DNA from: Betaproteobacteria bacterium
GTDB lineage: Bacteria; Pseudomonadota; Gammaproteobacteria; Burkholderiales; JAHFQX01
Length of the DNA: 64,000 nucleotides
Assembly (NCBI GenBank): GCA_023259135.1
Contig: JAHFQX010000007.1
Coordinates: forward strand, 7,529-71,528
Reading direction: 5' to 3'
Part shown: in pieces, positions 1 through 64,000 of the stretch
Position numbering within the stretch: the stretch's first letter is position 1
How the letters are laid out: every line of letters starts with the position of its first letter
Translations under genes and position numbers: made by a program
The notes under the pieces: generated by a model
What the model was told of the DNA's origin: nothing
The model's input: the letters and a program-made list of their open reading frames with translations, nothing else
Databases searched by the model: none

Positions 1-635
1 CTGCTTTCCTGATAGATCAGGAAGGGACCTTTTTGCTGGTGGGAGGCGTTTTCAATGGCGCTCCAAAGCTGCAAAAGATAGCTCAAGTCCCATTGCAACT
101 CTTCCAAGCTGCGGCCAATGCCCGCGGTTCGGGCAATGACGCTCATGCCGGAGGGGACATCCAGTTGGGTAACCAGATCCCGCAACTCATTGCGTTCCTC
201 GCCTTCCACCCGGCGAGAAACCCCGCCTCCCCGTGGATTGTTGGGCATCAAGACCAAATAACGGCCGGCGAGGCTGACGAAAGTGGTGAGCGCCGCTCCT
301 TTGGTGCCTCGTTCGTCCTTCTCGACTTGGACAATGAGTTCCTGCCCTTCCTCCAGAACATCCTGGATGCGGGCACGGGAAAGATCTCCATGACCGCTTT
401 TGAAGTAGCTACGCGCCACTTCCTTAAAAGGCAGGAAACCGTGGCGGTCGGTGCCATAATCGACGAAAGCGGCTTCGAGACTAGGCTCGATGCGGGTGAT
501 CACCCCCTTGTAGATATTGCTTTTGCGTTGTTCCTTGCCTGAGTGCTCGATATCTAAATCGATAAGTTTTTGACCATCTACTATAGCAACTCGCAGCTCT
601 TCGGGCTGGGTCGCGTTAAACAAAATGCGTTTCAT
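1..635 (-). CDS. rne: Ribonuclease E, N-terminal part (gene continues beyond the left edge of the window)
   Basis: Own translation of the minus strand from ATG 635-633: [72 protein letters not shown]...[22 protein letters not shown], i.e. the S1 domain and catalytic N-terminus of RNase E/G. Missing from the ORF track because no stop lies inside the window; track ORF 33..542 (+) is its antisense shadow. Divergent from rluC as in E. coli. Confidence 0.9.
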
Positions 636-1134
636 CCAAATTCGCTCCCGCGCTCATTGAAACGGGGAGGCCACCAGGACGGCAGTCCATGGTGGGTAGA
701 CTGGGGCTCAGCTTAGATCATATGCGATTTGCTGACTCTGGTCTGTGCCATTGAGAGAACGGTCCATATGGGTTTCGTTACTTTCGGTTCAGGTCCGATG
801 CGAAACCCGGAAACCTCCACGGTGCTTTGAGCGCGTTTATCTATTAACATTGAGTCACTGCTTTTGGGGCTGGTGAGTGAAAGTAACCAGTATGTAAGGT
901 GTGGCCCTGGGTTAGGGAAGGTCTGAATAAGTGGCTACGGCGCCGTACACGGTACTGGCTTCCTTGCCTGTCCATTATGATAGGCTTTGGTCACTGCTCG
1001 GCTTCGCGCCTCGCTCACTTTTCCAGGCCTTCCTTAGAGTGCTCGGAGCAATGCTCCCGCCATCTCTATCGGGTTTTCCCCATTTCCATTTAGGGGGGGC
1101 GAGTGCCAACAACCTCCCGGGTAGTATAAGGAAA
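636..1134. promoter_or_regulatory. Divergent rne / rluC control region, probably holding a long rne 5' leader
   Basis: About 500 nt without a convincing ORF between divergent rne (start 635) and rluC (start 1135). E. coli rne is known to carry a long structured autoregulatory leader. No specific motif could be verified here by eye. Confidence 0.3.
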
Positions 1135-2118
1135 ATGAAAGATTTAGGCAAAGTTTCCGTGACTTGGATTACCGTCGGCAAGGAAGTCGAGACCCAACGG
1201 CTCGACAACTTTCTCGTTAAAACCCTCAAGGGGGTCCCCAAAAGCCGGATTTACCGCATGGTTCAAGGAGGAGAGGCACGGGTCAACAGCCGCCGGGTCG
1301 AACCCGGCTATCGTCTCCAGGCGGGAGACAAAATCCGCATCCCTCCGGTACGGACGGCGAGTCCAGCCAAGGTTTCAGCCCCATCTGCCAAAGCGCTCCA
1401 ATTCGCCCCTCTAATTCAGATCCTGCTGGAAGATGACGGCCTGTTGGTCGTGGACAAACCCGCGGGAATCGCGGTCCATGGGGGGAGCGGTATTAGTTGG
1501 GGGGTAATTGAATTGCTACGGGCCCAGCGCCCCGCGGCGGATTTTCTCGAGCTGGTCCACCGGCTGGACCGGGATACCTCCGGAATACTGCTACTCGCCA
1601 AGAAGCGTTCCGTACTGACCGTCCTGCATCGGCAATTGCGGGAAGGAGAGGTGGACAAGCGTTATTGGGTGCTTGTCCAGGGCCATTGGAGCGGGGGGAA
1701 AAAAGTAGTGGAAGCTCCTTTGCACAAGTATGTCACGGCCAGCGGGGAACGCAGGGTATCGGTCCATGCCGAGGGGCGGCCCTGCAGGACAGTGTTTCGG
1801 CCTTTACGACGGTGGCGGGGCTGCGCTTTGCTGGAAGCGGAGTTGGGTACCGGCCGCACCCATCAAATTCGGGTTCATCTGAATCATCTCGGACACCCTA
1901 TTGCAGGGGACGGGAAGTATGGGGATTTTGCCTGGAACCGGGAATTGGCGAAGCAAGGTCTCGGGCGGATGTTTCTGCACGCCAAGTCCATGACTTTTTG
2001 TCATCCCCAGACAGGAATCGAGACCAAGGTCGAAGCGCCGCTACCGGAGGAGTTGGAGGTTTTTTTGACGGCCCTCCTTCCCATTGCCAGCCCTAAAGTT
2101 AAAACCGGAGTTCATTAA
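1135..2118 (+). CDS. rluC: 23S rRNA pseudouridine synthase, RluC-like (RluA family with S4 domain)
   Basis: Track ORF 931..2118 trimmed to ATG 1135 (MKDLGKVSVTWITVGKEVETQRLDNFLVK = S4 RNA-binding domain). RluA-family core LLVVDKPAGIAVHGG, catalytic Asp box HRLDRDTSGILLLAK, GRTHQIRVHL. Position opposite rne matches enterobacterial synteny. Confidence 0.85.
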   Translation: MKDLGKVSVTWITVGKEVETQRLDNFLVKTLKGVPKSRIYRMVQGGEARVNSRRVEPGYRLQAGDKIRIPPVRTASPAKVSAPSAKALQFAPLIQILLEDDGLLVVDKPAGIAVHGGSGISWGVIELLRAQRPAADFLELVHRLDRDTSGILLLAKKRSVLTVLHRQLREGEVDKRYWVLVQGHWSGGKKVVEAPLHKYVTASGERRVSVHAEGRPCRTVFRPLRRWRGCALLEAELGTGRTHQIRVHLNHLGHPIAGDGKYGDFAWNRELAKQGLGRMFLHAKSMTFCHPQTGIETKVEAPLPEELEVFLTALLPIASPKVKTGVH

Positions 2119-2119
2119 C

Positions 2120-2776
2120 ATGCCGCAGCGCTTCCCGCTGGTGATATTCGACTGGGATGGAACCCTCATGGATTCCACAGGCCTTATTGCCCGCTCCTTG
2201 CAAGCGGCCTGCGGCGATCTGGGCCTGCCCATTCCCTCTGAGGACAAGGCAAAGCACATTATCGGTCTTGGATTGGGAGACGCTTTGCGCTATGCCGTTC
2301 CTAAATTGGAGCCCTCCGGCTACCGTGCCCTTGCCGAGCGTTACCGGAAGCATTTTCTCGCCGAGGATCAAAATTTGCCCCTGTTTCCGGGAGTACGCCA
2401 AGCACTTGAATCCCTTCGAGACATGGGCTTCACGCTGGCGGTGGCTACGGGCAAGAGCCGTTCCGGACTGCGCCGTGCAATGGAATCGACCGGGTTGGCG
2501 AATTTTTTCGAGGCTTCTCGGTGTGCCGACGAGACTTTTCCGAAACCTCACCCGGCAATGCTGGAAGAGTTGTTGGATGAACTGGCTATGAAAGTCGAAG
2601 ATGCCGTGATGGTGGGGGACACCACCCACGATTTGCAGTTGGCGGCCAATGCCGGCATGGCTGCCCTGGCGGTTTGTTATGGGGCGCATCCCCGCAGCGC
2701 TTTGGAACAGCACTCCCCCCTTGGGTATTTCGAAGATTTTTCGTCTCTGGCGGCATGGCTGCGAACCCACGGCTGA
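2120..2776 (+). CDS. HAD-superfamily hydrolase, subfamily IA (phosphoglycolate phosphatase-like)
   Basis: Track ORF 2084..2776 trimmed to ATG 2120, directly after the rluC stop. HAD motif I VIFDWDGTLMDS, motif II AVATGKS, FPKPHP, motif IV MVGDTTHD. Confidence 0.8.
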   Translation: MPQRFPLVIFDWDGTLMDSTGLIARSLQAACGDLGLPIPSEDKAKHIIGLGLGDALRYAVPKLEPSGYRALAERYRKHFLAEDQNLPLFPGVRQALESLRDMGFTLAVATGKSRSGLRRAMESTGLANFFEASRCADETFPKPHPAMLEELLDELAMKVEDAVMVGDTTHDLQLAANAGMAALAVCYGAHPRSALEQHSPLGYFEDFSSLAAWLRTHG

Positions 2777-3129
2777 TCGGGGACGGCGCCCATCTTCAGG
2801 AGGGCGGGAAGGGACTGGAGTTCGGGGTGAAATATCGAGGAAAGCCGGAGCGGGCTTTTGCCATTCGGCACCGGGGTCGGGTCTACGCTTATCTTAATCG
2901 TTGCGCCCACCGGCCCATGAATCTGGATTGGCGCCCTGGTGAATTCTTCGATATTTCCGGGTTATACTTGATCTGCGCCACCCACGGAGCCCTTTATGCC
3001 CCGGACACGGGACGCTGCATCGGCGGCCCTTGCCAGGGGAGAAAATTGATTTATGTCCCGGTGCAAGAACAAGATGGAAAAATTTTCCTGCTGCCCAACC
3101 CCGATTTTCTGATGGCCGACTCGCAATAA
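2755..3129 (+). CDS. Small Rieske [2Fe-2S] domain protein
   Basis: Track ORF 2674..3129; first ATG is 2755 (22-nt overlap with the HAD gene). Rieske ligand boxes CAHRP (C-x-H) and CATHGALY (C-x-x-H), followed by GRCIGGPC. Confidence 0.7.
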   Translation: MAANPRLIGDGAHLQEGGKGLEFGVKYRGKPERAFAIRHRGRVYAYLNRCAHRPMNLDWRPGEFFDISGLYLICATHGALYAPDTGRCIGGPCQGRKLIYVPVQEQDGKIFLLPNPDFLMADSQ

Positions 3130-4079
3130 TGGAATCTCCTCAACCCGAAGAACAACAGTGGGAACGCCGATTGCTGGAAAAGCTGGCCACCTCCGCCTTG
3201 GAGGAGCAGCGCAAAGCCCGGCATTGGGGAATTTTCTTTAAGTCCCTGACTTTAATTTATTTTTTTGCTTTGTTGTTTTTGACCCTGGGGTGGTTGAATT
3301 GGAAGGAAGTCCCAATCCCTGGAAAACATACGGCGTTGGTGGAACTCACCGGGATCATCGCTTCTGACGGCGCTGCCAGCGCCGATCAAATCAACCTGGG
3401 GCTTCAGGAGGCTTTTAAGGACAAAAACACTCAGGCGGTGGTCCTGCGCATCAACAGCCCAGGGGGCAGCCCTGTCCAGGCAGGCTATATCAACGATGAG
3501 ATCCGCCGATTGCGTGGCTTGCATCCGAATATCCCGCTGTACGCCGTAGTGGAGGACGTCTGCGCTTCCGGCGGCTATTACGTTGCTGCCGCCGCCGACA
3601 AGATTTTCGTGGATAAAGCCAGCATGGTGGGGTCCATTGGGGTGCTGATGGACGGCTTTGGGTTTGTCGGGGCCATGGAAAAACTGGGTATCGAACGACG
3701 TCTGCTCACCGCTGGAGAAAACAAGGGATTCCTCGACCCCTTCGGGCCCTTGGCTCCGGCCCAAAAAGCCTACGCCGAGCAGATGCTCCGAGATATTCAC
3801 CAGCAGTTTATCCAAGTGGTCCGCCAAGGGCGCGGCAACCGCCTCAAAGAGACTCCGGACACATTCAGCGGCCTGATCTGGACCGGCGAAAAGAGCATTG
3901 AACTCGGCCTTGCCGATGCCTTGGGGAGCGTGGATTACGTTGCTCGGGAGGTGGTGAAGGCCAAGGATATCGTGGATTTCACTCCACGGGAGAATCTCGC
4001 GGAACGCTTTGCCAAGCGCCTAGGGGCAGGAGTTGCCGAGAGTCTGTTGCGATTCTCTGGCGTCGGGACATTGCGTTAG
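3129..4079 (+). CDS. S49-family signal peptide peptidase (SppA 36K type / SohB-like)
   Basis: Track ORF 3030..4079 trimmed to ATG 3129 (overlaps the Rieske stop by 1 nt). N-terminal TM segment IFFKSLTLIYFFALLFLTLGWL, then S49 motifs INSPGGS, CASGGYYVAAAADKIF, MVGSIGV. Confidence 0.8.
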   Translation: MESPQPEEQQWERRLLEKLATSALEEQRKARHWGIFFKSLTLIYFFALLFLTLGWLNWKEVPIPGKHTALVELTGIIASDGAASADQINLGLQEAFKDKNTQAVVLRINSPGGSPVQAGYINDEIRRLRGLHPNIPLYAVVEDVCASGGYYVAAAADKIFVDKASMVGSIGVLMDGFGFVGAMEKLGIERRLLTAGENKGFLDPFGPLAPAQKAYAEQMLRDIHQQFIQVVRQGRGNRLKETPDTFSGLIWTGEKSIELGLADALGSVDYVAREVVKAKDIVDFTPRENLAERFAKRLGAGVAESLLRFSGVGTLR

Positions 4080-4097
4080 ACCAATCCAGGCCCCGAG

Positions 4098-4685
4098 TTA
4101 ATCCAGCACCGAAACCGACTCCTGCCGCAACATCGCCACCAAGGCGATCAAAGGCAGGCCGATCAAGGCTGTGGGATCATCCCCTTGTATGCTCTGTATT
4201 AGGGCGATTCCCAAGCCTTCCGACTGGGCGCTGCCGGCACAGTGATAGGGTTGCTCTTTCTTCAGGTAGGCGTGAATTTCCTCGTCGGTGTAATCCCTGA
4301 AATGCACCACGGTGCTCACGACCCGAGACTGCATACGATCGGCGGCGGTATTCCATAATGCCAGCCCAGTATGGAACTGCACGGCCCGGCCTCGGGTCTT
4401 GCGCAGCTGACGCAGCGCATTTTCAAAAGTGTAAGGCTTGCCCAGTACTTCGTCATCGAGCATGGCGACTTGATCCGAACCAATCACCAGGCTTTCAGCT
4501 GCAACGACTTTGCAAGCACGGGCCTTGGCTTCCGCCAGGCGGGCCGCGGTATCGGATGAGGCCTCGCCGGGCAGGGGGGTTTCGTCGACCTCCGGAGCCC
4601 AGGTGGAGAAGGGGATGCACAGCCGCTCCAGTAATTTCTTGCGATAAACCGAAGATGAAGCCAGAATAAAAATAGGTTTGCCCAC
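4098..4685 (-). CDS. maf: Maf-family nucleoside triphosphate pyrophosphatase (YceF-like)
   Basis: 195-aa ORF; Maf signatures ILASSSVYRKKLLE, VIGSDQV, GKP, AGSAQSEGLG. Divergent from yceD-rpmF-plsX as yceF is in E. coli. Confidence 0.85.
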   Translation of the reverse strand: MGKPIFILASSSVYRKKLLERLCIPFSTWAPEVDETPLPGEASSDTAARLAEAKARACKVVAAESLVIGSDQVAMLDDEVLGKPYTFENALRQLRKTRGRAVQFHTGLALWNTAADRMQSRVVSTVVHFRDYTDEEIHAYLKKEQPYHCAGSAQSEGLGIALIQSIQGDDPTALIGLPLIALVAMLRQESVSVLD

Positions 4686-4784
4686 GCCGAGAAGCTCTAA
4701 AATAAAGCCGAATTACTTTCCCGTTTGGAAAGCGGAAGGTGGAGAAAGCCGGATCCCACCCCCGGGATTTTCTGGAAAACCGTT

Positions 4785-4813
4785 TTGACACGGACTGTTA
4801 GAAATAATATCAT
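4785..4813 (+). promoter_or_regulatory. Near-consensus sigma70 promoter in front of yceD-rpmF-plsX
   Basis: TTGACA (4785-4790), 17-nt spacer cggactgttagaaataa, TATCAT (4808-4813), read directly from the sequence. The yceD ATG is at 4823, only about 10 nt after the -10 box. Confidence 0.5.
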
Positions 4814-4822
4814 GCGCCGCTT

Positions 4823-5314
4823 ATGTTCGAACAGGCGGTTATCGACAGTCCGGATTTTGCCCGTAAGGGTCTCCAGATGGCCTTGCGGGTGCCGGTTGCC
4901 CAATTTACCCGGCTCCAGGAGGCCCTGAAGGAATCCACCGGCGAACTGGATTTCGTTTTATCCGGTTTCGTGGATCCCCAAGAAGGTACAATGTTGCGGC
5001 TTTCGATCGCGGGCCAGTTACGGCTTGTCTGCCAGCGATGCTTGGGTCCAGTGGATCACTCCTTGGCCCTTAACCGGCAGTTCGTGCTGTATGCCGAAGA
5101 AAATCAGTTAGGTGACTTGGCCGAGGAAAACCCCGAAGTCGATCACATCCTTGGCAGCCGGAATATGAATGTCCTGGATTTGGTCGAAGAAGAAGTTTTG
5201 CTGTCCTTGCCCCTGTTCCCGCGCCACGCCGAAGCCGCCTGCCGTTTGGCCAGCACCGAGGTGGCGGCAACCCATCGCCCGATGGCTGGGCTGAAGGAAT
5301 TGTGGGGCCGTTAA
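4823..5314 (+). CDS. yceD: YceD (DUF177) large-ribosomal-subunit accumulation protein
   Basis: 163-aa ORF directly upstream of rpmF. Cys pair CQRCLGPVDH and acidic C-terminal half (DLVEEEVLLSLPLFPRH) are typical of DUF177. Confidence 0.8.
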   Translation: MFEQAVIDSPDFARKGLQMALRVPVAQFTRLQEALKESTGELDFVLSGFVDPQEGTMLRLSIAGQLRLVCQRCLGPVDHSLALNRQFVLYAEENQLGDLAEENPEVDHILGSRNMNVLDLVEEEVLLSLPLFPRHAEAACRLASTEVAATHRPMAGLKELWGR

Positions 5315-5350
5315 TAGATCGTTGTTATTCGAATTGAGGGGTTTTCCGAT

Positions 5351-5530
5351 ATGGCTGTTCAGCAAAACAAAAAATCTCCTTCCAAGCGCGGAATGCGCCG
5401 GGCCCATGATTACTTAGTTAATCCGCCCCTGGCTATAGAGCCCCGCAGCGGGGAAGTTCATTTGCGCCATCATGTGACTCCCACCGGGTTCTATCGTGGC
5501 AAGAGAGTCATTGCTCCCAAAGGCGAATAA
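5351..5530 (+). CDS. rpmF: 50S ribosomal protein L32
   Basis: Not in the ORF track (59 aa). Own translation: [59 protein letters not shown]. Classic L32 N-terminus and position between yceD and plsX. Confidence 0.9.
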
Positions 5531-5613
5531 ACTTTCCTCCCGAATTTTGAATGCGGAAGCTCCCCCGGCTTCCCGCTAATTTGAATTCTTGTCGCCCTGC
5601 TGGCGGGCCCGGC

Positions 5614-6624
5614 ATGGAAATAACCGTCGCCGTCGATTGCATGGGAGGAGACCACGGTCCTCCCGTTACCGTCCCTGCGGCAGCCAAGCTGGCTCAGCGG
5701 ATTCCAGGCTGCCGTATCTTGCTGGTCGGCTTGGAGCCGGATGTGGCCGCCCAGTTGCGACGCATCCATGGCGACGTTTCCCGTTTATCCATTGTCCACG
5801 CGTCGGAAGTGGTGGAGATGGACGAATCCCCCGCGCTGGCGCTGAGATCAAAGAAAAATTCATCCATGCGCGTGGCGGTGGATCTGGTGCAAAGCGGAGC
5901 GGCGGATGCCTGCGTGAGCGCCGGCAATACCGGGGCCCTTATGGCCATCTCTCGATTCGTGCTCAAAACCCTGCCCGGCATCGAGCGGCCGGCCATCGCT
6001 TCGGCCTTACCTACCTTGCAAGGCCACACTTATGTGCTGGACTTGGGAGCCAATGTGGATTGCACGCCTTCCCAGTTGCTGCAATTTGGTTTGATGGGCT
6101 CCTCCCTGGTGAGCGCCGTGGACCATGTGAAGCGCCCGCGGGTCGGACTCCTCAATATCGGTGAGGAAGACATCAAGGGTAACGATACGGTCAAGCAGGC
6201 TGGCGAGTTATTCAAGGCCAGCGACCTTAACTATATCGGCAATGTGGAAGGCGACGATATCTATCTGGGAGGAGTGGATGTGGTGGTGTGCGACGGTTTC
6301 GTTGGTAACGTGGCCCTGAAAACATCCGAAGGATTGGCCCAAATGATTGCTACCTTGCTGCGCCAAGAATTCAGCCGTGGCTTATATTCCAGGTTGGCGG
6401 CGTTAATCGCCTTGCCCGTACTGCGGGCTTTCAAGAACAAGGTGGATCATCGACGCTACAATGGCGCCAGCCTCCTCGGGTTGCGAGGAATTGTCGTGAA
6501 AAGCCATGGTTCCGCTGATTCTTTTGCATTTCAATGGGCTATCGAGCGGGCTGCGGAGGAGGTGCGCAACGGCGTCCTGGAGCGCATCGGCGCCCGCTTG
6601 AGCAGTGAAAGGGAGGTGGCTTGA
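5614..6624 (+). CDS. plsX: Phosphate acyltransferase PlsX
   Basis: Track ORF 5551..6624 trimmed to ATG 5614 ([16 protein letters not shown]). Also [10 protein letters not shown] and VKSHGSADS. rpmF-plsX-fabH synteny. Confidence 0.9.
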
Positions 6625-7580
6625 TGTATTCCCGCATCATCGGCACTGGTAGCTATCTGCCTGCCAAGCTTCTGACTAACCGGGATTTGGAAAGCGTGGT
6701 GGACACCACCGATGAATGGATCTACAGCCGCAGCGGAATACGGGAGCGGCACATCGCCGCCGATGACGAAAACGCCAGCGATCTGGCGGTGGCCGCGGCC
6801 CGAAAAGCCATGCAAGCTGCCGACGTCGGCCCCGAGGATATTGGGCTGATCGTGGTGGCCACGACCACTCCCGACATGATTTTTCCCAGCACCGCCTGCC
6901 TGGTTCAGCACAAACTCGGTATCAAGAATTGCCCCGCCTTCGATATGCAAGCGGTGTGCAGCGGATTCGTTTATGCCTTGGCAACCGCCGACAAGTTCTT
7001 GCGCTCCGGGGCGTGCCGACATGCCTTGGTGATTGGAGCCGAAATCTATTCCCGCATTCTGGACTGGAAGGACCGCTCTACTTGCGTGTTGTTCGGCGAC
7101 GGGGCGGGGGCCGTGGTGCTAGGCCTCAGCGATACCCCCGGCGTTCTATCCACTCATCTGCATGCCGACGGCAGCTATCACGAAGTTCTTTCAGTGCCTG
7201 GCTGCGTGTCACGAGGCGAAATCAAAGGGCACCCTTTCGTGGTCATGGAAGGCAGCGCGGTGTTCAAGTTTGCCGTTAAGGTGCTGGAGGAGGTCGCTTT
7301 GGAGGCCCTCGCTGCCAATGGCCTGTCTCCTCGCGAGGTGGACTGGTTGATTCCCCACCAAGCCAATATCCGGATTATCCAGGCTACCGCCAAAAAACTG
7401 GGGCTCGGGATGGACAAGGTCGTTGCCACCGTGGAACGACACGCCAATACCTCTGCCGCATCCATTCCCCTGGCGCTGGACGAGGCGGTGCGGGACGGCC
7501 GGATTCGGCCGGGGAATCTGGTTCTGTTGGAAGGAGTGGGGGGCGGTTTTACGTGGGGTGCAGCGCTGTTGCGCTGGTAA
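6624..7580 (+). CDS. fabH: 3-oxoacyl-ACP synthase III
   Basis: Track start 6621 is TTG; ATG 6624 follows a GGGAGG ribosome-binding site. Active-site Cys context [36 protein letters not shown]. Confidence 0.9.
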
Positions 7581-7596
7581 TGAAAGGTTCAGTGGC

Positions 7597-8529
7597 ATGG
7601 ATTTCGCACTAGTTTTTCCCGGGCAGGGCTCTCAATCGGTGGGCATGATGGCCCCCTACGATTCACTGAATGAGGTTCGAAACACTTTCTCCCAGGCGTC
7701 GGAAGTGCTGGGTTTCGACCTGTGGGACATGGCCCAGCAAGGCCCTGCCGAGACGCTGAATCTAACCGTGAACACCCAGCCGTTGCTCTTAACCGCGGAA
7801 GTGGCAATTTACCGCGCTTGGCGAGCCGCCCACGGGCCGGAGCCCAAAGCCATGGCAGGCCATAGTCTGGGAGAGTACGCCGCTTTAGTGGCGGCCGAGG
7901 CCCTTTCTTTCCCTGATGCTCTGCGGACGGTCCGATTTCGTGCCGAAGCGATGCAGCGAGCGGTTCCAGAGGGTACGGGTAGCATGGCCGCGATCCTCGG
8001 GATGGATGACGAGAGGATTCGTCAGGTATGTCGGGATGCGGCCCAAGGAGAAGTGCTGGAGCCGGCTAATTTTAATTCGCCGGGACAGGTGGTGATCGCC
8101 GGCCACAAAGCAGCCGTCTCCCGAGGAGCGGCGCTGGCAACGGAAAGAGGGGCAAGGAAGGTGATGCCGGTCGCCATGAGCGTTCCTTCCCACTGTAGTC
8201 TGATGAAACCCGCCGCCGAAAAACTCCGGGACTTTATCGCGGAGATCAGAATCGACCGGCCGCGAATTTCAATCATTCATAATGCTGATTTGCGGGCCAT
8301 CACCGACCCGGCGGAAATCAAAGCAGCCTTAGTGCGGCAACTGTTCAGTCCGGTGCGTTGGGTGGATACGGTCAAAACTTTGACTGCTCAAGGGATTACT
8401 CATTTTATAGAGTCCGGCCCCGGCAAGATTCTGACCGGAATGAACAAGCGGATCGATGGGGTGCAACAAGCCATCGTTTTGAGCGATGCCGACGCTATCC
8501 GCCAGACCATCGCCCTGCTGGCTCAATAA
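7597..8529 (+). CDS. fabD: Malonyl-CoA:ACP transacylase
   Basis: Track ORF 7423..8529 trimmed to ATG 7597 (MDFALVFPGQGSQSVGMM). Active-site GHSLGEYAALV. Confidence 0.9.
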   Translation: MDFALVFPGQGSQSVGMMAPYDSLNEVRNTFSQASEVLGFDLWDMAQQGPAETLNLTVNTQPLLLTAEVAIYRAWRAAHGPEPKAMAGHSLGEYAALVAAEALSFPDALRTVRFRAEAMQRAVPEGTGSMAAILGMDDERIRQVCRDAAQGEVLEPANFNSPGQVVIAGHKAAVSRGAALATERGARKVMPVAMSVPSHCSLMKPAAEKLRDFIAEIRIDRPRISIIHNADLRAITDPAEIKAALVRQLFSPVRWVDTVKTLTAQGITHFIESGPGKILTGMNKRIDGVQQAIVLSDADAIRQTIALLAQ

Positions 8530-8541
8530 AGGAACTGGAGC

Positions 8542-9282
8542 ATGCTGAAAGAACAAATCGCTTTCGTCTCTGGCGCCAGCCGGGGGATCGGCCAGGCGAT
8601 TGCATTGGAATTGGGCCGGCAAGGAGCGGTAGTCGTGGGAACCGCTACCACTGATGCTGGAGCCGCAACCATCACTGCACGATTTCAGGAAGCCGGCGTC
8701 ACGGGAATCGGAATGATCCTCAATGTCAATGATTCCGGGCAGGTGGAACAAGTATTTTCCGCCGTGCAGCAGCAATTCGGACATGTGACCGTGCTGGTCA
8801 ACAACGCCGGCATTACTCGGGATAACCTATTGCTGCGCATGAAAGACGAGGAATGGGACGACATCATGGCCACCAACCTGAAGTCGGTATACCGGCTCAG
8901 CAAGCTGGTGCTGCGCTCCATGATGAAAGCCCGTCACGGCAGAATCATCAATATCACTTCGGTGGTAGGCAGCATGGGGAATGCCGGACAAAGCAATTAT
9001 GCCGCCGCCAAAGCCGGAATAATCGGGTTTAGCAAATCCCTGGCGCGGGAAGTGGGCAGCCGCAATATCACTGTCAATTGCGTCGCTCCGGGCTTCATCG
9101 ACACCGATATGACCCGAGACCTAGGCCAAGCTCAGCAGGAACAACTCCTCCAGCAGGTCCCCTTGGGACGGCTAGGGCAGCCCCAGGACGTCGCCGGGGC
9201 GGTCGCTTTTCTGGCGTCTCCGGCTGCCGGATACATTACCGGGGCCACGTTGCCCGTCAATGGAGGGTTGTATATGGAATGA
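8542..9282 (+). CDS. fabG: 3-oxoacyl-ACP reductase
   Basis: 246 aa. SDR motifs VSGASRGIG, NNAG, catalytic S...NYAAAKAG. Position between fabD and acpP. Confidence 0.9.
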   Translation: MLKEQIAFVSGASRGIGQAIALELGRQGAVVVGTATTDAGAATITARFQEAGVTGIGMILNVNDSGQVEQVFSAVQQQFGHVTVLVNNAGITRDNLLLRMKDEEWDDIMATNLKSVYRLSKLVLRSMMKARHGRIINITSVVGSMGNAGQSNYAAAKAGIIGFSKSLAREVGSRNITVNCVAPGFIDTDMTRDLGQAQQEQLLQQVPLGRLGQPQDVAGAVAFLASPAAGYITGATLPVNGGLYME

Positions 9283-9518
9283 TATAGACGCTAAGGAAGC
9301 CCTGAATTTTCCTGGCGACATATTACGGCCATATCAAATTTGGTAAAATGCATCCGCGGAGCAACTTCATCAGCGGAGTCTATGGACGCGGAGCAAGCGG
9401 CAGATGTATAGGCTCGGGGAGCCTCCAAAATGAATTATCTGGGGTCAGGCGCGCCGCCGTTCGATCCAAACGGCTTTCACATTCGATTCATTTGATAAAG
9501 AAAGGGAAGGGGGCATCG

Positions 9519-9755
9519 ATGGAAAATATCGAACAACGCGTTAAAAAAATCGTCGCGGAGCAATTGGGCGTTAGCGAGGCAGAAGTGAAGGCGGAATCTT
9601 CCTTCGTCAACGATTTGGGGGCCGATTCCCTGGATACCGTGGAGTTGGTGATGGCTCTCGAAGAAGAATTCGACTGCGAGATTCCCGACGAGGAGGCAGA
9701 AAAAATTACGACGGTTCAGCAAGCCATCGATTACGTCAAAGCGCTGGCTTCTTGA
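9519..9755 (+). CDS. acpP: Acyl carrier protein
   Basis: Track ORF 9348..9755 trimmed to ATG 9519 (preceded by AAGGGAAGGGGG). [18 protein letters not shown]...[19 protein letters not shown] contains the phosphopantetheine Ser motif DSLD. Confidence 0.95.
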
Positions 9756-9789
9756 GTTTCTTGTCGAATCGCCAAGGGAAACCATATCC

Positions 9790-11028
9790 ATGTTGCGCCG
9801 CAGGGTAGCGATTACCGGCCTGGGAATTGTCTCCCCCGTCGGTATCGGAATCAAGGATTCCTGGGACAACGTTTTGGCGGGTCGTTCGGGTATCACCCGC
9901 ATTACCCGCTTCGATCCTAGTCTCTTTGCTTCTCAGATCGCCGGAGAGGTGAAGGATTTTGATGTCAGCCAATACCTGCCGGCCAAGGAAGCCCGGCGGA
10001 TGGATATTTTCATTCACTACGGGTTGGTTGCCGCTATTGAGGCCATTCAGGACGCAGGCCTGGCGGGGCATCCTGATAATGCGGAGCGCATCGGCATCAA
10101 TATCGGTTCCGGCATCGGCGGGTTGCCGATGATCGAGGATACCGACAAGGTCTATCAGCAGTCCGGTCCTAGAAAAATTTCTCCCTTTTTCATTCCCGGC
10201 ACCATCATCAATATGATCTCCGGGAATCTATCCATCATGTATGGATTCAAGGGGCCGAACTTGGCCATCGTCAGTGCTTGCGCCACCGCCACTCACTGCA
10301 TTGGCGACTCGGCGCGATGGATCGAATATGGGGATGCCGACATCATGATTGCGGGAGGTGCCGAATCCTGCATCACCCCTTTGGCGGTGGGGGGGTTTGC
10401 CGCGGCCCGGGCGCTGAGTACCCGTAACGACGATCCTGCGACCGCAAGCCGGCCCTGGGATGTGGAGCGCGATGGATTTGTGATAGGTGAGGGCGCTGGC
10501 GTGCTCGTCCTGGAAGAGATGGAACATGCCAAGCGCCGGGGTGCCACCATCTATGCCGAACTCGCCGGTTTCGGCATGGGGGCCGATGCCCATCATATCA
10601 CTGCCCCCTGCGAAGATGGGGAGGGCCCCGCCCGCTGCATGAGTATTGCGCTCAAGAATGCGGGCATGGCATTGGACGAAATTGATTACATCAATGCCCA
10701 TGGCACTTCGACGCCCTTGGGAGACATCGCCGAGACCGTGGCGGTAAAACGCTGTTTCGGGGACCATGCGAAACGACTGGCGGTGAGCTCCACCAAATCC
10801 ATGACCGGCCATCTGCTGGGAGCGGCAGGGGGAGTCGAGGCCATTTTCAGCGCCTTGGCCATTAAGCACCAGGTTGCCCCACCCACCATCAACCTGGGCC
10901 AGCAGGACCCGCAGTGCGATTTAGATTACATTCCCAACATGGCCCGGAAAATCAGCATCCGGGGAGCCCTATCAAATTCCTTTGGGTTCGGTGGAACCAA
11001 CGCGACCTTGGTGTTTCGCCGAGTTTAG
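9790..11028 (+). CDS. fabF: 3-oxoacyl-ACP synthase II
   Basis: 412 aa. RRVAITGLGIVSPVG, active-site Cys in IVSACATATHCIG, His contexts NAHGTSTPLGD and KSMTGHLLGAAG. Confidence 0.9.
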   Translation: MLRRRVAITGLGIVSPVGIGIKDSWDNVLAGRSGITRITRFDPSLFASQIAGEVKDFDVSQYLPAKEARRMDIFIHYGLVAAIEAIQDAGLAGHPDNAERIGINIGSGIGGLPMIEDTDKVYQQSGPRKISPFFIPGTIINMISGNLSIMYGFKGPNLAIVSACATATHCIGDSARWIEYGDADIMIAGGAESCITPLAVGGFAAARALSTRNDDPATASRPWDVERDGFVIGEGAGVLVLEEMEHAKRRGATIYAELAGFGMGADAHHITAPCEDGEGPARCMSIALKNAGMALDEIDYINAHGTSTPLGDIAETVAVKRCFGDHAKRLAVSSTKSMTGHLLGAAGGVEAIFSALAIKHQVAPPTINLGQQDPQCDLDYIPNMARKISIRGALSNSFGFGGTNATLVFRRV

Positions 11029-11099
11029 ACCCGATCCTTCTGGCATTCCCGGTCCAGGCGATTTAACCCCCTGCCCCCAGTTGAGCCGGAAAGCAAGAA

Positions 11100-11915
11100 A
11101 TGAATCTCGTCAACGGCCGGGAATCCGATAGCGTGAGTTTGGATGATCGCGGTTTGGCTTATGGAGACGGCGTATTCCGCACCGTGCAAATTCAGGGAGG
11201 GCGCCCTCTGCACTGGGAGCGTCATCGACGTAAGCTGCTCAGCGACTGCATGGGACTCGGAATCCCTATCCCGAGCCTCGATGCCTTGGAGCGGGATGTT
11301 GCGCTGGCCTGCTCTCGGGAGCCCGAGGCCGTTCTTAAAATCATCGTCACCCGCGGCGTAGCCGGGCGAGGCTATGCTCCGCCTCCCGACCCGCAACCTA
11401 CCCATATCGTCCGCACCGCCCCCTCCCCTTCGTACCCGCCCCATTACGCCCAATCCGGAGTTCGGTTGCATCTTTGCGCTTTGCGCTTGGCCTGGCAGCC
11501 CAGGTTGGCTGGGATCAAGCATCTAAACCGGCTGGAGAACGTGCTGGCCCGGGCGGAATGGGATGATCCGGAGCTTGCGGAGGGGTTGTTACTGGACATC
11601 GAGGATAACGCCATCGAAGGCACCATGAGCAACTTGTTCATCGTCGAGGCGGGGATCTGTGCCACCCCCTCTTTGGGTCGTTGCGGGGTGGCCGGAGTAC
11701 AGCGGGGGCGTGTTCTGCAATGGGCGGTCCAAACCGCCACTCCTTGCCGAGAGGAAAATATTCCCTTGCCTCGCTTGCTGAAGGCCGACGAGGTTTTCCT
11801 TGTCAATAGCCTGATTGGCCTGTGGCCGGTACGAGAGGTCGGCGGGCAAATCTGGGACCGCTGGCCGGTGGCTGCCCAGATCAGCCAATGGTTGGCCCGA
11901 GACGATGGCGCATAA
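11100..11915 (+). CDS. pabC: Aminodeoxychorismate lyase (class IV aminotransferase fold)
   Basis: 271 aa. DRGLAYGDGVFRT, GIKHLNRLENVLA (PLP Lys context), SNLFIV. fabF-pabC-mltG-tmk synteny as in E. coli. Confidence 0.75.
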   Translation: MNLVNGRESDSVSLDDRGLAYGDGVFRTVQIQGGRPLHWERHRRKLLSDCMGLGIPIPSLDALERDVALACSREPEAVLKIIVTRGVAGRGYAPPPDPQPTHIVRTAPSPSYPPHYAQSGVRLHLCALRLAWQPRLAGIKHLNRLENVLARAEWDDPELAEGLLLDIEDNAIEGTMSNLFIVEAGICATPSLGRCGVAGVQRGRVLQWAVQTATPCREENIPLPRLLKADEVFLVNSLIGLWPVREVGGQIWDRWPVAAQISQWLARDDGA

Positions 11916-12903
11916 GCCTCATCCACAGCGTAAACGACGCTGGCTATTTTTGATTCTGTTGGCACCGCTCATTGGATTGGCAGTCTATGGGTTTATGCCC
12001 CTCAGCCCGCCCCAAACGCCTTTTCAGTTTACCTTGAAAAACGGCAGCACTTTGCGCTCTGCCGCCGGCCATATGGCGGAAGTCGGCATACTCAAAAATC
12101 CCCCAATTTTTGTCGTGCTGGCTCGGGCCTTGGGCAAAGCCGGAGCAGTGAAGGCCGGGACCTACGAATTGGAACGGCCCATCAGTCCCCTGAACCTGCT
12201 GTTGCTGATTACCCGGGGAGAAGCCCGGCTGGACAGCATTACCTTCGTGGAGGGTTGGACTTTTCGGCAGATGCGGACAGCCTTGGATACTCACCCGGCA
12301 GTGGCACATACCCTTGGGAGCATAGGGGAAAAGCAACTGCCGGAGCTTTTGGGGGTAGAGGAGCCTTCGGTGGAAGGGCTCTTTTTTCCGGATACCTATT
12401 TTTTCAGCCATGGCACCAAGGACGTCGATATCCTCCGCAAGGCTCGCGCCGCCATGCAGTCCCAGCTGACAACCCAATGGCTATCCCGTCGCTCCGACCT
12501 GCCTATTGCCACCCCTTATGAAGCTTTGATCGTTGCTTCTATCGTGGAAAAAGAAACCGGGCGGGAACAAGACCGGCCTCTGGTGGCCGCGGTGCTAATG
12601 AACCGGCTACGCCTAGGTATGCGGCTGCAAGTCGATCCTACGGTTATTTACGGCCTCGGGGACAAGTTCGACGGCAATCTGAGAAAACGGGACTTGATCG
12701 CCGATCAGCCCTACAATACTTATGTGAGAGTCGGTTTACCGCCTACCCCGATTTGCATGCCGGGTTTAAGCTCGCTGTCGGCAGTCCTACGTCCGGCGGA
12801 CAATTCTGCGTTGTACTTTGTCTCCCGAGGGGACGGGAGTACCCATTTTTCCTCTTCCCTGTCGGCCCACGAACAAGCCGTCAACAAATACCAAAAACCA
12901 TGA
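11905..12903 (+). CDS. mltG: Endolytic murein transglycosylase MltG (YceG family)
   Basis: Track ORF 11815..12903 trimmed to ATG 11905 ([22 protein letters not shown] = cytoplasmic tail plus TM). YceG motifs [34 protein letters not shown]. Confidence 0.85.
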
Positions 12904-13508
12904 AAGGGCGGTTCATTACCTTGGAGGGAATCGATGGCGCGGGTAAAAGCACCCATCTGCCCATTCTCGTGGAATTTCTGAAACATCGAGGCTACTCCGT
13001 GCTGCTCACCCGCGAGCCTGGTGGCACCCCCTTGGGAGAATCCCTGCGGGAATTGCTGCTCACCCGCTCCATGGACTCGGAGACCGAGACTTTACTGATG
13101 TTCGCCGCTCGCAAGGAACATTTGACCCAATGCATTCTCCCAGCCATCGAGATTGGCACCTGGGTAGTTTGCGACCGTTTCACCGATGCCTCTTTTGCTT
13201 ATCAAGGGGGTGGGAGGGGAGTGGCGTTGGACAAGCTCACCGCATTGGAGCAGTGGGTACATCCTGATTTTCAGCCCGACCTGACCCTGCTATTCGATCT
13301 GCCCCCGGCCCTGGGCAAAGCTCGGATTGCCGATGGCAGGGCATTGGACCGCTTTGAGCAAGAAGAGCAAGGCTTTTTCCAACGCGTACGGAACGCTTAC
13401 CTGGAGCGAGCATCCCAAGCCTCCCAGCGCATTCGGATTATCGACGCTTCGAAGACCCAGGAAGAAGTTCACAAAGAACTTCAAGATATTATTTTAACAA
13501 TATGTTAA
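12900..13508 (+). CDS. tmk: Thymidylate kinase
   Basis: Track ORF 12753..13508 trimmed to ATG 12900 (ATGA overlap with the mltG stop). [19 protein letters not shown]-loop, [11 protein letters not shown]...S..AYQG. Confidence 0.9.
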
Positions 13509-14566
13509 ATAATATATTTTCATGGCAAGAGGCTCTCTGGGCCCAAATTCTTGCTCAGCCGAATGGCTTTCCCCCAGGCTTGTTGTTGAAGGCTCGCCAG
13601 GGAACAGGGGAGGAATCCTTCGGGCATGCTCTGGCCCAATTTATGTTGTGCGAAAGTCCCACCTCCAAAGGCGCGTGTGGAAATTGCCTGGCCTGCGGCT
13701 GGTTTGGCTCCGGAACCCATCCCGATTTTCAACGGGTTACCCTGGCTGAAAGCGTCGAAGGTCGAGAAGGAGAAGGGGCGGGAGAGGGAGAAGAGCCCGA
13801 ATCCGACGGCGAAAAAAATGGATCCAAAAAACGTAAAGCCCCCCAGTTCATCACTATTAACGCTATCCGCGCCCTATCACCGTTGCTTCAGGAAACAGCC
13901 CATCGAGGAAAAGCCAAAGTGGTGCTGCTCTATCCTGCCGAGGCGCTCAACAACAACGCCGCTAACGCTCTTTTGAAAAGCCTGGAGGAGCCGTCTCCCC
14001 ACACCCATTTCATTCTCATCTGTCATCGCCCCCGGGCCGTGCTTCCCACTATTCTCAGCCGCTGCCGGCAACTGTCGTTGCCAGCACCCGACGTGCCGAC
14101 TTCTGTGGCCTGGCTGGAGCAGCAGGGCGTGGTTGATGCCCGGCTGGCCCTGGCCCAGGCCGGATACGCTCCCCTGGCCGCACTGATGCTGGGAGAAGGA
14201 AATTACTGGGAACGGCGCCAGCAGTTTCTGGAAATCTTGGGGCGTGGCCGGATAGCCCTGGGCAGGGTGGGGGATTGGCTAAAAGAGGGTGAAGAGGTCC
14301 GCCTGTTGGGGTGGCTGGAATACTGGTGCTACGATCTGCTCTGCCTCAAGTCCACTGGCCGTATCCGATATCATTTAGATTCTCGGCCGATTCTCGAAAA
14401 ACTATCCAAGTCGATTGGGCATGGGGAACTGACCCGGTGCTATCGTTGGCTGTTGCGCGAACATCGCGCTCTGCAACACCCTTTGAATCGTAAGCTGCTG
14501 GTAGAACGCTGGCTTGCGGAATATTCCCGATTGTTCCAGACGACAGAAATTCAACGCGCTGCGTAA
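13502..14566 (+). CDS. holB: DNA polymerase III delta' subunit
   Basis: 354 aa. Zn module [31 protein letters not shown] motif TILSRCRQL. Carries an acidic insert (see findings). tmk-holB-tatD synteny. Confidence 0.8.
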
Positions 14567-14576
14567 CTGCGTAACC

Positions 14577-15353
14577 ATGAGCCCCTTGGTCGATTCTCAC
14601 TGCCACCTGGATTTTCCTGAGCTCGCATCCCGTTTGCCGGAAGTCATGGCAGGCATGGCCCGGCAGGGGGTGGGCTACACCTTGTGCGTAGGAGTCACGA
14701 TGTCTCATTTTCCTAGAGTGCTTGAAGTGGCGAGAATCCACCCTCATGTATTCGCTTCCGTAGGGGTGCATCCGGATCATCAAGAAGAACAAGAACCCTC
14801 CATTGGCTGCTTGGTGGAATCGGCCGGTCATCCGAAGGTGGTGGCCATCGGCGAAACCGGACTGGATTACTTCCGTCTCAGGGGGGATATGGCGTGGCAA
14901 AAAGAACGTTTTCGGACCCACATTCGGGCGGCGCGAGAATGCGGCAAGCCCCTTATTGTTCATTGCCGGGAAGCGGCTGCCGATACCCTGGACATCCTGG
15001 AACAGGAAAATGCCCGCGAAGTGGGGGGGGTGATGCACTGCTTCACTGAAAGTTGGGAAACAGCCCAACGAGCCATGGAGTTAAGCTTCTATATTTCCTT
15101 TTCCGGCATCGTCACCTTCAAGAACGCCGCCGCGGTGAAAGAGGTCGCCAAGCTCGTCCCAGCCGAGCGGCTGCTGGTGGAAACGGATTCCCCCTACCTG
15201 GCGCCGACACCCCATCGCGGGAAAACCAATGAACCAGCCTACGTGCGCCATGTGGCGGAAGAGATTGGGCGCCTGCGCGGGATTCCGCTGGAAGAAGTGG
15301 CTGAAACGACCACCCGGAATTTTTTCCAATTGTTCACCGTAGCCCACCCATGA
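14577..15353 (+). CDS. TatD-family metal-dependent hydrolase (YcfH-like)
   Basis: Track ORF 14514..15353 trimmed to ATG 14577 (MSPLVDSHCHLDF). AIGETGLDY, LIVHCREA, GVMHCF, ETDSPYLAP. Confidence 0.85.
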   Translation: MSPLVDSHCHLDFPELASRLPEVMAGMARQGVGYTLCVGVTMSHFPRVLEVARIHPHVFASVGVHPDHQEEQEPSIGCLVESAGHPKVVAIGETGLDYFRLRGDMAWQKERFRTHIRAARECGKPLIVHCREAAADTLDILEQENAREVGGVMHCFTESWETAQRAMELSFYISFSGIVTFKNAAAVKEVAKLVPAERLLVETDSPYLAPTPHRGKTNEPAYVRHVAEEIGRLRGIPLEEVAETTTRNFFQLFTVAHP

Positions 15354-16006
15354 CGCCCCAAGTCTTGCGCCATTCTTGGGGGTTATTATTGGCGGCGCTG
15401 CTGACAGCCTTGGTAACAGTCCCCGGTTGGGCGGAATCCTACGACGATATCCTGCAAGCAGTTAAGGTCGGGGATATCGCCACCGCGACACAACTGCTGC
15501 GGAGCGGTATGGATATCAATACCGTTGATGCGGATGGCAATACCCTGTTGATCCTTGCTTGCCGGGAGCAAAATTGGGCAGTAGCAAAGGCCCTGCTGGG
15601 GTTTCGACCCAAACTGGACAGCCGCAACCGGTATGGCGAAACAGCCCTGATGCTAGCAGCTGCCAAGGGGTCGGTAGATCTGGTGGAAACCTTACTGGAG
15701 CGGGGAGCCGCTCTAAACCATCCGGGCTGGACCGCACTGAGTTACGCCGCCTGGGCAGGTCAAACTGGGATTGTTCGGCTACTGCTGCAACGGGGTGCCA
15801 TGATCAATGCCGAATCCGACAATAGCACCACCCCCCTCATGATGGCCGTCCGGGGAGGTCATCTGGAAACCGTGTTGATTCTGCTGGAATTCGGTGCAGA
15901 CATTAACCACAAAAATAGCTCCGGCGGCAGCGCCTTAGGGTGGGCCATCGACACGGGCAACACGGACATCGCCGAACTTCTGATTCGAGCCGGCGCAGAG
16001 GAATAA
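15350..16006 (+). CDS. Secreted ankyrin-repeat protein
   Basis: 218 aa. Signal-peptide-like N-terminus LLLAALLTALVTVPGWA, then about five ankyrin repeats (DADGNTLLILAC, NRYGETALMLAAAKGSVDLVETLLERGA, GWTALSYAAWAGQTGIVRLLLQRGA, TTPLMMAVRGGHLETVLILLEFGADIN, GGSALGWAIDTGNTDIAELLIRAGA). Confidence 0.8.
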   Translation: MTPQVLRHSWGLLLAALLTALVTVPGWAESYDDILQAVKVGDIATATQLLRSGMDINTVDADGNTLLILACREQNWAVAKALLGFRPKLDSRNRYGETALMLAAAKGSVDLVETLLERGAALNHPGWTALSYAAWAGQTGIVRLLLQRGAMINAESDNSTTPLMMAVRGGHLETVLILLEFGADINHKNSSGGSALGWAIDTGNTDIAELLIRAGAEE

Positions 16007-16312
16007 TCCTCGGCCACTCGTCGCTCAAGGCTCTTGTGATTATCACGACTAACCTGATCTGGAATAGACCCGCCCGTCCCGGTCTGATGGATATTTTGTC
16101 TCCTGGGCCGGCTGGCCAGCAAATGTTGAGTCGTGCCGCCACCTCCGCCGGCGTAAGCCCAAGGTATATTTCCGTCAGGCTTTCATGGGTAATGTGCCGT
16201 CCACCGTGGCTAAATTTAACATAATATACATTATGCGTACTCTTCGAGCGCTTTCGCACTTGCTCGCGGCGCACGGGCTCGGCGCGGCGCGGCGCAGTCC
16301 GAGGCGGATTGA

Positions 16313-16548
16313 TTCCTCGATCCGGAGAACCTGCTCGCGCCCCTGCAAGCGGCCTCCTGCATCTACCGCATCGCGTTCGGGCCGCGGGCCGGGCGCAAAG
16401 TGCTGAGCTGGCGATACGCCGCGCGGCGTGCGGCGCCTTAGCGCGCATGAGTTGGGCGCGCTTGCTCAAGCGGGTGTTCGACATCGATATCGAACGCTAC
16501 CCGTAGTGCGGCGGCAAGATGAAGGTCATCGCGGCGATCGCCACGGAC
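16313..16548 (+). pseudogene. IS91-family (Y2, rolling-circle) transposase, middle and C-terminal fragments
   Basis: Own translation. One frame reads FLDPENLLAPLQAASCIYRIAFGPRAGRKVLS (16313 onward). A second frame reads ARMSWARLLKRVFDIDIERYP-stop(TAG 16504-16506)-CGGKMKVIAAI. Both strings match conserved mid and C-terminal blocks of IS91/ISCR transposases as I know them. Frames are broken and most of the gene is missing. Confidence 0.6.
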
Positions 16549-16655
16549 GCCGGCGCGGCGCGTGGAACTTTTTCAGGCGGCTTGATACACGAACGCGGAG
16601 CCGACGGGGGGGCTCGGCGTGCGCTCGTGCCCGAGTGCGGATTGCGGGAAAGCGG
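16549..16655. repeat. Left copy of ~110-bp direct repeat (tail following the IS91 fragments)
   Basis: gccggcgcggcgcgtggaactttttcaggcggcttgatacacgaacgcggagccgacggggggggctcggcgtgcgctcgtgcccgagtgcggattgcgggaaagcgg. Recurs at 21086..21200 in the same orientation with a few substitutions and one ~8-nt indel. Contains GC-rich hairpin-forming segments (gagcc...ggctc, ctcgg...ccgag). Confidence 0.85.
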
Positions 16656-16878
16656 ACGCAGCGAAGGGCGAGATTCTGCAGACAACAGCGGAACTTGCGT
16701 GAATTGTCACGCGATTGATGCCATCATGGGCGGAGGGATAGAGTGTCCCTGTGCGGAAAATTATGTTTAAAGTTCCTATGCCCAGCCGGCTCTAGGCAAC
16801 GCCACGAGAATGGCGGCGAACGGCGGAGCGGCGGGACTGATTATTTCAACGAGGCCCGACCCCATCGATCAAACACCA

Positions 16879-17886
16879 TCAGGCAATCGCCCTCGCCTGC
16901 GGACGGTTGATCGCGCCCTGAGGGGTCTCGCCGCGCAGCGCCTGGAGGATGCTGTGCGCCGCCTCAAGTTCGATATCGAGTCGCACCGCATCCACCGCCG
17001 AGCCGATGTGCGGCGTGAACAGAGTGCGCGCCCTGTCGTCGAGTAGCGCCTGCGGGATCGCGCGCGGCCGGTCGGGGCGCGCCCATTCTTCCATCTCGAA
17101 CACATCGGCGGCGTAGCCAGCCAACCGGCCGGAAGCGAGCGCCGCGACCACCGCCTGTTCGTCGACAACCGAGCCGCGGCAGGTGTTGATGAGGAAGGCG
17201 CCCGGTTTCATCTGTGTGAGCGCGCCGGCGTCGATCAGGTGCAGAGTCGCGCCGCAGTACGGAACCAACGGCACCACGAAGTTGCTCGCAGCGAGCAGCG
17301 CCGCCAGATCCATACGCTCAAGGTTCCAGCGCGTTTCCTTCTCCTTCGGCAGCCCCACCGGATCGGAATACAGCACGCGCATTCCGAAGCCCGCCAGACG
17401 TTGGGCGACGGCCTGGCCGACCGCGCCCATGCCGATTATGCCCAGCGTGTTGCCGGCAAGGCCGGCACCGTAGAGCACCGGGCGCCAACCGTTGAACTGG
17501 CCGCTGCGCACAAAGCGGTCGCCGGCCGGCACGTTGCGCGTCAGGCCGATCAGCAGGCCGATGGTCAGTTCCGCGGTCGGGATGGTGAGCAGATCCTGGA
17601 CAATGGTGACCCAAACGCCGCGACGGGTACACGCATCGACATCGTAGTTGTCATAGCCTTTGAGTGCGCAGGCGACCACGCGCAGTTGCGGGCAGGCGCG
17701 CAGGAATGCTTCGTCTACGCTGTCCGGCATGAAGGTCATGATGGCGGCGGCGGCCCGCGCCCGTCGCAGTATCTCTTCGGGCGCCAGAGTCTCGGGGCTG
17801 GCGTTGGGGATAACTTCGCCGTACCCAGCCAGCAGCGCAATGACCTCGGGGTGCACGCGATGAGTGAGGACGATTTTCGGTTTCAT
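16879..17886 (-). CDS. ptxD: Phosphite dehydrogenase (NAD-dependent phosphite:NAD+ oxidoreductase; D-2-hydroxyacid dehydrogenase family)
   Basis: 335 aa. NAD site [16 protein letters not shown]; catalytic Arg/Glu/His contexts [33 protein letters not shown]. The N-terminus [19 protein letters not shown] and overall string follow Pseudomonas stutzeri PtxD as I recall it. Last gene after a PhnCDE-type transporter, which is the ptxABCD layout. Confidence 0.8.
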
Positions 17887-17903
17887 CCGGCGTTGCTCCG
17901 GTC

Positions 17904-18710
17904 CTATTTGAATCGTTTTCTCAGCATGCCGCTGAAGGCATCCACCAGCGTCACCATTGCCAGAATCACCAGCAGCAACGCCGAGACTTCCTGGTACTGC
18001 ATAATGCGCAGCGAGCCCATCAACTCGAAACCGATGCCGCCGGCGCCGACCATGCCCATCACGGTCGAGGCGCGGAAGTTGTACTCCCAGCGGTAAATGG
18101 AGATGTCCGCCATCTGCGGCAGCACCTGCGGCAGGACACCATGCAGGACCACCTGCAGCGGCGTGCCGCCAGCGGCGCGCGCCGCCTCGATCGGCGCTTC
18201 GTCAGTGTGCTCGATGGCCTCGGCGAAGAATTTTCCGACCATGCCGATCGAGTGCAGGCCGAGCGCCAGCACCCCGGGCAAGGCGCCGAAACCGACCGCC
18301 GCGACGAAGATGATGCCCAGGATCAGTTCCGGCACGGAGCGCAAGCCGTTCAAAATCCCACGTGCCACCTGATAGACGGCCGGGTGCGGTGTGGTGTTGC
18401 GTGCCGCCAAGAACGCGAGTGGCACCGATAACGCCACCGCCAGCGCCGTGCCGGCCACACTCATGGCAAGCGTGTCGAACAGCGGCTTGATCCAGCCGCG
18501 CCAGCCGCCGAAATCAGGCGGCAGCATCTCGCTCAGCAGGCTGAACAGGCTCGGCACGCCCTCCGCCAGGCGCGCGCCGTCGAACAGCCCGACATAATAA
18601 GCGCACACCAGGATGACGGAGAACACCGCGGCAAGCCGCAGCGCATCGCGATTCCAGGCACTCTGCTCAGCGCTAAGTAACTGGTCGTAGTTCTGAAATG
18701 GGGTCGTCAT
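17904..18710 (-). CDS. ptxC: Phosphite/phosphonate ABC transporter permease (PhnE family)
   Basis: Track ORF 17904..18773 trimmed to ATG 18710 ([12 protein letters not shown]), 8 nt after the ptxB stop. Multi-TM; PhnE-type EAA-like loop [24 protein letters not shown]. Confidence 0.75.
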
Positions 18711-18717
18711 CCGTCGT

Positions 18718-20396
<1,679 letters not shown>

Positions 20397-20514
20397 TCGC
20401 CTCCTGGACACCGGGATTACGATTCGATTTCACGATCAATCACGGGATTGGTTCGAGTAAATCCGATCAGCAAGCGGATTGGGTAAGCACCGCCGGGCAT
20501 GATGCGCTCACTTT

Positions 20515-20532
20515 GTGACGGTTTGATGAAGT
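20515..20532 (-). promoter_or_regulatory. Candidate Pho box upstream of ptxA (weak)
   Basis: Minus strand reads ACTTCAT-CAAA-CCGTCAC: two 7-mers with 11-bp periodicity and an A-rich spacer, against consensus CTGTCAT-AAAA-CTGTCAC (4/7 and 6/7 matches). Lies about 120 nt upstream of the ptxA ATG. Confidence 0.25.
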
Positions 20533-20622
20533 CGATATCCAAAAAATGATGGCCAGCTTGAGCAGGCGGGTGTGTCGCAAGATCAATGTCTTACGCTGGT
20601 CAGGCCTGGTTATCGACAGATC

Positions 20623-20705
20623 GTAGGGCGCATTAGCCGCAAGCGTAATGCGCCGAACAAAATCACATCCGGCGCAATGCGCTGCGCTTATTGCGCCCCG
20701 TCACG
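20623..20705. repeat. REP-like hairpin doublet (REPIN-like)
   Basis: GTAGG-GCGCATTA-gccgcaagcg-TAATGCGCC (9-bp perfect stem) at 20623..20654 and GGCGCAAT-gcgctgcgctt-ATTGCGCC-ccgtcac (8-bp perfect stem) at 20671..20705. Read in reverse, the second resembles the first, so the pair is inverted. The GTAG head is typical of REP elements. Track ORFs 20572.. and 20648.. read through it (VGRISRKRNAP...), which is typical REP pseudo-coding. Confidence 0.5.
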
Positions 20706-20721
20706 CCGTTTCCGGCAGGCC

Positions 20722-21085
20722 ATGGAATATAGCCCACTGCCGCGCTGCGGCGATCCGAGCTTGCCCCAATTCGTCAAAGACGAGTTCGATGCGTTTCTCG
20801 AATGTGGCATCCTTGCCCACGACGTCCTGTGGGTGCGCTGCGCCGGGTGCGGCCACGAGAAGCTGGTGGCGTTTTCCTGCAAGCGGCGTGGCATTTGCCC
20901 CTCGTGCGGGGCACGCCGCATGGCGGAGAGCCCCGCCTGGCTGGTTGATCGAATTATCTCCAAGGGGCCAGTGCGCCAATGGGTGCTCTCGTTCCCGATC
21001 CCGCTGCCCGGTATTGCAGATCATCCACCGGGTGATTGCGACGCATCTCATCAGGCAGGCGGGCGTCAAACCCAGTGAAGCGGCC
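20722..21085 (+). pseudogene. IS91-family (Y2) transposase, N-terminal fragments incl. zinc-binding domain
   Basis: Track ORF 20572..21078 contains LPQFVKDEFDAFLECGILAHDVLWVRCAGCGHEKLVAFSCKRRGICPSCGARRMAESPAWLVD...VRQWVLSFPIPL (IS91 zinc-binding N-terminal domain). After a frame change, ORF 20648..21295 continues IIHRVIATHLIRQAGV. The gene then breaks off into the repeat tail. The extreme N-terminus and the whole catalytic Y2 domain are absent. Confidence 0.65.
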
Positions 21086-21200
21086 GCCGGCCGCGGCGCG
21101 TGGAACTTTTTCAGGCGGCTTGATACGCGAACGCGGAGCCGATGGGAGGGCTCGGCGTGCGCTCGTGCCCGAGTGGGCGAGTGGGATTGCGGGAAAACGG
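21086..21200. repeat. Right copy of ~110-bp direct repeat
   Basis: gccggccgcggcgcgtggaactttttcaggcggcttgatacgcgaacgcggagccgatgggagggctcggcgtgcgctcgtgcccgagtgggcgagtgggattgcgggaaaacgg. Same orientation as 16549..16655. Homology ends at ...gcgggaaa(a/g)cgg in both copies. Confidence 0.85.
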
Positions 21201-21646
21201 CTCCGGTAGCGGAGGGGATATCCGGAATCACCGGTGGGCGTATGAACTCCATTGCCGCCAGGGTCGCATTTGGGGCGCTCGCAAGCATCCCCTGACCCAG
21301 AAATGGTAGATTCACCCCCCGGCCAAGTTGCTACCTCGATGAAGCGCCACCGGCGATCCGATCAACGCAAGCCTTTTTGCCCTACCGGCTATGCATTGCC
21401 GGGGGACGCCTGGCGGGGCTGGACGATCCACGGGGACACCTCGCGGTCCCCCGAGGGCAAACCCTTCAGGGCTCACGAAATGGCTTGGCTGAGCCTGACT
21501 TTCGCCATGGCCCGCAATTGGCGATGCGGCTACGAGGAGCGATTCCAGGCCGCCCTGCTATCCGGGTCCCGTCCACGGCGCCCCGGCGGATGCCGTGGAA
21601 CGTCTCCGGCGGCCGCTGGTGGCCATCAAGGGGGCAGGGTTGTCTT

Positions 21647-21916
21647 TCAGGTGGTGGTGGCGGTGAGTTCCAGGCGTCGCTCGATACGCTCCAGGGGTTT
21701 TTCGTGGTGGTCGAGCCGCTGGTGGATGTTGGCGATGTCCCCATGAATCAAAGCCAGATCGCGGCGCAAGCCCGCCGTATGTTCCTCGATGGAACTGACC
21801 CGGAGTTTCAGGTCATTGAAGCCTTCGTGCATCTCTGCCCGAAGCGTCAGGACATCGTTCCTGAGGTTGCGCAGGTGTTCGAGGATCAGGTTTTCGGTGT
21901 TCTCGGCCATGCTCAT
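21647..21916 (-). CDS. Small coiled-coil protein of unknown function
   Basis: Track ORF 21647..22015 trimmed to ATG 21916 (AGGAAAG ribosome-binding site upstream). MSMAENTENLILEHLRNLRNDVLTLRAEMHEGFNDLKLRVSSIEEHTAGLRRDLALIHGDIANIHQRLDHHEKPLERIERRLEL has a heptad-like pattern throughout. The opposite-strand ORF 21377..22018 looks like its shadow. Confidence 0.5.
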   Translation of the reverse strand: MSMAENTENLILEHLRNLRNDVLTLRAEMHEGFNDLKLRVSSIEEHTAGLRRDLALIHGDIANIHQRLDHHEKPLERIERRLELTATTT

Positions 21917-22039
21917 TCTTTCCTGTGGGTGGATTCTATCATGCTCCCGATTCGTAAGAAAAAAGGGGGTACGGGTATTGGCCTTTTGCCATTCGCACGT
22001 CCTGGGACTGCCCAATGAAGGGAGGTGTGAATGTTCGAT

Positions 22040-22429
22040 TTAGGGCAATTGAAGGCAACGAATCGTATAGACTCCCATCCCAGCCATGACCAGCGAGCCG
22101 AGCACATGAGCGGTCGCGTGAAATCCGGCCCAGGCGTATTCCTGGCGCAGGAGCAAGGATAGCGATTCGGCCGAGAAAGCCGAAAAAGTGGTCAGTCCGC
22201 CGAGAAAACCGGGAATCAAAAATGCTGTTAATTCAGGGGGTATGGCAGGATGGCGCAGGATGTATTCCATCCCTACCCCAATCAAAAAAGCGCCGCCGAG
22301 GTTGGCAAACCAAGTTCCCAAGGGAAAATTCGGCAACACCGGATTCAGCAACACGCCGAGGGCAAAACGCAGGCAAGCCCCAAGCGCAGCTCCCACGGCC
22401 ACGGCTAACCAGGCGTAAGCAGAAGGCAA
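22040..22429 (-). CDS. crcB: Fluoride ion channel CrcB/FluC
   Basis: 129 aa, four TM segments. GAALGACLRF, GTWFANLGGAFLIG, FLGGLTTFSAFS are CrcB hallmarks. The start codon is TTG at 22429 (no nearby ATG). Confidence 0.85.
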   Translation of the reverse strand: MPSAYAWLAVAVGAALGACLRFALGVLLNPVLPNFPLGTWFANLGGAFLIGVGMEYILRHPAIPPELTAFLIPGFLGGLTTFSAFSAESLSLLLRQEYAWAGFHATAHVLGSLVMAGMGVYTIRCLQLP

Positions 22430-22462
22430 GATAGGTGCTCCGGCGAGGAACTGGGGTCGTAC

Positions 22463-23317
22463 TTAGATGCCTGCTGCTCGCTCCGCCGCTTGGACGGTAT
22501 TGCTCACTAAGCAAGCCACAGTCATGGGACCTACTCCGCCTGGTACCGGGGTAATGTAAGTCGCCCGATTTCGCGCCCCCTCGAAATCTACGTCGCCAAC
22601 CAACTTGCCGTTGGAAAGGCGGTTGATGCCGACATCGATCACCGTGGCTCCCTTCTTGACCATGGGACCGGTGATAATGCCGGGGCGACCCGTGGCTACT
22701 ACCAGAATATCTGCCATGATGGTGTACTGGGCCAAATTTTGAGTTTTGGAATTACACAAGCTTACGGTCGCTCCTCGTTGCAGCAGCATCAGTGCGGCAG
22801 GTTTGCCGACGATATTGCTTGCGCCGACGATGACGGCGTTTTGCCCCCAGATGGCTATCTTTTCGTGTTCCAGCATCCGAACGATGCCCGCTGGGGTACA
22901 AGGCGGGAGAGCCGGCTCTCCGACCGTTAGCGCACCGACGTTGCGCAGATGAAAGCCATCGACGTCTTTTTCCGCGGCTATTCCCTCGAGCACGCGCCTT
23001 GATTCGATGCCCGCCGGCAAGGGGAGTTGCACCAGAATACCGTGGATGGCGGGGTCTTGGTTCAGGCCCCGGACGCAGGTAATGATCTCCTGCTGGGATG
23101 CTGTCCCCGGAAATTCATGGATTGCGGAGTGAATCCCGACCTCTTCGCAGGCATGGATCTTGTTGCGAACGTAGACTTTCGAAGCAGGATCTTCACCGAC
23201 GATCACCACCGCCAAACCTGGGGTCGTCCCTTTGCTCTTAAGAATCTCGACCCGATTACGGCATTCTTCCTTCACGACTTTGGCGATGGCCACGCCATCG
23301 ATGATTTTGGCGGTCAT
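22463..23317 (-). CDS. folD: Bifunctional methylenetetrahydrofolate dehydrogenase / methenyl-THF cyclohydrolase
   Basis: 284 aa. MTAKIIDG, PGLAVVIVGEDPAS.VYV, GILVQLPLP, PCTPAG, VIVGASNIVGKP, TPVPGGVGPMT. Confidence 0.9.
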   Translation of the reverse strand: MTAKIIDGVAIAKVVKEECRNRVEILKSKGTTPGLAVVIVGEDPASKVYVRNKIHACEEVGIHSAIHEFPGTASQQEIITCVRGLNQDPAIHGILVQLPLPAGIESRRVLEGIAAEKDVDGFHLRNVGALTVGEPALPPCTPAGIVRMLEHEKIAIWGQNAVIVGASNIVGKPAALMLLQRGATVSLCNSKTQNLAQYTIMADILVVATGRPGIITGPMVKKGATVIDVGINRLSNGKLVGDVDFEGARNRATYITPVPGGVGPMTVACLVSNTVQAAERAAGI

Positions 23318-23322
23318 GACAC

Positions 23323-23691
23323 CTACTGTTTGTTTTCCGAACGATTGGGGTCGGGGGATTTTTTGGGGGGAAGCGCTGGCGCTATGGTCGCCTCGGGCTT
23401 CCGGAGGGATACCGCCGCTTCAGGCTCGATAACCTGGAAAAATATTTCGTCTTCCTTGATCATACCCAGTTCCGCCCTCGCCCGCTCTTCGATGGCGTCG
23501 TAGCCTTGCTTCAAATCGCGAACTTCTGCGTCCATGGCCGCATTACGAGCCCGGAGTCGCCGATTCACCTCGGTCTGGGCCTGGAGCTTGCGGTCCATCT
23601 CCCAGACCCTCAGCCAACTGCCTTTCCCCAGCCAAAGGGGATATTGAACCAACACCAGAAAGGCCACGAGGGTCAGGGTAAGAAGCCGCAT
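23323..23691 (-). CDS. ftsB: Cell division protein FtsB
   Basis: 122 aa. N-terminal [19 protein letters not shown], coiled coil, and [17 protein letters not shown] typical of FtsB. Sits next to eno as in many gammaproteobacteria. Confidence 0.8.
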
Positions 23692-24999
<1,308 letters not shown>

Positions 25000-25002
25000 T
25001 TA

Positions 25003-25860
25003 CTATTTACTAAATTGTTTTGTAGGCAAAATATCTTCCGGAAAAGGCTGTCGTTTCACCAATGTATCCAGTTCCTTCAGGGTTGCCAACAAACTGGCCA
25101 TATCCTGCAACGGCCATGCGTTGGGCCCGTCCGATAGGGCCTGGTCAGGATTGGGATGGGTTTCCATGAATAGGCCGGCAATCCCTGCCGCTACCGCTGC
25201 CCGGGCCAAGACCGGCACAAATTCCCGCTGTCCCCCGCTGCTCCCCCCCTGTCCTCCGGGCAGTTGGACCGAATGGGTGGCGTCGAATACCACCGGGCAA
25301 CCGGTTTGCCGCATGACGGCTAAAGAACGCATGTCCGCCACTAGGTTGTTGTAACCGAAGGAAACACCCCGTTCACATACCAAAATATTGTCTTGGCCGC
25401 TGGCTACCCTGGCCTTGGCGATTACATGGACCATGTCCCAAGGAGCCAAAAATTGCCCTTTCTTGATGTTGACAGGCTTGCCGGCCCGGGCTACCGCTTG
25501 AATGAAATCGGTTTGCCGGCACAGAAAAGCGGGGGTTTGCAAGACATCCACCACCTCTGCTGCCCTGGAAGCTTCCGCGGGGGTATGAACATCGGTTAAG
25601 ACTGGTACGCCAATCTGCCGCTTAACTTCAAGTAAAATATCAAGACCTTTATCTAACCCAATGCCTCTATAAGATTTTTCAGATGTTCTATTTGCCTTGT
25701 CATAGGATGACTTGTAGATAAAGGGGATATCCAGTCCGGCGCAGATTTCTTTAAGGAGCCCGGCCGTATCCAAGGCCAACTGCCGAGATTCGATGACGCA
25801 GGGCCCAGCGATGAGAAACAGCGGATGCCCGAGACCGGCATCGAAGCCGCAGAGTTTCAT
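25003..25860 (-). CDS. kdsA: 3-deoxy-8-phosphooctulonate synthase
   Basis: 285 aa. [45 protein letters not shown]. Confidence 0.9.
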
Positions 25861-25870
25861 GGGTAGGGAA

Positions 25871-27948
<2,078 letters not shown>

Positions 27949-27958
27949 CGCTTCCTCG

Positions 27959-30367
27959 TCACGCCCGGCCAGGCGAAACGATGGCTTCGCCGTTCTTCTG
28001 GCCGGCTAGAAACAGCCAGGTTTCGACGACCGTATCCGGGTTGAGGGAAAGACTTTCTATCCCCTCTTCCACCAGCCACTGAGCCAAATCGGGGTGATCC
28101 GACGGGCCTTGGCCGCAAATTCCCACGTATTTACCGGCTTTTCGGCATGCCTGGATGGCGAGATGGAGAAGGGCTTTCACTGCCGGATTCCGTTCGTCGA
28201 AAGAGTCAGCGATGATCCCCGAATCCCGATCCAGCGCCAAGGTGAGTTGGGTAAGATCGTTGGAGCCGATGGAAAAGCCGTCGAAATGCTTGAGAAAGGC
28301 ATCGGCCAGTAGCGCATTGGCGGGGATTTCGCACATCATAATGACCCGCAATCCGTTGACCCCGCGCTTGAGTCCGTTTTGCCCCAAAAGATCAATGACC
28401 GCCTGGGCTTCGTCCACGGTGCGCACGAAGGGCACCATGATTTCCACGTTGGTCAGCCCCATTTCGTCCCGGACCTTGCGCAGTGCCTGGCACTCCAACT
28501 CGAAACAGCGGCGGAACGATTCGGCCACGTAGCGGGATGCGCCACGGAAACCCAGCATGGGGTTTTCTTCACGGGGTTCGTAGCGCTGCCCTCCCAGCAG
28601 GGCCGAGTATTCGTTGGACTTGAAATCCGACAAGCGGACAATGACCGGTTTGGGCCAAAATGCCGCTCCCAGGGTGGCAATGCCCTCGGTCAGTTTCTCC
28701 ACATAAAATTCCATCGGACTGGCATAGCCGCTGCTGCGTTGTTCCACGGCTTGCTTGATATCCGCCGGCAGCCGGGGGTAATCGAGGATTGCTTTTGGAT
28801 GAACTCCGATCATCCGAGCGATGATGAATTCGAGTCGTGCAAGCCCCACTCCGGCATTGGGTAATCGCCGGAGTTCGAAAGCCAGCTCCGGATTGCCCAC
28901 GTTCATGCTGATTTTCACCGGAGGTACGGGCATGGTATCCAGAGACAGGTCCGTAACCTGGACTTCCAACAGGCCTTCGTAGATGTGGCCGGTGTCGCCT
29001 TCGGCGCAGGATACAGTGACTTGTTGGCCATCCTCCAGCATTCGCGTGGCGTCCGCGCAACCCACCACGGCCGGAATCCCCAATTCCCTGGCGATAATCG
29101 CGGCATGACAGGTGCGGCCGCCGCGATTGGTGACGATGGCCGCAGCCCGCTTCATCACCGGCTCCCAGTCCGGATCGGTCATGTCGGTGACCAACACGTC
29201 CCCTGGTTGCACTCGGGCCATTTCGCTGGCATCGGCGATCAGCCGCACGGGCCCCAGCCCGACTTTCTGGCCGATAGCGCGCCCAGAAGCCAGTACCCGC
29301 GATTTCCGCTGCAGTCGGTAACGTCGCAGCACTTCGGTGGAGGAACGAGATTTCACGGTTTCCGGCCGGGCTTGCAGAATGTAGAGCTTGCCATCCAGGC
29401 CGTCCTTGCCCCACTCGATATCCATGGGGCGGCCGTAGTGCTCTTCGATAATCACGGCGTAGCGAGCAAGCTCTTCGACGTCGGCATCGGTGAGAGAAAA
29501 GCGCTGCCGCTCGGCCTGGCCGACTTCCAGGGTCACCACCGATTGGCCGGCCGCCCGTTGATCCGAGTAAACCATTTTAATGGCCTTGGAACCCAAATTA
29601 CGCCGCAGAATAGCGGGCCGCCGGGCTTTCAAGGCAGGCTTGTAAACATAAAACTCGTCGGGGTTCACCCCTCCTTGCACCACCGTTTCCCCTAAGCCAT
29701 AGGAGGCTGTGATGAACACCACTTGATCGAAGCCGGATTCCGTATCCAGGGTAAACAGTACCCCGCTGGACCCCAAATCGCTGCGCACCATGCGTTGCAC
29801 TCCCACCGAGAGGGCAACCTCGGAATGGATAAAACCTTTATGCACCCGATAGGAGATAGCCCGATCGTTGTACAGCGAGGCGCAAACATGCTTGACGGCT
29901 TCCAGCAAATTTTGCGGGCCGCGGATATTCAAAAAAGTTTCTTGTTGGCCGGCGAAGGAAGCATCCGGCAGGTCTTCGGCGGTTGCCGAAGAGCGCACTG
30001 CCACAGAGATATCGACGCCTTCCTGGACCACCAAGCGTGCATGGGCTTGGATGATTTCCCGCTGGAATCGCTCCGGAAAAGGGGTATCCATTATCCAACC
30101 ACGAATTTCCCCCCCAGCCTCAGCCAGCGCCACGGTATCCTCGGCATCCAATCCGGCAAGCCGCTGCTCAATACGTTTTTCTAGTCCCTGTTGCGCGAGA
30201 AAATCCCGATAAGCTTCGGCGGTGGTGGCAAATCCACCGGGCACCCGGACGTCGGCGTGCGACAGGTGGTTGATCATCTCTCCCAAAGAAGCATTCTTGC
30301 CGCCCACCCGGGCAACATCCGCCATGCTCAGTTCGTCAAACCACAGCACATAAGGAAAAGAACTCAT
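27959..30367 (-). CDS. ppsA: Phosphoenolpyruvate synthase
   Basis: Track ORF 27959..30667 trimmed to ATG 30367 ([31 protein letters not shown]). Phospho-His context [18 protein letters not shown]-terminal PEP-utilising domain [10 protein letters not shown]. Confidence 0.9.
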
Positions 30368-30446
30368 CAAGACCACCTGGGGTAAATACGTTGGTGTACA
30401 ATCGACAGCGTATTTTACCCTCTCCTGCAACGACGTGCACCACGCC

Positions 30447-31271
30447 ATGACCCGCAAGCGCACTGCTTTCTTCATTTCGGACAGGACCGGCATTACCGTC
30501 GAGATGCTGGGGCACAGCCTGCTGGCCCAGTTCGATGGCCTGGGCTTTAGCGAGGTGACGATCCCCTTCGTCGATACCCCGGAAAAAGCCGCCGCTGTGG
30601 TAGACAGCATCCATGAAGCCGGAGTAAAAGACGGCCTTCGGCCTTTGGTGTTCTGCACGCTGATCAATCCCGAGGTTAATCAAACTCTCGCTTCGGCCAA
30701 CGCCTTGACCCTGGATTGCTTCCATACTTTCTTGTCCCCCATGGAGAAGGAACTGGGCATTCAGCCCTCCACGGTGGCAGGACGCTCTCACCGCATGGAT
30801 GACCATCTGAGTTATCATCATCGGATCGACGCCGTCAACTACGCCTTGGGCCATGATGACGGCGTGTCGACGCGGGATCTCAACGATGCCGACGTAATTC
30901 TCATCGGCGTATCCCGCTGCGGCAAGACCCCCACCTGCCTGTATCTGGCCTTGCAATATGGGATTCGGGCGGCCAACTACCCTTTGATCCCGGAAGATTT
31001 CAGCTCGATGCGACTGCCTCCGCAGTTAAAGCCTTTTCGGAACAAGCTGTATGGCCTGACCATCGATCCCGAACGGCTCACTCAGATCCGTTCCGAGCGC
31101 AAGCCCGGAAGCCGCTATGCCACCCTGGCCAACTGCCAATTCGAAGTCCGCGAAGCGGAAGCCTTGATGCGCCAGGAAGGCATTCCCTATCTGGATACCA
31201 CCACCAAGTCCATAGAGGAATTAGCCACCACGGTGCTCCACGAAACCCGGCTGCGACGACGGATTTTTTAA
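30447..31271 (+). CDS. ppsR: PEP synthase regulatory protein (bifunctional kinase/pyrophosphorylase, DUF299)
   Basis: Track start 30435 is GTG; ATG at 30447. [13 protein letters not shown]-loop-like [21 protein letters not shown]. Divergent from ppsA as in E. coli. Confidence 0.85.
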
Positions 31272-32041
31272 TCCGGCCGCGAGCCGCTACGGGCGCATGG
31301 ATCCTGGCAGTAGAATGCTTTGAGTTGGGCGTAAAGAGCCGGGTAATTTGTCTTGACCGTGTTGGGAACTTCAAAAAAAGCCTCGGTCAGCACCGCAAAG
31401 AACTCCGCCGGACTTTCTCCGGCATAAGGGTCGATGGGGGTCTGTTCTCCCCGTTCCACTTGACGGCACAGCTTTTCGTAAGCGTCGTGAAATTCCTTGG
31501 TCCAGCGCTGTTGGCTCATTCCCCGCCGCAAAGGGGGAAAACCGTCGGCATCGCCATTGAGCATGTCCAGCTTGTGGGCAAATTCGTGCAGCACCACGTT
31601 GAAGCCCCCTCCACTCTCCCCTGCCGGTCCCCAGGCCAGAATCACCGGTCCTCCCAGCCAGGCTTCCCCCGAGAGAGGTTCCCGGCTGATATGAACAATG
31701 CCGGAGTCGTCGATATATTCCCGTTCGGGGACGAACTCCTCGGGATAGACGATGATTTCACTCCATCCGCGGTAGCAGTCGAAATCCAGGTTGAGGATCA
31801 GCAGACAGGCTCGGGCCGCGATGTCTAGCCGCATGGCGTCCGTGACGACCAAACCGCCGGCGCCGCTGAAATGCTTGTCTTGCAGGAACAGCGTCGCCCA
31901 GTCCCGCAAGCGCTGCAGTTCCCGGGAAGAAAGTCCGTGAAGCAGCGGGGTGGCGGCCAGCATAGCCTGCCACAGGGCATCCTCGATGGGGTGGAGTGTA
32001 AGGATGCGGCCGCGTCGCCAGGCCTTAAAGCTCCACACCGC
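31268..32041 (-). CDS. mtfA: MtfA-like M90 zinc peptidase
   Basis: Track ORF 31268..32086 begins at TTG. GTG at 32041 gives an N-terminus (M)[10 protein letters not shown]...[13 protein letters not shown] that parallels E. coli MtfA; an ATG at 31963 is a further option. Zinc site [11 protein letters not shown], and [11 protein letters not shown]. Confidence 0.7.
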
Positions 32042-34496
32042 GGGAACGCCTTCTGGAGAGCGCGGCGGATTCTTGTGCCGGGCCAAACACCAAGAATTTC
32101 ACTTCCTGGTAATGCTTGACGAAGTGGACAGAGAGACCTTTCCGAACGTATCCCGGCAAGAGATCGAAGTCCCGTCGATTGGCCTCGGGGAGAATCAGCT
32201 TCATGATGCCGGCGCGTCGGGCCGCCACCACTTTCTCGCGGATGCCCCCCACCGGCAATACCTCACCCGTGAGGGACAGTTCCCCCGACATCGCCAGGGA
32301 CCGCCGTAGCGCCTGATTCCGGGCTAGAGACAGCAATCCGGTAGCCATGGTGATCCCCGCGCTGGGACCATCCTTGGGCGTGGCGCCTTCGGGAACGTGC
32401 AGATGGACGAAGGCTTCGTCAAAGAAAGCCGTCGGCGCTCCGAACTCCTTGAGATGGGCGCAGATATAGCTATAGGCAATCTCCGCCGATTCCCGCATGA
32501 CCTCTCCGAGCTTGCCGGTGAGCTTGAAGCCACGGTTCTTGGTATGCACCAAACCGGCCTCCACGCTCAAAATCACCCCGCCCAAGGGCGTCCATGCCAG
32601 CCCGGTGGCTACCCCCACCCCTTTGAGCGGCTGTTCCCGGGTGAAAATCGGTTTGCCTAGGTATTCCTCCACTTCCTGGGGGCCAATCCGCAATGGCCGG
32701 GTTTCCCCTTCCACGATCCGCACCGCCGCCTTGCGCACGATGCGGCCCACTTGCTTTTCCAGACCCCGCACTCCGGCTTCCCGCGCATAACCCTCAATGA
32801 GCCGCCGCAACGCCGGAGTGCTGAAGCTCAATTGCCCCTTCTCCACCCCGCTACGCTCCAGGAAACGGGGCACCAGATGGCGTTTGGCGATCTCGACTTT
32901 TTCCTCGGAGATATAGCCGGGCAGCCGGATGATCTCCATCCGGTCCAGCAGCGCGCCAGGAATCGTGTCCAACTGGTTGGCGGTGCAGACGAACAGCACT
33001 TTGGACAGATCGAAGCGCACATCCAGATAATGATCCAGAAAATCGCTGCTCTGCTCCGGATCCAGGGCCTCCAGCAAAGCTGAGGCGGGATCGCCCTGGT
33101 AAGAGGCGCCGATCTTGTCCACTTCGTCCAGCATGATCACCGGGTTGGCGGTCCCAGCATCCTTGATGGCCTGGATAAACTTGCCCGGCATGGCGCCGAT
33201 GTAAGTGCGGCGGTGGCCCTTGATCTCGGCTTCATCCCGCATGCCCCCCACCGAAAAACGGAAGAACCGGCGGCTGAGGGTGGCGGCTATGGAACGGCCG
33301 ATGGAGGTTTTTCCCACCCCCGGCGGACCCACCAGCAGGATGATGGAACCGGATACGGCCCCTTTTAGCTTCCCCACCGCCAAAAATTCAATAATCCGTT
33401 CCTTGACGTCCTGCAAGCCGTAATGTTCCTCATCCAGCACCTTGCGGGCCTGCCGCAAATCCAATTTATCCTCGGAATGTTTTCCCCAGGGAAGCTGGGT
33501 GAGCCAATCCAGGTAATTGCGGGTGACCGCGTATTCCGGAGAGCCCACCTCCAAAAGAGAGAGTTTTTGCATTTCCTCATCGATCCGCTTCGCGGCGCCC
33601 TCCGGCAGCGATAGCGCGGCGATCCGTTCCCGGAAGCGTTCCAGGTCGGCGGTGCGGTCGTCCTTGGCAATGCCCAGTTCCTTTTGAATCGCCTTCAACT
33701 GTTCCCGCAGAAAGAAATCCCGCTGCTGCTTCTCGATTTTTTCTCCGACCTGCTGGCGAATCTGGAACTGGAGCTTGGCCACGTCGAGTTCTTTCTTGAT
33801 CAGCACCAGCACCTTCTCCATGCGCCGCCGCAGATTGAAGGCTTCCAGCACGCCTTGCAGGTCTTCCTTGGAGGAGGTGGTCAGGCTGGCGGCGAAATCC
33901 GCCAGCAAGGAAGGCTGGTTGGGACTGAAGCGATTCAGGAAAAACTTCAGTTCCTCGCTATACAAGGAGTTAAGCGGGATCAGCTCCTTGATGGTGTTGA
34001 TAATGGCAACCGCATAGGCTTTGATTTCATCGGTGGCTTGGGATCGCCGATCCACAGGATATTCCACCCGGGCCACGTAGGGGGCGCTGTCGCTTATCCA
34101 TTCGGAGACGCGAAATCGGGTCACCCCCTCGGCGATGAATTGCAACTTCCCATCGGTCTGCATGGGATGATGCATTCGGACCACAGTCCCCACCAGATAA
34201 AAATCCTCGGGCCGAGCCTGCTCCGGCCGCTCCGATTTGGCCAATACCAGCCCGACCATCCGGTGCGGGGTGGTGCCGACCTGTTCCAAGGTCGCCATCC
34301 ACGGATTTTCGTTCATCAGCAAAGGTAGTGTCTGCGCGGGGAAGAACGGCCGCTCCGTGAGCGGTAGCAAGTGGAGGGTCGTGGGAAGCGGCGGCAAGGG
34401 CGCGGGCAACCCTGCCTGGGAAGCGGAATCACTGCCCCCCCCCTCCAGTACTTCGCCTTCCATCGGGTCAGGCTGTTGAGCGGATTCGGAAATCAT
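32025..34496 (-). CDS. lon: ATP-dependent Lon protease
   Basis: 823 aa. LON N-domain LPLTERPFFP, Walker A GPPGVGKTS, Walker B IMLDEVDK, protease Ser PKDGPSAGI. Has about 45 extra acidic/Pro-rich residues at the N-terminus. Confidence 0.9.
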   Translation of the reverse strand: MISESAQQPDPMEGEVLEGGGSDSASQAGLPAPLPPLPTTLHLLPLTERPFFPAQTLPLLMNENPWMATLEQVGTTPHRMVGLVLAKSERPEQARPEDFYLVGTVVRMHHPMQTDGKLQFIAEGVTRFRVSEWISDSAPYVARVEYPVDRRSQATDEIKAYAVAIINTIKELIPLNSLYSEELKFFLNRFSPNQPSLLADFAASLTTSSKEDLQGVLEAFNLRRRMEKVLVLIKKELDVAKLQFQIRQQVGEKIEKQQRDFFLREQLKAIQKELGIAKDDRTADLERFRERIAALSLPEGAAKRIDEEMQKLSLLEVGSPEYAVTRNYLDWLTQLPWGKHSEDKLDLRQARKVLDEEHYGLQDVKERIIEFLAVGKLKGAVSGSIILLVGPPGVGKTSIGRSIAATLSRRFFRFSVGGMRDEAEIKGHRRTYIGAMPGKFIQAIKDAGTANPVIMLDEVDKIGASYQGDPASALLEALDPEQSSDFLDHYLDVRFDLSKVLFVCTANQLDTIPGALLDRMEIIRLPGYISEEKVEIAKRHLVPRFLERSGVEKGQLSFSTPALRRLIEGYAREAGVRGLEKQVGRIVRKAAVRIVEGETRPLRIGPQEVEEYLGKPIFTREQPLKGVGVATGLAWTPLGGVILSVEAGLVHTKNRGFKLTGKLGEVMRESAEIAYSYICAHLKEFGAPTAFFDEAFVHLHVPEGATPKDGPSAGITMATGLLSLARNQALRRSLAMSGELSLTGEVLPVGGIREKVVAARRAGIMKLILPEANRRDFDLLPGYVRKGLSVHFVKHYQEVKFLVFGPAQESAALSRRRSRGVEL

Positions 34497-34537
34497 CGGA
34501 AAGGATCTTTAGCGCGATTGAGTCAGCAGCGAATGGT

Positions 34538-34567
34538 ATGTGGGGATGGATGGGCTGCATTGCAAGG
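34538..34567 (-). promoter_or_regulatory. Sigma32 (heat-shock)-like promoter for lon
   Basis: Minus strand reads CCCTTGCAA-tgcagcccatccat-CCCCACATA against consensus CCCTTGAAA-N13-15-CCCCATNTA (one mismatch in each box, 14-nt spacer). The -10 box ends about 40 nt upstream of the lon ATG (34496). Confidence 0.45.
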
Positions 34568-34581
34568 GCGGTTACCCGTAA

Positions 34582-35784
34582 CTACCCGTAAGCCAAGCCC
34601 ACGACTTCCCGAACGTCCCGCATGGTCTCGGCAGCCAGCTTGCGGGCTTTTTCGCAGCCGTCCATGACAATATCCCGCAGCAGGGTGGGATCTTTCAGGT
34701 ACTGCTCGGCCCGCTCCCGGATGGGGATTTGCTCTTTGAGTACCGCCTCGATGACCGGCTGCTTGCATTCCAGGCAGCCGATGCTGGCGCTTTTGCAGCC
34801 CTGTTGAACCCATGCGCGGCGGGCCGGATCCGAATACACCAGATGTAGCGGCCAAACCGGACATTTTTCCGGGTCTCCCGGATCGGAGCGCCGCACCCGG
34901 GCTGGATCCGTCGGCATGGTGCGGATCTTGCGCTCGACGCTGGCCGGGTCTTCCCGAAGGGTGATCGTGTTGTCATAGGATTTGGACATTTTCTGGCCGT
35001 CTAGGCCAGGCATGCGGGAGGACTCGGTCAGCAAGGCCTGGGGCTCCACCAGGATTTTCTTGCCGCCGCCTTCCAGATAGCCGAACAGCCGCTCGCGGTC
35101 TCCCAAGCTTAAATTCTGAACTTCTTCCAGCAACGCCCGCCCCGCCGCCAAGGCCTCCGCATTCCCCCGCTCTTGATAGCCAGTGCGCAACTGACGATAC
35201 AGCCGAGCTTTTTTGCTGCCCAGCTTTTTGACGGCCGATTCAGCTTTTTCCTCGAATCCAGGTTCTTTGCCGTAGATATGGTTGAAGCGGCGGGCCAACT
35301 CGCGGGTAAATTCCACATGGGCCACCTGATCCTCGCCCACCGGCACCATATTGGCGCGATAAATTAGGATATCCGCGCTTTGCAGCAGGGGGTAACCCAA
35401 GAAGCCATAGGTTCCGAGATCCCGGTCGGAGAGCTTTTCCTGCTGATCCTTGTAGGTCGGGATACGCTCGAGCCAGCCCAGGGGGGTGATCATGGACAGC
35501 AGCAAATGCAGTTCGGCGTGCTCCGGAACCCGCGACTGAATAAACAACGTGGCCTGAGAGGGATCGATACCCGCCGCCAGCCAATCCACCAACATCTCCC
35601 AGGTGCTTTGCTCGATCACTTCGGCCGTGCCGTAATGGGTCGTCAGGGCATGCCAATCGGCGACAAAAAACAAGCAGGGGTGCTCATGCTGCAAAGTGAG
35701 CCAATTCTTCAGCACGCCGTGGTAATGACCCAAATGCATGGCCCCGGTGGGCCGCATGCCGGACAGGACTCGATCCTGATACAT
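34582..35784 (-). CDS. trpS: Tryptophan--tRNA ligase (long form with Cys-rich insert)
   Basis: 400 aa. HIGH-type MHLGHYHG, KMSKS, GEDQVAHVEFTRELARRFN. Contains a four-Cys motif (see findings). Confidence 0.9.
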   Translation of the reverse strand: MYQDRVLSGMRPTGAMHLGHYHGVLKNWLTLQHEHPCLFFVADWHALTTHYGTAEVIEQSTWEMLVDWLAAGIDPSQATLFIQSRVPEHAELHLLLSMITPLGWLERIPTYKDQQEKLSDRDLGTYGFLGYPLLQSADILIYRANMVPVGEDQVAHVEFTRELARRFNHIYGKEPGFEEKAESAVKKLGSKKARLYRQLRTGYQERGNAEALAAGRALLEEVQNLSLGDRERLFGYLEGGGKKILVEPQALLTESSRMPGLDGQKMSKSYDNTITLREDPASVERKIRTMPTDPARVRRSDPGDPEKCPVWPLHLVYSDPARRAWVQQGCKSASIGCLECKQPVIEAVLKEQIPIRERAEQYLKDPTLLRDIVMDGCEKARKLAAETMRDVREVVGLAYG

Positions 35785-35798
35785 ATCGCACTCCGCGG

Positions 35799-36458
35799 TT
35801 ATATGCCGAATAGCCAGGATATGAGGCTAATGACGAGCATAATGAAGGGAAAAATCAGGCTGCCCAGCGCCCCGCTGAACAATAGCAGCAACAAAATCAT
35901 CATTCCGTAAGGCTCCACCCGAGCGAAGCGATGGGCCAATCGCGGCGGCAACAGGCTGATGGCCATGCGCCCCCCGTCCAGGGGAGGCAACGGAAATAAA
36001 TTGAGCACCATGAGCACGGCGTTGATTTCCACTCCCGCCCGCCCCATCAAGGCGATGGGCAAATTGAAAGCGCTCTCCGGCATCAGGGTGGACAGCTTCA
36101 TCAGCGCTCCCCAACCCAGGGCCATGACGAAATTGGCACCCGGCCCGGCCCCCGCCACCCATAGCATGTCCCGCTTGGGACGCCGCAGATTGCCGAAGTT
36201 CACCGGCACCGGCTTGGCCCACCCAAACAGGATGCCACCGCCGAATAATTTGCTGAGGGCCAGCAACAGCGCCGGGACCAGCACCGTGCCCACCGGGTCG
36301 ATGTGCCGCAACGGGTTGAGGCTGATACGGCCGGCCAAATGGGCGGTGTAATCGCCGAAATGCCGGGCGGCGTAACCGTGGGCCGCTTCGTGCAGGGTGA
36401 TGGCAAAGATCACCGGCAACGCGTAAATGGCGATGTTTTGAATGAGGCTGTATTCCAT
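35799..36458 (-). CDS. Site-2 protease family (M50) membrane metalloprotease
   Basis: 219 aa, multi-TM. HExxH site LHEAAHGYAA, second motif NLFPLPPLDGG. Confidence 0.8.
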   Translation of the reverse strand: MEYSLIQNIAIYALPVIFAITLHEAAHGYAARHFGDYTAHLAGRISLNPLRHIDPVGTVLVPALLLALSKLFGGGILFGWAKPVPVNFGNLRRPKRDMLWVAGAGPGANFVMALGWGALMKLSTLMPESAFNLPIALMGRAGVEINAVLMVLNLFPLPPLDGGRMAISLLPPRLAHRFARVEPYGMMILLLLLFSGALGSLIFPFIMLVISLISWLFGI

Positions 36459-36478
36459 GGAGGCGGGCTCGGTTTCGG

Positions 36479-37102
36479 TTAAAGGCCCAGACGAGCCGGG
36501 TCCCCCTTTCCCAGACGCACTATTTCCGGGGTATCCCCTTCGAAAGCGATCACGGTCGTCATTTCCAAACCGCCCACCCCGGCATCCAGAATCAAATCGA
36601 GGCTATGCTCCAATTGCTCCCGGATTTCCAGAGGATTGGTCAGAGGACGCTCCGCTGCCGGCAAAATCAAGGAAGCGCTCAGCAACGGCTCGCCCAGTTC
36701 GACCAGCAGGCTTTGCACCACGGGATGATCGGGGATCCGCAGGCCGATGGTATTGCGCTTGGGATGTTGCACTCGCCGGGGCACTTCCCGGCTGGCCTCC
36801 AAAATGAAGGTATAACAGCCCGGGGTGGCGGCTTTGAGAAGCCGGTACTGGGGGTTGGTAACCCGCGCATAGCGGGACACGTCGGACAAATTGCAGCAGA
36901 GCAAGGTCAAGAGATGCCGGGCATCCAGTCCGCGAATCGCCCGGATGCGCTCCACCGCTTGCTTGTCGTCCAAGTGGCAACCCAAGGCATAGCAAGAATC
37001 GGTGGGATAGGCGATGATTCCACCGTCCCGCACCATGTTTACGGCTTGGCGGATCAGTCGCGGCTGGGGGTTTTGCGGATGCACCGAGAAGAATTGAGCC
37101 AT
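36479..37102 (-). CDS. yciO: YciO (Sua5/YciO/YrdC family) protein
   Basis: Track ORF 36479..37207 trimmed to ATG 37102. MAQFFSVHPQNPQPRLIRQAVNMVRDGGIIAYPTDSCYALGC...PGCYTFILEASREVPRR...IGLRIP runs parallel to E. coli YciO nearly residue by residue, as I recall that sequence. Confidence 0.85.
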   Translation of the reverse strand: MAQFFSVHPQNPQPRLIRQAVNMVRDGGIIAYPTDSCYALGCHLDDKQAVERIRAIRGLDARHLLTLLCCNLSDVSRYARVTNPQYRLLKAATPGCYTFILEASREVPRRVQHPKRNTIGLRIPDHPVVQSLLVELGEPLLSASLILPAAERPLTNPLEIREQLEHSLDLILDAGVGGLEMTTVIAFEGDTPEIVRLGKGDPARLGL

Positions 37103-37229
37103 ATTGGATATCAGAATGGCCGCCGCATCCCAGGCACGGCGGGAATGGCTGAATGGAGGCGGGATGAATTGGATTCGGACATGGCGGGTTTGAAATCCCC
37201 ATGGCAATCATAGCAAAATACCCCATCCC

Positions 37230-38060
37230 ATGAAAAATTCAGTCTTCCCCGGCGCAGCGGAGCGGATCCCCTTCCCCCCCTCCCCCGCCTCAGCGCAGCC
37301 GGACGCGGCTCCTGCCATTCGGGTGGCGGGATTGAGAAAGCGCTTCAAAAACGTGACTGCGTTGGAAAAGGTCTCCTTCGACATTCCCGCCAACAGCATC
37401 TGCGCCTTGCTCGGGGGCAATGGCGCGGGCAAGACCACCACCCTGTCGATTCTGCTGGGCCTGCTGTTGCCGGACAGCGGCACGGTTTCCATGTTGGGGG
37501 AGGATATGCTGCGGCATCGTTATCGGGTATTGCCTCGGATGAATTTCACCTCCCCTTACGTTGATTTGCCCAAGCGCTTGACGGTATGGGAGAACCTGAT
37601 GGTTTACGGCCGCTTGTACGGCCTGTCCAGACCGCAAAAACGCATCCGGGAATTGGCCGAGGAGATGGAGTTCGGCGACCTGCTGGAGCGCCCCTACGGC
37701 ATGTTGTCGGCGGGCCAGAGAAGCCGCACGGCCCTAGCCAAATCGCTCCTGAATCAACCGGACGTTCTGATTCTGGACGAGCCGACCGCTTCCCTGGACC
37801 CCGACATGGGCGACCGGATTCGCGCCATCCTGGAAAACTACCGCGCCCGCAGCGGCGCCACCCTGCTGCTGGCTTCCCACAACATGCCGGAAGTGGAGCG
37901 GCTATGCGACCAAGTCATCATGATGCAGCGCGGCCGCATTGTGGCCCAAGGTTCCCCCGCTGCGCTGATCGCCGCCCACGGCCGAGCCAGCATGGAAGAA
38001 GTGTTTCTCGACGTGGCCCGGGCCCCGGCTCCCGCTTCCGCCAAAAAGGCCGCCGGATGA
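37230..38060 (+). CDS. ABC transporter ATP-binding protein (ABC-2 exporter type)
   Basis: 276 aa. Walker A GGNGAGKTT, signature LSAGQRSRTALAKSL, Walker B LILDEPT. Confidence 0.85.
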   Translation: MKNSVFPGAAERIPFPPSPASAQPDAAPAIRVAGLRKRFKNVTALEKVSFDIPANSICALLGGNGAGKTTTLSILLGLLLPDSGTVSMLGEDMLRHRYRVLPRMNFTSPYVDLPKRLTVWENLMVYGRLYGLSRPQKRIRELAEEMEFGDLLERPYGMLSAGQRSRTALAKSLLNQPDVLILDEPTASLDPDMGDRIRAILENYRARSGATLLLASHNMPEVERLCDQVIMMQRGRIVAQGSPAALIAAHGRASMEEVFLDVARAPAPASAKKAAG

Positions 38061-38863
38061 GCGGCTGGAGCCTTGCGCTGCTACGGATTTACGCTTTGGT
38101 CACCCGCCATGCCTACCTGATGCGCAAGTCATGGCCGCGATTGTTGGAACTCGCTTACTGGCCCTCGATGCAGATGATCCTGTGGGGCTTCATCAGCCAA
38201 TTTTTCTCCATCCATAGCTCCTGGGTCGCCCAAGCGCCAGGCATGCTGATTGGCGCGGTGCTGCTGTGGGATATTCTGTTTCGCGGGCAACTGGGGGTGT
38301 CTCTGGCCTTCTTCGAGGAAATGTATTCCCGCAACCTGGGCCATCTGTTCGCCAGCCCGCTGCGCCCCCCGGAAATGATCGTCGCCATGCTGGCCATCAG
38401 CACCTTGCGCACCTTGATCGGCGTGGGAGGCGCCGCTTTGCTGGCCATCCCCCTCTATCATTATTCGCTGTTCAAGCTGGGATTGCCGCTGCTGGCCTTC
38501 TTCATCAATCTTATCGTGATGGGCTGGGCCATCGGGCTGATGGTGTCCGCCTTGGTCATGCGTTTCGGGCTGGGGGCCGAGGGCTTTGCCTGGGCAGCCA
38601 TTTTCGCGGTAGCCCCGGTCAGCGGAGTGTATTACCCGGTGAGCGCCCTACCCTCCTGGTTGCAGCCGGTGGCCGCCGCCCTGCCCGCCAGTCACGTGTT
38701 CGAGGGCATGCGGGCCGTGATGATCGAAGGCATTTTCCGGATGGATTTGCTGGCCAACGCCGTCCTGCTCAATCTGCTCTACCTGTCGGCGGGAGTCGCG
38801 GTATTCCTGTGGACCTTTCGGCGCGCCCGTCAGCTCGGGCTGCTGCTGCAAATCGGAGAATAA
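38057..38863 (+). CDS. ABC-2 type transporter permease
   Basis: Frame of track ORF 37586..38863 trimmed to ATG 38057 (ATGA overlap with the ATPase stop). MSGWSLALLRIYALVTRHAYLMRKSWPRL, followed by six hydrophobic segments. Confidence 0.75.
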   Translation: MSGWSLALLRIYALVTRHAYLMRKSWPRLLELAYWPSMQMILWGFISQFFSIHSSWVAQAPGMLIGAVLLWDILFRGQLGVSLAFFEEMYSRNLGHLFASPLRPPEMIVAMLAISTLRTLIGVGGAALLAIPLYHYSLFKLGLPLLAFFINLIVMGWAIGLMVSALVMRFGLGAEGFAWAAIFAVAPVSGVYYPVSALPSWLQPVAAALPASHVFEGMRAVMIEGIFRMDLLANAVLLNLLYLSAGVAVFLWTFRRARQLGLLLQIGE

Positions 38864-38930
38864 AACCCCTTATCGTTCCATGGGGGAGTAAAATTTTCAC
38901 TCCCGTTCAGGATACGAAAACACCGCGAAA

Positions 38931-39974
38931 ATGGACTCGATCTGGCAACAAATTGCGGCAGGCTGGGACGCCCGCCTGGAAAAGGGCAAGGTAGCCCATT
39001 TCGGCGACCCTGCCGCCGAACTACAAGCCGCCGCGGCCGGGACCGTCCTCTGCCCTCTCGTCCATTTGGGCCTTATCGCCGGCCGGGGGGAGGACGCCGG
39101 CGCCTTTCTGCAAGGCCAGCTCAGTTGCGATGTCCGGGAAGTCAGCGCCGCCCAGGCGCGCCATGCCGCCTACTGCACCCCCAAGGGGCGCATTCTGGCC
39201 AACCTGTTGTTGTGGCAGCGGGACGGGGTGTATTGGCTGGCGCTCTCGGAGGAGTTGCGAGAGCCCATCCAAAACCGCTTGTCCAAGTTCGTGCTGCGGG
39301 CCAAGCTGACTCTTGCCGATGCCGGAGCGGAGCGGGCGTTGCTGGGCATCGCCGGTCTCCAGGCCGCCCAAATCCTGGAGGGCGCCCTAGGCCCAGTCGT
39401 CCCCGCCACGGCCATGGCGGTGAGCCAAACCCCAGCGGCCAGCGTCATCCGCCTTTCCGGACAGCGTTTCATTGTCGCGGCTCCCGTTGCCGAAATCCCG
39501 CAGCTCTGGCGGGCCTTGGCCCAAGCCGCCCGCCCCGTGGGCACCCCGGCTTGGGAGTGGCTGGACATCGCCGACGGCCTGCCTCGGATCACCGCCGCCA
39601 CCCAAGAGCAATTCGTCCCGCAAATGATCAACCTGGAACGCATCGGAGGCGTCAGCTTCAAGAAAGGCTGCTATCCCGGCCAGGAAATCATCGCCCGCAG
39701 CCAGTATCTGGGGCAGGTCAAACGGCGCCTGCACCGCATCCATTTCACGGCCTCGGCTATCCCGGCCATAGCGGATTCCTTGTTTAGCCCGGAGACCGGG
39801 GAGCAAGCCTCGGGAATTTTGGTGAACGTGGCCCCCGCTCCCCAGAGCGGGTACGAGGCCCTGGCGGTTATCCAGGAAAGCGTCGTTGGTGGCGGAGGGG
39901 TTCGCTACGGCGCTCCCGGCGGTCCCGTGGCGGACTTTCTGCCTTTGCCCTATCCCGCCGCCGCTGTCGCTTGA
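38931..39974 (+). CDS. ygfZ: YgfZ-type folate-binding protein (aminomethyltransferase fold)
   Basis: 347 aa. Signature KGCYPGQEIIARSQYLG(Q)VKRRL near the C-terminal third. Confidence 0.75.
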   Translation: MDSIWQQIAAGWDARLEKGKVAHFGDPAAELQAAAAGTVLCPLVHLGLIAGRGEDAGAFLQGQLSCDVREVSAAQARHAAYCTPKGRILANLLLWQRDGVYWLALSEELREPIQNRLSKFVLRAKLTLADAGAERALLGIAGLQAAQILEGALGPVVPATAMAVSQTPAASVIRLSGQRFIVAAPVAEIPQLWRALAQAARPVGTPAWEWLDIADGLPRITAATQEQFVPQMINLERIGGVSFKKGCYPGQEIIARSQYLGQVKRRLHRIHFTASAIPAIADSLFSPETGEQASGILVNVAPAPQSGYEALAVIQESVVGGGGVRYGAPGGPVADFLPLPYPAAAVA

Positions 39975-40041
39975 ACCCAAGGCATGGGTTGCCATTACTA
40001 CGTCTATCGAATGTTTCACCGAAATACTTTGAATCCCAGCC

Positions 40042-40812
40042 ATGTGCCTGATCGCCATCGCCTACCGGATCCACCCTGAATACCCTTTGGTGCTGGCCGC
40101 CAACCGAGACGAATATTTCCGGCGGCCCACCGCCCCTGCCGATTTCTGGCCCGAGGCCCCGCAAGTGCTGGCGGGACGGGACTTGGAGCAAGGCGGGACG
40201 TGGATGGGCATCACCCGCGGCGGACGCTTTGCCGCCATCACCAACTTTCGCGAAAAAATCCCCAAGCGGTCCGGCGCCCGCTCGCGAGGGCTGTTGGTTA
40301 AGGATTATCTGGAGGGAGGAATACCCCCCTTGGATTTCCTCCGTGCCCTCTCTCCCCATGGACGGGAATACAACGGCTTCAATTTCATCATCGGAGATGC
40401 CGGGGGGCTTTATTATTTTTCCAACCGGGGCAACGGCATCGTGGAAATACCGCCGGGAGTGCATGGCATCAGCAACCATCTGCTCAACACCCCCTGGTCC
40501 AAGGTGGAGCGGGTCAAGCGCCGCACCCAATCCCTGCTGGATCGGTCCGGGGAAGAATTGATCGGCGCCCTGCTGGAAATGCTGGAAGACCGCGCCCCCG
40601 CCCTGGATAGCGAATTATCGGATACCGGCCTGGACCCCGGCTGGGAACGCACCCTGTCCGCTCCGTTCATCGCCACGCCGGAGTACGGCACCCGCCTGTC
40701 CACGGTCATCCTGGCGGATCGCCGGGGTGAGGTGAATTTCGTCGAGCGCTCCTTTGCCCCCGGCGGAAAGGGGGCTGCCACCGTGACCCATCGGTTCAGG
40801 CTGGACCGATGA
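40042..40812 (+). CDS. NRDE-family protein (TANGO2-like)
   Basis: 256 aa. Starts MCLIAIAY (N-terminal Cys after Met) and contains the eponymous LAANRDEYFRRPT. Confidence 0.75.
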   Translation: MCLIAIAYRIHPEYPLVLAANRDEYFRRPTAPADFWPEAPQVLAGRDLEQGGTWMGITRGGRFAAITNFREKIPKRSGARSRGLLVKDYLEGGIPPLDFLRALSPHGREYNGFNFIIGDAGGLYYFSNRGNGIVEIPPGVHGISNHLLNTPWSKVERVKRRTQSLLDRSGEELIGALLEMLEDRAPALDSELSDTGLDPGWERTLSAPFIATPEYGTRLSTVILADRRGEVNFVERSFAPGGKGAATVTHRFRLDR

Positions 40813-40831
40813 CCCACCGGAGCGGACGGAT

Positions 40832-41698
40832 TTACTCCAAAAAGTCCTCAATCAGCCGGGCCATGCGTTCGGGTTGCTCCCAGTGCATCATGTGCCCCGC
40901 GTCGGATATGACGGCTTCCCGGAATGCCGGGTGGTGTTGTCGCAGGTGGCCGAGAAACAGCGTCGTCGATTCCACAGCCCATTTATCCGTCACTGACTCG
41001 CTCCCGGTGACCCACAGCATGGGGGCCGTCATCCGGTCCCAGCAGGCCACGGCATCCTCGATCCGGTAGAAAATGGGAGACCCCATCTTCTGCTTGGGGT
41101 CGCTGACGTACAACACTTCCCCGGTGGGCAGTTGCCGGGCCAAATGCCGGGCGAGGAAAGCGGCTCGTTTCCCGGCAAGCCGCGGATTATCCCGTCGCAG
41201 CCGAGCCTCCAGAACCTCGAATCCGGCAAACGGCTTGAAAGTGGGCGGGTGGGCAACCTGCTCGAGCCATGCCAGATAACGCTTCGGAGCCAACTCCGGG
41301 GGGGCTTTCTGCAGCGCCCAACCCTCCATCGACACCAGACGGCGCACCCGCTCGGGCCGCAGGCTGGCCCACCAGGTGACGATATTCCCCCCCATGCTGT
41401 GCCCGATCAGATTGATCGGACCTTCGGGCTGATAATGCCGTAAGACGATGTCCAGGTCGGCCACATAATCCGGATGCCAATAACCGTCCTGGGACCATCC
41501 CGAAAGCCCCATGCCCCGCAGGTCAGGAGCAATGACATGCCAATCCCGGGCCAGGGCATCGACGGCGAATTGGAACGACGCCGACACATCCATCCAGCCG
41601 TGAAGCATAAAAACCTTCGGGGCGGCGGAATCTCCCCAGGTGCGGATGTGGCAACGCAGAGCACGAACCGGAAGAAACTCGGAATGGCTAGGTTTCAA
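40832..41698 (-). CDS. Alpha/beta-fold hydrolase
   Basis: 288 aa (TTG start). HGWMD oxyanion region, nucleophile elbow GHSMGG, C-terminal DAGHMMHWEQPE. Confidence 0.75.
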   Translation of the reverse strand: MKPSHSEFLPVRALRCHIRTWGDSAAPKVFMLHGWMDVSASFQFAVDALARDWHVIAPDLRGMGLSGWSQDGYWHPDYVADLDIVLRHYQPEGPINLIGHSMGGNIVTWWASLRPERVRRLVSMEGWALQKAPPELAPKRYLAWLEQVAHPPTFKPFAGFEVLEARLRRDNPRLAGKRAAFLARHLARQLPTGEVLYVSDPKQKMGSPIFYRIEDAVACWDRMTAPMLWVTGSESVTDKWAVESTTLFLGHLRQHHPAFREAVISDAGHMMHWEQPERMARLIEDFLE

Positions 41699-41834
41699 GT
41701 AGAATTCCTGGCAATTTCAAAGGGCCGAGCCGCGCTAAGGGGCCTGGGATCGAGGTTCTCACTCTGCCTTGACGGCCTTAAGCGCCAGTGGGGACGAATC
41801 CAGGTACTGGCTCGAAATCATTTCAGGGAGATAG

Positions 41835-42236
41835 CTATACGCGGACTACCTCTTTGATCTTCCTCGGTCGTCCCCCGAGTTTGCCGTTACGCCGGGCAGC
41901 CGCAGATTTGGCTTTCGTTGATGCCTTGCCTCCGATCTTGCCCATTTCCGCAGCGATCCAGCGCCTTGAGCCCAGAAAACCTTCCAACAGCGCTGGCAAA
42001 TAGATGTCCGCATCCAGCTTCGGAAAATGAATGCCTAGACCCGAGGGGGTAATTTCTATTTTGGTGAGTTGGTGAGGCTTGGCATGTTCGATCCCTTGTG
42101 CTTGGCAAGGATGAAACGCGACTTCAATCCCGCTGCTGAGACCAATCACGACACGGTCTGTACTTCGATCGTAACGTGCATCCGTTGCAATCGGAGTAGC
42201 TCGCACCCGGTCGGCGCCTTGCCGATTTGCAGCCAT
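41835..42236 (-). CDS. DUF2442-domain protein with basic AT-hook-like C-terminal tail
   Basis: Track ORF 41835..42281 trimmed to ATG 42236, 8 nt after the upstream gene's stop (alternative start 42260). Core ...RVVIGLSSGIEVAFHPCQAQGIEHAKPHQLTKIEITPSGLGIHFPKLDADIYLPALLEG fits the DUF2442 pattern. The tail KSAAARRNGKLGGRPRKIKE contains GRPRK. Confidence 0.55.
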   Translation of the reverse strand: MAANRQGADRVRATPIATDARYDRSTDRVVIGLSSGIEVAFHPCQAQGIEHAKPHQLTKIEITPSGLGIHFPKLDADIYLPALLEGFLGSRRWIAAEMGKIGGKASTKAKSAAARRNGKLGGRPRKIKEVVRV

Positions 42237-42246
42237 GAACTCGCCT

Positions 42247-42496
42247 TTATGGATTTCCATGAATTCTGCCCCACTCTGCACAAAGGAAAGTCAAATCCTC
42301 AGCCAATGCGCCTTTGACCTTTCCGGGATCCTTCAGCGAGAAACCATAATTCTCGCGCAACTCCGGCGGCCCGAAGGGGCAGTTAAAATCAAATACCGCT
42401 TCGCTGTCGCTTCCAATTACAGGCACATGGGCGGGGCGATGGTCATTCGGATAGACCACTACCCTGAGCCCAATCAATTCTCTTGACTGTCGTCAT
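42247..42496 (-). pseudogene. DUF4160-domain gene, apparently frameshifted near its 5' end
   Basis: Track ORF 42247..42477 starts at TTG (IGLRVVVYPNDHRPAHVPV...). An ATG at 42496 in another frame reads MTTVKRID. Joined by removing one T near 42472-42476, this gives MTTVKRIDGLRVVVYPNDHRPAHV, the usual family N-terminus (M-P-T-V-x-R-I-x-G-x-R...DH-x-P-P-H). Confidence 0.5.
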
Positions 42497-42682
42497 TATA
42501 GCAGAAAACCCAATCTAGTTGGGTTTATGTCTCCGCGCTTAAATAAACAGGAACACCAGCGCCAAGGAAGCGACCGTCCAGATCAGCACTGGCATCTCCA
42601 GGGTCAGCGTCGGGATAGGAAAATTTCCGGAAAATTAAGAAGGGCCTGCATTTCTGCAAGCTCAATTGGTCAATTGGTGTAT

Positions 42683-42759
42683 TGGCGCGCCCGGCAGGAT
42701 TCGAACCCACGACCCCCTGGTTCGTAGCCAGGTACTCTATCCAACTGAGCTACGGGCGC
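42683..42759 (-). tRNA. argV: tRNA-Arg (anticodon ACG)
   Basis: Minus strand GCGCCCGTAGCTCAGTTGGATAGAGTACCTGGCTACGAACCAGGGGGTCGTGGGTTCGAATCCTGCCGGGCGCGCCA. 7-bp acceptor stem, anticodon stem CCTGG/CCAGG with loop CTACGAA, T-loop GGTTCGAATCC, encoded CCA. Confidence 0.95.
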
Positions 42760-42792
42760 CCGATAAAGCCAAACCAACTTGAGACATCAAAC

Positions 42793-42885
42793 TGGCGGAG
42801 AGAGAGGGATTCGAACCCTCGATAGAGTTTTTGACCCTATACTCCCTTAGCAGGGGAGCGCCTTCGACCTCTCGGCCATCTCTCC
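42793..42885 (-). tRNA. serV: tRNA-Ser (anticodon GCU), long variable arm
   Basis: Minus strand GGAGAGATGGCCGAGAGGTCGAAGGCGCTCCCCTGCTAAGGGAGTATAGGGTCAAAAACTCTATCGAGGGTTCGAATCCCTCTCTCTCCGCCA. Anticodon loop CTGCTAA, long extra arm, T-loop GGTTCGAATCC, encoded CCA. Confidence 0.95.
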
Positions 42886-42922
42886 GAAGAGTGCGCTAGG
42901 ATAATAGGTTGTCTTTACGCGG

Positions 42923-44158
42923 TCAAACCGATTCCGCCGGTTGATCGAGTTCAAAGACCTTGTGCAGCACCCGTACCGCAAGCTCCATGTATTTCTCGTC
43001 GATAACCACGGAAATTTTTATTTCCGAAGTCGAAATCATCTGAATGTTGATTCCCTCCTCGGCCAATGCCCGGAAGGCGGTGCTGGCAATTCCCACGTGA
43101 GAACGCATGCCGACCCCCACCACCGAGACCTTGGCGATCTTATCGTCTCCCAATACCTCCCGTGCGCAGATGTGGGATTGAACCTGCTGGAGGATTTCCA
43201 TGGCCTTGTGGAAATCGCCGCGGTGAACCGTGAAGGAAAAATCGGTCAGGCCGTCCACTCCGACGTTCTGGATGATCATGTCGACATCGATGTTGGCGTC
43301 CGCCACGGGACCCAGAATCTGATAGGCGATGCCGGGACGGTCGGGAACGCCCAGCACGGTTATCTTGGCCTCGTCCTTGTTGAATGCAATACCGGAGATG
43401 ATCGCTCTTTCCATCATGGTGCCTTCCTCGAAAGTAATCAGCGTGCCTTCTCCACCTTCTTCGAAGCTGGACAATACCCTTAAGGGAACCCGATATTTTC
43501 CGGCGAATTCCACCGAGCGGATTTGCAGAACCTTCGAGCCCAGGCTGGCCATTTCCAGCATTTCCTCGAAGGTAATGGTCTTGAGGCGCCGAGCCTCCTC
43601 GACGATACGGGGGTCGGTGGTATAGACCCCATCGACGTCGGTATAAATCTGGCATTCGTCGGCTTTGAGAGCCGCCGCGATAGCCACTGCCGTGGTGTCC
43701 GACCCGCCACGTCCCAAGGTGGTGATGTTATTGGAGGCATCGGCCCCCTGAAAGCCCGCCACCACGACCACGTAACCATCTTCCAAATCGGCCCGTAAAT
43801 TGGCTTCGTCGATGTTCAGGATCCGGGCTTTAGTGTGGGCATCATCAGTCAGGATCTTGACCTGGGTGCCGGTATAGCTGCGCGCCCTGAGACCCAATTC
43901 GGTCAAAGCCATGGCTGTCAAGGCAATGGTCACTTGTTCCCCGGTGGAAACCAATACGTCCAACTCCCGGGGGTCCGGACGGGCCTGAAGTTCCCTGGCC
44001 AAACCGAGCAAGCGGTTGGTTTCCCCCGCCATGGCGGAAACCACCACCACTATTTGATGCCCGTCGGCATGAAATCGAGCCACCCGCTTAGCGACGTTTT
44101 TAATACGCTCCAGAGTGGCAACCGAGGTGCCGCCGAATTTTTGAACGATGAGTGCCAT
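42923..44158 (-). CDS. lysC: Aspartate kinase
   Basis: 411 aa. [31 protein letters not shown], two C-terminal ACT domains (ISVVGVGM...). Confidence 0.9.
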
Positions 44159-44408
44159 GGATTAGTGCGCAAAGAAGCGCGGATTCTATCCTAACTCCGC
44201 CCACAAAAACCACTGGAAAAAGCTCAAAAACCAGGCCGATAGCTCTGCTGACCCGGTTTCCGGTAGAATTTCGCGACCCATGCAACCATTCGGCATGGCT
44301 GCTTGTCATATTTGCGCGTACTATATTCAGGGCAAGCGGTTTGTGCGTCCCCGAGACGAGAAGCCATGGTACGTTTTCTCGATAACCGAAGAGCCGGAGC
44401 TATAAACC

Positions 44409-44708
44409 ATGAAACCTTTCGATTCTATCTCCAATCCGCGGGAAATCCGCCGCAAGCTGGGCATCAATCAACAGGAATTTTGGGCGAAAGTCGGGGTGAC
44501 CCAAAGCGGCGGCTCCCGCTATGAAAACGGTCGTAACATGCCTAGGCCGGTGCGCGAGCTGGTCAGGCTGGTCCATATCGAGCACGTCGATCTAAGCAAG
44601 ATCAAGCGGGATGACTTGGAGGCAGGGCGCCGGCTTAAAGATCACAGCCCGGCGCTTTACAAAAAGCTGAAGCAAGGGCAGCAACAGCGCTCCAAAAGTT
44701 CCCGCTGA
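44409..44708 (+). CDS. Small XRE/Cro-type helix-turn-helix protein
   Basis: 99 aa. IRRKLGINQQEFWAKVGVTQSGGSRYENGRNMP is an HTH_XRE-like segment. Basic C-terminal tail. Confidence 0.6.
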   Translation: MKPFDSISNPREIRRKLGINQQEFWAKVGVTQSGGSRYENGRNMPRPVRELVRLVHIEHVDLSKIKRDDLEAGRRLKDHSPALYKKLKQGQQQRSKSSR

Positions 44709-44720
44709 AGGAGTTCGATC

Positions 44721-45593
44721 CTAAGCGGATACCCGAGCGGTCAATCCCAGCGCTGCGATTTCCCGGCCAAAGCTTTCCAGCCATTCCGCCGGCAAGGGGC
44801 TGAGCCGCGGCGCCTCGGGTTGCAAGGAGGGCCGGGCCAGCCCATAGAGCAATACCCCGCGTAGGGAAATTCCCTCCTGGAGAGCGGCGGCCAGCAAGTC
44901 CAAGTAAGCGTCCAATTCGTCCCGCGCCGGCGCTTGTCCGTCGAGGGCGAACAGGCAAGTCTGCACCCATGTCGGACACAGCGCCGCACTGGCTTTCAGG
45001 TTGTGCTTGACTCGCTCCACGGCTATCCGGCTGCCATTCACCCGATAACGCCCCTCGGCAGTGGCCCGATCTATTTTGAACCACACTTCCCCGTTGCTCC
45101 GAGCCATTCGCCGCAGCCCTTGCTGGACACGGGAATGGTGGATCAAACTGCCGTTGGTGATCAGTACCAGTTTTACTTCTTTTTGCAGACGAAAATCGGC
45201 CATGACCCGAGCGATGCGCTCGATCACCTGCTCAAATTCCCGAGCGCTGGTCGGCTCGCCATTGCCCGACAGGGCGATATCGGTCATGCGACGGGCTTCG
45301 GGAGGAGCGTGGAGCCGCAAGAAATCTCCCTCTAGCGCCTGTTCCAAAAACTCCCGCAACTCCCCTTCCAGTTTATCGAGGTCCACTGGGGGTGCCCTGC
45401 CGCGCCGCAAATCGGGCACTTGGCAATAAATGCAGCGCCAGTTGCAGGCGTTGTTGACGTTGAGGTTGACGCCGACGGACACCCCGCCGGCCCGCCGCGA
45501 CACGACCGGGTAGACATAGCTCATCCCGGCGCTATCCCGGTTATGATCGGTGGTGGTCAAAATTCGCATGCGCCCCATGGTTGGCTTATCCAT
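44721..45593 (-). CDS. Radical SAM protein of unknown function
   Basis: Track ORF 44721..45668; true start uncertain (ATGs at 45593, 45578, 45569, 45524). YVYPVVSRRAGGVSVGVNLNVNNACNWRCIYCQV carries the CxxxCxxC cluster motif, followed by the SAM-binding-like ALSGNGEPT. Confidence 0.7.
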   Translation of the reverse strand: MDKPTMGRMRILTTTDHNRDSAGMSYVYPVVSRRAGGVSVGVNLNVNNACNWRCIYCQVPDLRRGRAPPVDLDKLEGELREFLEQALEGDFLRLHAPPEARRMTDIALSGNGEPTSAREFEQVIERIARVMADFRLQKEVKLVLITNGSLIHHSRVQQGLRRMARSNGEVWFKIDRATAEGRYRVNGSRIAVERVKHNLKASAALCPTWVQTCLFALDGQAPARDELDAYLDLLAAALQEGISLRGVLLYGLARPSLQPEAPRLSPLPAEWLESFGREIAALGLTARVSA

Positions 45594-45713
45594 TCTGATG
45601 ACAGGCCGGAATCGCCGGCCCTTGTCGAATGCTATTATCCCACTCAGACGTCCGGTTTCGGGCGGCATTCATAAATATCCCCCGTTGCGGAGTATTGCTC
45701 TGTTGCCCAATTC

Positions 45714-46466
45714 ATGAGTCTTTTCCCTGGCGATTGGATCATCCCGGATTGGCCCGCTCCGAGCGCGGTTCGGGCCGCCGTCAGCGGCCGGCAAGGCGGC
45801 GTCAGCCAAGGAGCGTATGCTTCCTTGAATCTGGGGGACCACGTCGGAGACGCCCCGGAGGCCGTCGCCGAGAATCGGCAGCGGTTGCGGACGTGGCTTC
45901 CGGCGGAACCCCGCTGGCTGCGCCAAATCCATGGGGTGACGGTAGTGGATGCCGAGGTTGTCCGGCACCCCCCGGAAGCCGACGGCTCGGTCACCCGGCT
46001 GCCCGGCGTGGTCTGCGCGGTGCTGGTAGCCGATTGCCTGCCGGTGCTGCTGTGCGATGATGCCGGGTCGGTCGTGGGAGTGGCCCATGGGGGCTGGCGG
46101 GGACTGGCGGCGGGCGTCTTGGAGCAAACCCTAGACCGCATGGCGGTTGCTCCCGCCTCCCTGATGGCTTATCTGGGTCCGGCCATCGGCCCGGAACACT
46201 TTCAAGTCGGCGATGAAGTGCGCTCCGCCTTTCTGGAGGGCCATCCCGAGGCGGCTTCAGCCTTCAGTGCGCAAATCCCGGGAAAATGGCTGGGAAATCT
46301 TTACGAGCTTGCCCGGCAACGATTGATCGCCGCCGGAGTGAGGCGGATTCATGGCGGCAGCCGCTGCACCTTTGCCGAAGCCGACAAATTTTATTCCTAC
46401 CGCAGGGAAGGAGCCACCGGCCGCATGGCCGCCTTGATCTGGCTTGAATCCGCGGCTGGCGAATAA
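45714..46466 (+). CDS. pgeF: Peptidoglycan editing factor PgeF (YfiH, laccase-domain protein)
   Basis: 250 aa. LRQIHG, ADGSVT, LVADCLPVLL, VAHGGWRGL, CTF....FYSYRR. Confidence 0.85.
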   Translation: MSLFPGDWIIPDWPAPSAVRAAVSGRQGGVSQGAYASLNLGDHVGDAPEAVAENRQRLRTWLPAEPRWLRQIHGVTVVDAEVVRHPPEADGSVTRLPGVVCAVLVADCLPVLLCDDAGSVVGVAHGGWRGLAAGVLEQTLDRMAVAPASLMAYLGPAIGPEHFQVGDEVRSAFLEGHPEAASAFSAQIPGKWLGNLYELARQRLIAAGVRRIHGGSRCTFAEADKFYSYRREGATGRMAALIWLESAAGE

Positions 46467-46521
46467 CGTATAATCCGCGCCTCCGCCGCCGTGGCGGACC
46501 TCTTTTCCTCCCTATTCGCCG

Positions 46522-47310
46522 ATGCCCATTTTTGCCTGGATCATGGCCACCACCCTGCTGGGGGGGATACTCAGCGTATCGTGCGCCGCGGTGTTTGCCA
46601 TGGGAACCCGGCCTTCCCGAGTTCCCATGCTGATCAGCTACGCGGTGGGAGCCATGCTCGGAGCGGTATTCCTGGAAATCCTGCCCGAAGCCCTGGAGCG
46701 GGCGTCCAGCGTTCAGTCCATGGCCATGACCCTATTGGCCGGCATCATGCTGTTTTTCCTGCTGGAGAAATTCGTGCTCTGGCGTCATTGCCATGAACAG
46801 GACTGCGAGGCTCACGACCCCCCTGCCCACCCCCACTCGCCGTCTCCGGAAAACCATGCTTCCGCCGGAGCCATGATCCTGGTGGGGGATACTGTCCATA
46901 ATTTCGTGGATGGGATTATCGTTGCCGCCGCTTTTATGGCCGACGTGGAATTGGGAGTGGTGACGGCGCTGGCTATCATCGCCCATGAAATCCCGCAGGA
47001 AGTCGGAGATTTTCTGATCTTGCTGCATTCCGGCTACAGCCGCGGCCAGGCTCTGGCTTTCAATCTGCTTTCCAGTCTCGCCACGGTTCTCGGGGGCGGT
47101 CTGGCCTACTGGGCCTTGCAAGATGCCATGGCCTGGATTCCTAGCCTGCTGGGGCTGGCGGCGGCCTCCATGCTGTATGTGGCGGTGGCGGACTTGATCC
47201 CCGGACTGCACCGGCGCATCAATCTGGTCGCCACCCTGCAACAAAGCTCGCTCATCGCTTTGGGCATCGCCTCGATTTGGGGCATCGGTTTCTTGACGGG
47301 GCACCACTAA
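46522..47310 (+). CDS. ZIP-family divalent metal (zinc) transporter
   Basis: 262 aa, about 8 TM segments. His-rich loop HCHEQDCEAHDPPAHPHSPSPENH. ZIP signature HNFVDG and AHEIPQEVGDF. Confidence 0.8.
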   Translation: MPIFAWIMATTLLGGILSVSCAAVFAMGTRPSRVPMLISYAVGAMLGAVFLEILPEALERASSVQSMAMTLLAGIMLFFLLEKFVLWRHCHEQDCEAHDPPAHPHSPSPENHASAGAMILVGDTVHNFVDGIIVAAAFMADVELGVVTALAIIAHEIPQEVGDFLILLHSGYSRGQALAFNLLSSLATVLGGGLAYWALQDAMAWIPSLLGLAAASMLYVAVADLIPGLHRRINLVATLQQSSLIALGIASIWGIGFLTGHH

Positions 47311-47357
47311 GCTTCATTCATTTTCCGCGCCGCTATGGAAAAGGTATCCTTGCGGGG

Positions 47358-49100
47358 ATGGGATCCCCTTCCCTCATGAATTCCGCCCCCTTGCCTGACC
47401 CCGAGTTGGCCAAAGCCTGGCGGCAAGCCCAGGAGCGCTGGTTTTCCCATGGCTGGAGGGAGTTGCTGTCCAATACCCAGAATTCTGCCCTCTCCCGCGC
47501 CGGTTCCGGCTTTCTCGCGGGACTGGCCCGGCATCGAGAAAACTGGGAAGCCCTCGACCGGGATTACCGAACCCGGTGGGCGCAACTCTATGGCGATTTT
47601 CTGGAAGGCCGCCCCCTCCCGGACCCCGCCGCCGATCCCCGTTTCAAGGCTGAGCCGTGGCGAGAACTGCCCTATTTCCGCTTCCTGGCCGCGGCCTACC
47701 ATTTAACCGCCGAATGGCTGTGGGCCCTGGCGGAGTGCGCCCAGCCGCAAGGCCAAGAGCGGCAGCGGCTGTTTTTTTGGCTAGGGCAATGGATCGATGC
47801 CGCCGCCCCCGGCAATTTCCTCCCCACCAATCCGGAAGCTCTGGGGCTGGCCTTCGAGACCCAGGGAATCAGCCTGCGACGGGGCTTGGAGCAACTGGCG
47901 GAGGATTCCGCGGCCGGCCGTATTGCCCTGAGCGACCCGGCCGCCTTCCGGGTGGGGGAAAACCTCGCCGTCACTCCCGGAGCGGTGGTCTATCAAAATG
48001 ACCTGATCCAGTTGATCCAATACCGCCCCGCCACCCAATGGGTTTTCAAGCGCCCTTTGCTAATCGTGCCGCCGTTCATCAATAAATATTACATCCTCGA
48101 CCTGCAAGATCACGATTCCTTCGTGCGCTACGCCGTGGAGCAAGGCCACACGGTATTCATGATCTCCTGGCGCAATATCTCCCAAGGCCACGGGCACCAC
48201 ACCTGGGACGACTATCTTGAACACGGGGTCATGCAAGCCATCGAAGTCGCGTTGAAAATCGCCGGCACCCGCCGGCTCGACACCCTGGGGTTCTGCGTCG
48301 GCGGAACGCTGCTGGCCTGCGCCCTGGCGGTGCTGGCCGGCAAGCGGCGACAGTCCGCCGCCAGCTTGACGCTGTTGGCCTCGCTGCTGGATTTCTCCGA
48401 GCCGGGCCCCATCGGCGTCTACATAGACGAAGGCTTCGTCGCCGCCTGCGAAGCCGAATTCGGCAAAGGCGGCATCGTGCCGGGCAACCGTTTGGCCTGG
48501 GCCTTTTCCAGCCTGCGGGCCAGCGATCTGCTCTGGTCCCCGGCAATCCGCCGTTACCTCAAGGGCCAACCTTCTCCGGCTTTCGACCTCCTCCACTGGA
48601 ATGGGGATGCCGCCAACCTGTCGGGCCCGATGTACTGCTATTACCTGCGGAACCTGTATCTGGAAAACCGCCTCAGAGAGCACGGGACCCTGGCTATGAG
48701 CGGAGTCCCGCTGGATTTGCGGCAAGTCGCCTTGCCCACCTTCGTGCTGGCGGCCCGGGAAGACCATATTGTCCCGTGGACCTCGGCCTATGCCGGCGCC
48801 GCCCTGCTGGGAGGAGACAAGCAGTTCGTTCTGAGTTCCAGCGGCCATGTCGCCGGCGTCGTGAATCCTCCGGAAAACTCCAAGCGCGTTTACTGGACCG
48901 GGCAGAGTTTTTGCTTGAGTCCCCAGGCCTGGTGGGAGCAGGCCCGACAGCAGCAAGGTAGTTGGTGGCCTCATTGGAGCGGCTGGCTGAAACGGCAACA
49001 AGGTGGCAAACGCATTCCGGCCCGATGTATGCTCGGTAGCAGGCAATATCCGGAGCGGGAAATGGCGCCGGGCAGCTATGTGCTGCAGCGAGCCGAATAA
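47358..49100 (+). CDS. phaC: Class I poly(3-hydroxyalkanoate) synthase
   Basis: Track ORF 47277..49100 (overlaps the ZIP gene) trimmed to ATG 47358 (47376 also possible). PhaC N-domain, PPFINKYYILDL, lipase-box-like GFCVGGT, and a GH motif near the C-terminus. Confidence 0.85.
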   Translation: MGSPSLMNSAPLPDPELAKAWRQAQERWFSHGWRELLSNTQNSALSRAGSGFLAGLARHRENWEALDRDYRTRWAQLYGDFLEGRPLPDPAADPRFKAEPWRELPYFRFLAAAYHLTAEWLWALAECAQPQGQERQRLFFWLGQWIDAAAPGNFLPTNPEALGLAFETQGISLRRGLEQLAEDSAAGRIALSDPAAFRVGENLAVTPGAVVYQNDLIQLIQYRPATQWVFKRPLLIVPPFINKYYILDLQDHDSFVRYAVEQGHTVFMISWRNISQGHGHHTWDDYLEHGVMQAIEVALKIAGTRRLDTLGFCVGGTLLACALAVLAGKRRQSAASLTLLASLLDFSEPGPIGVYIDEGFVAACEAEFGKGGIVPGNRLAWAFSSLRASDLLWSPAIRRYLKGQPSPAFDLLHWNGDAANLSGPMYCYYLRNLYLENRLREHGTLAMSGVPLDLRQVALPTFVLAAREDHIVPWTSAYAGAALLGGDKQFVLSSSGHVAGVVNPPENSKRVYWTGQSFCLSPQAWWEQARQQQGSWWPHWSGWLKRQQGGKRIPARCMLGSRQYPEREMAPGSYVLQRAE

Positions 49101-49145
49101 CTTAAGGCCGAGAGAAAAGGTCCAAGCCATTAAGGAGGATTAACC

Positions 49146-49892
49146 ATGGAAAGAAAGCGCATTGCCCTGGTAACCGGGGGCATGGGGGGTATTGGCGAGC
49201 TGATCTGCAATCGGCTGTGGGACGCCGGTCACCGGGTCGTCGCCACCTATTCGCGGGATGACGAGCGGGCACGGAACTGGCAAGCCGGAAGACGGGTGCA
49301 TGGCTACGATATCGCCATCGCCAAGGTGGACGTGCGCGACTATGGATCCTGCGAAGCCATGGTCCGCGAGGCGACCCAAAAAGTGGGCCCGGTGGATATC
49401 CTGGTCAACAACGCCGGCATCACCCGGGACGCCACCTTCCTCAAAATGACCCGGGAAGATTGGGACGCCGTGCTGCGCACCAACCTGGACAGCATGTTCA
49501 ATGTCACCAAGCAAGTCATCGACGGCATGGTGGAACGAGGCTGGGGGCGAATCATCAACATCTCCTCGGTGAACGGCCAAAAGGGGGCATTCGGCCAGGC
49601 CAACTACTCCGCCGCCAAGGCCGGAATGCACGGCTTCACCAAAGCCTTGGCCTTGGAGGTCGCCAAGAAAGGGGTAACCGTCAACACCGTCTCCCCGGGC
49701 TATATCGGAACCGAGATGGTGCGGGCCATCCGCCCCGATATCCTGGAAAGCAAGATCCTCCCTCAAATCCCGGTGGGCCGGCTGGGCCAACCCGAGGAAG
49801 TGGCGGGACTTATCGTCTACTTGGCTTCCGAAGAAGCCGCTTTCGTGACCGGCGCCAATATCGCCATCAACGGCGGACAGCACATGTGCTGA
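49146..49892 (+). CDS. phaB: Acetoacetyl-CoA reductase
   Basis: 248 aa SDR. VTGGMGGIG, NNAGITRD, NYSAAKAG. Directly downstream of phaC. Confidence 0.85.
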   Translation: MERKRIALVTGGMGGIGELICNRLWDAGHRVVATYSRDDERARNWQAGRRVHGYDIAIAKVDVRDYGSCEAMVREATQKVGPVDILVNNAGITRDATFLKMTREDWDAVLRTNLDSMFNVTKQVIDGMVERGWGRIINISSVNGQKGAFGQANYSAAKAGMHGFTKALALEVAKKGVTVNTVSPGYIGTEMVRAIRPDILESKILPQIPVGRLGQPEEVAGLIVYLASEEAAFVTGANIAINGGQHMC

Positions 49893-49962
49893 GCTTCACA
49901 GCTATCTCGAGGACAGCTCTTGATATGGCTGCCGACCCTTCGACCTCGCTACCGAATTTAGG

Positions 49963-49989
49963 TTGAAATTTCCGCCACCGCCCCCATAT
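49963..49989 (+). promoter_or_regulatory. Sigma32 (heat-shock) promoter of clpB
   Basis: TTGAAA (49963-49968), 13-nt spacer tttccgccaccgc, CCCCATAT (49982-49989). Matches consensus CTTGAAA-N13-15-CCCCATNT. About 35 nt upstream of the clpB ATG (50024). Confidence 0.65.
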
Positions 49990-50023
49990 CCCAAAATAAT
50001 CCGCTCATTCAAAGGAAAACCCG

Positions 50024-52624
50024 ATGCGTTTCGACAAGCTCACCACCCGCTTCCAGCAAGCCTTGAGCGATGCTCAAAGCCATGCGGTCGGCCAGAGCCA
50101 TCCCGCCATTGAACCGCAACACCTGCTTTATGCCCTGCTCCAGCAGGATGACGGCGGTACCGCAGCGCTGTTAGAGCGGGCCGGAGTACGGGTTCCGGCC
50201 CTGAAGGGGGCTCTGCGGCGCAGCCTAGCCGATTTGCCGCGAGTCGAGCACCCGGGCGCCGAAATCGGCCTGTCCCGGACCTTGGCCGGACTCCTGAACC
50301 TGGCCGACCGCGAGGCGCAGCGCCGGGGAGACCGGTTCATTGCTTCCGAGTTATTTCTGCTGGCCTTGATTGATGACAAGGGGGATACCGGTCGCCTGCT
50401 GCGGGATGCCGGAGCTCGCCGCGATGCCCTGGAGCAGGCTATCGAAGCCGCCCGAGGCGGGCAAGCGGTAGAAAGCCCGGAAACCGAAAGCCAGCGGGAA
50501 GCCCTGCGACGCTATACCCTGGACCTCACGGAACGGGCCCGGGCTGGCAAGCTGGATCCGGTCATCGGACGGGACGACGAGATCCGCCGAGTAATCCAGA
50601 TCCTGCAACGGCGCACCAAAAACAACCCGGTGCTGATCGGCGAGCCCGGCGTGGGCAAAACCGCCATCGTCGAAGGACTGGCCCAGCGCATTGTCAACGG
50701 CGAAGTCCCCGAAACCCTCAAGAGCAAGCGGGTGCTGGTGCTGGATATGGCCGGCCTGCTGGCGGGGGCCAAGTACCGGGGCGAATTCGAGGAACGCCTC
50801 AAGTCCGTGCTCAAGGAAATCGCCCTGGAGGAAGGCCGGATGATCGTCTTCATCGACGAAATCCACACCATGGTCGGCGCCGGCAAGGCCGAGGGCGCCA
50901 TCGATGCCGGCAACATGCTCAAGCCCGCCTTGGCCCGGGGGGAGTTGCACTGCGTCGGCGCCACCACCCTGGACGAATACCGCAAATACATCGAGAAGGA
51001 CGCCGCCCTGGAGCGCCGCTTCCAAAAAGTGCTGGTGGACGAGCCCAGCGTGGAAAGCACCGTCGCCATCCTCAGGGGCTTACAGGAGAAATACGAGCTG
51101 CACCACGGAGTCGAGATCACCGATCCGGCCATCGTCGCCGCGGCCGAGTTGTCTCATCGCTACATCACCGATCGCTTCCTGCCGGACAAGGCCATCGACC
51201 TCATCGACGAAGCCGCCTCCCGCATCAAGATGGAGATCGACTCCAAGCCGGAAGCCATGGACAAGCTGGAACGCCGGCTGATCCAACTCAAGATCGAGCG
51301 GGAAGCCGTCAAGAAGGAAACCGACGAAGCCTCGAAAAAACGCCTGGAACTGCTAGAAGCCGAAATCCAGCGGCTGGAGCGGGAATATTCCGATCTGGAG
51401 ACCATCTGGAAAGCCGAGAAGGCCCAAGTGCAAGGCTCTCAGCACATCAAGGAAGAAATCGAGCGAATCCGGATCCAGATGGAGGAAGCTCGCCGCAAAG
51501 GCGATTGGCAGCAAATGTCGGAACTACAGTACGGCCGCCTGCCGCAACTGGAGGCGCAGCTTAAGGCAGCTTCCGAGGGTGAGGGAACACCCCGCCAATT
51601 CAAGCTGCTGCGCACTCAGGTGGGGGCCGAGGAGATCGCCGAAGTGGTTTCCCGCGCCACGGGCATTCCCGTCTCGAAAATGATGCAAGGGGAACAGGAC
51701 AAGCTGCTGAAGATGGAAGACCGCTTGCACCAGCGGGTGGTGGGGCAGGACGAAGCGGTACGGCTGGTGAGCAACGCCATCCGCCGCTCCCGCGCCGGGT
51801 TGGCGGACCCCCGGCGGCCCTACGGTTCATTCCTGTTCCTGGGTCCCACCGGGGTCGGCAAGACCGAGCTGTGCAAAGCCTTGGCCGAATTCCTGTTCGA
51901 TTCCGAGGAGCATATGGTCCGTATCGACATGTCGGAATTCATGGAAAAACATTCGGTGGCGCGCCTCATCGGCGCTCCGCCGGGCTACGTGGGCTACGAG
52001 GAAGGCGGTACCCTCACCGAGGCGGTGCGCCGCAAACCCTATTCCGTGATTCTGCTGGACGAAGTGGAAAAAGCCCATCCCGACGTATTCAACGTGCTGC
52101 TGCAAGTGCTGGACGACGGCCGGCTCACTGACGGCCAGGGCCGCACGGTGGACTTCAGGAACACGGCCATCGTGATGACCTCCAACCTCGGCTCGCAAAA
52201 CATCCAAGCCATGGCGGGGGATGACTACCAGGTCATCAAACTGGCCGTGATGGCGGAAGTAAAAAGCTATTTCCGCCCGGAATTCATCAATCGCATCGAT
52301 GAAATGGTGGTGTTTCACGCCTTGGGCCAAGAGCAGATTCGCGCCATCGCCCGAATTCAGATGAATGGGCTAAAGGCAAGGCTGGCGCGGATGGAAATCG
52401 GCTTCACCGCCACGGATGCCGCGTTGGACGAGCTGGCGACCGCCGGTTTCGACCCGGTGTACGGCGCCAGGCCGCTGAGGCGGGCCATCCAAAGCCAGTT
52501 GGAAAATCCCTTGGCCATGGCGATTCTGGAGGGACGCTTCGGTCCCAAGGATACGATCCAAGCCGACTGCCGGAATGGGGTCTTCGTGTTCGAGAAAGCC
52601 GCGGCTCAAGCCCTTCGGCCCTAG
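50024..52624 (+). CDS. clpB: Chaperone disaggregase ClpB
   Basis: 866 aa. Two AAA+ modules ([18 protein letters not shown]), long middle coiled coil, N-domain repeats. Confidence 0.95.
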
Positions 52625-52654
52625 CCACCTGGACGGCAGCGATGCGCCCGTTGC

Positions 52655-54904
52655 CTACCAGTATCTATACGACATCGATATGCCGATCAGGTTGATGGTG
52701 TAGTTGGGGGACAACTGTCCGGTAGTCATCACGTTGGCCAGGGTGTTCGGATTGACATTGTCGTATGCCCAATCGGCGATACGAAGGCTTTCATGTATCA
52801 AGCTAAGCTTGACAGATGAGTTTTTCTGAAGCTGGTAGTCTCCGTAAAGGTGCAGGCGATTGAGGCGCGACACCAAGTCGGGCATAGGCAACGCTCCGGG
52901 GAAAATCGTATTGATTTTTCCGGTGGCCTGGGAATAGACATAATCTCCCCCAAGGTCTAGCCGTCCCCCCACCTTCGCCATCTTGAAACCAAGGCCAATG
53001 GTATCTGCCCGATCATCGGAAGTGTTGTACCAATCGCTGGCGGAAACAACGGGCGTGGCTTGGGCCAACTTGGTGGCGGCTGTAAATGTCCTTCCCTTTT
53101 GGTCGGAAGCAAAGTTATCGTAGGTATAGAAAGCATAAATCGTCAGATTCTCCCTAGGCGCAATTGAGGCGTCCAGGGTGTAGCTTTGGCTCTTTGTCCC
53201 GGTCAGGCCGAGAATGGAGTTCTTGTAATCGTCCTGATTGTAGTCGGCGCTGAACTGCAGGGAAACCAATTCATGAGGAGAAGCGTTTACGGCAAGCCTC
53301 ACCTTGTCCCGATCGCGGTCTGCGTAAGTAAATTTCCGCAGCAGGGGATGGTTGTCGAACTGCGTGCCGGGAGCCAGGGTCGCGATGTATTGGGGAGAAT
53401 AACTGTTCAGGAACGGCACGTCCCGATATCCGGTGTTCTTCCGCTCCGAATGGGCGTAACTCAACCCGCCGCTGATGGTTTCCGCGAACCCGCGCCGCAG
53501 CCCGATACGGTAGGTGTGTTCACGCGTTTTGTCGACCTCGGCGAACGAACGCTCAATTTCTTCGTAATCGTAGCCGGCATTTAGCTTGGTGCGGGCCATG
53601 ATCGCGTAATCGGCGTCGAGCTTAAGCTGGTTTTGCTTGTAGCTGATCGGAAGATTGGTGCGTGCCCTGTCCGAGGCCAGGGTCACTGCCTGGTTCGTCG
53701 AATCTCCCCCGATGTACAGATATTGGGCTTGCGGCGTCTTGTTGTCACGGTCGTCATAGCGGTAAGAGGCCCGCAGATTGAGCTTGGGCAAGGGCCGCGT
53801 AGTCAAGACCAGGCTCAGCAGCGTGTTGTCGATCCGGCCATCCAGCGAGCCCCTGGGCAATGGCGTGGTGACCAGCAGCGCCGGGTTGACCGTATAGGGC
53901 AGGAACGCTTGATCCTGGGTCATCCGCCCGTACTGGAAATTTGCGGTCAACCGGGTGGTTTCCGTGAAGTTATAACCTCCGGACGCGATAATTTGATGGA
54001 ACTGATTATCCGGGGGGAGGCCGAGCTGGCCTTGCCCCGTCGGAAAACCGGCCGCCGGCGCCCATCCGGCTATGGCGGTGTACGGATTTTGCCAGACCAG
54101 CGAATTGTTCTGGTTGCTGAACAGCGACGCGTTATAGCCCAACTGGAACTGCGCCTTGGGAGTGGTATAAGCGAACGTGGCGTCGAATAAATTGGTTTCG
54201 TAATCAACCGGTTCTGGAATCAGCACCGATCTCGGATTGCCTCCGGAATTGCCAATCACCGCTCCGACGACCTTATTCCCCTCCTTGGTTTCATGTCGGA
54301 AATTGGCCTTGATCTCCCATTCTTGGGATAGGACCTTGGAAAATCCGAAGAAATAGTTTTTCCGCTCTTGCTCGACATCATAGCGCTTCAGATTCCCGGT
54401 CAACTGCGTCATCCCGGCCGTGGTTCCCGCCCCCACCCATCCCGCCGGAAGAGTGAGATTGGCGCTTCCTACTCCGTTGAAAACCGTCTGCGCCGATTCG
54501 GTCCGGAACTTCGCCAATTGATCGTATTCCAAGGAGAATCTGTAATTGCCCTGATCGCCGTATTCGTATTTCAGATTGCGGGATCTGAGGCCAAGATTGG
54601 TCCCGCTTAAAGTCCAATAGGTGGTAACGCCGCTGAGGGGAGCGCCCCGGCTCGTCAAATTTATATTGCCGATAAGATACGCGCCCTCATCCTTGAAACC
54701 CGAGTACTCCCCGAACTTGAACGAATCCCCGCTCACATTCGCGATGCCTATCTCGATTTCGTTTGGCTTGCGCGTCAAATCCCGGATCGTCTCGTCCTCT
54801 TGAGCGAGGCTAACCCCTGGCAGCAACGTCAACACCATGGTCGCGTATAGCGTTTTCGCAGAGCAAGAAGCCGTATTGCGGCGGTTAATCGTCTTCGTTT
54901 TCAT
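52655..54904 (-). CDS. MtrB/PioB/MtoB-family outer-membrane porin (decahaem-associated beta-barrel)
   Basis: 749 aa. Signal peptide ending LLPGVSLAQE. Alternating-residue beta-strand pattern rich in Y/G/N/D throughout. Terminal aromatic ...ISMSYRYW. Directly follows a decahaem cytochrome gene (38-nt gap), the defining context of the family. No N-terminal CxxC. Confidence 0.75.
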   Translation of the reverse strand: MKTKTINRRNTASCSAKTLYATMVLTLLPGVSLAQEDETIRDLTRKPNEIEIGIANVSGDSFKFGEYSGFKDEGAYLIGNINLTSRGAPLSGVTTYWTLSGTNLGLRSRNLKYEYGDQGNYRFSLEYDQLAKFRTESAQTVFNGVGSANLTLPAGWVGAGTTAGMTQLTGNLKRYDVEQERKNYFFGFSKVLSQEWEIKANFRHETKEGNKVVGAVIGNSGGNPRSVLIPEPVDYETNLFDATFAYTTPKAQFQLGYNASLFSNQNNSLVWQNPYTAIAGWAPAAGFPTGQGQLGLPPDNQFHQIIASGGYNFTETTRLTANFQYGRMTQDQAFLPYTVNPALLVTTPLPRGSLDGRIDNTLLSLVLTTRPLPKLNLRASYRYDDRDNKTPQAQYLYIGGDSTNQAVTLASDRARTNLPISYKQNQLKLDADYAIMARTKLNAGYDYEEIERSFAEVDKTREHTYRIGLRRGFAETISGGLSYAHSERKNTGYRDVPFLNSYSPQYIATLAPGTQFDNHPLLRKFTYADRDRDKVRLAVNASPHELVSLQFSADYNQDDYKNSILGLTGTKSQSYTLDASIAPRENLTIYAFYTYDNFASDQKGRTFTAATKLAQATPVVSASDWYNTSDDRADTIGLGFKMAKVGGRLDLGGDYVYSQATGKINTIFPGALPMPDLVSRLNRLHLYGDYQLQKNSSVKLSLIHESLRIADWAYDNVNPNTLANVMTTGQLSPNYTINLIGISMSYRYW

Positions 54905-54942
54905 ATCGGACCTCGACTACGTTGACTACGTTGCGAGCGCCA

Positions 54943-55905
54943 TCAGCGGGTTTTCCGCGGGCCGGAGGGATGATTCGAACCATGCACCTGCGAGTGGCAA
55001 TTCAGACAGTTGTTGGCAAGCAACTGCTGTGCCGCTCCAACCGGAGGAACCCCGGTTCCACTGTACGCGGTACTGGGATGGAACTGGGCCAAATGGCATT
55101 CCTGGCACAACCAAGGCCCCCGAACCTTCAAAAGTGGCGTATGAATCGACCCATGGGGAACATGGCAGTTGGTGCAGTCCTCACGCACCGGCGGGTGCTC
55201 CCACAAGAAGGGGCCGCGTTTTTCGGCATGGCATGTGTAGCACGTTTCGTTAACCGTCGCCTTGGCCAACTGCTTGGGTCCCGGCGAGCCGTGGGGGTTG
55301 TGGCATTGGGAACAGGTCACTTTGCCATCCTTGACCGGATGGGCCGACGGCTTGAGTATCTGGGAGCGCTGTTCCTTGTGGCAGGCAAAGCAGACTTCCG
55401 GCTGGCTGCTCTTAGCCAGAACCTTGTCTTTCCCGGTATGAACTTGATGGCAGGCGACGCACGGCACATCCCCCGATTGGTGCTGACTACCCTGCCAAGC
55501 CATCCTGAGTCCAGACTGATGGCAGGTCAGGCAGGGCTTATTCTGACTATTCGCGGGGGTGTCCGACTTCTTGCCAAAAACACGCTCTGGCTTAGGCCGT
55601 TCCTTTACCCCCTCCGGCTTGTTAATGTGAGTGTCGCTTTCTCCGTGGCAACTGGTGCAGGTCGGAGTACGGGCATCGCCCGTTACCCCATGCCGGGTTT
55701 TGGCGATGGACAATACCGGATATTCCTCGGTCTCGTCATGGCAGCGGGTGCATTTGGCGTCGCCCTTGAGGACCCTATCCTTGCGAGGCTCTTTGGCCTG
55801 CTCTCCGGCGGAACCGGATTCCGCTCCAAACGCTCCCGCGGAAAGGCCCAAGGCCACGACGGCACCCCACAGTATCGCGGCCATGGAGCATCTGTATCGT
55901 TTCAT
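54943..55905 (-). CDS. Periplasmic decahaem c-type cytochrome, MtrA/MtoA/PioA family
   Basis: Track start 55914 is GTG; ATG 55905 lies 8 nt after AGGGAGG. Signal peptide ...ALGLSAGAFGA. Ten CxxCH motifs: CTRCH, CTSCH, CLTCH, CVACH, CFACH, CSQCH, CYTCH, CTNCH, CQECH, CLNCH in about 320 aa. Confidence 0.85.
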   Translation of the reverse strand: MKRYRCSMAAILWGAVVALGLSAGAFGAESGSAGEQAKEPRKDRVLKGDAKCTRCHDETEEYPVLSIAKTRHGVTGDARTPTCTSCHGESDTHINKPEGVKERPKPERVFGKKSDTPANSQNKPCLTCHQSGLRMAWQGSQHQSGDVPCVACHQVHTGKDKVLAKSSQPEVCFACHKEQRSQILKPSAHPVKDGKVTCSQCHNPHGSPGPKQLAKATVNETCYTCHAEKRGPFLWEHPPVREDCTNCHVPHGSIHTPLLKVRGPWLCQECHLAQFHPSTAYSGTGVPPVGAAQQLLANNCLNCHSQVHGSNHPSGPRKTR

Positions 55906-55990
55906 GAAGGGCACCTCCCTAAAGACTACCCAAAACTATTATTAGTAAAGGGGCGGCGAATCCCTACCCCAGGCTTGGCCTTTTCCAGCG

Positions 55991-56584
55991 CTACAATTTC
56001 AGTTCCTGCGGTCCCGGACCTTCCGGTTCCTTGTGCGCAATGCCGAAGTGACAGTCTATGCAGGTCTTGCCTTCGGCCTTTCCCTTGGCGTGCCGGTTCT
56101 TGCTCTTTTCGGTCTGCTTGTCGGGGTCCCACGAGTCGTCGTGGTGGCAATTACGGCACTCCAGCGAGTCGGTCTGCTTCATGCGGGTCCACACCCGCTT
56201 GGCGAGCGTGTAGCGGTGGGACTCGAACTTCTCCTGGGTGTCCACCACGCCGGTGAAATGACCCCACAACTCGAATGTAGCCCGCATCTTGCGCAGAATC
56301 AGAGGACCCGGCTGGCGTGGCACGTGGCAATCGGAACAGATGGCGCGCACCCCGGTGCGGTTCTTGTCGTGAATCGTGTCCTTGTATTCGGCATAGACGT
56401 TATCGCGCATCTCGTGACAACCGATGCAGAATTCCTCCGTGTTGGTCCAGGCCAGCCCCGCGGCGCCGGCGGTTACCAGCGCCACGGTCAGGAACACTAC
56501 GGCGACGGCAACCCCTATCACCAGCCTTACCCGCGAGCATATAGTGCAACGACGGGTTAGCGCTTCCCATACCTTTTTAATCAC
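55991..56584 (-). CDS. Membrane-anchored tetrahaem cytochrome c, NapC/NirT/CymA family (quinol dehydrogenase type)
   Basis: Both candidate starts are GTG (56617 from the track; 56584 preceded by GGGGGGAAG). One N-terminal TM helix LVIGVAVAVVFLTVALVTAGAAGL, then four CxxCH motifs: CIGCH, CSDCH, CRNCH, CIDCH. Confidence 0.8.
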   Translation of the reverse strand: MIKKVWEALTRRCTICSRVRLVIGVAVAVVFLTVALVTAGAAGLAWTNTEEFCIGCHEMRDNVYAEYKDTIHDKNRTGVRAICSDCHVPRQPGPLILRKMRATFELWGHFTGVVDTQEKFESHRYTLAKRVWTRMKQTDSLECRNCHHDDSWDPDKQTEKSKNRHAKGKAEGKTCIDCHFGIAHKEPEGPGPQELKL

Positions 56585-56621
56585 TGTCTTCCCCCCAGCT
56601 TCCCGCCACAGGCTCACGCCT

Positions 56622-56960
56622 TCAGCGTGACAGAATCCATTGGATAACGTTCTGGATATCCGCTTCGTTCTTGGTCTTCAGGGAATCGTGCTCTTCCTCT
56701 TTGCCGTCCACCTTGACCTTGGGATTGGTGGTCAGGTGGGTATAAAGTTTCTTTTCGGCATCTGGCTTGCCTTTGAGCTTGGCGGCGGTTTCCTTGTAGG
56801 GAGGTCCTTCCTTTTTCTTGTCCACCGAATGGCACTTGAAACAACCGCTCTTTTTCATCAAGGATTCCGCGGCGCCCGCATCAAGGGCCATTGCGGATGG
56901 CGCAAAGCCCAACCCGACAAACAGTACCAACCCCCTTACTCCTGGACTTCCCGTATCCAT
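56622..56960 (-). CDS. Secreted monohaem class I c-type cytochrome (MtoD-like position)
   Basis: 112 aa. Signal peptide LVLFVGLGFAPSAMA. Single CFKCH haem site. Lys-rich small soluble domain. First gene of the cytochrome operon. Confidence 0.75.
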   Translation of the reverse strand: MDTGSPGVRGLVLFVGLGFAPSAMALDAGAAESLMKKSGCFKCHSVDKKKEGPPYKETAAKLKGKPDAEKKLYTHLTTNPKVKVDGKEEEHDSLKTKNEADIQNVIQWILSR

Positions 56961-57227
56961 AACCTAATCCCCTCATTCGGGCATGATAATCGCGTTTTCG
57001 AGTTTGCTCCTTGCACGGCCGGCCCCAATAGCTTGATTCACAAATCATGTTAGCATGAAAATATAACTCAATAAGGAGAACTTTTTCTGCTTTGGTGACT
57101 TGGCTCAAAAAACAGCCAAAATCCAAGCTGTGGGGTACCGGCCTGCACCTCCTGATGCCGCAGTTTATATCCATTGAAGCCAACCGGGAAATCCTCACGA
57201 TCCCGACGGCTTTGAGCATCCAAGGCG
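56961..57227 (-). promoter_or_regulatory. AT-richer 267-nt upstream region of the cytochrome operon (promoter region, motifs unconfirmed)
   Basis: The only sizeable gap in this part of the window and visibly less GC-rich than its surroundings. Candidate motifs are listed in the findings. None is strong. Confidence 0.4.
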
Positions 57228-58013
57228 TCACCATCCCCCGAACGACAAGCCCCCGTTGACGCTGACGGTCTGGCCGGACACCTGGGCCGCCTGGTCGGAA
57301 GCCAGGAAGGCCGCCACTTCGGCAACCTCCTCGGCGGTCGGCGCCCGGCCCAGGGGGAAACGGCTCAATGCCTTGCTGAACAGCTTATTCTCGAAACTCG
57401 GCTTGCTGAATATCTCATCGTAGCGGGGCGTATCCGAGGTGAGCGTCAAGGCCACGCAATTGACCCGTATTTTCCAGCGGGAAAATTCCCGGGCCAGGGC
57501 CTTGGTCATGAGAATGGTCGCGGCCCCGACGCTGCCGATCAGGGATTCTCCCGGCGTGGGATGACGGCCGGCATCGGTGGTGATCAGCACGATGGAGCCC
57601 CGCTGCCGCTCCCGCATGCCGGGGAGCGCCGCATGAACGGGAAAGACCCGCGGCAGGTAGCGGGTCTCGAAAGCTTTCAGGAAATCCTCGGGCTTTAACT
57701 CATGGAACGGCGTCGGGCCGGGCTTCTCCGACCCGCCGCTGCTCACCAGGATGTCGATGGGGCCGAGACGCCGCGCCACGGCGGTCACCACCCGGCTGAT
57801 TTCATCGTAGCGGGCGGCGCTGCCGGCCTCAAAGATGAACTCGGCGCCGGTATGGGCCAAACGATTCATCGCATCTTCTCCGGCCGCCGCTTGGCGCCCG
57901 TTCAGCGCCACCCGGGCGCCTCGCTTGGCCAGTGCCTCGGCGATGCGAAAACCGATGCCGCTGGTGGAGCCCGTTACCAGCGCTACTTTCCCTTGCAAAT
58001 CCTGCTTGTCCAT
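57228..58013 (-). CDS. SDR-fold protein lacking the canonical catalytic Ser-Tyr-Lys
   Basis: Track ORF 57228..58475 trimmed to ATG 58013 (MDKQDLQGKVALVTGSTSGIG). Rossmann/TGxxxGxG motif intact. The catalytic region reads ITTDAGRHPTPGESLIGSVGAATILMTKAL where the in-window FabG has [30 protein letters not shown]. Confidence 0.7.
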   Translation of the reverse strand: MDKQDLQGKVALVTGSTSGIGFRIAEALAKRGARVALNGRQAAAGEDAMNRLAHTGAEFIFEAGSAARYDEISRVVTAVARRLGPIDILVSSGGSEKPGPTPFHELKPEDFLKAFETRYLPRVFPVHAALPGMRERQRGSIVLITTDAGRHPTPGESLIGSVGAATILMTKALAREFSRWKIRVNCVALTLTSDTPRYDEIFSKPSFENKLFSKALSRFPLGRAPTAEEVAEVAAFLASDQAAQVSGQTVSVNGGLSFGGW

Positions 58014-58054
58014 GATTCCTCCTGGTGCTTTTTTAATAACGGCAATCCGGAGCA

Positions 58055-58468
58055 TCACTCCGGTTCGGTAAACCGCATCAATCCGGAGCGCAACGAATCG
58101 GGGATGGGTATGGCTTGCTCGGCCCGAATGTCCACCGTCACCATGACGATATGGCCCGTCACCGCGGCTTCCTGCTCCCCATCCCGAATCAGCTCGAATT
58201 CCATGCGGATAGAGCTGTTGCCCAAATGTCCGATCCACGCCCGCACCACGCCCCGGTCGTGAACCTTGAGGGGATGGCGGTAGTCGGCTTCGAGGTGGGC
58301 ACGGGGAAGGCCATAGCCTTCTTGTATTATGGCGTAGCCGGTAAACCCGGCCTCGCGGAACAACCGGGCTTCGGCCTGGGCCACATAATGAAACACCGCC
58401 GCGTAATAGACCCAACCCGAAGGGTCGGAGTCTCCAAACAACACCTCGAAGGGCACTTCCAGCTTCAT
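58055..58468 (-). CDS. Hotdog-fold acyl-CoA thioesterase (4HBT/YbgC-like)
   Basis: Track ORF 58055..58663 trimmed to ATG 58468 (ATGA overlap with the upstream ligase stop). MKLEVPFEVLFGDSDPSGWVYYAAVFHY carries the N-terminal catalytic Asp context. 137 aa. Confidence 0.7.
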   Translation of the reverse strand: MKLEVPFEVLFGDSDPSGWVYYAAVFHYVAQAEARLFREAGFTGYAIIQEGYGLPRAHLEADYRHPLKVHDRGVVRAWIGHLGNSSIRMEFELIRDGEQEAAVTGHIVMVTVDIRAEQAIPIPDSLRSGLMRFTEPE

Positions 58469-59982
58469 GACCCATGTTCTTTCATGTCGAGCACCATTTT
58501 CTTGAGCTTCTCCTTCATCACCCGGCCGCTCAGGTTGCGGGGCAGCTCGGCAGCGAACATCACCCGCCGGGGGCGCTTGTAGCGGGCCAAGCCGGCCTCG
58601 GCAAAACCCATCAATTCCCCGGCATTCGCCTGCCGGCCGGGCTTGAGAACGACGACCGCGCAAATCAGCTCAGTCCACTCGGGGTCCGGCAGGCCGATGC
58701 AGGCCGCTTCCGCCACCGCCGGGTGGGAAGCCAGAACCTCTTCCACTTCCGGCGCGTAGACATTGATCCCCCCGCTCTTGATCACATCCCGCTTGCGGCC
58801 GACGAAATAAAGATAGCCGTCGGCATCGAAGCGGCCCAAGTCCCCCACAGTGAAGAACTCACCCCGCCGGGTACTGTCCGTCAACTCCGGATCGTTGTAA
58901 TAGCCTTCGTATTGGAACGAACTGCGGGCGCAGATTTCCCCCACCTCTCCCACGGCCACTTCCTTGCCGTCGTCGTCCAGCAGGCGAACTTCCACTCCAA
59001 AGAATACCGTCCCGATGCAATTGCCCTCGGCATATCGCAGCACCGCGTCGCCCTTTAGATTGGCGTAGGGCCCCACCTCGGTGGAGGCGGCGTAGATGCT
59101 GAGCACCGGGCCGGCCTTGGCAAACCAGGCTTGCCGCAAATCCGCCTCCACCGCCCCGCCGCCCGATTGAATGAGCCGCAGCGAGCGCCCGGAAAAATCC
59201 TGGAACGCCGGAGATTCCATCATTCGGCGCAGCAAAGGCGGAAACATCATGGCGGCGGTAATCTTTTCCTTGTCGATCAAGGCTAGGGTCCGCTCCGCAT
59301 CGAAGGATTCCATGAGGTAAACCGTCGCCCCCAGGTATAGCGGCAGCATGGCGTAGCCGAAGCCCGCCGACAGGCACAGCGGCATCACGCAAAGGGTGCG
59401 GTCCTCGGTGGCAAAGCCCTGCTCGATGGCCCGTTCCTCGAAACCCCATTTTTCCCGTAGGGTGCCTTTCGGGCGGGAAGTGGTGCCGGAGGTGTGGAGC
59501 ATGATGAGGGCCCGCGATTCTCGGAGATCGGCCTCGGCATCGCTCGCGGCGGCCAGGCGCTCCGGCAACGAAAGCACACGTCCGCCCTCCCCGGCTTGCA
59601 AGGCATCCAGGCAATACACTTGCTCCACTCGGCCGGCGAAGCGTTCCCCGTGGGCCAAATGATGGCGGTCCACCAGCAGGGCGCGGCTGTGGGAGTGAGT
59701 CAGGATATGCAGCATGTCATCGTCGGACAGCCGGTAATTCACCGGCACCGGAACGGCCCCGAAGCCCATCAGGGCAAAATACGCGGTGATGAAATCCGGA
59801 TGATTCAACGCCAGGATCGCCACCTTGTCGTCGCGGCCATAGCCCGCCTGGCGCAATGCGTTCATCATCCCGCAAACGCGGCGATACAGCTCCGCATAGC
59901 TCCAGGACGATTCGCCAAAGCACAGCGCCGGCTTGGCGGGAAAGCGCCGGGCGTTGAGCCGCAGCGCCTCGGTGAAGGTCAT
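58465..59982 (-). CDS. AMP-forming acyl-CoA synthetase / ligase (class I adenylate-forming)
   Basis: Track ORF 58465..60417 trimmed to ATG 59982 (MTFTEALRLNARRFPAKPAL). AMP-binding box LHTSGTTSRPKG, YGSTE-like AASTEVG, TVGDLG, GRKRDVIKSGGINV, C-terminal Lys GRVMK. Confidence 0.85.
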   Translation of the reverse strand: MTFTEALRLNARRFPAKPALCFGESSWSYAELYRRVCGMMNALRQAGYGRDDKVAILALNHPDFITAYFALMGFGAVPVPVNYRLSDDDMLHILTHSHSRALLVDRHHLAHGERFAGRVEQVYCLDALQAGEGGRVLSLPERLAAASDAEADLRESRALIMLHTSGTTSRPKGTLREKWGFEERAIEQGFATEDRTLCVMPLCLSAGFGYAMLPLYLGATVYLMESFDAERTLALIDKEKITAAMMFPPLLRRMMESPAFQDFSGRSLRLIQSGGGAVEADLRQAWFAKAGPVLSIYAASTEVGPYANLKGDAVLRYAEGNCIGTVFFGVEVRLLDDDGKEVAVGEVGEICARSSFQYEGYYNDPELTDSTRRGEFFTVGDLGRFDADGYLYFVGRKRDVIKSGGINVYAPEVEEVLASHPAVAEAACIGLPDPEWTELICAVVVLKPGRQANAGELMGFAEAGLARYKRPRRVMFAAELPRNLSGRVMKEKLKKMVLDMKEHGS

Positions 59983-59995
59983 GGCCGCGGAAGCC

Positions 59996-61150
59996 TCATT
60001 CGAAGGCCGACATGCCGAGAATCTCACGGCCGATGATGAGCGTCTGCACTTCCGAAGTCCCCTCGGGAATGATGCCGCCGCGGGTGTCGCGGAAAATCCG
60101 TTCGATGGGGTAATCCTTGCTGTAGCCCATGCCGCCATGGACTTGCAGGGCATGATTGGCGACCTCGAAGGCGGACTCGGTGGCAACCTTCTTGGCGATG
60201 GAGCATTCCATGCGCGCCGGCTTGCCTCGGTCGAGGGCCGCCGCCGCCCGGAAACCCAGCCAGCGGGCAGCCTCGGTGAGACATTGCATCTCCACGATGT
60301 GCTGCTGCACCAGTTGGAAGCTGCCGATGGGCCGGCCGAACTGCTTGCGATCCTTGGCGTAGCGGATGGATAGATCCAGCGCCGCCTGGGCTGCCCCCAC
60401 CGCCCCCATGGAAACATTCAGCCGGCCGTAATTGAGGCCGGTGAGAATCAGCTTGAGGCCCTCCCCCACTTTGCCCAGCACGTTTTCCTTAGGCACCGCC
60501 ACGTCCTCGAACACCAGTTCGGAGGTCGCCGTGGATTGCAGGATCATGGTATGCACTCGCCGGCCCGAATACTGGGCCTGCTCCCGCTCCACCAGAAAGG
60601 CCGTAATGCCGCCGGGATGGCTGTCAGTAGGGGTCACCTTGGCCATGAGAATGCCGAAGTCGGCCCAGATGCCGTTGGTGATCCACAACTTGGTGCCGTT
60701 GATGAGGTAATGGTCGCCTTTGTCCACCGCCCGGGTTTCCATTCCCGCCACGTTGGAGCCGTGGTTGGGTTCGGTGATGCCGACGAAGAAGCGCTTCTTG
60801 CACTCCAACAGCGGCTTGAGGAAGCGCTCCCGCTGGGCCGGCGTGGCGTGGGTATGCAGCAGGCTGGCGGCGATGTTCACGGTATTGAGCACCACCCGCA
60901 TGCTCAGCCAATGATAGCCCGCCAGTTCCATCAGCACCGCCCAACTGACGTAGTCCATGCCAAAGCCGCCGGCCTGCTCGGGCAGCAACCCACCGATGTA
61001 GCCGAATTGCTTGAGCTTGGGCAGCAGCTCCCAGGCGAATTCCCCGCGGCGCTCGTGGTCGGCGACGATGGGGTCCACCTCCTGGGCCAGAAAACGGCTT
61101 ACGGTTTCCCGAAGTATGTTCTGTTCGTCGGTCAGTTCGAAATCCACCAT
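59996..61150 (-). CDS. Acyl-CoA dehydrogenase (canonical C-terminal catalytic Glu type)
   Basis: 384 aa. GITEPNHGSN, WITNG, GLNYGRL, RKQFGRPI, IIPEGTSEVQ (Glu base at the MCAD/SCAD position). Confidence 0.85.
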   Translation of the reverse strand: MVDFELTDEQNILRETVSRFLAQEVDPIVADHERRGEFAWELLPKLKQFGYIGGLLPEQAGGFGMDYVSWAVLMELAGYHWLSMRVVLNTVNIAASLLHTHATPAQRERFLKPLLECKKRFFVGITEPNHGSNVAGMETRAVDKGDHYLINGTKLWITNGIWADFGILMAKVTPTDSHPGGITAFLVEREQAQYSGRRVHTMILQSTATSELVFEDVAVPKENVLGKVGEGLKLILTGLNYGRLNVSMGAVGAAQAALDLSIRYAKDRKQFGRPIGSFQLVQQHIVEMQCLTEAARWLGFRAAAALDRGKPARMECSIAKKVATESAFEVANHALQVHGGMGYSKDYPIERIFRDTRGGIIPEGTSEVQTLIIGREILGMSAFE

Positions 61151-61177
61151 GGCGACTTCCTCCTCAACAGGTCCCGT

Positions 61178-62344
61178 TCAATAGGATTTGGGCAGCCCCA
61201 ACACCTTCTCGGCGATAAAACACTTGATCAGTTGCGGACTGATCGGGGCGATCCAATGGATCAGCACTTCCCGCAGATAGCGTTCCACGTGGTACTCCTT
61301 GGCATAGCCGAAGCCGCCGTGGGTCAGCACCGCGGTCTCGCAAGCCTTTACCGCGGCCATGGAGGCCAGGTATTTGGCGGCGTTGGCCTCCGCCCCGCAG
61401 GGCTCGCCCCGGTCGTACAGGCTGGCGGCCTTGAAGGCCATCAGATTGGCGGCTTCCAGTTCCATCCAATTCTCGGCCAGCGGGTGCTGCACTCCCTGAT
61501 TCATGCCGATGGGTCGGTCGAATACGATCCGTTGCTTGGCGTATTGGGCGGCGCGCTTCAGCGCGACCCGGCCGATGCCCACCAATCCGGCGGCGATCAA
61601 AATCCGTTCCGGATTCAAGCCGTGGAGAATGCAGTGGAAACCCTTGCCTTCCTCGCCGATGCGATCCTCGACGGGAACCGGCAGGCCGTCGATGAACAGC
61701 TCGTTGGAATCCACCGCTTTGCGGCCCATCTTCTCGATCTCCCGCACCGTGACATAGCGCCGGTCGATGTCGGTATAGAACAACGATAATCCATCGGTGG
61801 GGCGCTTGACCTCGTCCAGGGGGGTGGTGCGAGCCAGGATCAGCATTTTTTCCGACACCTGGGCGGTGGTGATCCAGACCTTGCGGCCGCTCAGTATATA
61901 CCGATCGCCATCCCGCACCGCACGGGTCTTGAGCTTCAGGGTATCCAAACCGGTATTGGGCTCGGTCACGGCGAAGGCGGCCTTGACCTTCCCTTCGATG
62001 AGGGGCGGCAGAATGCGCCGCCTTTGCTCTTCGGTTCCGAACTTCACCACCACGTTGGGGGCAAACACATTGATGGATATGGCCGAACCCCCGCTCAGGC
62101 CGGCGCCGCTTTCGGTCACCGCCTGGGACAGAATTGCCCCCTCGGTAATACCCAATCCGGAGCCGCCGTATTCCTGGGGCATGGCAATACCCAGCCAGCC
62201 GTCCTTGGCCAGCGCTTGGTGCAACTCCACCGGGAAGCCGCCTTCCCGATCCTTTTTGAGCCAATAGTCGTCGTCGAATTGGCTGCAAATCTTTAAGATA
62301 GCTTCCCGGATAGCCTGCCGCTCGGGGGAGAATTCGAAGTCCAT
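61178..62344 (-). CDS. Acyl-CoA dehydrogenase-family protein, tandem paralogue 2
   Basis: 388 aa. AVTEPNTGLDT, VWITT, GLNPERI, IVFDRPIG, ends ...IAPISPQLIKCFIAEKVLGLPKSY. Same length as the next gene upstream and largely identical to it. Confidence 0.85.
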   Translation of the reverse strand: MDFEFSPERQAIREAILKICSQFDDDYWLKKDREGGFPVELHQALAKDGWLGIAMPQEYGGSGLGITEGAILSQAVTESGAGLSGGSAISINVFAPNVVVKFGTEEQRRRILPPLIEGKVKAAFAVTEPNTGLDTLKLKTRAVRDGDRYILSGRKVWITTAQVSEKMLILARTTPLDEVKRPTDGLSLFYTDIDRRYVTVREIEKMGRKAVDSNELFIDGLPVPVEDRIGEEGKGFHCILHGLNPERILIAAGLVGIGRVALKRAAQYAKQRIVFDRPIGMNQGVQHPLAENWMELEAANLMAFKAASLYDRGEPCGAEANAAKYLASMAAVKACETAVLTHGGFGYAKEYHVERYLREVLIHWIAPISPQLIKCFIAEKVLGLPKSY

Positions 62345-62353
62345 GGCGGTCCC

Positions 62354-63520
62354 TCAATAGGATTTAGGCAAGCCGAGCACCTTCTCGGCGATGAAGCACT
62401 TGATGAGCTGAGGCGTGATCGGGGCGATGCGCAGCAGGATCGACTCCCGGAACAGCCGCTCCACGTGGTATTCCTTGGCATAGCCGAAGCCGCCGTGGGT
62501 CAGCACCGCGGTCTGGCAGGCCTTGAAGCCGGCCTCTCCGGAGAGATATTTGGCGGCATTGGCCTGGGCGCCGCAGGGTTTGCCTTGGTCATACAGGGCG
62601 GCGGCATGGAACGCCATCAGATTGGCAGCCTCCAATTCCATCCAGCATTCCGCCAAGGGGTGCTGGATGCCTTGGTTCATGCCAATGGGGCGATCGAAGA
62701 CGATGCGCTCCTTGGCGTACTGGGCGGCGCGCCGCAGCGCGGCCCGGCCGATCCCGACTCCCGCCACGCCGCCCAGGATGCGCTCCGGATTCATGCCGTG
62801 GAGAATGTACTCGAAGCCCTTGCCCTCCTCGCCGATGCGGTCTTCCACCGGCACCGGCAAATCCTCGAAGAACACTTGATTGGAATCCACCGCTTTGCGC
62901 CCCATCTTTTCGATTTCCCGGACTTCGATGTATTTGCGGTCGAAATCGGTGTAGAACAGGGACAGGCCATCGGTCGATTTCTTCACCTCCTGAGGATCCT
63001 GGGTGCGGGCCAGCAAGAGGATCTTGTTGGCCACTTGACCGGTGGAGGTCCACACCTTCTGGCCATTGACGATGTAGCGGTCCCCCTTGCGCACCGCCTT
63101 GGTTTTGAGCTTCAAGGTATTCAAGCCGGTATTGGGCTCGGTGACCCCGAAGCAAGCCTGCTCCTTGCCCTGGATCATGGGGGGCAGCATGCGGCGTTTC
63201 TGTTCCTCGGTGCCGAACACCACCACCGGATTGAGGCCGAAGATGTTGAGGTGAATGGTAGAGCAGCCGCTGATCCCGGCGCCCGATTCCGCCACAGCTT
63301 GCATCATGATGGCCGCTTCGGTGATCCCCAGCCCGGCGCCCCCGTATTCCTGGGGCATGGCGATGCCCAGCCAGCCGGCCTCGGCGAAGGCCTTATGAAA
63401 ATCGAAAGGGAACCCCCCCTGCCGGTCCTTCTTCAGCCAGTAGTCGTCGCCGAACTGGGCGCAGATTTTGAAAATCGCTTCCCGGATGGCTTCTTGCTCG
63501 GGGGTAAAGGCGACATCCAT
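62354..63520 (-). CDS. Acyl-CoA dehydrogenase-family protein, tandem paralogue 1
   Basis: Track ORF 62354..63625 trimmed to ATG 63520 (MDVAFTPEQEAIREAIFKIC). 388 aa. GVTEPNTGLNT, GMNPERI, ends ...IAPITPQLIKCFIAEKVLGLPKSY. Confidence 0.85.
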   Translation of the reverse strand: MDVAFTPEQEAIREAIFKICAQFGDDYWLKKDRQGGFPFDFHKAFAEAGWLGIAMPQEYGGAGLGITEAAIMMQAVAESGAGISGCSTIHLNIFGLNPVVVFGTEEQKRRMLPPMIQGKEQACFGVTEPNTGLNTLKLKTKAVRKGDRYIVNGQKVWTSTGQVANKILLLARTQDPQEVKKSTDGLSLFYTDFDRKYIEVREIEKMGRKAVDSNQVFFEDLPVPVEDRIGEEGKGFEYILHGMNPERILGGVAGVGIGRAALRRAAQYAKERIVFDRPIGMNQGIQHPLAECWMELEAANLMAFHAAALYDQGKPCGAQANAAKYLSGEAGFKACQTAVLTHGGFGYAKEYHVERLFRESILLRIAPITPQLIKCFIAEKVLGLPKSY

Positions 63521-63549
63521 GTTGATTTCCTCCTCGGGAAAATGGGCCC

Positions 63550-64000
63550 TCAGCCGTAACGGCCGCCGGTGATATGCAAGGTCTCGCCGCTGATGTAGCC
63601 GGCCCGCTCGGACGCCAGGAAGCACACTCCGGCGGCGATATCGTCGGGCTCTCCGACGCGGGGCACGGGGGTGGCGGCAATGGCCTTGGCGGCGATTTTT
63701 TCGTAATGGGGCAAGGATTCCACCAGCTCGGTCTTGATGAAGCCCGGGGCGATGGCATTGACGGTGATGTTGAACTTACCGGATTCCAAGGACAGCGCCC
63801 GGGTCAGCCCGATGACCCCCGCCTTGGCGGCGGAGTAGTTGGCTTGGCCGGGGTTCCCCAAGTGGGCTCGGGAGGAAATGTTGATGATCCGTCCGAACTT
63901 CTGGGCGATCATGTAGGGAATCGCCGCCCGGGAGCACAGGAAGGTGCCTTTCAGAATCACGTCGATAACGCTGGTCCAATCCTCGTCGGACATCTTGGTA
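63550..64000 (-). CDS. SDR-family oxidoreductase (FabG-like), C-terminal part; gene starts beyond the right edge
   Basis: Track ORF 63550..63993 begins at an internal Met. The reading frame stays open to the window edge. Canonical IINISS...NYSAAKAG...APGFI. Confidence 0.8.
   Translation of the reverse strand, partial: TKMSDEDWTSVIDVILKGTFLCSRAAIPYMIAQKFGRIINISSRAHLGNPGQANYSAAKAGVIGLTRALSLESGKFNITVNAIAPGFIKTELVESLPHYEKIAAKAIAATPVPRVGEPDDIAAGVCFLASERAGYISGETLHITGGRYG

Follow-up and report, generated by a model that had tools for sequence, protein, structure and literature searches.

The segment from 16,244 to 21,943 of the window (the whole stretch of 64,000 nucleotides of Betaproteobacteria bacterium DNA that was analysed) is best explained, taken as a whole, as a horizontally acquired chromosomal island with an assimilatory phosphite system as its working part, and we assign this reading a probability of about 0.85. 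As an instance of horizontal gene transfer it is well documented, though of a fairly ordinary kind. The features of the region are listed below with their coordinates in the window, the strand and the evidence used.

15350 to 16006, plus strand: host ankyrin-repeat gene (ank), left flank; the tatD-ank order is conserved across Betaproteobacteria
16244 to 21943, no strand: acquired island in full, 5,700 bp, 63.4% G+C (empty-site comparison and composition)
16244 to 16781, plus strand: left ISCR-like remnant (blastn to a near-full-length ISCR-like element in L103, translations)
16544 to 16655, plus strand: left copy of a direct repeat, last ~12 ISCR transposase codons and downstream sequence
16782 to 16878, minus strand: native 3' flank of ptxD, common to L085 (blastn alignment)
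16879 to 17886, minus strand: ptxD, NAD-dependent phosphite dehydrogenase, 335 aa (PDB search, residues, Pfam 2-Hacid_dh and 2-Hacid_dh_C)
17904 to 18710, minus strand: ptxC, ABC permease, 268 aa (TIGR01097 PhnE, Pfam BPD_transp_1)
18718 to 19584, minus strand: ptxB, periplasmic phosphite-binding protein, 288 aa (PDB search, capping tyrosine)
19587 to 20393, minus strand: ptxA, ABC ATPase, 268 aa (TIGR02315, Pfam ABC_tran)
20416 to 20441, minus strand: imperfect dyad in the ptxA leader, GATTGATCGTGAAATCGAATCGTAAT, conserved in divergent ptx loci
20511 to 20532, minus strand: Pho-box-like tandem 11-bp units CTTCATCAAAC CGTCACAAAG upstream of ptxA, conserved in L085
20537 to 20696, no strand: REP-like insertion, 160 bp, two hairpins (alignment gap versus L085)
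20697 to 20752, minus strand: phoX remnant, the terminal 52 bp of an alkaline-phosphatase gene with its stop codon (match to the L085 PhoX 3' end)
20753 to 21258, plus strand: right ISCR-like remnant (Pfam Zn_Tnp_IS91, NCBIfam ISCR_clade_Ia, blastn to L103, translations)
21081 to 21200, plus strand: right copy of the direct repeat, ISCR 3' end (repeat search, blastn between copies)
21339 to 21666, plus strand: DUF3653 gene (Pfam PF12375 on the L082 version, tblastn, alignment)
21647 to 21910, minus strand: orf87, intact 87-aa coiled-coil protein, inside the island, GC3 0.76
22040 to 22429, minus strand: host crcB, right flank

The limits were obtained from two conspecific empty-site contigs (L095 and L101, ~99.2% identity in the flanks), in which position 21944 was joined straight to 16243 and exactly the segment between them was absent. 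At the left junction host ...gcgtactct is followed by island tcgagcgc..., at the right junction island ...ggattctatcatg is followed by host ctcccgattcg, and the empty-site comparison revealed no target-site duplication at the island ends. A preceding sequence-only reading had placed the left boundary at ~16.24 kb, right within a few bases, and the right boundary at ~21.65 kb, ~300 bp too short. The DUF3653 gene and orf87 had been left out of its island, and the 52-bp phoX remnant as well as the two dead ISCR-like (IS91-family) remnants, which bracket the cassette in direct orientation, had been overlooked. Its proposal of horizontal acquisition is supported by composition and by the conspecific empty site, and synteny of the segment in all relatives can be discarded, since L095 and L101 lack exactly this segment. 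The description of a segment wedged between core genes holds for the conspecific comparison and for that comparison alone, because ank-crcB adjacency was not conserved in the more distant relatives retrieved.

A compositional discontinuity was found in both G+C content and tetranucleotide usage. G+C amounted to 62-66% over 16.0-22.0 kb versus 55-58% on either side (57.3% and 57.1% in the 10-kb flanks of the island), and the value of the island was not reached in any of 469 windows of equal size from the rest of the 64 kb (maximum 62.6%). The tetranucleotide L1 distance between the island and the rest of the window was 0.310, compared to 0.133 +/- 0.019 for other windows (maximum 0.183), which places the island ~9 SD away. 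The segment is indeed GC-richer than its flanking genes, while the earlier statement that third codon positions are almost all G/C was overstated: GC3 of the ptx genes was 0.79-0.83 versus 0.57-0.68 for neighbouring core genes. G+C by itself is not conclusive for a foreign origin, because the regions at 32-41, 44-52 and 57-64 kb likewise showed 60-67% G+C with a GC3 of up to 0.81. These stretches contain the housekeeping genes lon, a class I aminoacyl-tRNA synthetase gene, clpB and phaC, and their tetranucleotide usage is host-like.

The closest match found for the ptx locus was that of L085, where flanks of 61-64% G+C match the island. Window positions 16782-20536 aligned with L085 3160-6925 at 93% nucleotide identity (blastn). 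The phoX remnant was 93% identical to L085 3099-3153, the 3' end of a PF05787 PhoX gene, which in L085 is intact and directly precedes ptxA. This remnant points to a phoX-ptxA arrangement in the donor.

On both sides the L085-like DNA meets remains of an ISCR-like element. The left remnant covers the C-terminal part of the transposase from ~codon 230 and is disrupted by two internal deletions and by in-frame stops (...LDPENLLAPLQAASCIYRIAFGPRAGRKVL..., ...ARMSWARLLKRVFDIDIERYP*CGGKMKVIAAI..., ...PARRVELFQAA*). Downstream of its stop codon (16583-16585), ~200 bp of non-coding 3' sequence extend to an oriIS-like terminus, GTTTAAAGTTCCTATGC (16765-16781), 97 bp beyond ptxD; homology to the L085 ptx locus begins directly after this terminus, at 16782. 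In the right remnant, transposase codons ~46-169, which code for the Zn-binding domain, are retained except for a 35-bp deletion; a deletion of ~920 bp fuses this part to the last ~12 codons (stop 21121-21123) and the 3' region, which runs to a degenerate oriIS-like end at ~21238-21256. It lacks terIS and the first ~45 codons, and matched Pfam Zn_Tnp_IS91 (E 1.3e-14) and positions 54-139 of 509 of NCBIfam ISCR_clade_Ia, the latter far under the cut-off. Over the N-terminal domain the transposase was ~63% identical to ISCR2/ISVsa3. In strain L082 the right remnant retains 35 bp more and forms a 231-aa ORF. The left copy of the direct repeat was 96% identical to 21092-21200 (repeat family D1/D18). 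Both ISCR-like copies share the same orientation and a retained 3' end, without terIS or an intact transposase.

We infer an ISCR-mediated capture of the ptx cassette. A donor lineage of ~62-64% G+C would have carried phoX-ptxABCD without ptxE, and there the cassette would have become sandwiched between two directly oriented ISCR-like IS91-family rolling-circle elements, one with its oriIS end 97 bp past ptxD and the other truncating phoX. Along with another ~0.7 kb of foreign sequence (DUF3653, orf87), the ISCR-ptx unit would then have inserted between host ank and crcB without target duplication, as is known for IS91-family insertions (PMC13181058). Both transposase genes have decayed since then, and the ptx genes have been held by purifying selection. 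Such an arrangement resembles ISCR28-sul4, for which an ISCR 'sandwich' with two successive oriIS was described (PMC12772301), ISCR2-tet(X) and the ISCR1 complex class 1 integrons, with cargo directly downstream of the oriIS end, a second truncated copy of the same orientation bracketing it, and no target duplications. It differs from them in that the cargo is a nutrient-acquisition operon instead of a resistance gene, that the island lies in the chromosome of an uncultured environmental betaproteobacterium, and that both copies are dead, with a transposase only distantly related to the named ISCRs.

It is possible, although less likely, that the ISCR remnants are incidental and took no part in assembly or movement of the cassette, the DNA having entered by another route such as transformation and illegitimate recombination, or on a plasmid or ICE. 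Neither end of the island coincides with an ISCR end: on the left the island begins midway through a transposase gene, and on the right it runs ~690 bp past the right oriIS-like site. The tetranucleotides beside the oriIS-like ends (CCAG) and at the right island end (CTCC) differ from the GTTC/CTTG targets of IS91, terIS is missing from both copies, and no ISCR element has been experimentally shown to transpose (PMC6218425). None of 80 other metagenomic ptx loci carried an ISCR and the exact oriIS-ptx junction was not found elsewhere; for this reason mobility of the ISCR-ptx unit between genomes has not been demonstrated. However, the left oriIS-like terminus meets the native ptx flank to the base, the adjoining phoX is truncated by the right copy, and the two copies bracket exactly the cargo, which favours capture by ISCR. 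With both transposase genes decayed, the island is now fixed in place.

By parsimony, the direction of the event is taken as gain. That the segment was instead ancestral to the species and cleanly deleted in the L095/L101 lineage would agree with the recovery of only two empty-site contigs versus many occupied ones, with the lack of a target duplication or att site marking an insertion in the empty-site comparison, and with deletions ongoing within the island (differences of 35 bp and 103 bp between strains, a 217-bp deletion in L100). We regard this history as improbable, given the strong compositional deviation, the transposase remnants, and a phoX fragment whose intact counterpart lies beside ptxA in another genome, the G+C of which matches. 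Moreover, no repeats able to drive a precise deletion were found at the island ends, an 81-aa ORF runs unbroken through the empty site, and the strains with the island form sister lineages that diverge by 0.42% in the core, each 0.8% from the empty-site strain. A loss in L095 would only shift the foreign origin of the segment further back in time.

The four minus-strand ORFs ptxD, ptxC, ptxB and ptxA were all intact and closely packed. The proposed ptxABCD layout of a PhnC-type ATPase, a PhnD-type binding protein, a PhnE-type permease and a dehydrogenase was confirmed, and the NAD-site and catalytic motifs quoted for the latter were all present. The dehydrogenase, proposed to be PtxD, grouped with characterised PtxD enzymes and not with glyoxylate reductases: a PDB search yielded 494 bits (E 1.8e-147; 66% identity over 330 residues) for Ralstonia sp. 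4506 PtxD (6ih2) and ~402 bits (E ~1e-119; 58% identity) for P. stutzeri PtxD, versus 197 bits (E 4e-57) for the best glyoxylate reductase, the best non-PtxD match. Residues K76, R237, E266, H293 (= H292, the catalytic His), M53, W134 and Y139 aligned with the characterised enzymes. PtxB carries a signal peptide with cleavage before AP and matched P. stutzeri PtxB 5o2j with E 2.4e-110 and other PtxB proteins with 1e-101 and 2e-95, versus only ~1e-17 for E. coli PhnD and HtxB. Its capping tyrosine is kept (Ps_PtxB Y203 = window Y225), as are Y49 and Y94 (alignment read against PMC5700983). PtxC, whose ORF is extendable to 18773, scored 299.8 bits with TIGR01097 (cut-off 216.7), and PtxA, preceded by a GGAGG ribosome-binding site, 295.8 bits with TIGR02315 (PhnC family; cut-off 266.1). 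One could read these genes as a glyoxylate/hydroxypyruvate reductase with an organophosphonate importer and no role in phosphite use, as the ABC components match Phn models and the dehydrogenase matched no PtxD-specific NCBIfam model, its top match being glyoxylate reductase. This is highly improbable: that match (226 versus 455 bits) and that of PtxB to the PhnD equivalog (200 versus 261 bits) stay under their cut-offs, the solved PtxD and PtxB proteins score ~300 bits above any alternative, catalytic and capping residues are kept, and no C-P lyase or phosphonatase genes were found nearby. Purifying selection has continued to act on the ptx genes, with a dN/dS of 0.06-0.23 against L085 and a dN of ~0 between island-bearing strains.

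Judged from the encoded proteins, the host may use phosphite. PtxB would bind it in the periplasm, PtxC and PtxA would import it at the expense of ATP, and PtxD would convert it to phosphate with NAD+, so that phosphite (P +3) would become usable as phosphorus source. An energy-yielding, dissimilatory oxidation deserves hardly any weight: dissimilatory phosphite oxidisers also have PtxD as their core enzyme, but ptdC/F/G/H/I are absent from the island, the content of which is fully accounted for, the ptxABCD ABC-importer layout is of the assimilatory type, and the nearest characterised enzymes are assimilatory. The ptx-ptd contig of Ca. Smithella phosphorovis LM1 also links a ptxD cluster to an IS91-family transposase, with a G+C above that of its host read as horizontal transfer (bioRxiv 10.1101/2020.12.28.424620); that cluster, however, is dissimilatory, and its description includes neither an empty site nor an ISCR anatomy. 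The assimilatory ptxABCDE of P. stutzeri WM88 shares with the island the order A-B-C-D on one strand, the catalytic residues of PtxD, the capping tyrosine of PtxB and Pho-box-like repeats upstream. The island differs by the lack of ptxE and of a neighbouring htx operon, and by Asp-Pro instead of Glu-Ala at PtxD cofactor-site residues 175/176. D175/P176 are common to the island enzyme and the Ralstonia sp. 4506 PtxD, the closest solved homologue, albeit from a different host lineage. Uncharacterised relatives were much closer (79-81% for Thiobacillus/Sulfurimicrobium MAGs, 94% for an unbinned metagenome contig). The ptxABCDE modules of Acinetobacter (pCl107 and relatives) are likewise mobile accessory DNA, in contrast plasmid-borne and with ptxE; in PLSDB no plasmid was >74% identical to the island. 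An assembly or binning chimera can be dismissed, for although repeats at 16.5 and 21.1 kb might mislead an assembler and several short contigs end close by, at least five independent assemblies carry occupied junctions (L081, L082/L093, L097, L108), and junctions and whole interior were reproduced in assemblies from different runs (also L096 and L098) that differ at strain level.

The reported lack of a ptxE-like regulator was borne out, as tblastn with a Thiobacillus-type PtxE query found none in the 64-kb window; the closest relatives of the locus also lack ptxE. Most likely, ptx is expressed under PhoB/Pho-regulon control from the native promoter that precedes ptxA; the host phoBR genes do not lie within the window. 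Among 45 distinct sequences upstream of ptxA, most have two to three GTCA(C/T) units with 11-bp spacing at the same position. The dyad in the ptxA leader, versions of which (TTGATTCG...CGAATCAA) were found at the same position in many divergent ptx loci, is a possible operator. The REP-like insertion (hairpins GGCGCATTA...TAATGCGCC and GGCGCAAT...ATTGCGCC) is missing in L085, and its hairpin motif is unique within the window.

In the window the DUF3653 gene is frameshifted near codon 80, with tblastn matches split over two frames and a 2-bp indel in the alignment; strain L082 has an intact 109-aa ORF (PF12375, E 1.5e-11). The adjacent orf87 is missing from the empty-site contigs and matched no Pfam family at the cut-off; its homologues of ~80 aa are found in diverse surroundings, often with many transposases.

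Exact-sequence look-up of the proteins encoded in the window gave many conspecific contigs, which come from independent assemblies. In two of these, L095 (a Logan assembly) and L101 (NCBI assembly GCA_040960315.1), the segment between the ankyrin gene (ank) and crcB was missing, and the flanks were approximately 99.2% identical to the window. Both contigs join window position 21944 straight to 16243, and the island therefore comprises positions 16244-21943 (5,700 bp). Neither the comparison of empty and occupied sites nor a repeat search revealed a target-site duplication or end repeats at the island ends. The occupied junctions were seen again in contigs L081, L082/L093, L096, L097, L098 and L108 with strain-level differences, which excludes an assembly artefact. 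The junctions, genes and mobile-element remnants are as follows.

Features of the island (window coordinates)
16243/16244, left junction: host ...gcgtactct / island tcgagcgc
16244-16781, plus strand: left transposase gene remnant, starting mid-gene at about codon 230, with two internal deletions and in-frame stops
16879-17886, minus strand: ptxD, ORF
17904-18710, minus strand: ptxC, ORF
18718-19584, minus strand: ptxB, ORF
19587-20393, minus strand: ptxA, ORF
20753-~21258, plus strand: right transposase gene remnant (Pfam Zn_Tnp_IS91, E 1.3e-14; NCBIfam ISCR clade Ia, positions 54-139 of 509)
21943/21944, right junction: island ...ggattctatcatg / host ctcccgattcg

Using five core genes, a divergence of 0.42% was found between the window and L082, a conspecific strain carrying the island, versus 0.81% between the window and the empty-site L095 and 0.79% between L082 and L095. 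The island-bearing strains are sisters, and these values fit one gain that followed their separation from the L095 lineage. In the genome collection, relatives at a greater distance (TatD <=69% identical) kept the order mltG-tmk-holB-tatD-ank, with crcB-folD-ftsB-eno not adjacent to ank, and are therefore uninformative on the insertion. The comparison with relatives, to which the sequence-only reading had looked, was decided by the empty conspecific contigs, and the distant genomes cannot test the insertion. An 81-aa ORF of the empty-site contig (L095:7142-7387, equivalent to window 21944-21991 plus ~16040-16243, minus strand) runs uninterrupted across the site; in the window it is split by the island, and its remnant has accumulated several amino-acid changes. 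This ORF yielded no significant Pfam or PHROG match; if real, it was disrupted by the insertion. The spacer holding it showed about 3% strain divergence versus 0.8% for core genes. Directly 3' of the ankyrin gene (window 16020-16060) a palindromic motif, GTCGTGATAATCACGAC, is found, which is duplicated in the empty-site strain (L095 tail). A tatD-ank contig from sample SRR22388045 (L107:11692-11709) departs from the window after 16230, 13 bp before the island junction, and runs into AGAGTTTGAAGCAAGGATC, a 19-mer found nowhere in the window, before the contig ends. It may represent a third allele or a different insertion at the same spacer.

Sliding-window G+C was 62-66% at 16.0-22.0 kb versus 55-58% on either side. 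For the delimited island it was 63.4%, a value reached by 0 of 469 equal-sized windows elsewhere (maximum 62.6%), and the tetranucleotide distance to the rest of the window was 0.310, compared to 0.133 +/- 0.019 elsewhere (maximum 0.183). GC3 amounted to 0.79-0.83 in the ptx genes versus 0.57-0.68 in neighbouring core genes. The stretches at 32-41, 44-52 and 57-64 kb also reach 60-67% G+C with GC3 up to 0.81, and they encode housekeeping proteins (Lon, ClpB, PhaC, an aminoacyl-tRNA synthetase). G+C by itself is not decisive for foreignness; the signal is clear once the island is exactly delimited. The earlier proposal of a GC-rich island was borne out by these values, and its interpretation as a horizontal acquisition is supported by the foreign composition together with the absence of the segment from L095 and L101. 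For the housekeeping genes at window 32000-41700, 44700-52600 and 57200-64000 a GC3 of 0.70-0.81 was obtained versus 0.57-0.68 around the island; composition is regionally heterogeneous in this genome, core genes included.

The four tightly packed minus-strand ORFs claimed from the sequence alone are all present, in the order A-B-C-D, with the ABC ATPase and permease genes adjacent and co-oriented. PtxD, of the D-2-hydroxyacid dehydrogenase fold, matched the solved enzyme of Ralstonia sp. 4506 with 494 bits (E 1.8e-147, 66% identity) and Pseudomonas stutzeri PtxD with 402 bits (E ~1e-119, 58% identity), versus 197 bits (E 4e-57) for the best non-PtxD match, a glyoxylate reductase, so that the proposed PtxD identity held. 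The catalytic residues K76, R237, E266 and H293 (H292 in P. stutzeri) align, likewise M53, W134 and Y139, and residues 175/176 are Asp-Pro, the same as in the Ralstonia enzyme. No PtxD-specific NCBIfam model was matched. Glyoxylate reductase, the top NCBIfam model for this protein, scored far under its cut-off (226 versus 455 bits). The periplasmic binding protein PtxB matched its P. stutzeri counterpart with an E of 2.4e-110 and two cyanobacterial PtxB proteins with 1e-101 and 2e-95, versus only ~1e-17 for Escherichia coli PhnD and the hypophosphite binder HtxB. Tyrosine Y225 aligns with the capping residue Y203 of Ps_PtxB, which makes a P-H...pi contact (PMC5700983); Y49 and Y94 are conserved as well. 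With PtxA and PtxC, scores against the PhnC and PhnE models were over the curated thresholds. The ptd genes for dissimilatory phosphite oxidation are absent. The cassette is thus predicted to be an assimilatory operon for phosphite uptake and oxidation which should allow growth on phosphite and so broaden the phosphorus supply of the cell. All four ptx genes are under purifying selection, with dN/dS of 0.06-0.23 versus the closest relative and dN of ~0 among island-bearing strains, where their dS of 0.014-0.035 is comparable to that of the flanking core genes (0.013-0.020). In biotechnology, ptxD is widely used as a selection marker.

PtxD homologues are abundant. The closest named ones belong to Thiobacillus and Sulfurimicrobium MAGs (79-81% identity), in which ptxE follows 3 bp after ptxD. 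Of all loci, L085 (JGI metagenome) comes closest: its PtxD is 94% identical, and it shares 93% nucleotide identity with window 16782-20536. Window 20697-20752 also matches L085 and contains the last 52 bp of phoX, which lies directly upstream of ptxA in L085. This locus has no ptxE, and its flanks (61-64% G+C) equal its ptx genes in composition. From the L085 layout and the phoX remnant in the window we therefore infer a donor-type arrangement phoX-ptxABCD without ptxE, from a genome of ~62-64% G+C. When 80 more metagenomic ptx loci were scanned, most had ptxE after ptxD. The closest clade (L116, L117) lacks ptxE, as do a small number of other loci (L122, L129), and the loss of ptxE is thus older than the events seen here. 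None of these 80 loci carried ISCR, phoX, DUF3653 or orf87 (an 87-aa coiled-coil ORF); the phoX of L085 came from the earlier exact-protein look-up. Between the ptxA promoter region and the phoX remnant a 160-bp REP-like double hairpin was observed (20537-20696; GGCGCATTA-N10-TAATGCGCC and GGCGCAAT-N-ATTGCGCC). L085 lacks this element, and the motif occurs nowhere else in the 64-kb window; a weak match was found in a Ferrigenium MAG (L058).

In agreement with the sequence-only reading, tblastn gave no match to ptxE, the gene of the LysR-type regulator directly after ptxD, in the whole 64 kb. The P. stutzeri ptx operon is a member of the Pho regulon and can be expressed without ptxE. The missing ptxE should therefore not block expression here, and because of this dispensability we took ptxE as accessory, not defining. 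Two 11-bp Pho-box-like units, CTTCATCAAAC and CGTCACAAAG, are located at 20511-20532, 5' of ptxA and inside the segment common to L085, and most of the 45 distinct regions compared upstream of ptxA have 2-3 GTCA(C/T) units, spaced 11 bp apart, at this position. Such 11-bp units are the pattern of PhoB-binding Pho boxes and would suggest Pho-regulon control. The interval from the ptxA promoter to the ribosome-binding site contains a conserved dyad (window 20416-20441, minus strand; window version GATTGATCGTGAAATCGAATCGTAAT). Its consensus is roughly TTGATTCG-N3-6-CGAATCAA; it is found at the same position in loci L085-L194 and is kept across ptx operons with PtxA only 64-96% identical, ptxE-less operons included. 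From its sequence it looks like a protein operator; a LysR-type T-N11-A box would fit, although its position is unusual for one. As a weaker possibility, the TTGATTCG...CGAATCAA dyad, persisting without ptxE, may be the site of a regulator of phosphite use not recognised so far. Promoter and terminator scanning gave matches no more numerous than in shuffled sequence, and an Rfam scan of 15.3-22.5 kb yielded nothing meaningful.

The sequence-only reading had recognised the ptx cassette and overlooked the two IS91-family transposase gene remnants, both on the plus strand, one on each side of it. They were mapped on L103, a nearly full-length relative 91% identical to the right remnant in the N-terminal domain. 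The right remnant, which adjoins the phoX stub at 20753-20755, consists of codons ~46-169 with a 35-bp deletion, joined over a ~920-bp deletion to the 3' region and the ~12 final codons. On the other side, the left remnant runs on past the stop codon (16583-16585) to an oriIS-like terminus, GTTTAAAGTTCCTATGC; homology to L085 starts at 16782, the base after this terminus. The terminus resembles the L103 3' region (GTTTGGAATTTCCTATCGG), and the right version is degenerate. An annotated ISCR2 copy was unusable as oriIS reference, as erm(42) overlaps it. A 96% identical repeat common to both remnants (16544-16655 and 21081-21200) represents the transposase 3' end. Only homologous remnants of the transposase domains, no intact gene, were found: the right copy has lost the HUH/Y2 core, of which the left copy retains only pieces, and terIS is absent from both copies, each being 5'-truncated. 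Family assignment was by profile only, with full-length relatives reaching 325+118 and 401 bits where the cut-off is 925, and the N-terminal domain is ~63% identical to ISCR2/ISVsa3; the elements were therefore named "ISCR-like". In L082 the remaining transposase gene is 35 bp longer (a 231-aa ORF) and the DUF3653 ORF is intact; L100, another contig, shows an additional 217-bp deletion. The mobile-element parts are decaying and the ptx genes are maintained.

The resulting layout is ISCR(oriIS)-cargo-truncated ISCR(oriIS) in direct orientation, the same "sandwich" as described for ISCR28-sul4 (PMC12772301). The ISCR1 and ISCR2 resistance units are parallels to this arrangement. ISCR-type rolling-circle elements are known almost solely as carriers of antibiotic-resistance genes. 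We give about even odds (probability near 0.5) to the reading that operons for phosphorus acquisition are among their cargo too, captured by such elements and spread between uncultured Betaproteobacteria of the environment, the island being a fossil of this process which is still polymorphic in the population. The exact oriIS/ptx junction had no match in metagenome contigs.

Neither end of the island is an ISCR end: the left one lies inside a transposase gene, and the right one ~690 bp past the right oriIS-like site. These extra ~690 bp contain the intact orf87 and a DUF3653 gene that has a frameshift in the window. The DUF3653 protein matched Pfam DUF3653 and PHROGs phrog_2188 (unknown function) and gave no plasmid match; orf87 gave just sub-threshold coiled-coil matches (Pfam, PHROGs), and the contexts of its homologues are heterogeneous and uninformative. 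Insertion of IS91-family elements produces no target duplication (PMC13181058), and the missing duplication suits such an insertion and illegitimate recombination equally. The tetranucleotides CCAG at the left oriIS-like end and CTCC at the island right end are not the IS91 targets GTTC/CTTG. Such target sites are an established property of IS91, IS801 and IS1294 but not of ISCRs. For a plasmid vehicle, a PLSDB megablast of the island found nothing above 74% identity. An integrase/tRNA island was rejected, with no integrase domain in the island ORFs, no end repeats and the nearest tRNAs at 42.7 kb.

Horizontal ptx transfer has been documented for plasmid-borne modules in Acinetobacter (PMC10117892) and for Ca. 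Smithella phosphorovis, with a ptx-ptd contig carrying an IS91-family transposase. New is the combination: in an uncultured betaproteobacterium, a chromosomal ptxABCD without ptxE is bracketed by two dead ISCR-like elements. With empty site and donor-type locus both in hand, the quality of evidence is unusually high and the conceptual surprise modest. The acquisition is documented to the base pair by occupied site, empty site, donor-type locus and decayed vehicle, a completeness uncommon for uncultured bacteria, and the phosphite trait varies by strain inside one population. The island also adds a cargo other than antibiotic resistance to those of ISCR-like elements; it reveals no new mechanism.

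Two further observations concern other ptx loci. In a related ptxABCDE locus with PtxD 82% identical (L086/L120, JGI Ga0255336_100502), a Y1 transposase gene (IS200/RAYT-type) splits ptxA and an IS3-type element splits ptxB, in surroundings of conjugative and defence genes (DUF932, LmuB, ParA, replication initiator). It appears that mobile DNA frequently inserts into ptx operons or carries them along. In L178-L182, L188, L191 and L194, ptxD-ptxE follow a transporter of B-C-A order whose proteins are only 23-43% identical to PtxABC of the window, and which is a predicted alternative partner of PtxD.

Follow-up and report, generated by a model that had tools for sequence, protein, structure and literature searches.

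Four co-directional genes occupy positions 52655-56960 on the minus strand of a 64-kb stretch of DNA from an uncultured betaproteobacterium, referred to here as the window. Analysis of the window sequence gave the following features, listed in the order of transcription.

57112..57131, minus strand: terminator-like hairpin with a T-run, which closes the upstream SDR/acyl-CoA block and parts the operon from that block
56961..57111, minus strand: putative AT-rich leader/promoter region of the operon, tentatively assigned, holding a degenerate FNR/FixK-like box
56622..56960, minus strand: mtoD-like gene for a secreted class-I monohaem cytochrome c of 112 aa, with predicted bis-His haem ligation
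55991..56617, minus strand: cymA/imoA-like gene for a membrane-anchored NapC/NirT-family tetrahaem cytochrome, 208 aa from a GTG start
54943..55905, minus strand: mtoA-like gene for a periplasmic/outer-membrane-inserted decahaem cytochrome, 320 aa from an ATG start
52655..54904, minus strand: mtoB-like gene for an MtrB/PioB-family outer-membrane beta-barrel of 749 aa

All four ORFs of a preliminary description of this DNA were found on this strand with the sizes and haem motif counts given there, and the intergenic gaps, which it had put at 4-85 nt, measure 4, 85 and 38 nt. The gap of 85 nt shrinks to 76 nt if the decahaem gene begins at the GTG at 55914, as in the mechanical ORF of 323 aa; the ATG start is preceded by AGGGAGG. 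The start of the NapC-like gene is ambiguous: GTG 56617 gives 208 aa and a 4-nt gap, and with GTG 56584, as called on several other contigs, the protein has 197 aa and the gap 37 nt. Shine-Dalgarno-like sequences precede the co-directional genes. A terminator scan of 52400-57400 found no minus-strand terminator inside the operon, the only such site being the one at 57112..57131.

Which protein families are encoded here? The profile matches of the operon proteins far exceed what chance would produce, and together with the PDB matches they uphold the identities first proposed for all four proteins and the reading of the locus as an Mtr/Mto/Pio-type porin-cytochrome system. The monohaem protein has one CxxCH motif (CFKCH) and matches Pfam Cytochrom_C (5.9e-7); in the PDB it is closest to 4XXL_A, which is MtoD from Sideroxydans lithotrophicus ES-1 (E=3.3e-24, ~49% identity). 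H44 and H91 align with MtoD His47 and His95, no Met residue follows the haem motif, and the distal His is kept in 65/66 homologues adjoining mtoAB. Judged by eye, the N-terminus resembles a signal peptide, ending ...APSAMA before LD. Homology places the protein among class-I cytochromes of the MtoD type, and it retains both His ligands.

The second protein has four CxxCH motifs (CIGCH, CSDCH, CRNCH, CIDCH), matches Pfam PF03264 (213.8 bits, 1.9e-63) and contains a single strongly hydrophobic N-terminal segment at residues 32-50. Its first haem motif reads CIGCHEM, the CxxCHxM motif of the quinol site; neither CxxCHEM nor any of the four haem motifs varies among all 43 NapC-like homologues adjoining mtoAB. 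The protein scores below the equivalog cutoffs of TIGR02161 (NapC/NirT; 223.7 bits, cutoff 310.6) and NF007906 (NapC; 202.7 bits, cutoff 349), and likewise below those of the TorC models; it is therefore not NapC or TorC proper and belongs to a separate subfamily, outside the nitrate or TMAO reductase systems. It is best described as a membrane-anchored NapC/NirT-family (CymA/ImoA-type) cytochrome with a predicted quinol site.

The third protein has exactly ten CxxCH motifs. It matches TIGR03508 of NCBIfam (287.3 bits, cutoff 192.2) and aligns over residues 46-316 with MtrA in PDB 6R2Q_A (E=1.1e-78), so that it can be assigned by homology to the MtrA/MtoA proteins. Its nearest relatives are found among MtoA-type decahaem proteins from Betaproteobacteria, not with MtrA of Shewanella. 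The barrel gene follows 38 nt downstream in the same direction, a pairing found in 80/80 related loci. Its product ends in ...SYRYW and, as the preliminary description had asked of it, matches the MtrB/PioB family above curated cutoffs: 592 bits against PF11854 (cutoff 23; 2.1e-177; residues 58-747 on positions 3-634 of the 635 in the profile) and 550.7 bits against TIGR03509 (cutoff 240). Residues 101-747 also align with residues 101-694 of the solved 26-strand MtrB (PDB 6R2Q_B, E=2.7e-61). The barrel contains a single Cys and lacks any CxxC, in agreement with the earlier statement that the N-terminal CxxC of MtrB is lacking. These matches identify it as an MtrB/PioB homologue.

The intergenic region at 56961-57227 has a GC content of 0.48, compared with 0.59 for the window. 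No sigma-70 consensus promoter was found upstream of the operon. A degenerate FNR/FixK-like box, TTGAGCCAAGTCAC, at 57095-57108 keeps TTGA-N6-TCA; the exact TTGAY-N4-RTCAA box is absent upstream of the operon. Exact FNR/FixK-type boxes lie upstream of 17/76 related clusters. Such boxes are ~15-fold enriched upstream of the related clusters, an enrichment that is compatible with low-oxygen expression.

Is the arrangement of the operon unusual? The preliminary description had called its gene order non-canonical. A survey of the 80 closest species genomes refutes this: the order mtoD-cymA-mtoA-mtoB occurs in 19/80 and is about as frequent as the Sideroxydans ES-1 order (18/80), which the preliminary description had given correctly (PMC13390432, PMC10654088). 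A cymA gene adjoining mtoA/mtoB was already known from Azoarcus tolulyticus (PMC6295460). Both the protein set and the order are thus of a known kind, common among relatives. The window's exact four-gene order and content recur in a Usitatibacteraceae genome (L007), a Thiobacillus MAG (L008) and Azoarcus sp. Aa7 (L036). Same-order clusters of Betaproteobacteria/Gammaproteobacteria, which are known from genes alone, have mtoD and cymA tightly juxtaposed as in the window; they differ from it in their flanking genes, and many have an exact FNR/FixK-type box upstream. In 18/19 same-order loci, 153-212 nt separate the mtoD-like stop from the first haem codon of the NapC-like gene; in L008 the distance is 275 nt. 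In operon order, the identity of the window proteins to those of L007 is 69, 67, 78 and 64%, and to the proteins of a Sideroxydans MAG with an ES-1-type cluster it is 49, 54, 52 and 27%, the decahaem protein being third in each series (78% and 52%). An identical copy of the decahaem protein (P0001) is found on 15 public contigs; it is present in several metagenome assemblies that are independent of one another, and the gene set around it is the same on every contig of sufficient length.

In the flanks compared, none of the window's neighbouring genes recurred beside the module in four relatives. The operon is a portable module whose flanks are not common to relatives and which here lies amid housekeeping genes. 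The PHA genes, earlier described as upstream, are in transcriptional terms downstream of the operon: phaC (47277-49100) and a phaB-like SDR gene (49146-49892) lie on the opposite strand beyond the convergent clpB, 2.8-3.6 kb from the operon's 3' end. Since they are unlinked housekeeping neighbours, and the flanking genes do not recur in the four relatives, the argument that they point to lithotrophy carries no weight. The housekeeping genes of the 64-kb window are all of the heterotroph type (fatty-acid synthesis, acyl-CoA dehydrogenases, PHA synthesis), and neither CO2-fixation nor Cyc2 genes can be seen there. A CxxCH search of the window found no further c-type cytochrome genes, which upholds the absence of an MtrC/OmcA-type cytochrome from these 64 kb.

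The Mto cluster of S. lithotrophicus ES-1 (slit_2494-2498) consists of pmcA, imoA/cymA, mtoB, mtoA and mtoD (PMC13390432). It shares with the window the same four families, mtoD, mtoA, mtoB and imoA/cymA, which are clustered and co-directional here, as well as the bis-His type of MtoD, the CxxCHxM motif of the tetrahaem protein, a barrel without the N-terminal CxxC and the lack of MtrC in the cluster. The order differs (mtoD-cymA-mtoA-mtoB in the window, mtoD-mtoA-mtoB-imoA-pmcA in ES-1), the window barrel is only distantly similar to that of the Sideroxydans-type cluster (~27% identity, as above), and the window host, unlike ES-1, is not a Gallionellaceae iron oxidiser. PmcA, a His/Met cytochrome of -143 mV in ES-1, is not encoded in the 64-kb window; in 18/18 surveyed loci with the ES-1 order it is likewise absent after the NapC-like gene.

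Shewanella MtrCAB with CymA (6R2Q) has a homologous decahaem protein and barrel and, as in the window, an inner-membrane NapC/NirT-type tetrahaem protein. The window differs in having no MtrC/OmcA, no CxxC at the barrel N-terminus, a quinol dehydrogenase gene clustered with the conduit, and a monohaem periplasmic carrier of the MtoD type in place of tetrahaem CctA/FccA. The mtoABCD clusters of Gallionella capsiferriformans ES-2 and Dechloromonas aromatica RCB share the MtoD-like/MtoA/MtoB core (PMC5566968). Their inner-membrane partner is MtoC, an 8-9-haem protein fused to a cytochrome b561-like domain, whereas the window has the NapC/NirT tetrahaem protein; comparable loci in the 80-locus survey are L044, L061 and L074. 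PioABC of Rhodopseudomonas palustris TIE-1 resembles the window in combining a decahaem protein with an MtrB/PioB-family barrel and no surface cytochrome; PioA carries a long N-terminal extension, which the window's 320-aa protein does not have. The Pio carrier is the HiPIP PioC and not a c-type cytochrome, no HiPIP of this kind is among the operon's four genes, and the Pio operon has no quinone-linked cytochrome. PioABC serves electron uptake (PMC8805035). There is little room for doubt that the window holds a porin-cytochrome conduit operon of the Mto type, within the MtrAB/PioAB/MtoAB family.

Two readings at odds with this identity have very low probability. That the four genes form no functional unit, being a chance juxtaposition or a decayed, unexpressed remnant, is the least credible explanation of all; it could draw on the missing sigma-70 consensus promoter and on the lack of the exact FNR-type box of the relatives, but each of the four ORFs is intact and has its full complement of motifs, the P0001 decahaem gene recurs with the same gene set in independent assemblies, and both the order in 19 species genomes with differing flanks and the mtoD-like-to-NapC-like spacing are kept. 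Scarcely more credible is a DmsEF-type conduit that feeds an extracellular terminal reductase, for example DMSO reductase, instead of metals. The best NCBIfam model of the decahaem protein, TIGR03508, is indeed named 'DmsE family', as are public annotations, but this is a subfamily-level model, and the protein also matches solved MtrA. In DmsEFAB, the system for extracellular DMSO respiration, dmsA/dmsB accompany the conduit; neither was found beside it here in the Pfam lists of neighbours, and Pfam annotation, which extends over most of the window, includes no molybdopterin oxidoreductase of this type. The recurring haem-protein partners in the 80 related loci are MtoD-like, NapC-like, MtoC-like or MtrC-like, in a survey that took in only ORFs with CxxCH or similarity to the four window proteins and is therefore blind to dmsAB genes.

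In which direction do electrons flow? The preliminary description cautioned that sequence does not encode this, and the caution stands, because MtoA partly rescues Fe(III) reduction in a Shewanella mtrA mutant (PMC7005843) and MtoA/PioA form no function-specific clades (PMC7005843, PMC8805035, PMC10734462). Outward flow is possible, although it is the less likely direction: the NapC-like protein would oxidise quinol, the monohaem carrier would reduce the decahaem protein, and electrons would leave the cell for soluble or chelated Fe(III), humics, Mn(IV) or a partner organism, in anaerobic respiration or redox balancing by a heterotroph without MtrC. The rescue by MtoA speaks for this direction, as do the quinol oxidase activity of both CymA and ImoA in Shewanella and the in vivo transfer of electrons from CymA to MtrA by either MtoD or PmcA (PMC13390432). 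The heterotrophic context, with beta-oxidation-type and PHA genes, points the same way; the FNR-type boxes of related clusters are also compatible with anaerobic respiration, and the same module of four genes has an MtrC/MtrF-like decahaem gene behind it in a Motiliproteus genome (L069). Against it, mineral reducers typically have an MtrC/OmcA-type gene beside mtrAB (PMC7005843, PMC8805035), which the window lacks, and the high potential of the bis-His MtoD of ES-1 (+155 mV; PMC4412085) is unfavourable for reducing a decahaem chain at ~+100 to -400 mV (PMC13390432). Three points slightly favour electron uptake: the closest relatives belong to the Mto type, the window has no MtrC, and its monohaem cytochrome is a bis-His one of the MtoD kind. 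Against uptake stand the heterotroph-type gene content of the window, with neither CO2-fixation nor Cyc2 genes, and its lack of an exact FNR box. In Sideroxydans, MtoAB of ES-1 oxidises Fe(II) and magnetite (PMC12016527), and strain CL21 upregulates mtoD and cymA/imoA when iron oxidation is possible (PMC12442390).

On balance, the locus is probably best explained as an Mto-type conduit operon with roles assigned by homology and mainly inward flow. From homology with solved MtrAB and the ES-1 Mto proteins, the decahaem chain would be threaded through the barrel and carry electrons over the outer membrane, the tetrahaem protein would trade electrons with the quinone pool, and the monohaem protein would act as a soluble periplasmic carrier. 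The first account of the locus spoke of a complete electron path, which we would regard as a prediction: in ES-1, MtoD did not interact with ImoA or MtoA, and it was the clustered PmcA that partnered both in a 2026 study (PMC13390432). As the window has no PmcA, the periplasmic link can therefore only be presumed. Working mainly inward, the conduit may allow its host to oxidise extracellular Fe(II), Fe(II) minerals or other external reductants at low oxygen.

An uncultured betaproteobacterium carries, in four minus-strand genes between 52655 and 56960, a porin-cytochrome operon of the Mto type that is real, intact and ordinary. The preliminary description of the cluster is borne out: all four ORFs are co-directional, the CxxCH counts hold, and the genes are separated by gaps of 4, 85 and 38 nt. 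In the direction of transcription, the features are:

57131-57112, minus strand: terminator-like hairpin, just after the upstream SDR gene
56622-56960, minus strand: mtoD-like monohaem gene, 112 aa, one CxxCH (CFKCH)
55991-56617, minus strand: NapC-like tetrahaem gene, 208 aa, four CxxCH
54943-55905, minus strand: decahaem gene, 320 aa, exactly ten CxxCH
52655-54904, minus strand: barrel gene, 749 aa, C-terminus ...SYRYW, a single Cys and no CxxC

Shine-Dalgarno-like sequences are found in front of the gene starts. An upstream GTG start, taken in a mechanical ORF call, would extend the decahaem protein to 323 aa. For the NapC-like gene, translation could begin at either of two GTG codons (56584-56617), and public calls on identical contigs are divided between them. 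The GTG at 56617 gives 208 aa and leaves 4 nt between it and the preceding stop codon, while the GTG at 56584, called on several public contigs, gives 197 aa and a 37-nt gap and is preceded by GGGGGGAAG. The hairpin is the sole terminator-like site on the minus strand in 52400-57400, with none predicted within the four genes; the operon therefore has its own leader, which is AT-rich (GC 0.48).

The identity of the two conduit proteins is clear. The barrel matches Pfam MtrB_PioB over its whole length (592 bits) and TIGR03509 with 551 bits against a cutoff of 240, and aligns over residues 101-747 with MtrB in the solved MtrCAB complex of Shewanella baltica (6R2Q_B, E=2.7e-61). The decahaem protein scores 287 bits with TIGR03508, against a cutoff of 192, and matches the MtrA chain (6R2Q_A) at E=1.1e-78. 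Thus, both family assignments made at first sight stand above curated cutoffs, and the absence of an N-terminal CxxC in the barrel was correctly noted. A reading of the decahaem protein as DmsE was rejected, to the extent that the window can decide: no dms genes appear in the Pfam annotations, which span most of it, and the NCBIfam name is a subfamily label only.

The tetrahaem protein has a single strongly hydrophobic segment, at its N-terminus, and matches PF03264 (NapC/NirT) with 214 bits; it scores below the equivalog cutoffs for NapC, NirT and TorC, which places it in a subfamily of its own. Its CxxCHEM motif is invariant in 43/43 homologues adjoining mtoAB, and the CxxCHxM feature is also described in NrfH and in the model of CymA from Sideroxydans lithotrophicus ES-1 (PMC10654088). 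A conserved N-terminal CTIC was considered and rejected, being present in 7/43, and a PDB sequence search with this protein gave no meaningful match. For the monohaem protein, the best solved relative is ES-1 MtoD (4XXL; E=3.3e-24, ~49% identity). The MtoD haem ligands His47 and His95 (PMC4412085) are matched in the alignment by H44 and H91, no Met lies C-terminal of the haem motif, and the distal His is kept in 65/66 homologues adjoining mtoAB. The protein is therefore a cytochrome of the MtoD type, probably with bis-His ligation.

Is the order of the four genes unusual? The preliminary description had called it non-canonical. One genome per species was surveyed, at least 593 genomes had a decahaem relative, and the best 80 loci were kept; their ORFs were searched with the four window proteins and CxxCH motifs were counted. 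The window order (MtoD-like, NapC-like, decahaem, barrel) was found in 19 of these best 80, with hosts including Usitatibacteraceae, a Thiobacillus MAG, Burkholderiales MAGs, Azoarcus sp. Aa7, Steroidobacteraceae and Motiliproteus, against 18 of the 80 for the ES-1 order (MtoD-like, decahaem, barrel, NapC-like). Moreover, cymA adjoining mtoA and mtoB is known from Azoarcus tolulyticus (PMC6295460). The window order thus differs from that of the model organism but is not unusual, and the proposed novelty is not novel. The loci with the ES-1 order (L-numbers denote related loci from other species' genomes) are:

L016, L024, L030-L033, L035, L038, L040, L046, L050, L052, L056, L057, L062, L063, L068, L083

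Among the same best 80 of at least 593 genomes, about seven loci instead have an 8-9-haem cytochrome fused to a cytochrome b561-like domain (MtoC type), 11 have the decahaem-barrel pair alone, some of them at contig ends, and a few carry an MtrC/MtrF-like decahaem gene. In two Motiliproteus MAGs the latter follows the barrel gene (L069, 10130-12403; L070, 9992-12262), in L069 directly after the same four-gene order as in the window, and in L058 (4192-6681) an MtrC-like gene lies ahead of the decahaem gene. The same core module therefore occurs with or without a surface cytochrome. In L015 (5700-6917) and L048 (~5758), a single-CxxCH protein of ~365-405 aa, encoded between the NapC-like and decahaem genes, replaces the MtoD-like protein; that of L015, the one scanned, has an ethylbenzene-dehydrogenase-like PF09459 domain. 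In a Usitatibacter sp. MAG (L047, 805-6950) a single MtoD-like gene is followed by two tandem decahaem-barrel pairs, as though the conduit had been duplicated locally.

In a neighbour-joining tree with one MtrA outgroup, the window decahaem protein pairs with that of the Usitatibacteraceae locus L007 in 100/100 bootstraps. The Sideroxydans loci fall in a clade of 23 taxa (78% support, neighbour-joining) in which no locus has the window order; outside it, the window and ES-1 orders are interleaved.

The operon lies among genes of general metabolism:

57228-63625, minus strand: acyl-CoA block, with three acyl-CoA dehydrogenases, an AMP-dependent ligase, a 4HBT thioesterase and SDRs
directly 3' of the barrel gene, convergent: clpB
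beyond clpB, opposite strand: phaC (PhaC_N domain) and a phaB-like SDR
elsewhere in the window: fab cluster, rpmF, plsX, enolase, CTP synthase, Lon, PEP synthase, aspartate kinase and two tRNAs

The acyl-CoA block is directly upstream and co-directional, with the hairpin between the two. It resembles a cluster for acyl-CoA or aromatic-acid degradation and is absent beside relatives of the operon. The PHA genes, which had been taken as a pointer to lithotrophy, are real but unlinked, and they carry nothing about lithotrophy. In the window there is no cytochrome c gene beyond the operon and no gene for MtrC/OmcA, HiPIP or a molybdoenzyme; three small single-CxxCH ORFs elsewhere matched no cytochrome family and were taken as spurious.

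The module is portable: four relatives (L007, L008, L011 and L025) have only the four operon genes in common with the window, and no gene in the compared flanks recurs beside the module. Such a pattern agrees with the published account of mtr clusters as modular and mobile (PMC8805035). On 15 public contigs, drawn from several assemblies, an identical decahaem protein is encoded beside the same neighbours; samples with identical contigs include ERZ27279942, ERZ21828398, ERZ27247837, SRR14366796, SRR8856338 and SRR22387876. The nearest named ClpB relatives, from Burkholderiales MAGs, Pelomicrobium, Rhodocyclaceae and Nitrosovibrio, share no more than 80-82% identity with the window ClpB, which places the host no more finely than among uncultured betaproteobacteria. 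A genomic island was considered and rejected, as no tRNA, integrase or transposase is found at the operon borders and the dip in GC is small (0.565 for the operon against 0.593 for the window); recent transfer is unproven. The genes for tRNA-Arg(ACG) and tRNA-Ser(GCT) (42683-42885, minus strand), beside aspartate kinase, were not treated as an island border because they are ~10 kb from the operon with no integrase nearby.

How might such operons be controlled? The window leader does not align with that of its closest relative, L007, and contains no sigma-70 consensus, no Fur match, no consistent sigma-54 match and no exact FNR box. It does contain a degenerate FNR-like box, TTGAGCCAAGTCAC (57095-57108), which is also the sole CRP-type match (two mismatches). 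Among the related loci, 17/76 have an exact TTGAY-N4-RTCAA box (FNR/FixK/Anr type) in the 300 nt ahead of the cluster's first gene, at distances of 65-254 nt, where the background in the remainder of these loci predicts ~1.1 (Poisson P ~8e-15). The window gene order is found in 9 of the 17; the full set of 17 loci with a box is:

L007, L009, L011, L014, L018, L020, L021, L026, L028, L030, L035, L045, L051, L052, L056, L083, L084

In R. palustris TIE-1 the pio operon is reportedly regulated by FixK, a result attributed to Bose and Newman in 2011. The excess of boxes suggests low-oxygen control of the Mto-like family, but the direction of electron flow is not settled by it. A literature search returned no paper naming mtoA together with FNR.

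[quoted passage not shown] We infer this assembly, and the partners of the four proteins, from their sequences. The complete electron path proposed at the outset is plausible, but its periplasmic step is unproven. A 2026 study of ES-1, in which interactions were probed by NMR, has revised the textbook path: PmcA, a His/Met monohaem cytochrome (-143 mV) whose gene closes the ES-1 cluster, interacts with ImoA (the CymA of ES-1) as well as with MtoA, whereas MtoD (+155 mV) interacts with neither (PMC13390432). The window has an MtoD-type cytochrome and, in contrast to ES-1, no PmcA. A PmcA-like extra monohaem gene after the NapC-like gene was found in none of the 18 ES-1-order loci, two Sideroxydans MAGs included, and so PmcA seems to be no conserved component of the Mto module.

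The direction of electron flow, as the preliminary description acknowledged, is not readable from the sequence, since MtoA rescues a Shewanella mtrA mutant (PMC7005843), ImoA functions in quinol oxidation in Shewanella (PMC13390432), and the clades of MtoA and PioA do not follow function (PMC8805035, PMC10734462). We lean slightly towards electron uptake, because MtrC is absent, the relatives are of the Mto type and the carrier is of the MtoD type; outward transfer through the same conduit is a distinctly less probable reading. A more specific proposal is that mtoD-cymA-mtoA-mtoB is a distinct, self-sufficient Mto variant. Here, a bis-His MtoD type would be dedicated to the CymA/ImoA type under FNR/FixK-type low-oxygen control, connecting the quinone pool reversibly with external iron or humics in mostly heterotrophic, PHA-storing Betaproteobacteria. 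The proposal draws on the lack of PmcA and on the MtoD-like and NapC-like genes, which abut in all 19 window-order loci. The distance from the MtoD-like stop to the first NapC-like haem codon is 153-212 nt in 18 of the 19 (193 nt in the window; L008 is an outlier at 275 nt), and the two genes are therefore consistently juxtaposed. Such a variant would be unlike the ES-1 model, in which MtoD is thought to bypass ImoA, and we consider it unlikely.

The operon is of modest value, chiefly for comparison. Where a CymA/ImoA-type cytochrome is clustered with the Mto module, two gene orders are about equally common; an MtoD-type cytochrome is found with mtoAB in 59/80 loci (the best 80 of at least 593 genomes), whereas PmcA is no such companion; and many related mto-like clusters are preceded by FNR/FixK-type boxes. 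Specialists may find these comparisons (MtoD, PmcA, FNR-type boxes) worth noting, as they bear on which periplasmic carrier links MtoA to the inner membrane and on the conditions under which the conduit is expressed.

Follow-up and report, generated by a model that had tools for sequence, protein, structure and literature searches.

What can an acyl-CoA operon do if it carries a ligase, three acyl-CoA dehydrogenases (ACADs), a thioesterase (TE) and two SDR proteins, and shows neither a hydratase nor a thiolase? Seven such genes run off the right edge of the 64,000-nucleotide stretch analysed here (the window). From these genes the sequence-only reading had judged that they do not look like a standard beta-oxidation operon, and had suggested activation, desaturation or rearrangement and release of an unusual carboxylic acid or, equally, biosynthetic tailoring. 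Our main result is corrective: what looked like an incomplete and therefore exotic pathway is part of a long, complete and ordinary catabolic array of which only the end could be seen, and a contig break concealed the enzymes that seemed to be missing.

Seven genes and their continuation across a contig break

The ORF listing with start-codon choice, together with Pfam, agrees with the earlier description of seven tightly packed genes on the minus strand and with the families named for them (Table 1). Pfam family calls are well over cut-off for all of them, and SDR1 also passes the NCBIfam FabG subfamily NF009466 (256 bits versus a cut-off of 222). In transcription order the gaps are 29, 9, 27 and 13 nt, then comes the 4-nt ATGA overlap between ligase and TE, and then 41 nt; the 267-nt gap to the cytochrome operon is present as described. 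No hydratase, FadB-type dehydrogenase or thiolase lies within 57228-64000, as had been observed. The hairpin downstream of SDR2 is a possible 3' end of the transcription unit and is taken as a hint only, and terminator-like sites in the region are no more numerous than in shuffled sequence.

Table 1. Genes and a terminator-like site at the right end of the window, listed from left to right against the direction of transcription
Feature	Position	Strand	Description
Terminator-like hairpin with T-run, weak	57112..57131 (L003 660-641)	-	About 100 nt past the SDR2 stop
SDR2	57228..58013	-	261 aa, SDR fold; last gene of the array; Pfam adh_short_C2 148 bits, adh_short 128 bits
TE	58055..58468	-	137 aa, 4HBT/YbgC-type hotdog thioesterase; Pfam 4HBT_2
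LIG (ligase)	58465..59982	-	505 aa, AMP-forming acyl-CoA ligase; Pfam AMP-binding 226 bits and AMP-binding_C
ACAD3	59996..61150	-	384 aa, acyl-CoA dehydrogenase; Pfam ACAD N, M and C domains
ACAD2	61178..62344	-	388 aa, acyl-CoA dehydrogenase; Pfam
ACAD1	62354..63520	-	388 aa, acyl-CoA dehydrogenase, IVD/LCAD-like type as ACAD2; Pfam
SDR1	63550..64000, continuing to the equivalent of 64299	-	249 aa complete, FabG-like; full ORF L003:7079-7828

The contig that holds the window (C32) ends 1.8 kb beyond the window edge. Its right end and the right end of a second contig (C63) share exactly 33 nt, which is the sole end-to-end overlap among 172 contig ends, and joining them yields one intact SDR ORF (SDR0). 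The join is confirmed because an independently assembled protein of 252 aa from another assembly (P0202) spans both halves, with 106/108 matches to the half encoded by C63 and 152/154 to the half encoded by C32 (98-99%). To the right of the window SDR1 becomes complete and the gene run begins well beyond the edge, as a TctC/Bug binding protein, SDR0 and then 12 further genes on C63 lie upstream of SDR1.

The array consists of at least 21 co-directional genes in about 21.5 kb, and the seven genes at 57228-64000 are its 3' third. Three binding-protein genes divide it into blocks, which may serve different substrates. Block A reads, 5' to 3', ECH, DctP, ECH, SCPx-type thiolase, DUF35 and family III CoA-transferase; block B reads Bug, ECH, ADP-forming acyl-CoA synthetase, ECH, 3-oxoacid CoA-transferase subunits A and B, and SDR0; block C reads Bug, SDR1, ACAD1, ACAD2, ACAD3, ligase, TE and SDR2. 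Upstream of these seven genes, in the same direction and with tight spacing, there are accordingly four crotonase enoyl-CoA hydratases and an SCPx-type thiolase with its DUF35 partner, together with three kinds of CoA-activating enzyme and the three periplasmic binding proteins. The thiolase matches Thiolase_C_1 and passes the thiolase subfamily NF004811, and CoA-transferases of two families, the ADP-forming synthetase and the AMP ligase are all in the array.

Since these same-direction genes encode hydratases and a thiolase, the argument from missing enzymes against beta-oxidation fails. Biosynthetic tailoring also becomes unlikely, because genes for three periplasmic uptake proteins are scattered among those for the enzymes. 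Block C itself has no hydratase or C-C cleaving enzyme, and its products may not be substrates of the hydratases and thiolase encoded further upstream.

The array is a patchwork with respect to the closest genome available, the MAG G404: identities to G404 are 88-98% for TE, SDR2, ACAD2, ECH-d, a CoA-transferase and ECH-b versus 55-71% for ligase, SDR1 and ACAD3. Such alternation could come from assembly or binning, with two co-occurring populations joined in one contig, but we regard this as very improbable. Many chimeric junctions, each falling precisely on a gene border, would be required for it, whereas every gene at 57228-64000 is intact with short operon-like spacers, array GC is uniform and equals the genome mean (0.62), and the same contig holds housekeeping genes such as clpB. 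Moreover, the independent assembly reproduces SDR0 across the contig break, and an independent cluster carries SDR2 at 99% identity. Housekeeping proteins of G404 are only 41-77% identical, as against 88-98% for several array genes, and the difference suggests that acyl-CoA catabolic genes form a pool that is actively exchanged within the community. The arrangement of the array is absent from G404, where near-identical genes are scattered over several contigs. In keeping with a catabolic setting, Bug genes number at least 30 in the genome under study, and ACAD, CoA-transferase and hydratase genes are combined in many of its clusters.

A conserved module behind block C

We compared block C with 66 loci whose ligase is at least 45% identical. 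Most of them share a module in the order binding protein (TRAP or Bug), SDR, ACAD, AMP-ligase, MaoC hydratase, citryl-CoA-lyase-like protein and family III CoA-transferase, for example in Pseudooceanicola atlanticus (L036), Piscinibacter sakaiensis (L063), Hydrogenophaga intermedia (L058) and the MAG FW602_bin.10 (L020). An ACAD3-type gene immediately precedes the ligase in 47 of the 59 readable loci (58-72% identical to ACAD3), and an SDR1-type gene lies upstream in 51 of 59 (62-67% identical to SDR1). Directly downstream, MaoC follows in 55 of 62 loci, mostly with a 4-nt overlap of its start with the ligase stop, and the citryl-CoA-lyase-like gene and the CoA-transferase usually come next.

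Block C has the same order of Bug, SDR1, ACAD3 and ligase, and its ligase, 50-58% identical to module ligases, falls inside a 27-row clade of them with 100/100 support. In the tree it pairs weakly with an own-genome paralogue on C58. The upstream half of the module is thus present here, as binding-protein, SDR1-type and ACAD3-type genes before a module-clade ligase. Translational coupling of the ligase stop to a hotdog-fold gene is common to both arrangements, but here this gene is a 4HBT thioesterase instead of a MaoC hydratase, it is followed by an atypical SDR instead of lyase and transferase, and two extra ACADs stand between SDR1 and ACAD3. TE and SDR2 therefore occupy the position of the downstream half. 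No homologue of TE or SDR2 was found in any of the 66 loci, and similarity between TE and the MaoC hydratases in its slot is undetectable. The MaoC, lyase and CoA-transferase of this genome lie together on another contig (C53:27080-29444). Judged by these likenesses, SDR1, ACAD3 and the ligase are the local version of a conserved, uncharacterised module. Dozens of cultured Rhodobacteraceae and Burkholderiales carry this module, and we found no substrate assigned to it. It is a tractable target for pathway discovery.

The ligase passes no NCBIfam model; among solved structures it comes closest to a fatty-acyl-CoA synthase and a feruloyl-CoA synthetase (E about 1e-65). In alignments all three ACADs retain a candidate catalytic Glu. 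In ACAD3 it is of the MCAD type (IPEGTSE); in ACAD2 a Glu precedes the invariant helix-G Arg (NPER) and the MCAD position has no Glu. Because the types of catalytic base differ, IVD-type in ACAD1 and ACAD2 versus MCAD-type in ACAD3, these enzymes probably act on different substrates or chain lengths. ACAD1 and ACAD2 are tandem paralogues with 74% identity, and both have close paralogues standing alone. ACAD2 is 95% identical to a G404 gene in a different cluster, and ACAD1 has own-genome paralogues on C5 (83%) and C44 (78%), each with genes for a binding protein, for family III CoA-transferases and for a hydratase (MaoC or ECH) as neighbours.

The thioesterase and the last SDR

TE is a 4HBT/YbgC hotdog thioesterase by its Pfam 4HBT_2 score (57.1 bits versus a cut-off of 25.5) and by the N-terminal Asp of DxDxxG; among solved structures it matches 4-hydroxybenzoyl-CoA thioesterase (5WH9) best, and the Asp motif GDxDxxG aligns between the two. 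On the narrower YbgC/FadM model of NCBIfam it stays below the cut-off (40.4 versus 68.7 bits).

The last SDR had been called degenerate. We aligned SDR2 with SDR1 and 20 homologues, and the motif is indeed lost: at the YxxxK positions SDR2 has Ile and Gly instead of Tyr and Lys. In the 21 aligned members of its family (54-85% identical to SDR2) the Tyr column holds Ile, Val, His or Asn and the Lys column Gly or Ala. As Tyr and Lys are replaced in every aligned member, SDR2 is excluded as a classical SDR with an Asn-Ser-Tyr-Lys tetrad. The decay implied by the term does not hold, since the family is large and well conserved. More than 700 homologues are found at E<=1e-30, and the 21 aligned members conserve D147, R150, K171, N185 and a C-terminal GGLSFGGW. 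On metagenome contigs relatives of SDR2 adjoin family III CoA-transferases, ECH genes and binding proteins. Thus SDR2 is no decayed gene. It belongs to an SDR family without Tyr and Lys whose hundreds of members stand among CoA enzymes, and whose biochemistry is unexplored.

Of the solved structures, AerF (6JH7, E 1.3e-30, alignment over residues 6-258 of 261) matches SDR2 best; it is described as an active SDR-fold enzyme that reduces an alkenal C=C bond with NADPH in aeruginosin Choi biosynthesis (PMC13256417). Both proteins lack Tyr and Lys at the YxxxK positions and have the Gly-rich motif, but identity is low (about 30% by eye) and the replacing residues differ. Moreover, AerF acts on a free keto-acid in a cyanobacterial peptide pathway, whereas SDR2 relatives are found among acyl-CoA enzymes.

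SDR2 could instead be a dead partner subunit, similar to BbsC, of a heteromeric 3-hydroxyacyl-CoA dehydrogenase with SDR1 or SDR0, in what would otherwise be a beta-oxidation set of the bbs kind. The bbs set performs benzylsuccinate beta-oxidation in anaerobic toluene degraders with BbsEF, BbsG, BbsH, BbsCD and BbsAB (PMC10818641), and BbsCD is reported, in work cited in that paper, to contain inactive pseudoenzyme subunits. This precedent, the missing Tyr and Lys, and the presence of every bbs enzyme class in the joined array would suit a dead subunit. Nevertheless we consider it unlikely. The Gly-rich dinucleotide motif is intact and invariant in the family, and with the conserved Arg after strand 2 it argues for binding of a cofactor; in the region of the active site the family shows a set of invariant polar residues of its own; AerF is described as active despite the same losses; and a second SDR is not adjacent in G404 or in most metagenome contexts.

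In G404, TE and SDR2 occur together (88% and 91% identical), flanked by an FMN dehydrogenase and by surE-pcm-nlpD-rpoS, with no ligase near them. According to this arrangement, TE-SDR2 would be a separable two-gene unit. This bears on a reading of block C as self-contained, as the sequence-only reading had suggested, in which activation by the ligase, desaturation by the ACADs, a redox or stereochemistry change by SDR2 (as an NADPH-dependent enoyl reductase), by SDR1 or by both, and release by TE proceed without hydration or cleavage. In its favour, block C brings a binding protein of its own but lacks a hydratase and a lyase, TE is translationally coupled to the ligase exactly where related loci have their hydratase, and among solved structures a C=C reductase is nearest to SDR2. 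However, SDR1, ACAD3 and ligase come from a module that continues with the hydratase in 55 of 62 loci and often with the lyase, the MaoC-lyase-transferase trio is retained on C53, and the same-direction upstream genes include four hydratases and a thiolase. TE-SDR2 is not tied to this ligase, as the G404 pair has no adjacent ligase or ACAD. We therefore give a self-contained block C little credence.

A bolder version is likewise doubtful. It supposes that TE-SDR2, as a mobile unit, displaced the module hydratase, so that block C would perform activation, desaturation, NADPH-dependent re-reduction and release, with SDR2 as a new kind of enoyl-CoA reductase. If this were true, the stereochemistry of an imported acid could be inverted or its double bond shifted, and a large unstudied SDR family would have replaced the Tyr-Lys chemistry.

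Proposed role and comparison with known systems

What we established directly comprises the gene families with their order and spacing, the joining of the two contigs, and how the array relates to other loci; from here on we infer the roles of the enzymes. The array probably serves uptake and CoA-dependent breakdown, of the beta-oxidation type, of one or more organic acids other than plain fatty acids. Binding proteins would deliver substrates to TTT and TRAP transporters, and ligase, synthetase and transferases would make the CoA esters. ACAD1-3 would introduce the 2,3 double bond, upstream crotonases or the MaoC hydratase of C53 would hydrate it, and SDR0 and SDR1 would oxidise the 3-hydroxyacyl-CoA. 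For cleavage, either the thiolase with its DUF35 partner or the citryl-CoA-lyase-like enzyme of C53 would serve, and TE would recover CoA that is bound in end products or in dead-end esters. It speaks against this proposal that translational coupling of ligase and thioesterase is odd for a purely degradative route. SDR2 probably acts as a reductase that uses NADPH and a non-classical chemistry, and its target could be a C=C bond in enoyl- or dienoyl-CoA. Block C probably descends from the widespread module of binding protein, SDR, ACAD, ligase, MaoC, lyase and transferase; on this reading the ACAD1/ACAD2 pair was inserted in this lineage, and the two-gene TE-SDR2 unit came to hold the MaoC position.

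The suggestion of an unusual carboxylic acid loses its original ground, the absence of hydratase and thiolase. Catabolism of an acid other than a plain fatty acid stays plausible because no array enzyme passes a curated equivalog model, no curated pathway model passes, and no homologous cluster with an already assigned pathway was found. The systems named as candidates all fall far under their HMM cut-offs. For cyclohexanecarboxyl-CoA dehydrogenase the ACADs score 164-190 bits versus 575 (TIGR03207) and 179-221 versus 650 (NF043006), and SDR2 scores 128.7 versus 431 bits as BadH (TIGR03206), so that the cyclohexanecarboxylate pathway (AliA, AliB, BadH) is rejected. The three ACADs reach 197-239 bits versus a cut-off of 600 for 3-sulfinopropionyl-CoA desulfinase (NF042439), and 71-144 (TIGR03204, large subunit) and 94-125 bits (TIGR03203, small subunit) versus 624 and 653 for pimeloyl-CoA dehydrogenase PimCD.

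Among known systems the joined array resembles bbs in having a family III CoA-transferase, ACADs, crotonase hydratase, a thiolase with a Zn-ribbon/OB-fold partner, and SDRs of which one lacks the catalytic residues. However, gene order differs, and the array has in addition an AMP ligase, an ADP-forming synthetase, a 3-oxoacid CoA-transferase, a thioesterase and three uptake binding proteins. The array thiolase scores 150.6 bits versus 750 on the BbsB equivalog (NF053628). The resemblance to bbs is thus one of logic and not of membership.

With classical FadE/FadBA/FadD operons the array shares a ligase, ACADs, hydratases, a dehydrogenase of the 3-hydroxyacyl-CoA type and a thiolase. The refuting possibility named in the sequence-only reading, that hydratase and thiolase genes beyond the window would make this an ordinary fatty-acid operon, is borne out for the genes, but not for the kind of operon. 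A FadBA-type operon is rejected, as the array has neither a FadB 3HCDH domain nor a FadA-type thiolase: PF02737 matches on C26 and C37 only, with a sub-threshold match on C48, and PF00108 has no match on C63, with matches on other contigs and one weak, far-upstream match on C32 (14278-14583). Compared with the classical operons, the array has an SCPx-like thiolase with DUF35, and CoA-transferases and periplasmic binding proteins dominate.

Gene order and continuation beyond the window

Six-frame ORF listing combined with start-codon choice gave seven genes at 57228-64000, and family calls of all seven proteins had Pfam scores far above cut-off. The sequence-only reading of seven tightly spaced minus-strand genes with an ATGA overlap between ligase and hotdog thioesterase (TE) was accurate, and ORF, start-codon and Pfam data agree on it. 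Spacers from SDR1 to the ligase are 29, 9, 27 and 13 nt, the ligase/TE overlap is 4 nt, and TE and SDR2 are separated by 41 nt. SDR2 is followed by a 267-nt gap to the cytochrome operon, which contains a weak terminator-like hairpin. The count of terminator-like sites was at chance level in the region scanned, no sigma-70-like sites appeared in the 9.4 kb promoter scan, and no link between the cytochrome operon and the array was found.

The window covers 7529-71528 of its contig (C32), which ends 1829 nt beyond it. These 1829 nt complete SDR1 (249 aa), encode a TctC/Bug periplasmic binding protein and break off within a further SDR, SDR0, of which they hold the C-terminal 154 residues. The 33 nt that close C32 (73325-73357) recur exactly, in reverse complement, at the right end of contig C63 (12,276 nt); no other end-to-end overlap exists among the 172 contig ends of the 86-contig assembly. 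Joining both contigs yields one intact SDR ORF of 252 aa with the motifs TGAASGMG, NNAG and YxxxK. Moreover, P0202, a 252-aa protein from a 23.7-kb contig of a different assembly, agrees with the N-terminal part from C63 in 106 of 108 residues and with the C-terminal part from C32 in 152 of 154. Because this protein from an independent assembly spans both halves, the join is regarded, on sequence grounds, as established.

The join adds 12 more acyl-CoA genes to the window cluster, all co-directional with it and with gaps of at most 138 nt, so that the array on C63 and C32 comprises at least 21 genes in one direction. No more than 120 nt of C63 remain beyond the array, whose full length may exceed 21 genes. 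The window genes had been described as having no hydratase and no thiolase, and a hydratase and thiolase upstream beyond 64000 had been set beforehand as refuting; exactly these were found, as four crotonase-type enoyl-CoA hydratases (ECH) and an SCPx-type thiolase on C63 in the same direction. Thiolases and FadB-type genes also occur on other contigs of the genome.

Features of the array and of related sites (C63 genes in the coordinates of the C63 locus, L183)
Feature	Position	Strand or direction	Remark
SDR1	from 63550, off window edge	-	ORF listing, Pfam
ACAD1	62354-63520	-	ORF listing, Pfam
ACAD2	61178-62344	-	ORF listing, Pfam
ACAD3	59996-61150	-	ORF listing, Pfam
AMP-forming ligase	58465-59982	-	ORF listing, Pfam
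TE, hotdog thioesterase	58055-58468	-	ORF listing, Pfam
SDR2	57228-58013	-	ORF listing, Pfam
Weak terminator-like hairpin	57112-57131		in 267-nt gap after SDR2
ECH	L183 121-897	array direction	
DctP binding protein	L183 894-1958	array direction	
ECH	L183 1992-2804	array direction	
SCPx-type thiolase	L183 2943-4112	array direction	Thiolase_C_1; passes NCBIfam subfamily NF004811
DUF35 Zn-ribbon/OB-fold protein	L183 4116-4517	array direction	
Family III CoA-transferase	L183 about 4580-5788	array direction	
Bug binding protein	L183 5831-6823	array direction	
ECH	L183 6873-7655	array direction	
ADP-forming acyl-CoA synthetase	L183 7683-9797	array direction	
ECH	L183 9827-10597	array direction	
3-oxoacid CoA-transferase subunit A	L183 10604-11272	array direction	passes TIGR model
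3-oxoacid CoA-transferase subunit B	L183 11269-11940	array direction	passes TIGR model
SDR0	L183 from 11951	array direction	
MaoC hydratase, citryl-CoA-lyase-like protein, family III CoA-transferase together	C53:27080-29444 (L184)		beside three Bug genes

HMM mapping to characterised subfamilies, which had been proposed as a check, was run, and no NCBIfam equivalog passed its cut-off for any of the seven window proteins or any other array enzyme. Passes were confined to generic subfamilies (FabG subfamily, thiolase PRK06158, 3-oxoacid CoA-transferase A and B, citryl-CoA lyase subfamily). The source labels 'cyclopentanol dehydrogenase' for relatives of SDR0 and '2-hydroxycyclohexanecarboxyl-CoA dehydrogenase' for relatives of SDR2 are automatic, and were set aside as not backed by curated models.

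The conserved module and its relation to the window genes

One genome per species was scanned with the ligase alignment, which gave 77 loci, 66 of them with a ligase of at least 45% identity. The gene-neighbourhood check thus run, also proposed earlier, was productive and revealed a conserved module in most of the 66 loci. An ACAD3-type gene lies directly upstream of the ligase in 47 of 59 readable loci and an SDR1-type gene upstream in 51 of 59. The next gene downstream encodes a MaoC hydratase in 55 of 62, mostly with a 4-nt start/stop overlap as at the window ligase and TE. MaoC is usually followed by a citryl-CoA-lyase-like protein and a family III CoA-transferase, and in front of the module there is often a binding protein of the TRAP or Bug type. 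The module was found in Rhodobacteraceae, Comamonadaceae, Sphaerotilaceae, Acidocella, Reyranella and Vineibacter, among others; cultured examples are Piscinibacter sakaiensis, Hydrogenophaga intermedia and Salipiger thiooxidans.

The module MaoC protein is 100% identical in 11 Rhodobacteraceae loci (L027, L034-L043) from at least seven nominal genera. Position-by-position identity is 99.96% for L034 versus L036, and 92.8% each for L036 versus L039 and versus L043. In marine Rhodobacteraceae the module may be carried by an element or plasmid that has spread recently.

Neither a TE nor an SDR2 homologue occurs within 10 kb at any of the 66 loci, and none has a same-orientation ACAD1/2-type insertion between SDR and ACAD; the lone match in this interval is an ACAD2-type gene of Piscinibacter (L063), on the reverse strand and, by coordinates, upstream of its SDR. 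In the ligase tree, the window ligase falls inside the module clade with 100/100 support and pairs weakly with a second copy from its own genome. Its closest database homologue is 57% identical. The second copy (C58:26671-30203) is 55% identical to the window ligase and has Bug genes on both sides; no adjoining ACAD or SDR partner was detected. A trio of MaoC hydratase, citryl-CoA-lyase-like protein and family III CoA-transferase stands together on contig C53, so that the conserved module is divided in this genome, with its first half in the window and its second half on C53. From the pattern of related loci and this trio, we therefore conclude that the 3′ third of the array, from the Bug gene and SDR1 to SDR2, is a rearranged descendant of a widespread module and not a new pathway type.

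Neither the curated models nor the literature searched assign a substrate to the conserved module, and literature searches found no paper assigning a pathway to the gene combination. Judged from chemistry only, ACAD, MaoC and citryl-CoA-lyase-type cleavage together would fit acids such as 2-substituted succinates, whose hydrated CoA esters resemble citramalyl- or citryl-CoA.

Probable mosaic origin of the array and the TE–SDR2 pair

Housekeeping proteins of the source genome share 41-77% identity with those of the MAG FW602_bin.10 (G404): ClpB 77, SurE 74, Pcm 65, CysD 64, CysN 61, NlpD 46 and RpoS 41%. Several array genes reach 88-98% (ECH-d 98, ACAD2 95, C63 CoA-transferase 94, ECH-b 92, SDR2 91, TE 88%), and their counterparts are spread over at least five G404 contigs in other contexts (G404 loci compared: L097, L100, L185, L186, L187). 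By contrast, their array neighbours ligase, SDR1 and ACAD3 are 55, 66 and 71% identical to G404's own canonical module. This pattern suggests that single genes or small units were recently exchanged horizontally and reshuffled. In G404, a 92% DNA match to ECH-d (contig C122, L185, about 11700-12615) runs about 125 nt into the start of 3-oxoacid CoA-transferase A and then stops abruptly, which resembles a breakpoint left by recombination or deletion in G404.

An assembly artefact could also produce a mosaic pattern, and is unlikely here: no array gene is broken and the spacers are operon-like, the contig also carries housekeeping genes, SDR0 and SDR2 are reproduced at 98-99% in independent assemblies, and GC is uniform (0.62 versus a mean of 0.626 for the genome). 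On the same GC values, a foreign origin marked by anomalous composition was rejected.

In G404, TE and SDR2 adjoin each other, flanked by an FMN-dependent dehydrogenase on one side and surE-pcm-nlpD-rpoS on the other, and no ligase is close by; TE–SDR2 is thus a separable unit.

More than 700 proteins match SDR2 at E<=1e-30, with identities of 54-85% for many and of 78-85% for the closest database relatives. Classical Ser, Tyr and Lys are present in SDR1 and SDR0 and not in SDR2, and Tyr and Lys are absent in all 21 aligned members of the SDR2 family. The same 21 members keep the Gly-rich motif, the Arg after strand 2 and the family-specific invariants D147, R150, K171, E176, N185, K214 and C-terminal GGLSFGGW, a signature of a functional family under selection. 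Hence, 'degenerate SDR' holds for the loss of Tyr and Lys and not for decay. SDR2 relatives (52-64% identity) on metagenome contigs adjoin family III CoA-transferases, ECH/MaoC hydratases and binding proteins, and these neighbours tie the family to acyl-CoA metabolism. An order-wide search recovered SDR2 in 0 of 400 genomes, a result of little weight with six SDR candidates scored per genome.

Among solved structures AerF (6JH7) comes closest, and there, too, Tyr and Lys are missing from the aligned positions; AerF has been described as reducing the C=C bond of an alkenal with NADPH by unusual SDR mechanics (PMC13256417). SDR2 is probably an active NADPH-dependent reductase that works by a non-classical mechanism, and its substrate may be an enoyl- or dienoyl-CoA. 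The main alternative is a BbsC-like pseudo-subunit, a role that would leave SDR2 without reductase activity of its own. TE would recycle CoA from products or dead-end esters.

Catalytic residues and catabolic setting

TE keeps the Asp of the GDxDxxG motif when aligned with a 4-hydroxybenzoyl-CoA thioesterase. TE as a diverged MaoC was considered and rejected, since BLASTP similarity was not significant.

An alignment of the three ACADs with relatives separates two types. The residue before the invariant helix-G Arg is Gly in ACAD3 and its orthologues, which also carry a C-terminal IPEGTSE motif; in ACAD1, ACAD2 and their paralogues from the same genome, helix G reads NPER and Pro takes the place of the C-terminal Glu. 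Glu376 of MCAD lies within a YEGTSE loop, and Glu254 of isovaleryl-CoA dehydrogenase just ahead of the conserved Arg. By these positions, ACAD3 is MCAD-type and ACAD1 and ACAD2 are IVD/LCAD-type, and all three look catalytically competent.

Paralogues of ACAD1 occur elsewhere in the genome, one (83%) in a small cluster with Bug, family III CoA-transferases and an ECH hydratase (C5:769-7519), another (78%) between a MaoC hydratase and a CoA-transferase, with DctP about 4 kb upstream (C44:17278-20054). The 2.58-Mb genome carries at least 30 Bug genes.

A biosynthetic tailoring role, raised from the sequence alone, is very unlikely. The proposed pathway for an unusual acid outside standard beta-oxidation is partly supported: catabolism of some acid other than a plain fatty acid is the plausible reading, and a pathway lacking hydration and cleavage does not hold, with ECH and thiolase upstream. 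We class the array with CoA-dependent catabolic arrays that work by beta-oxidation-type chemistry and are rich in binding proteins. The arrangement of its genes is lineage-specific, and this binding-protein-rich style is found throughout the source genome and in the related Burkholderiales loci examined.
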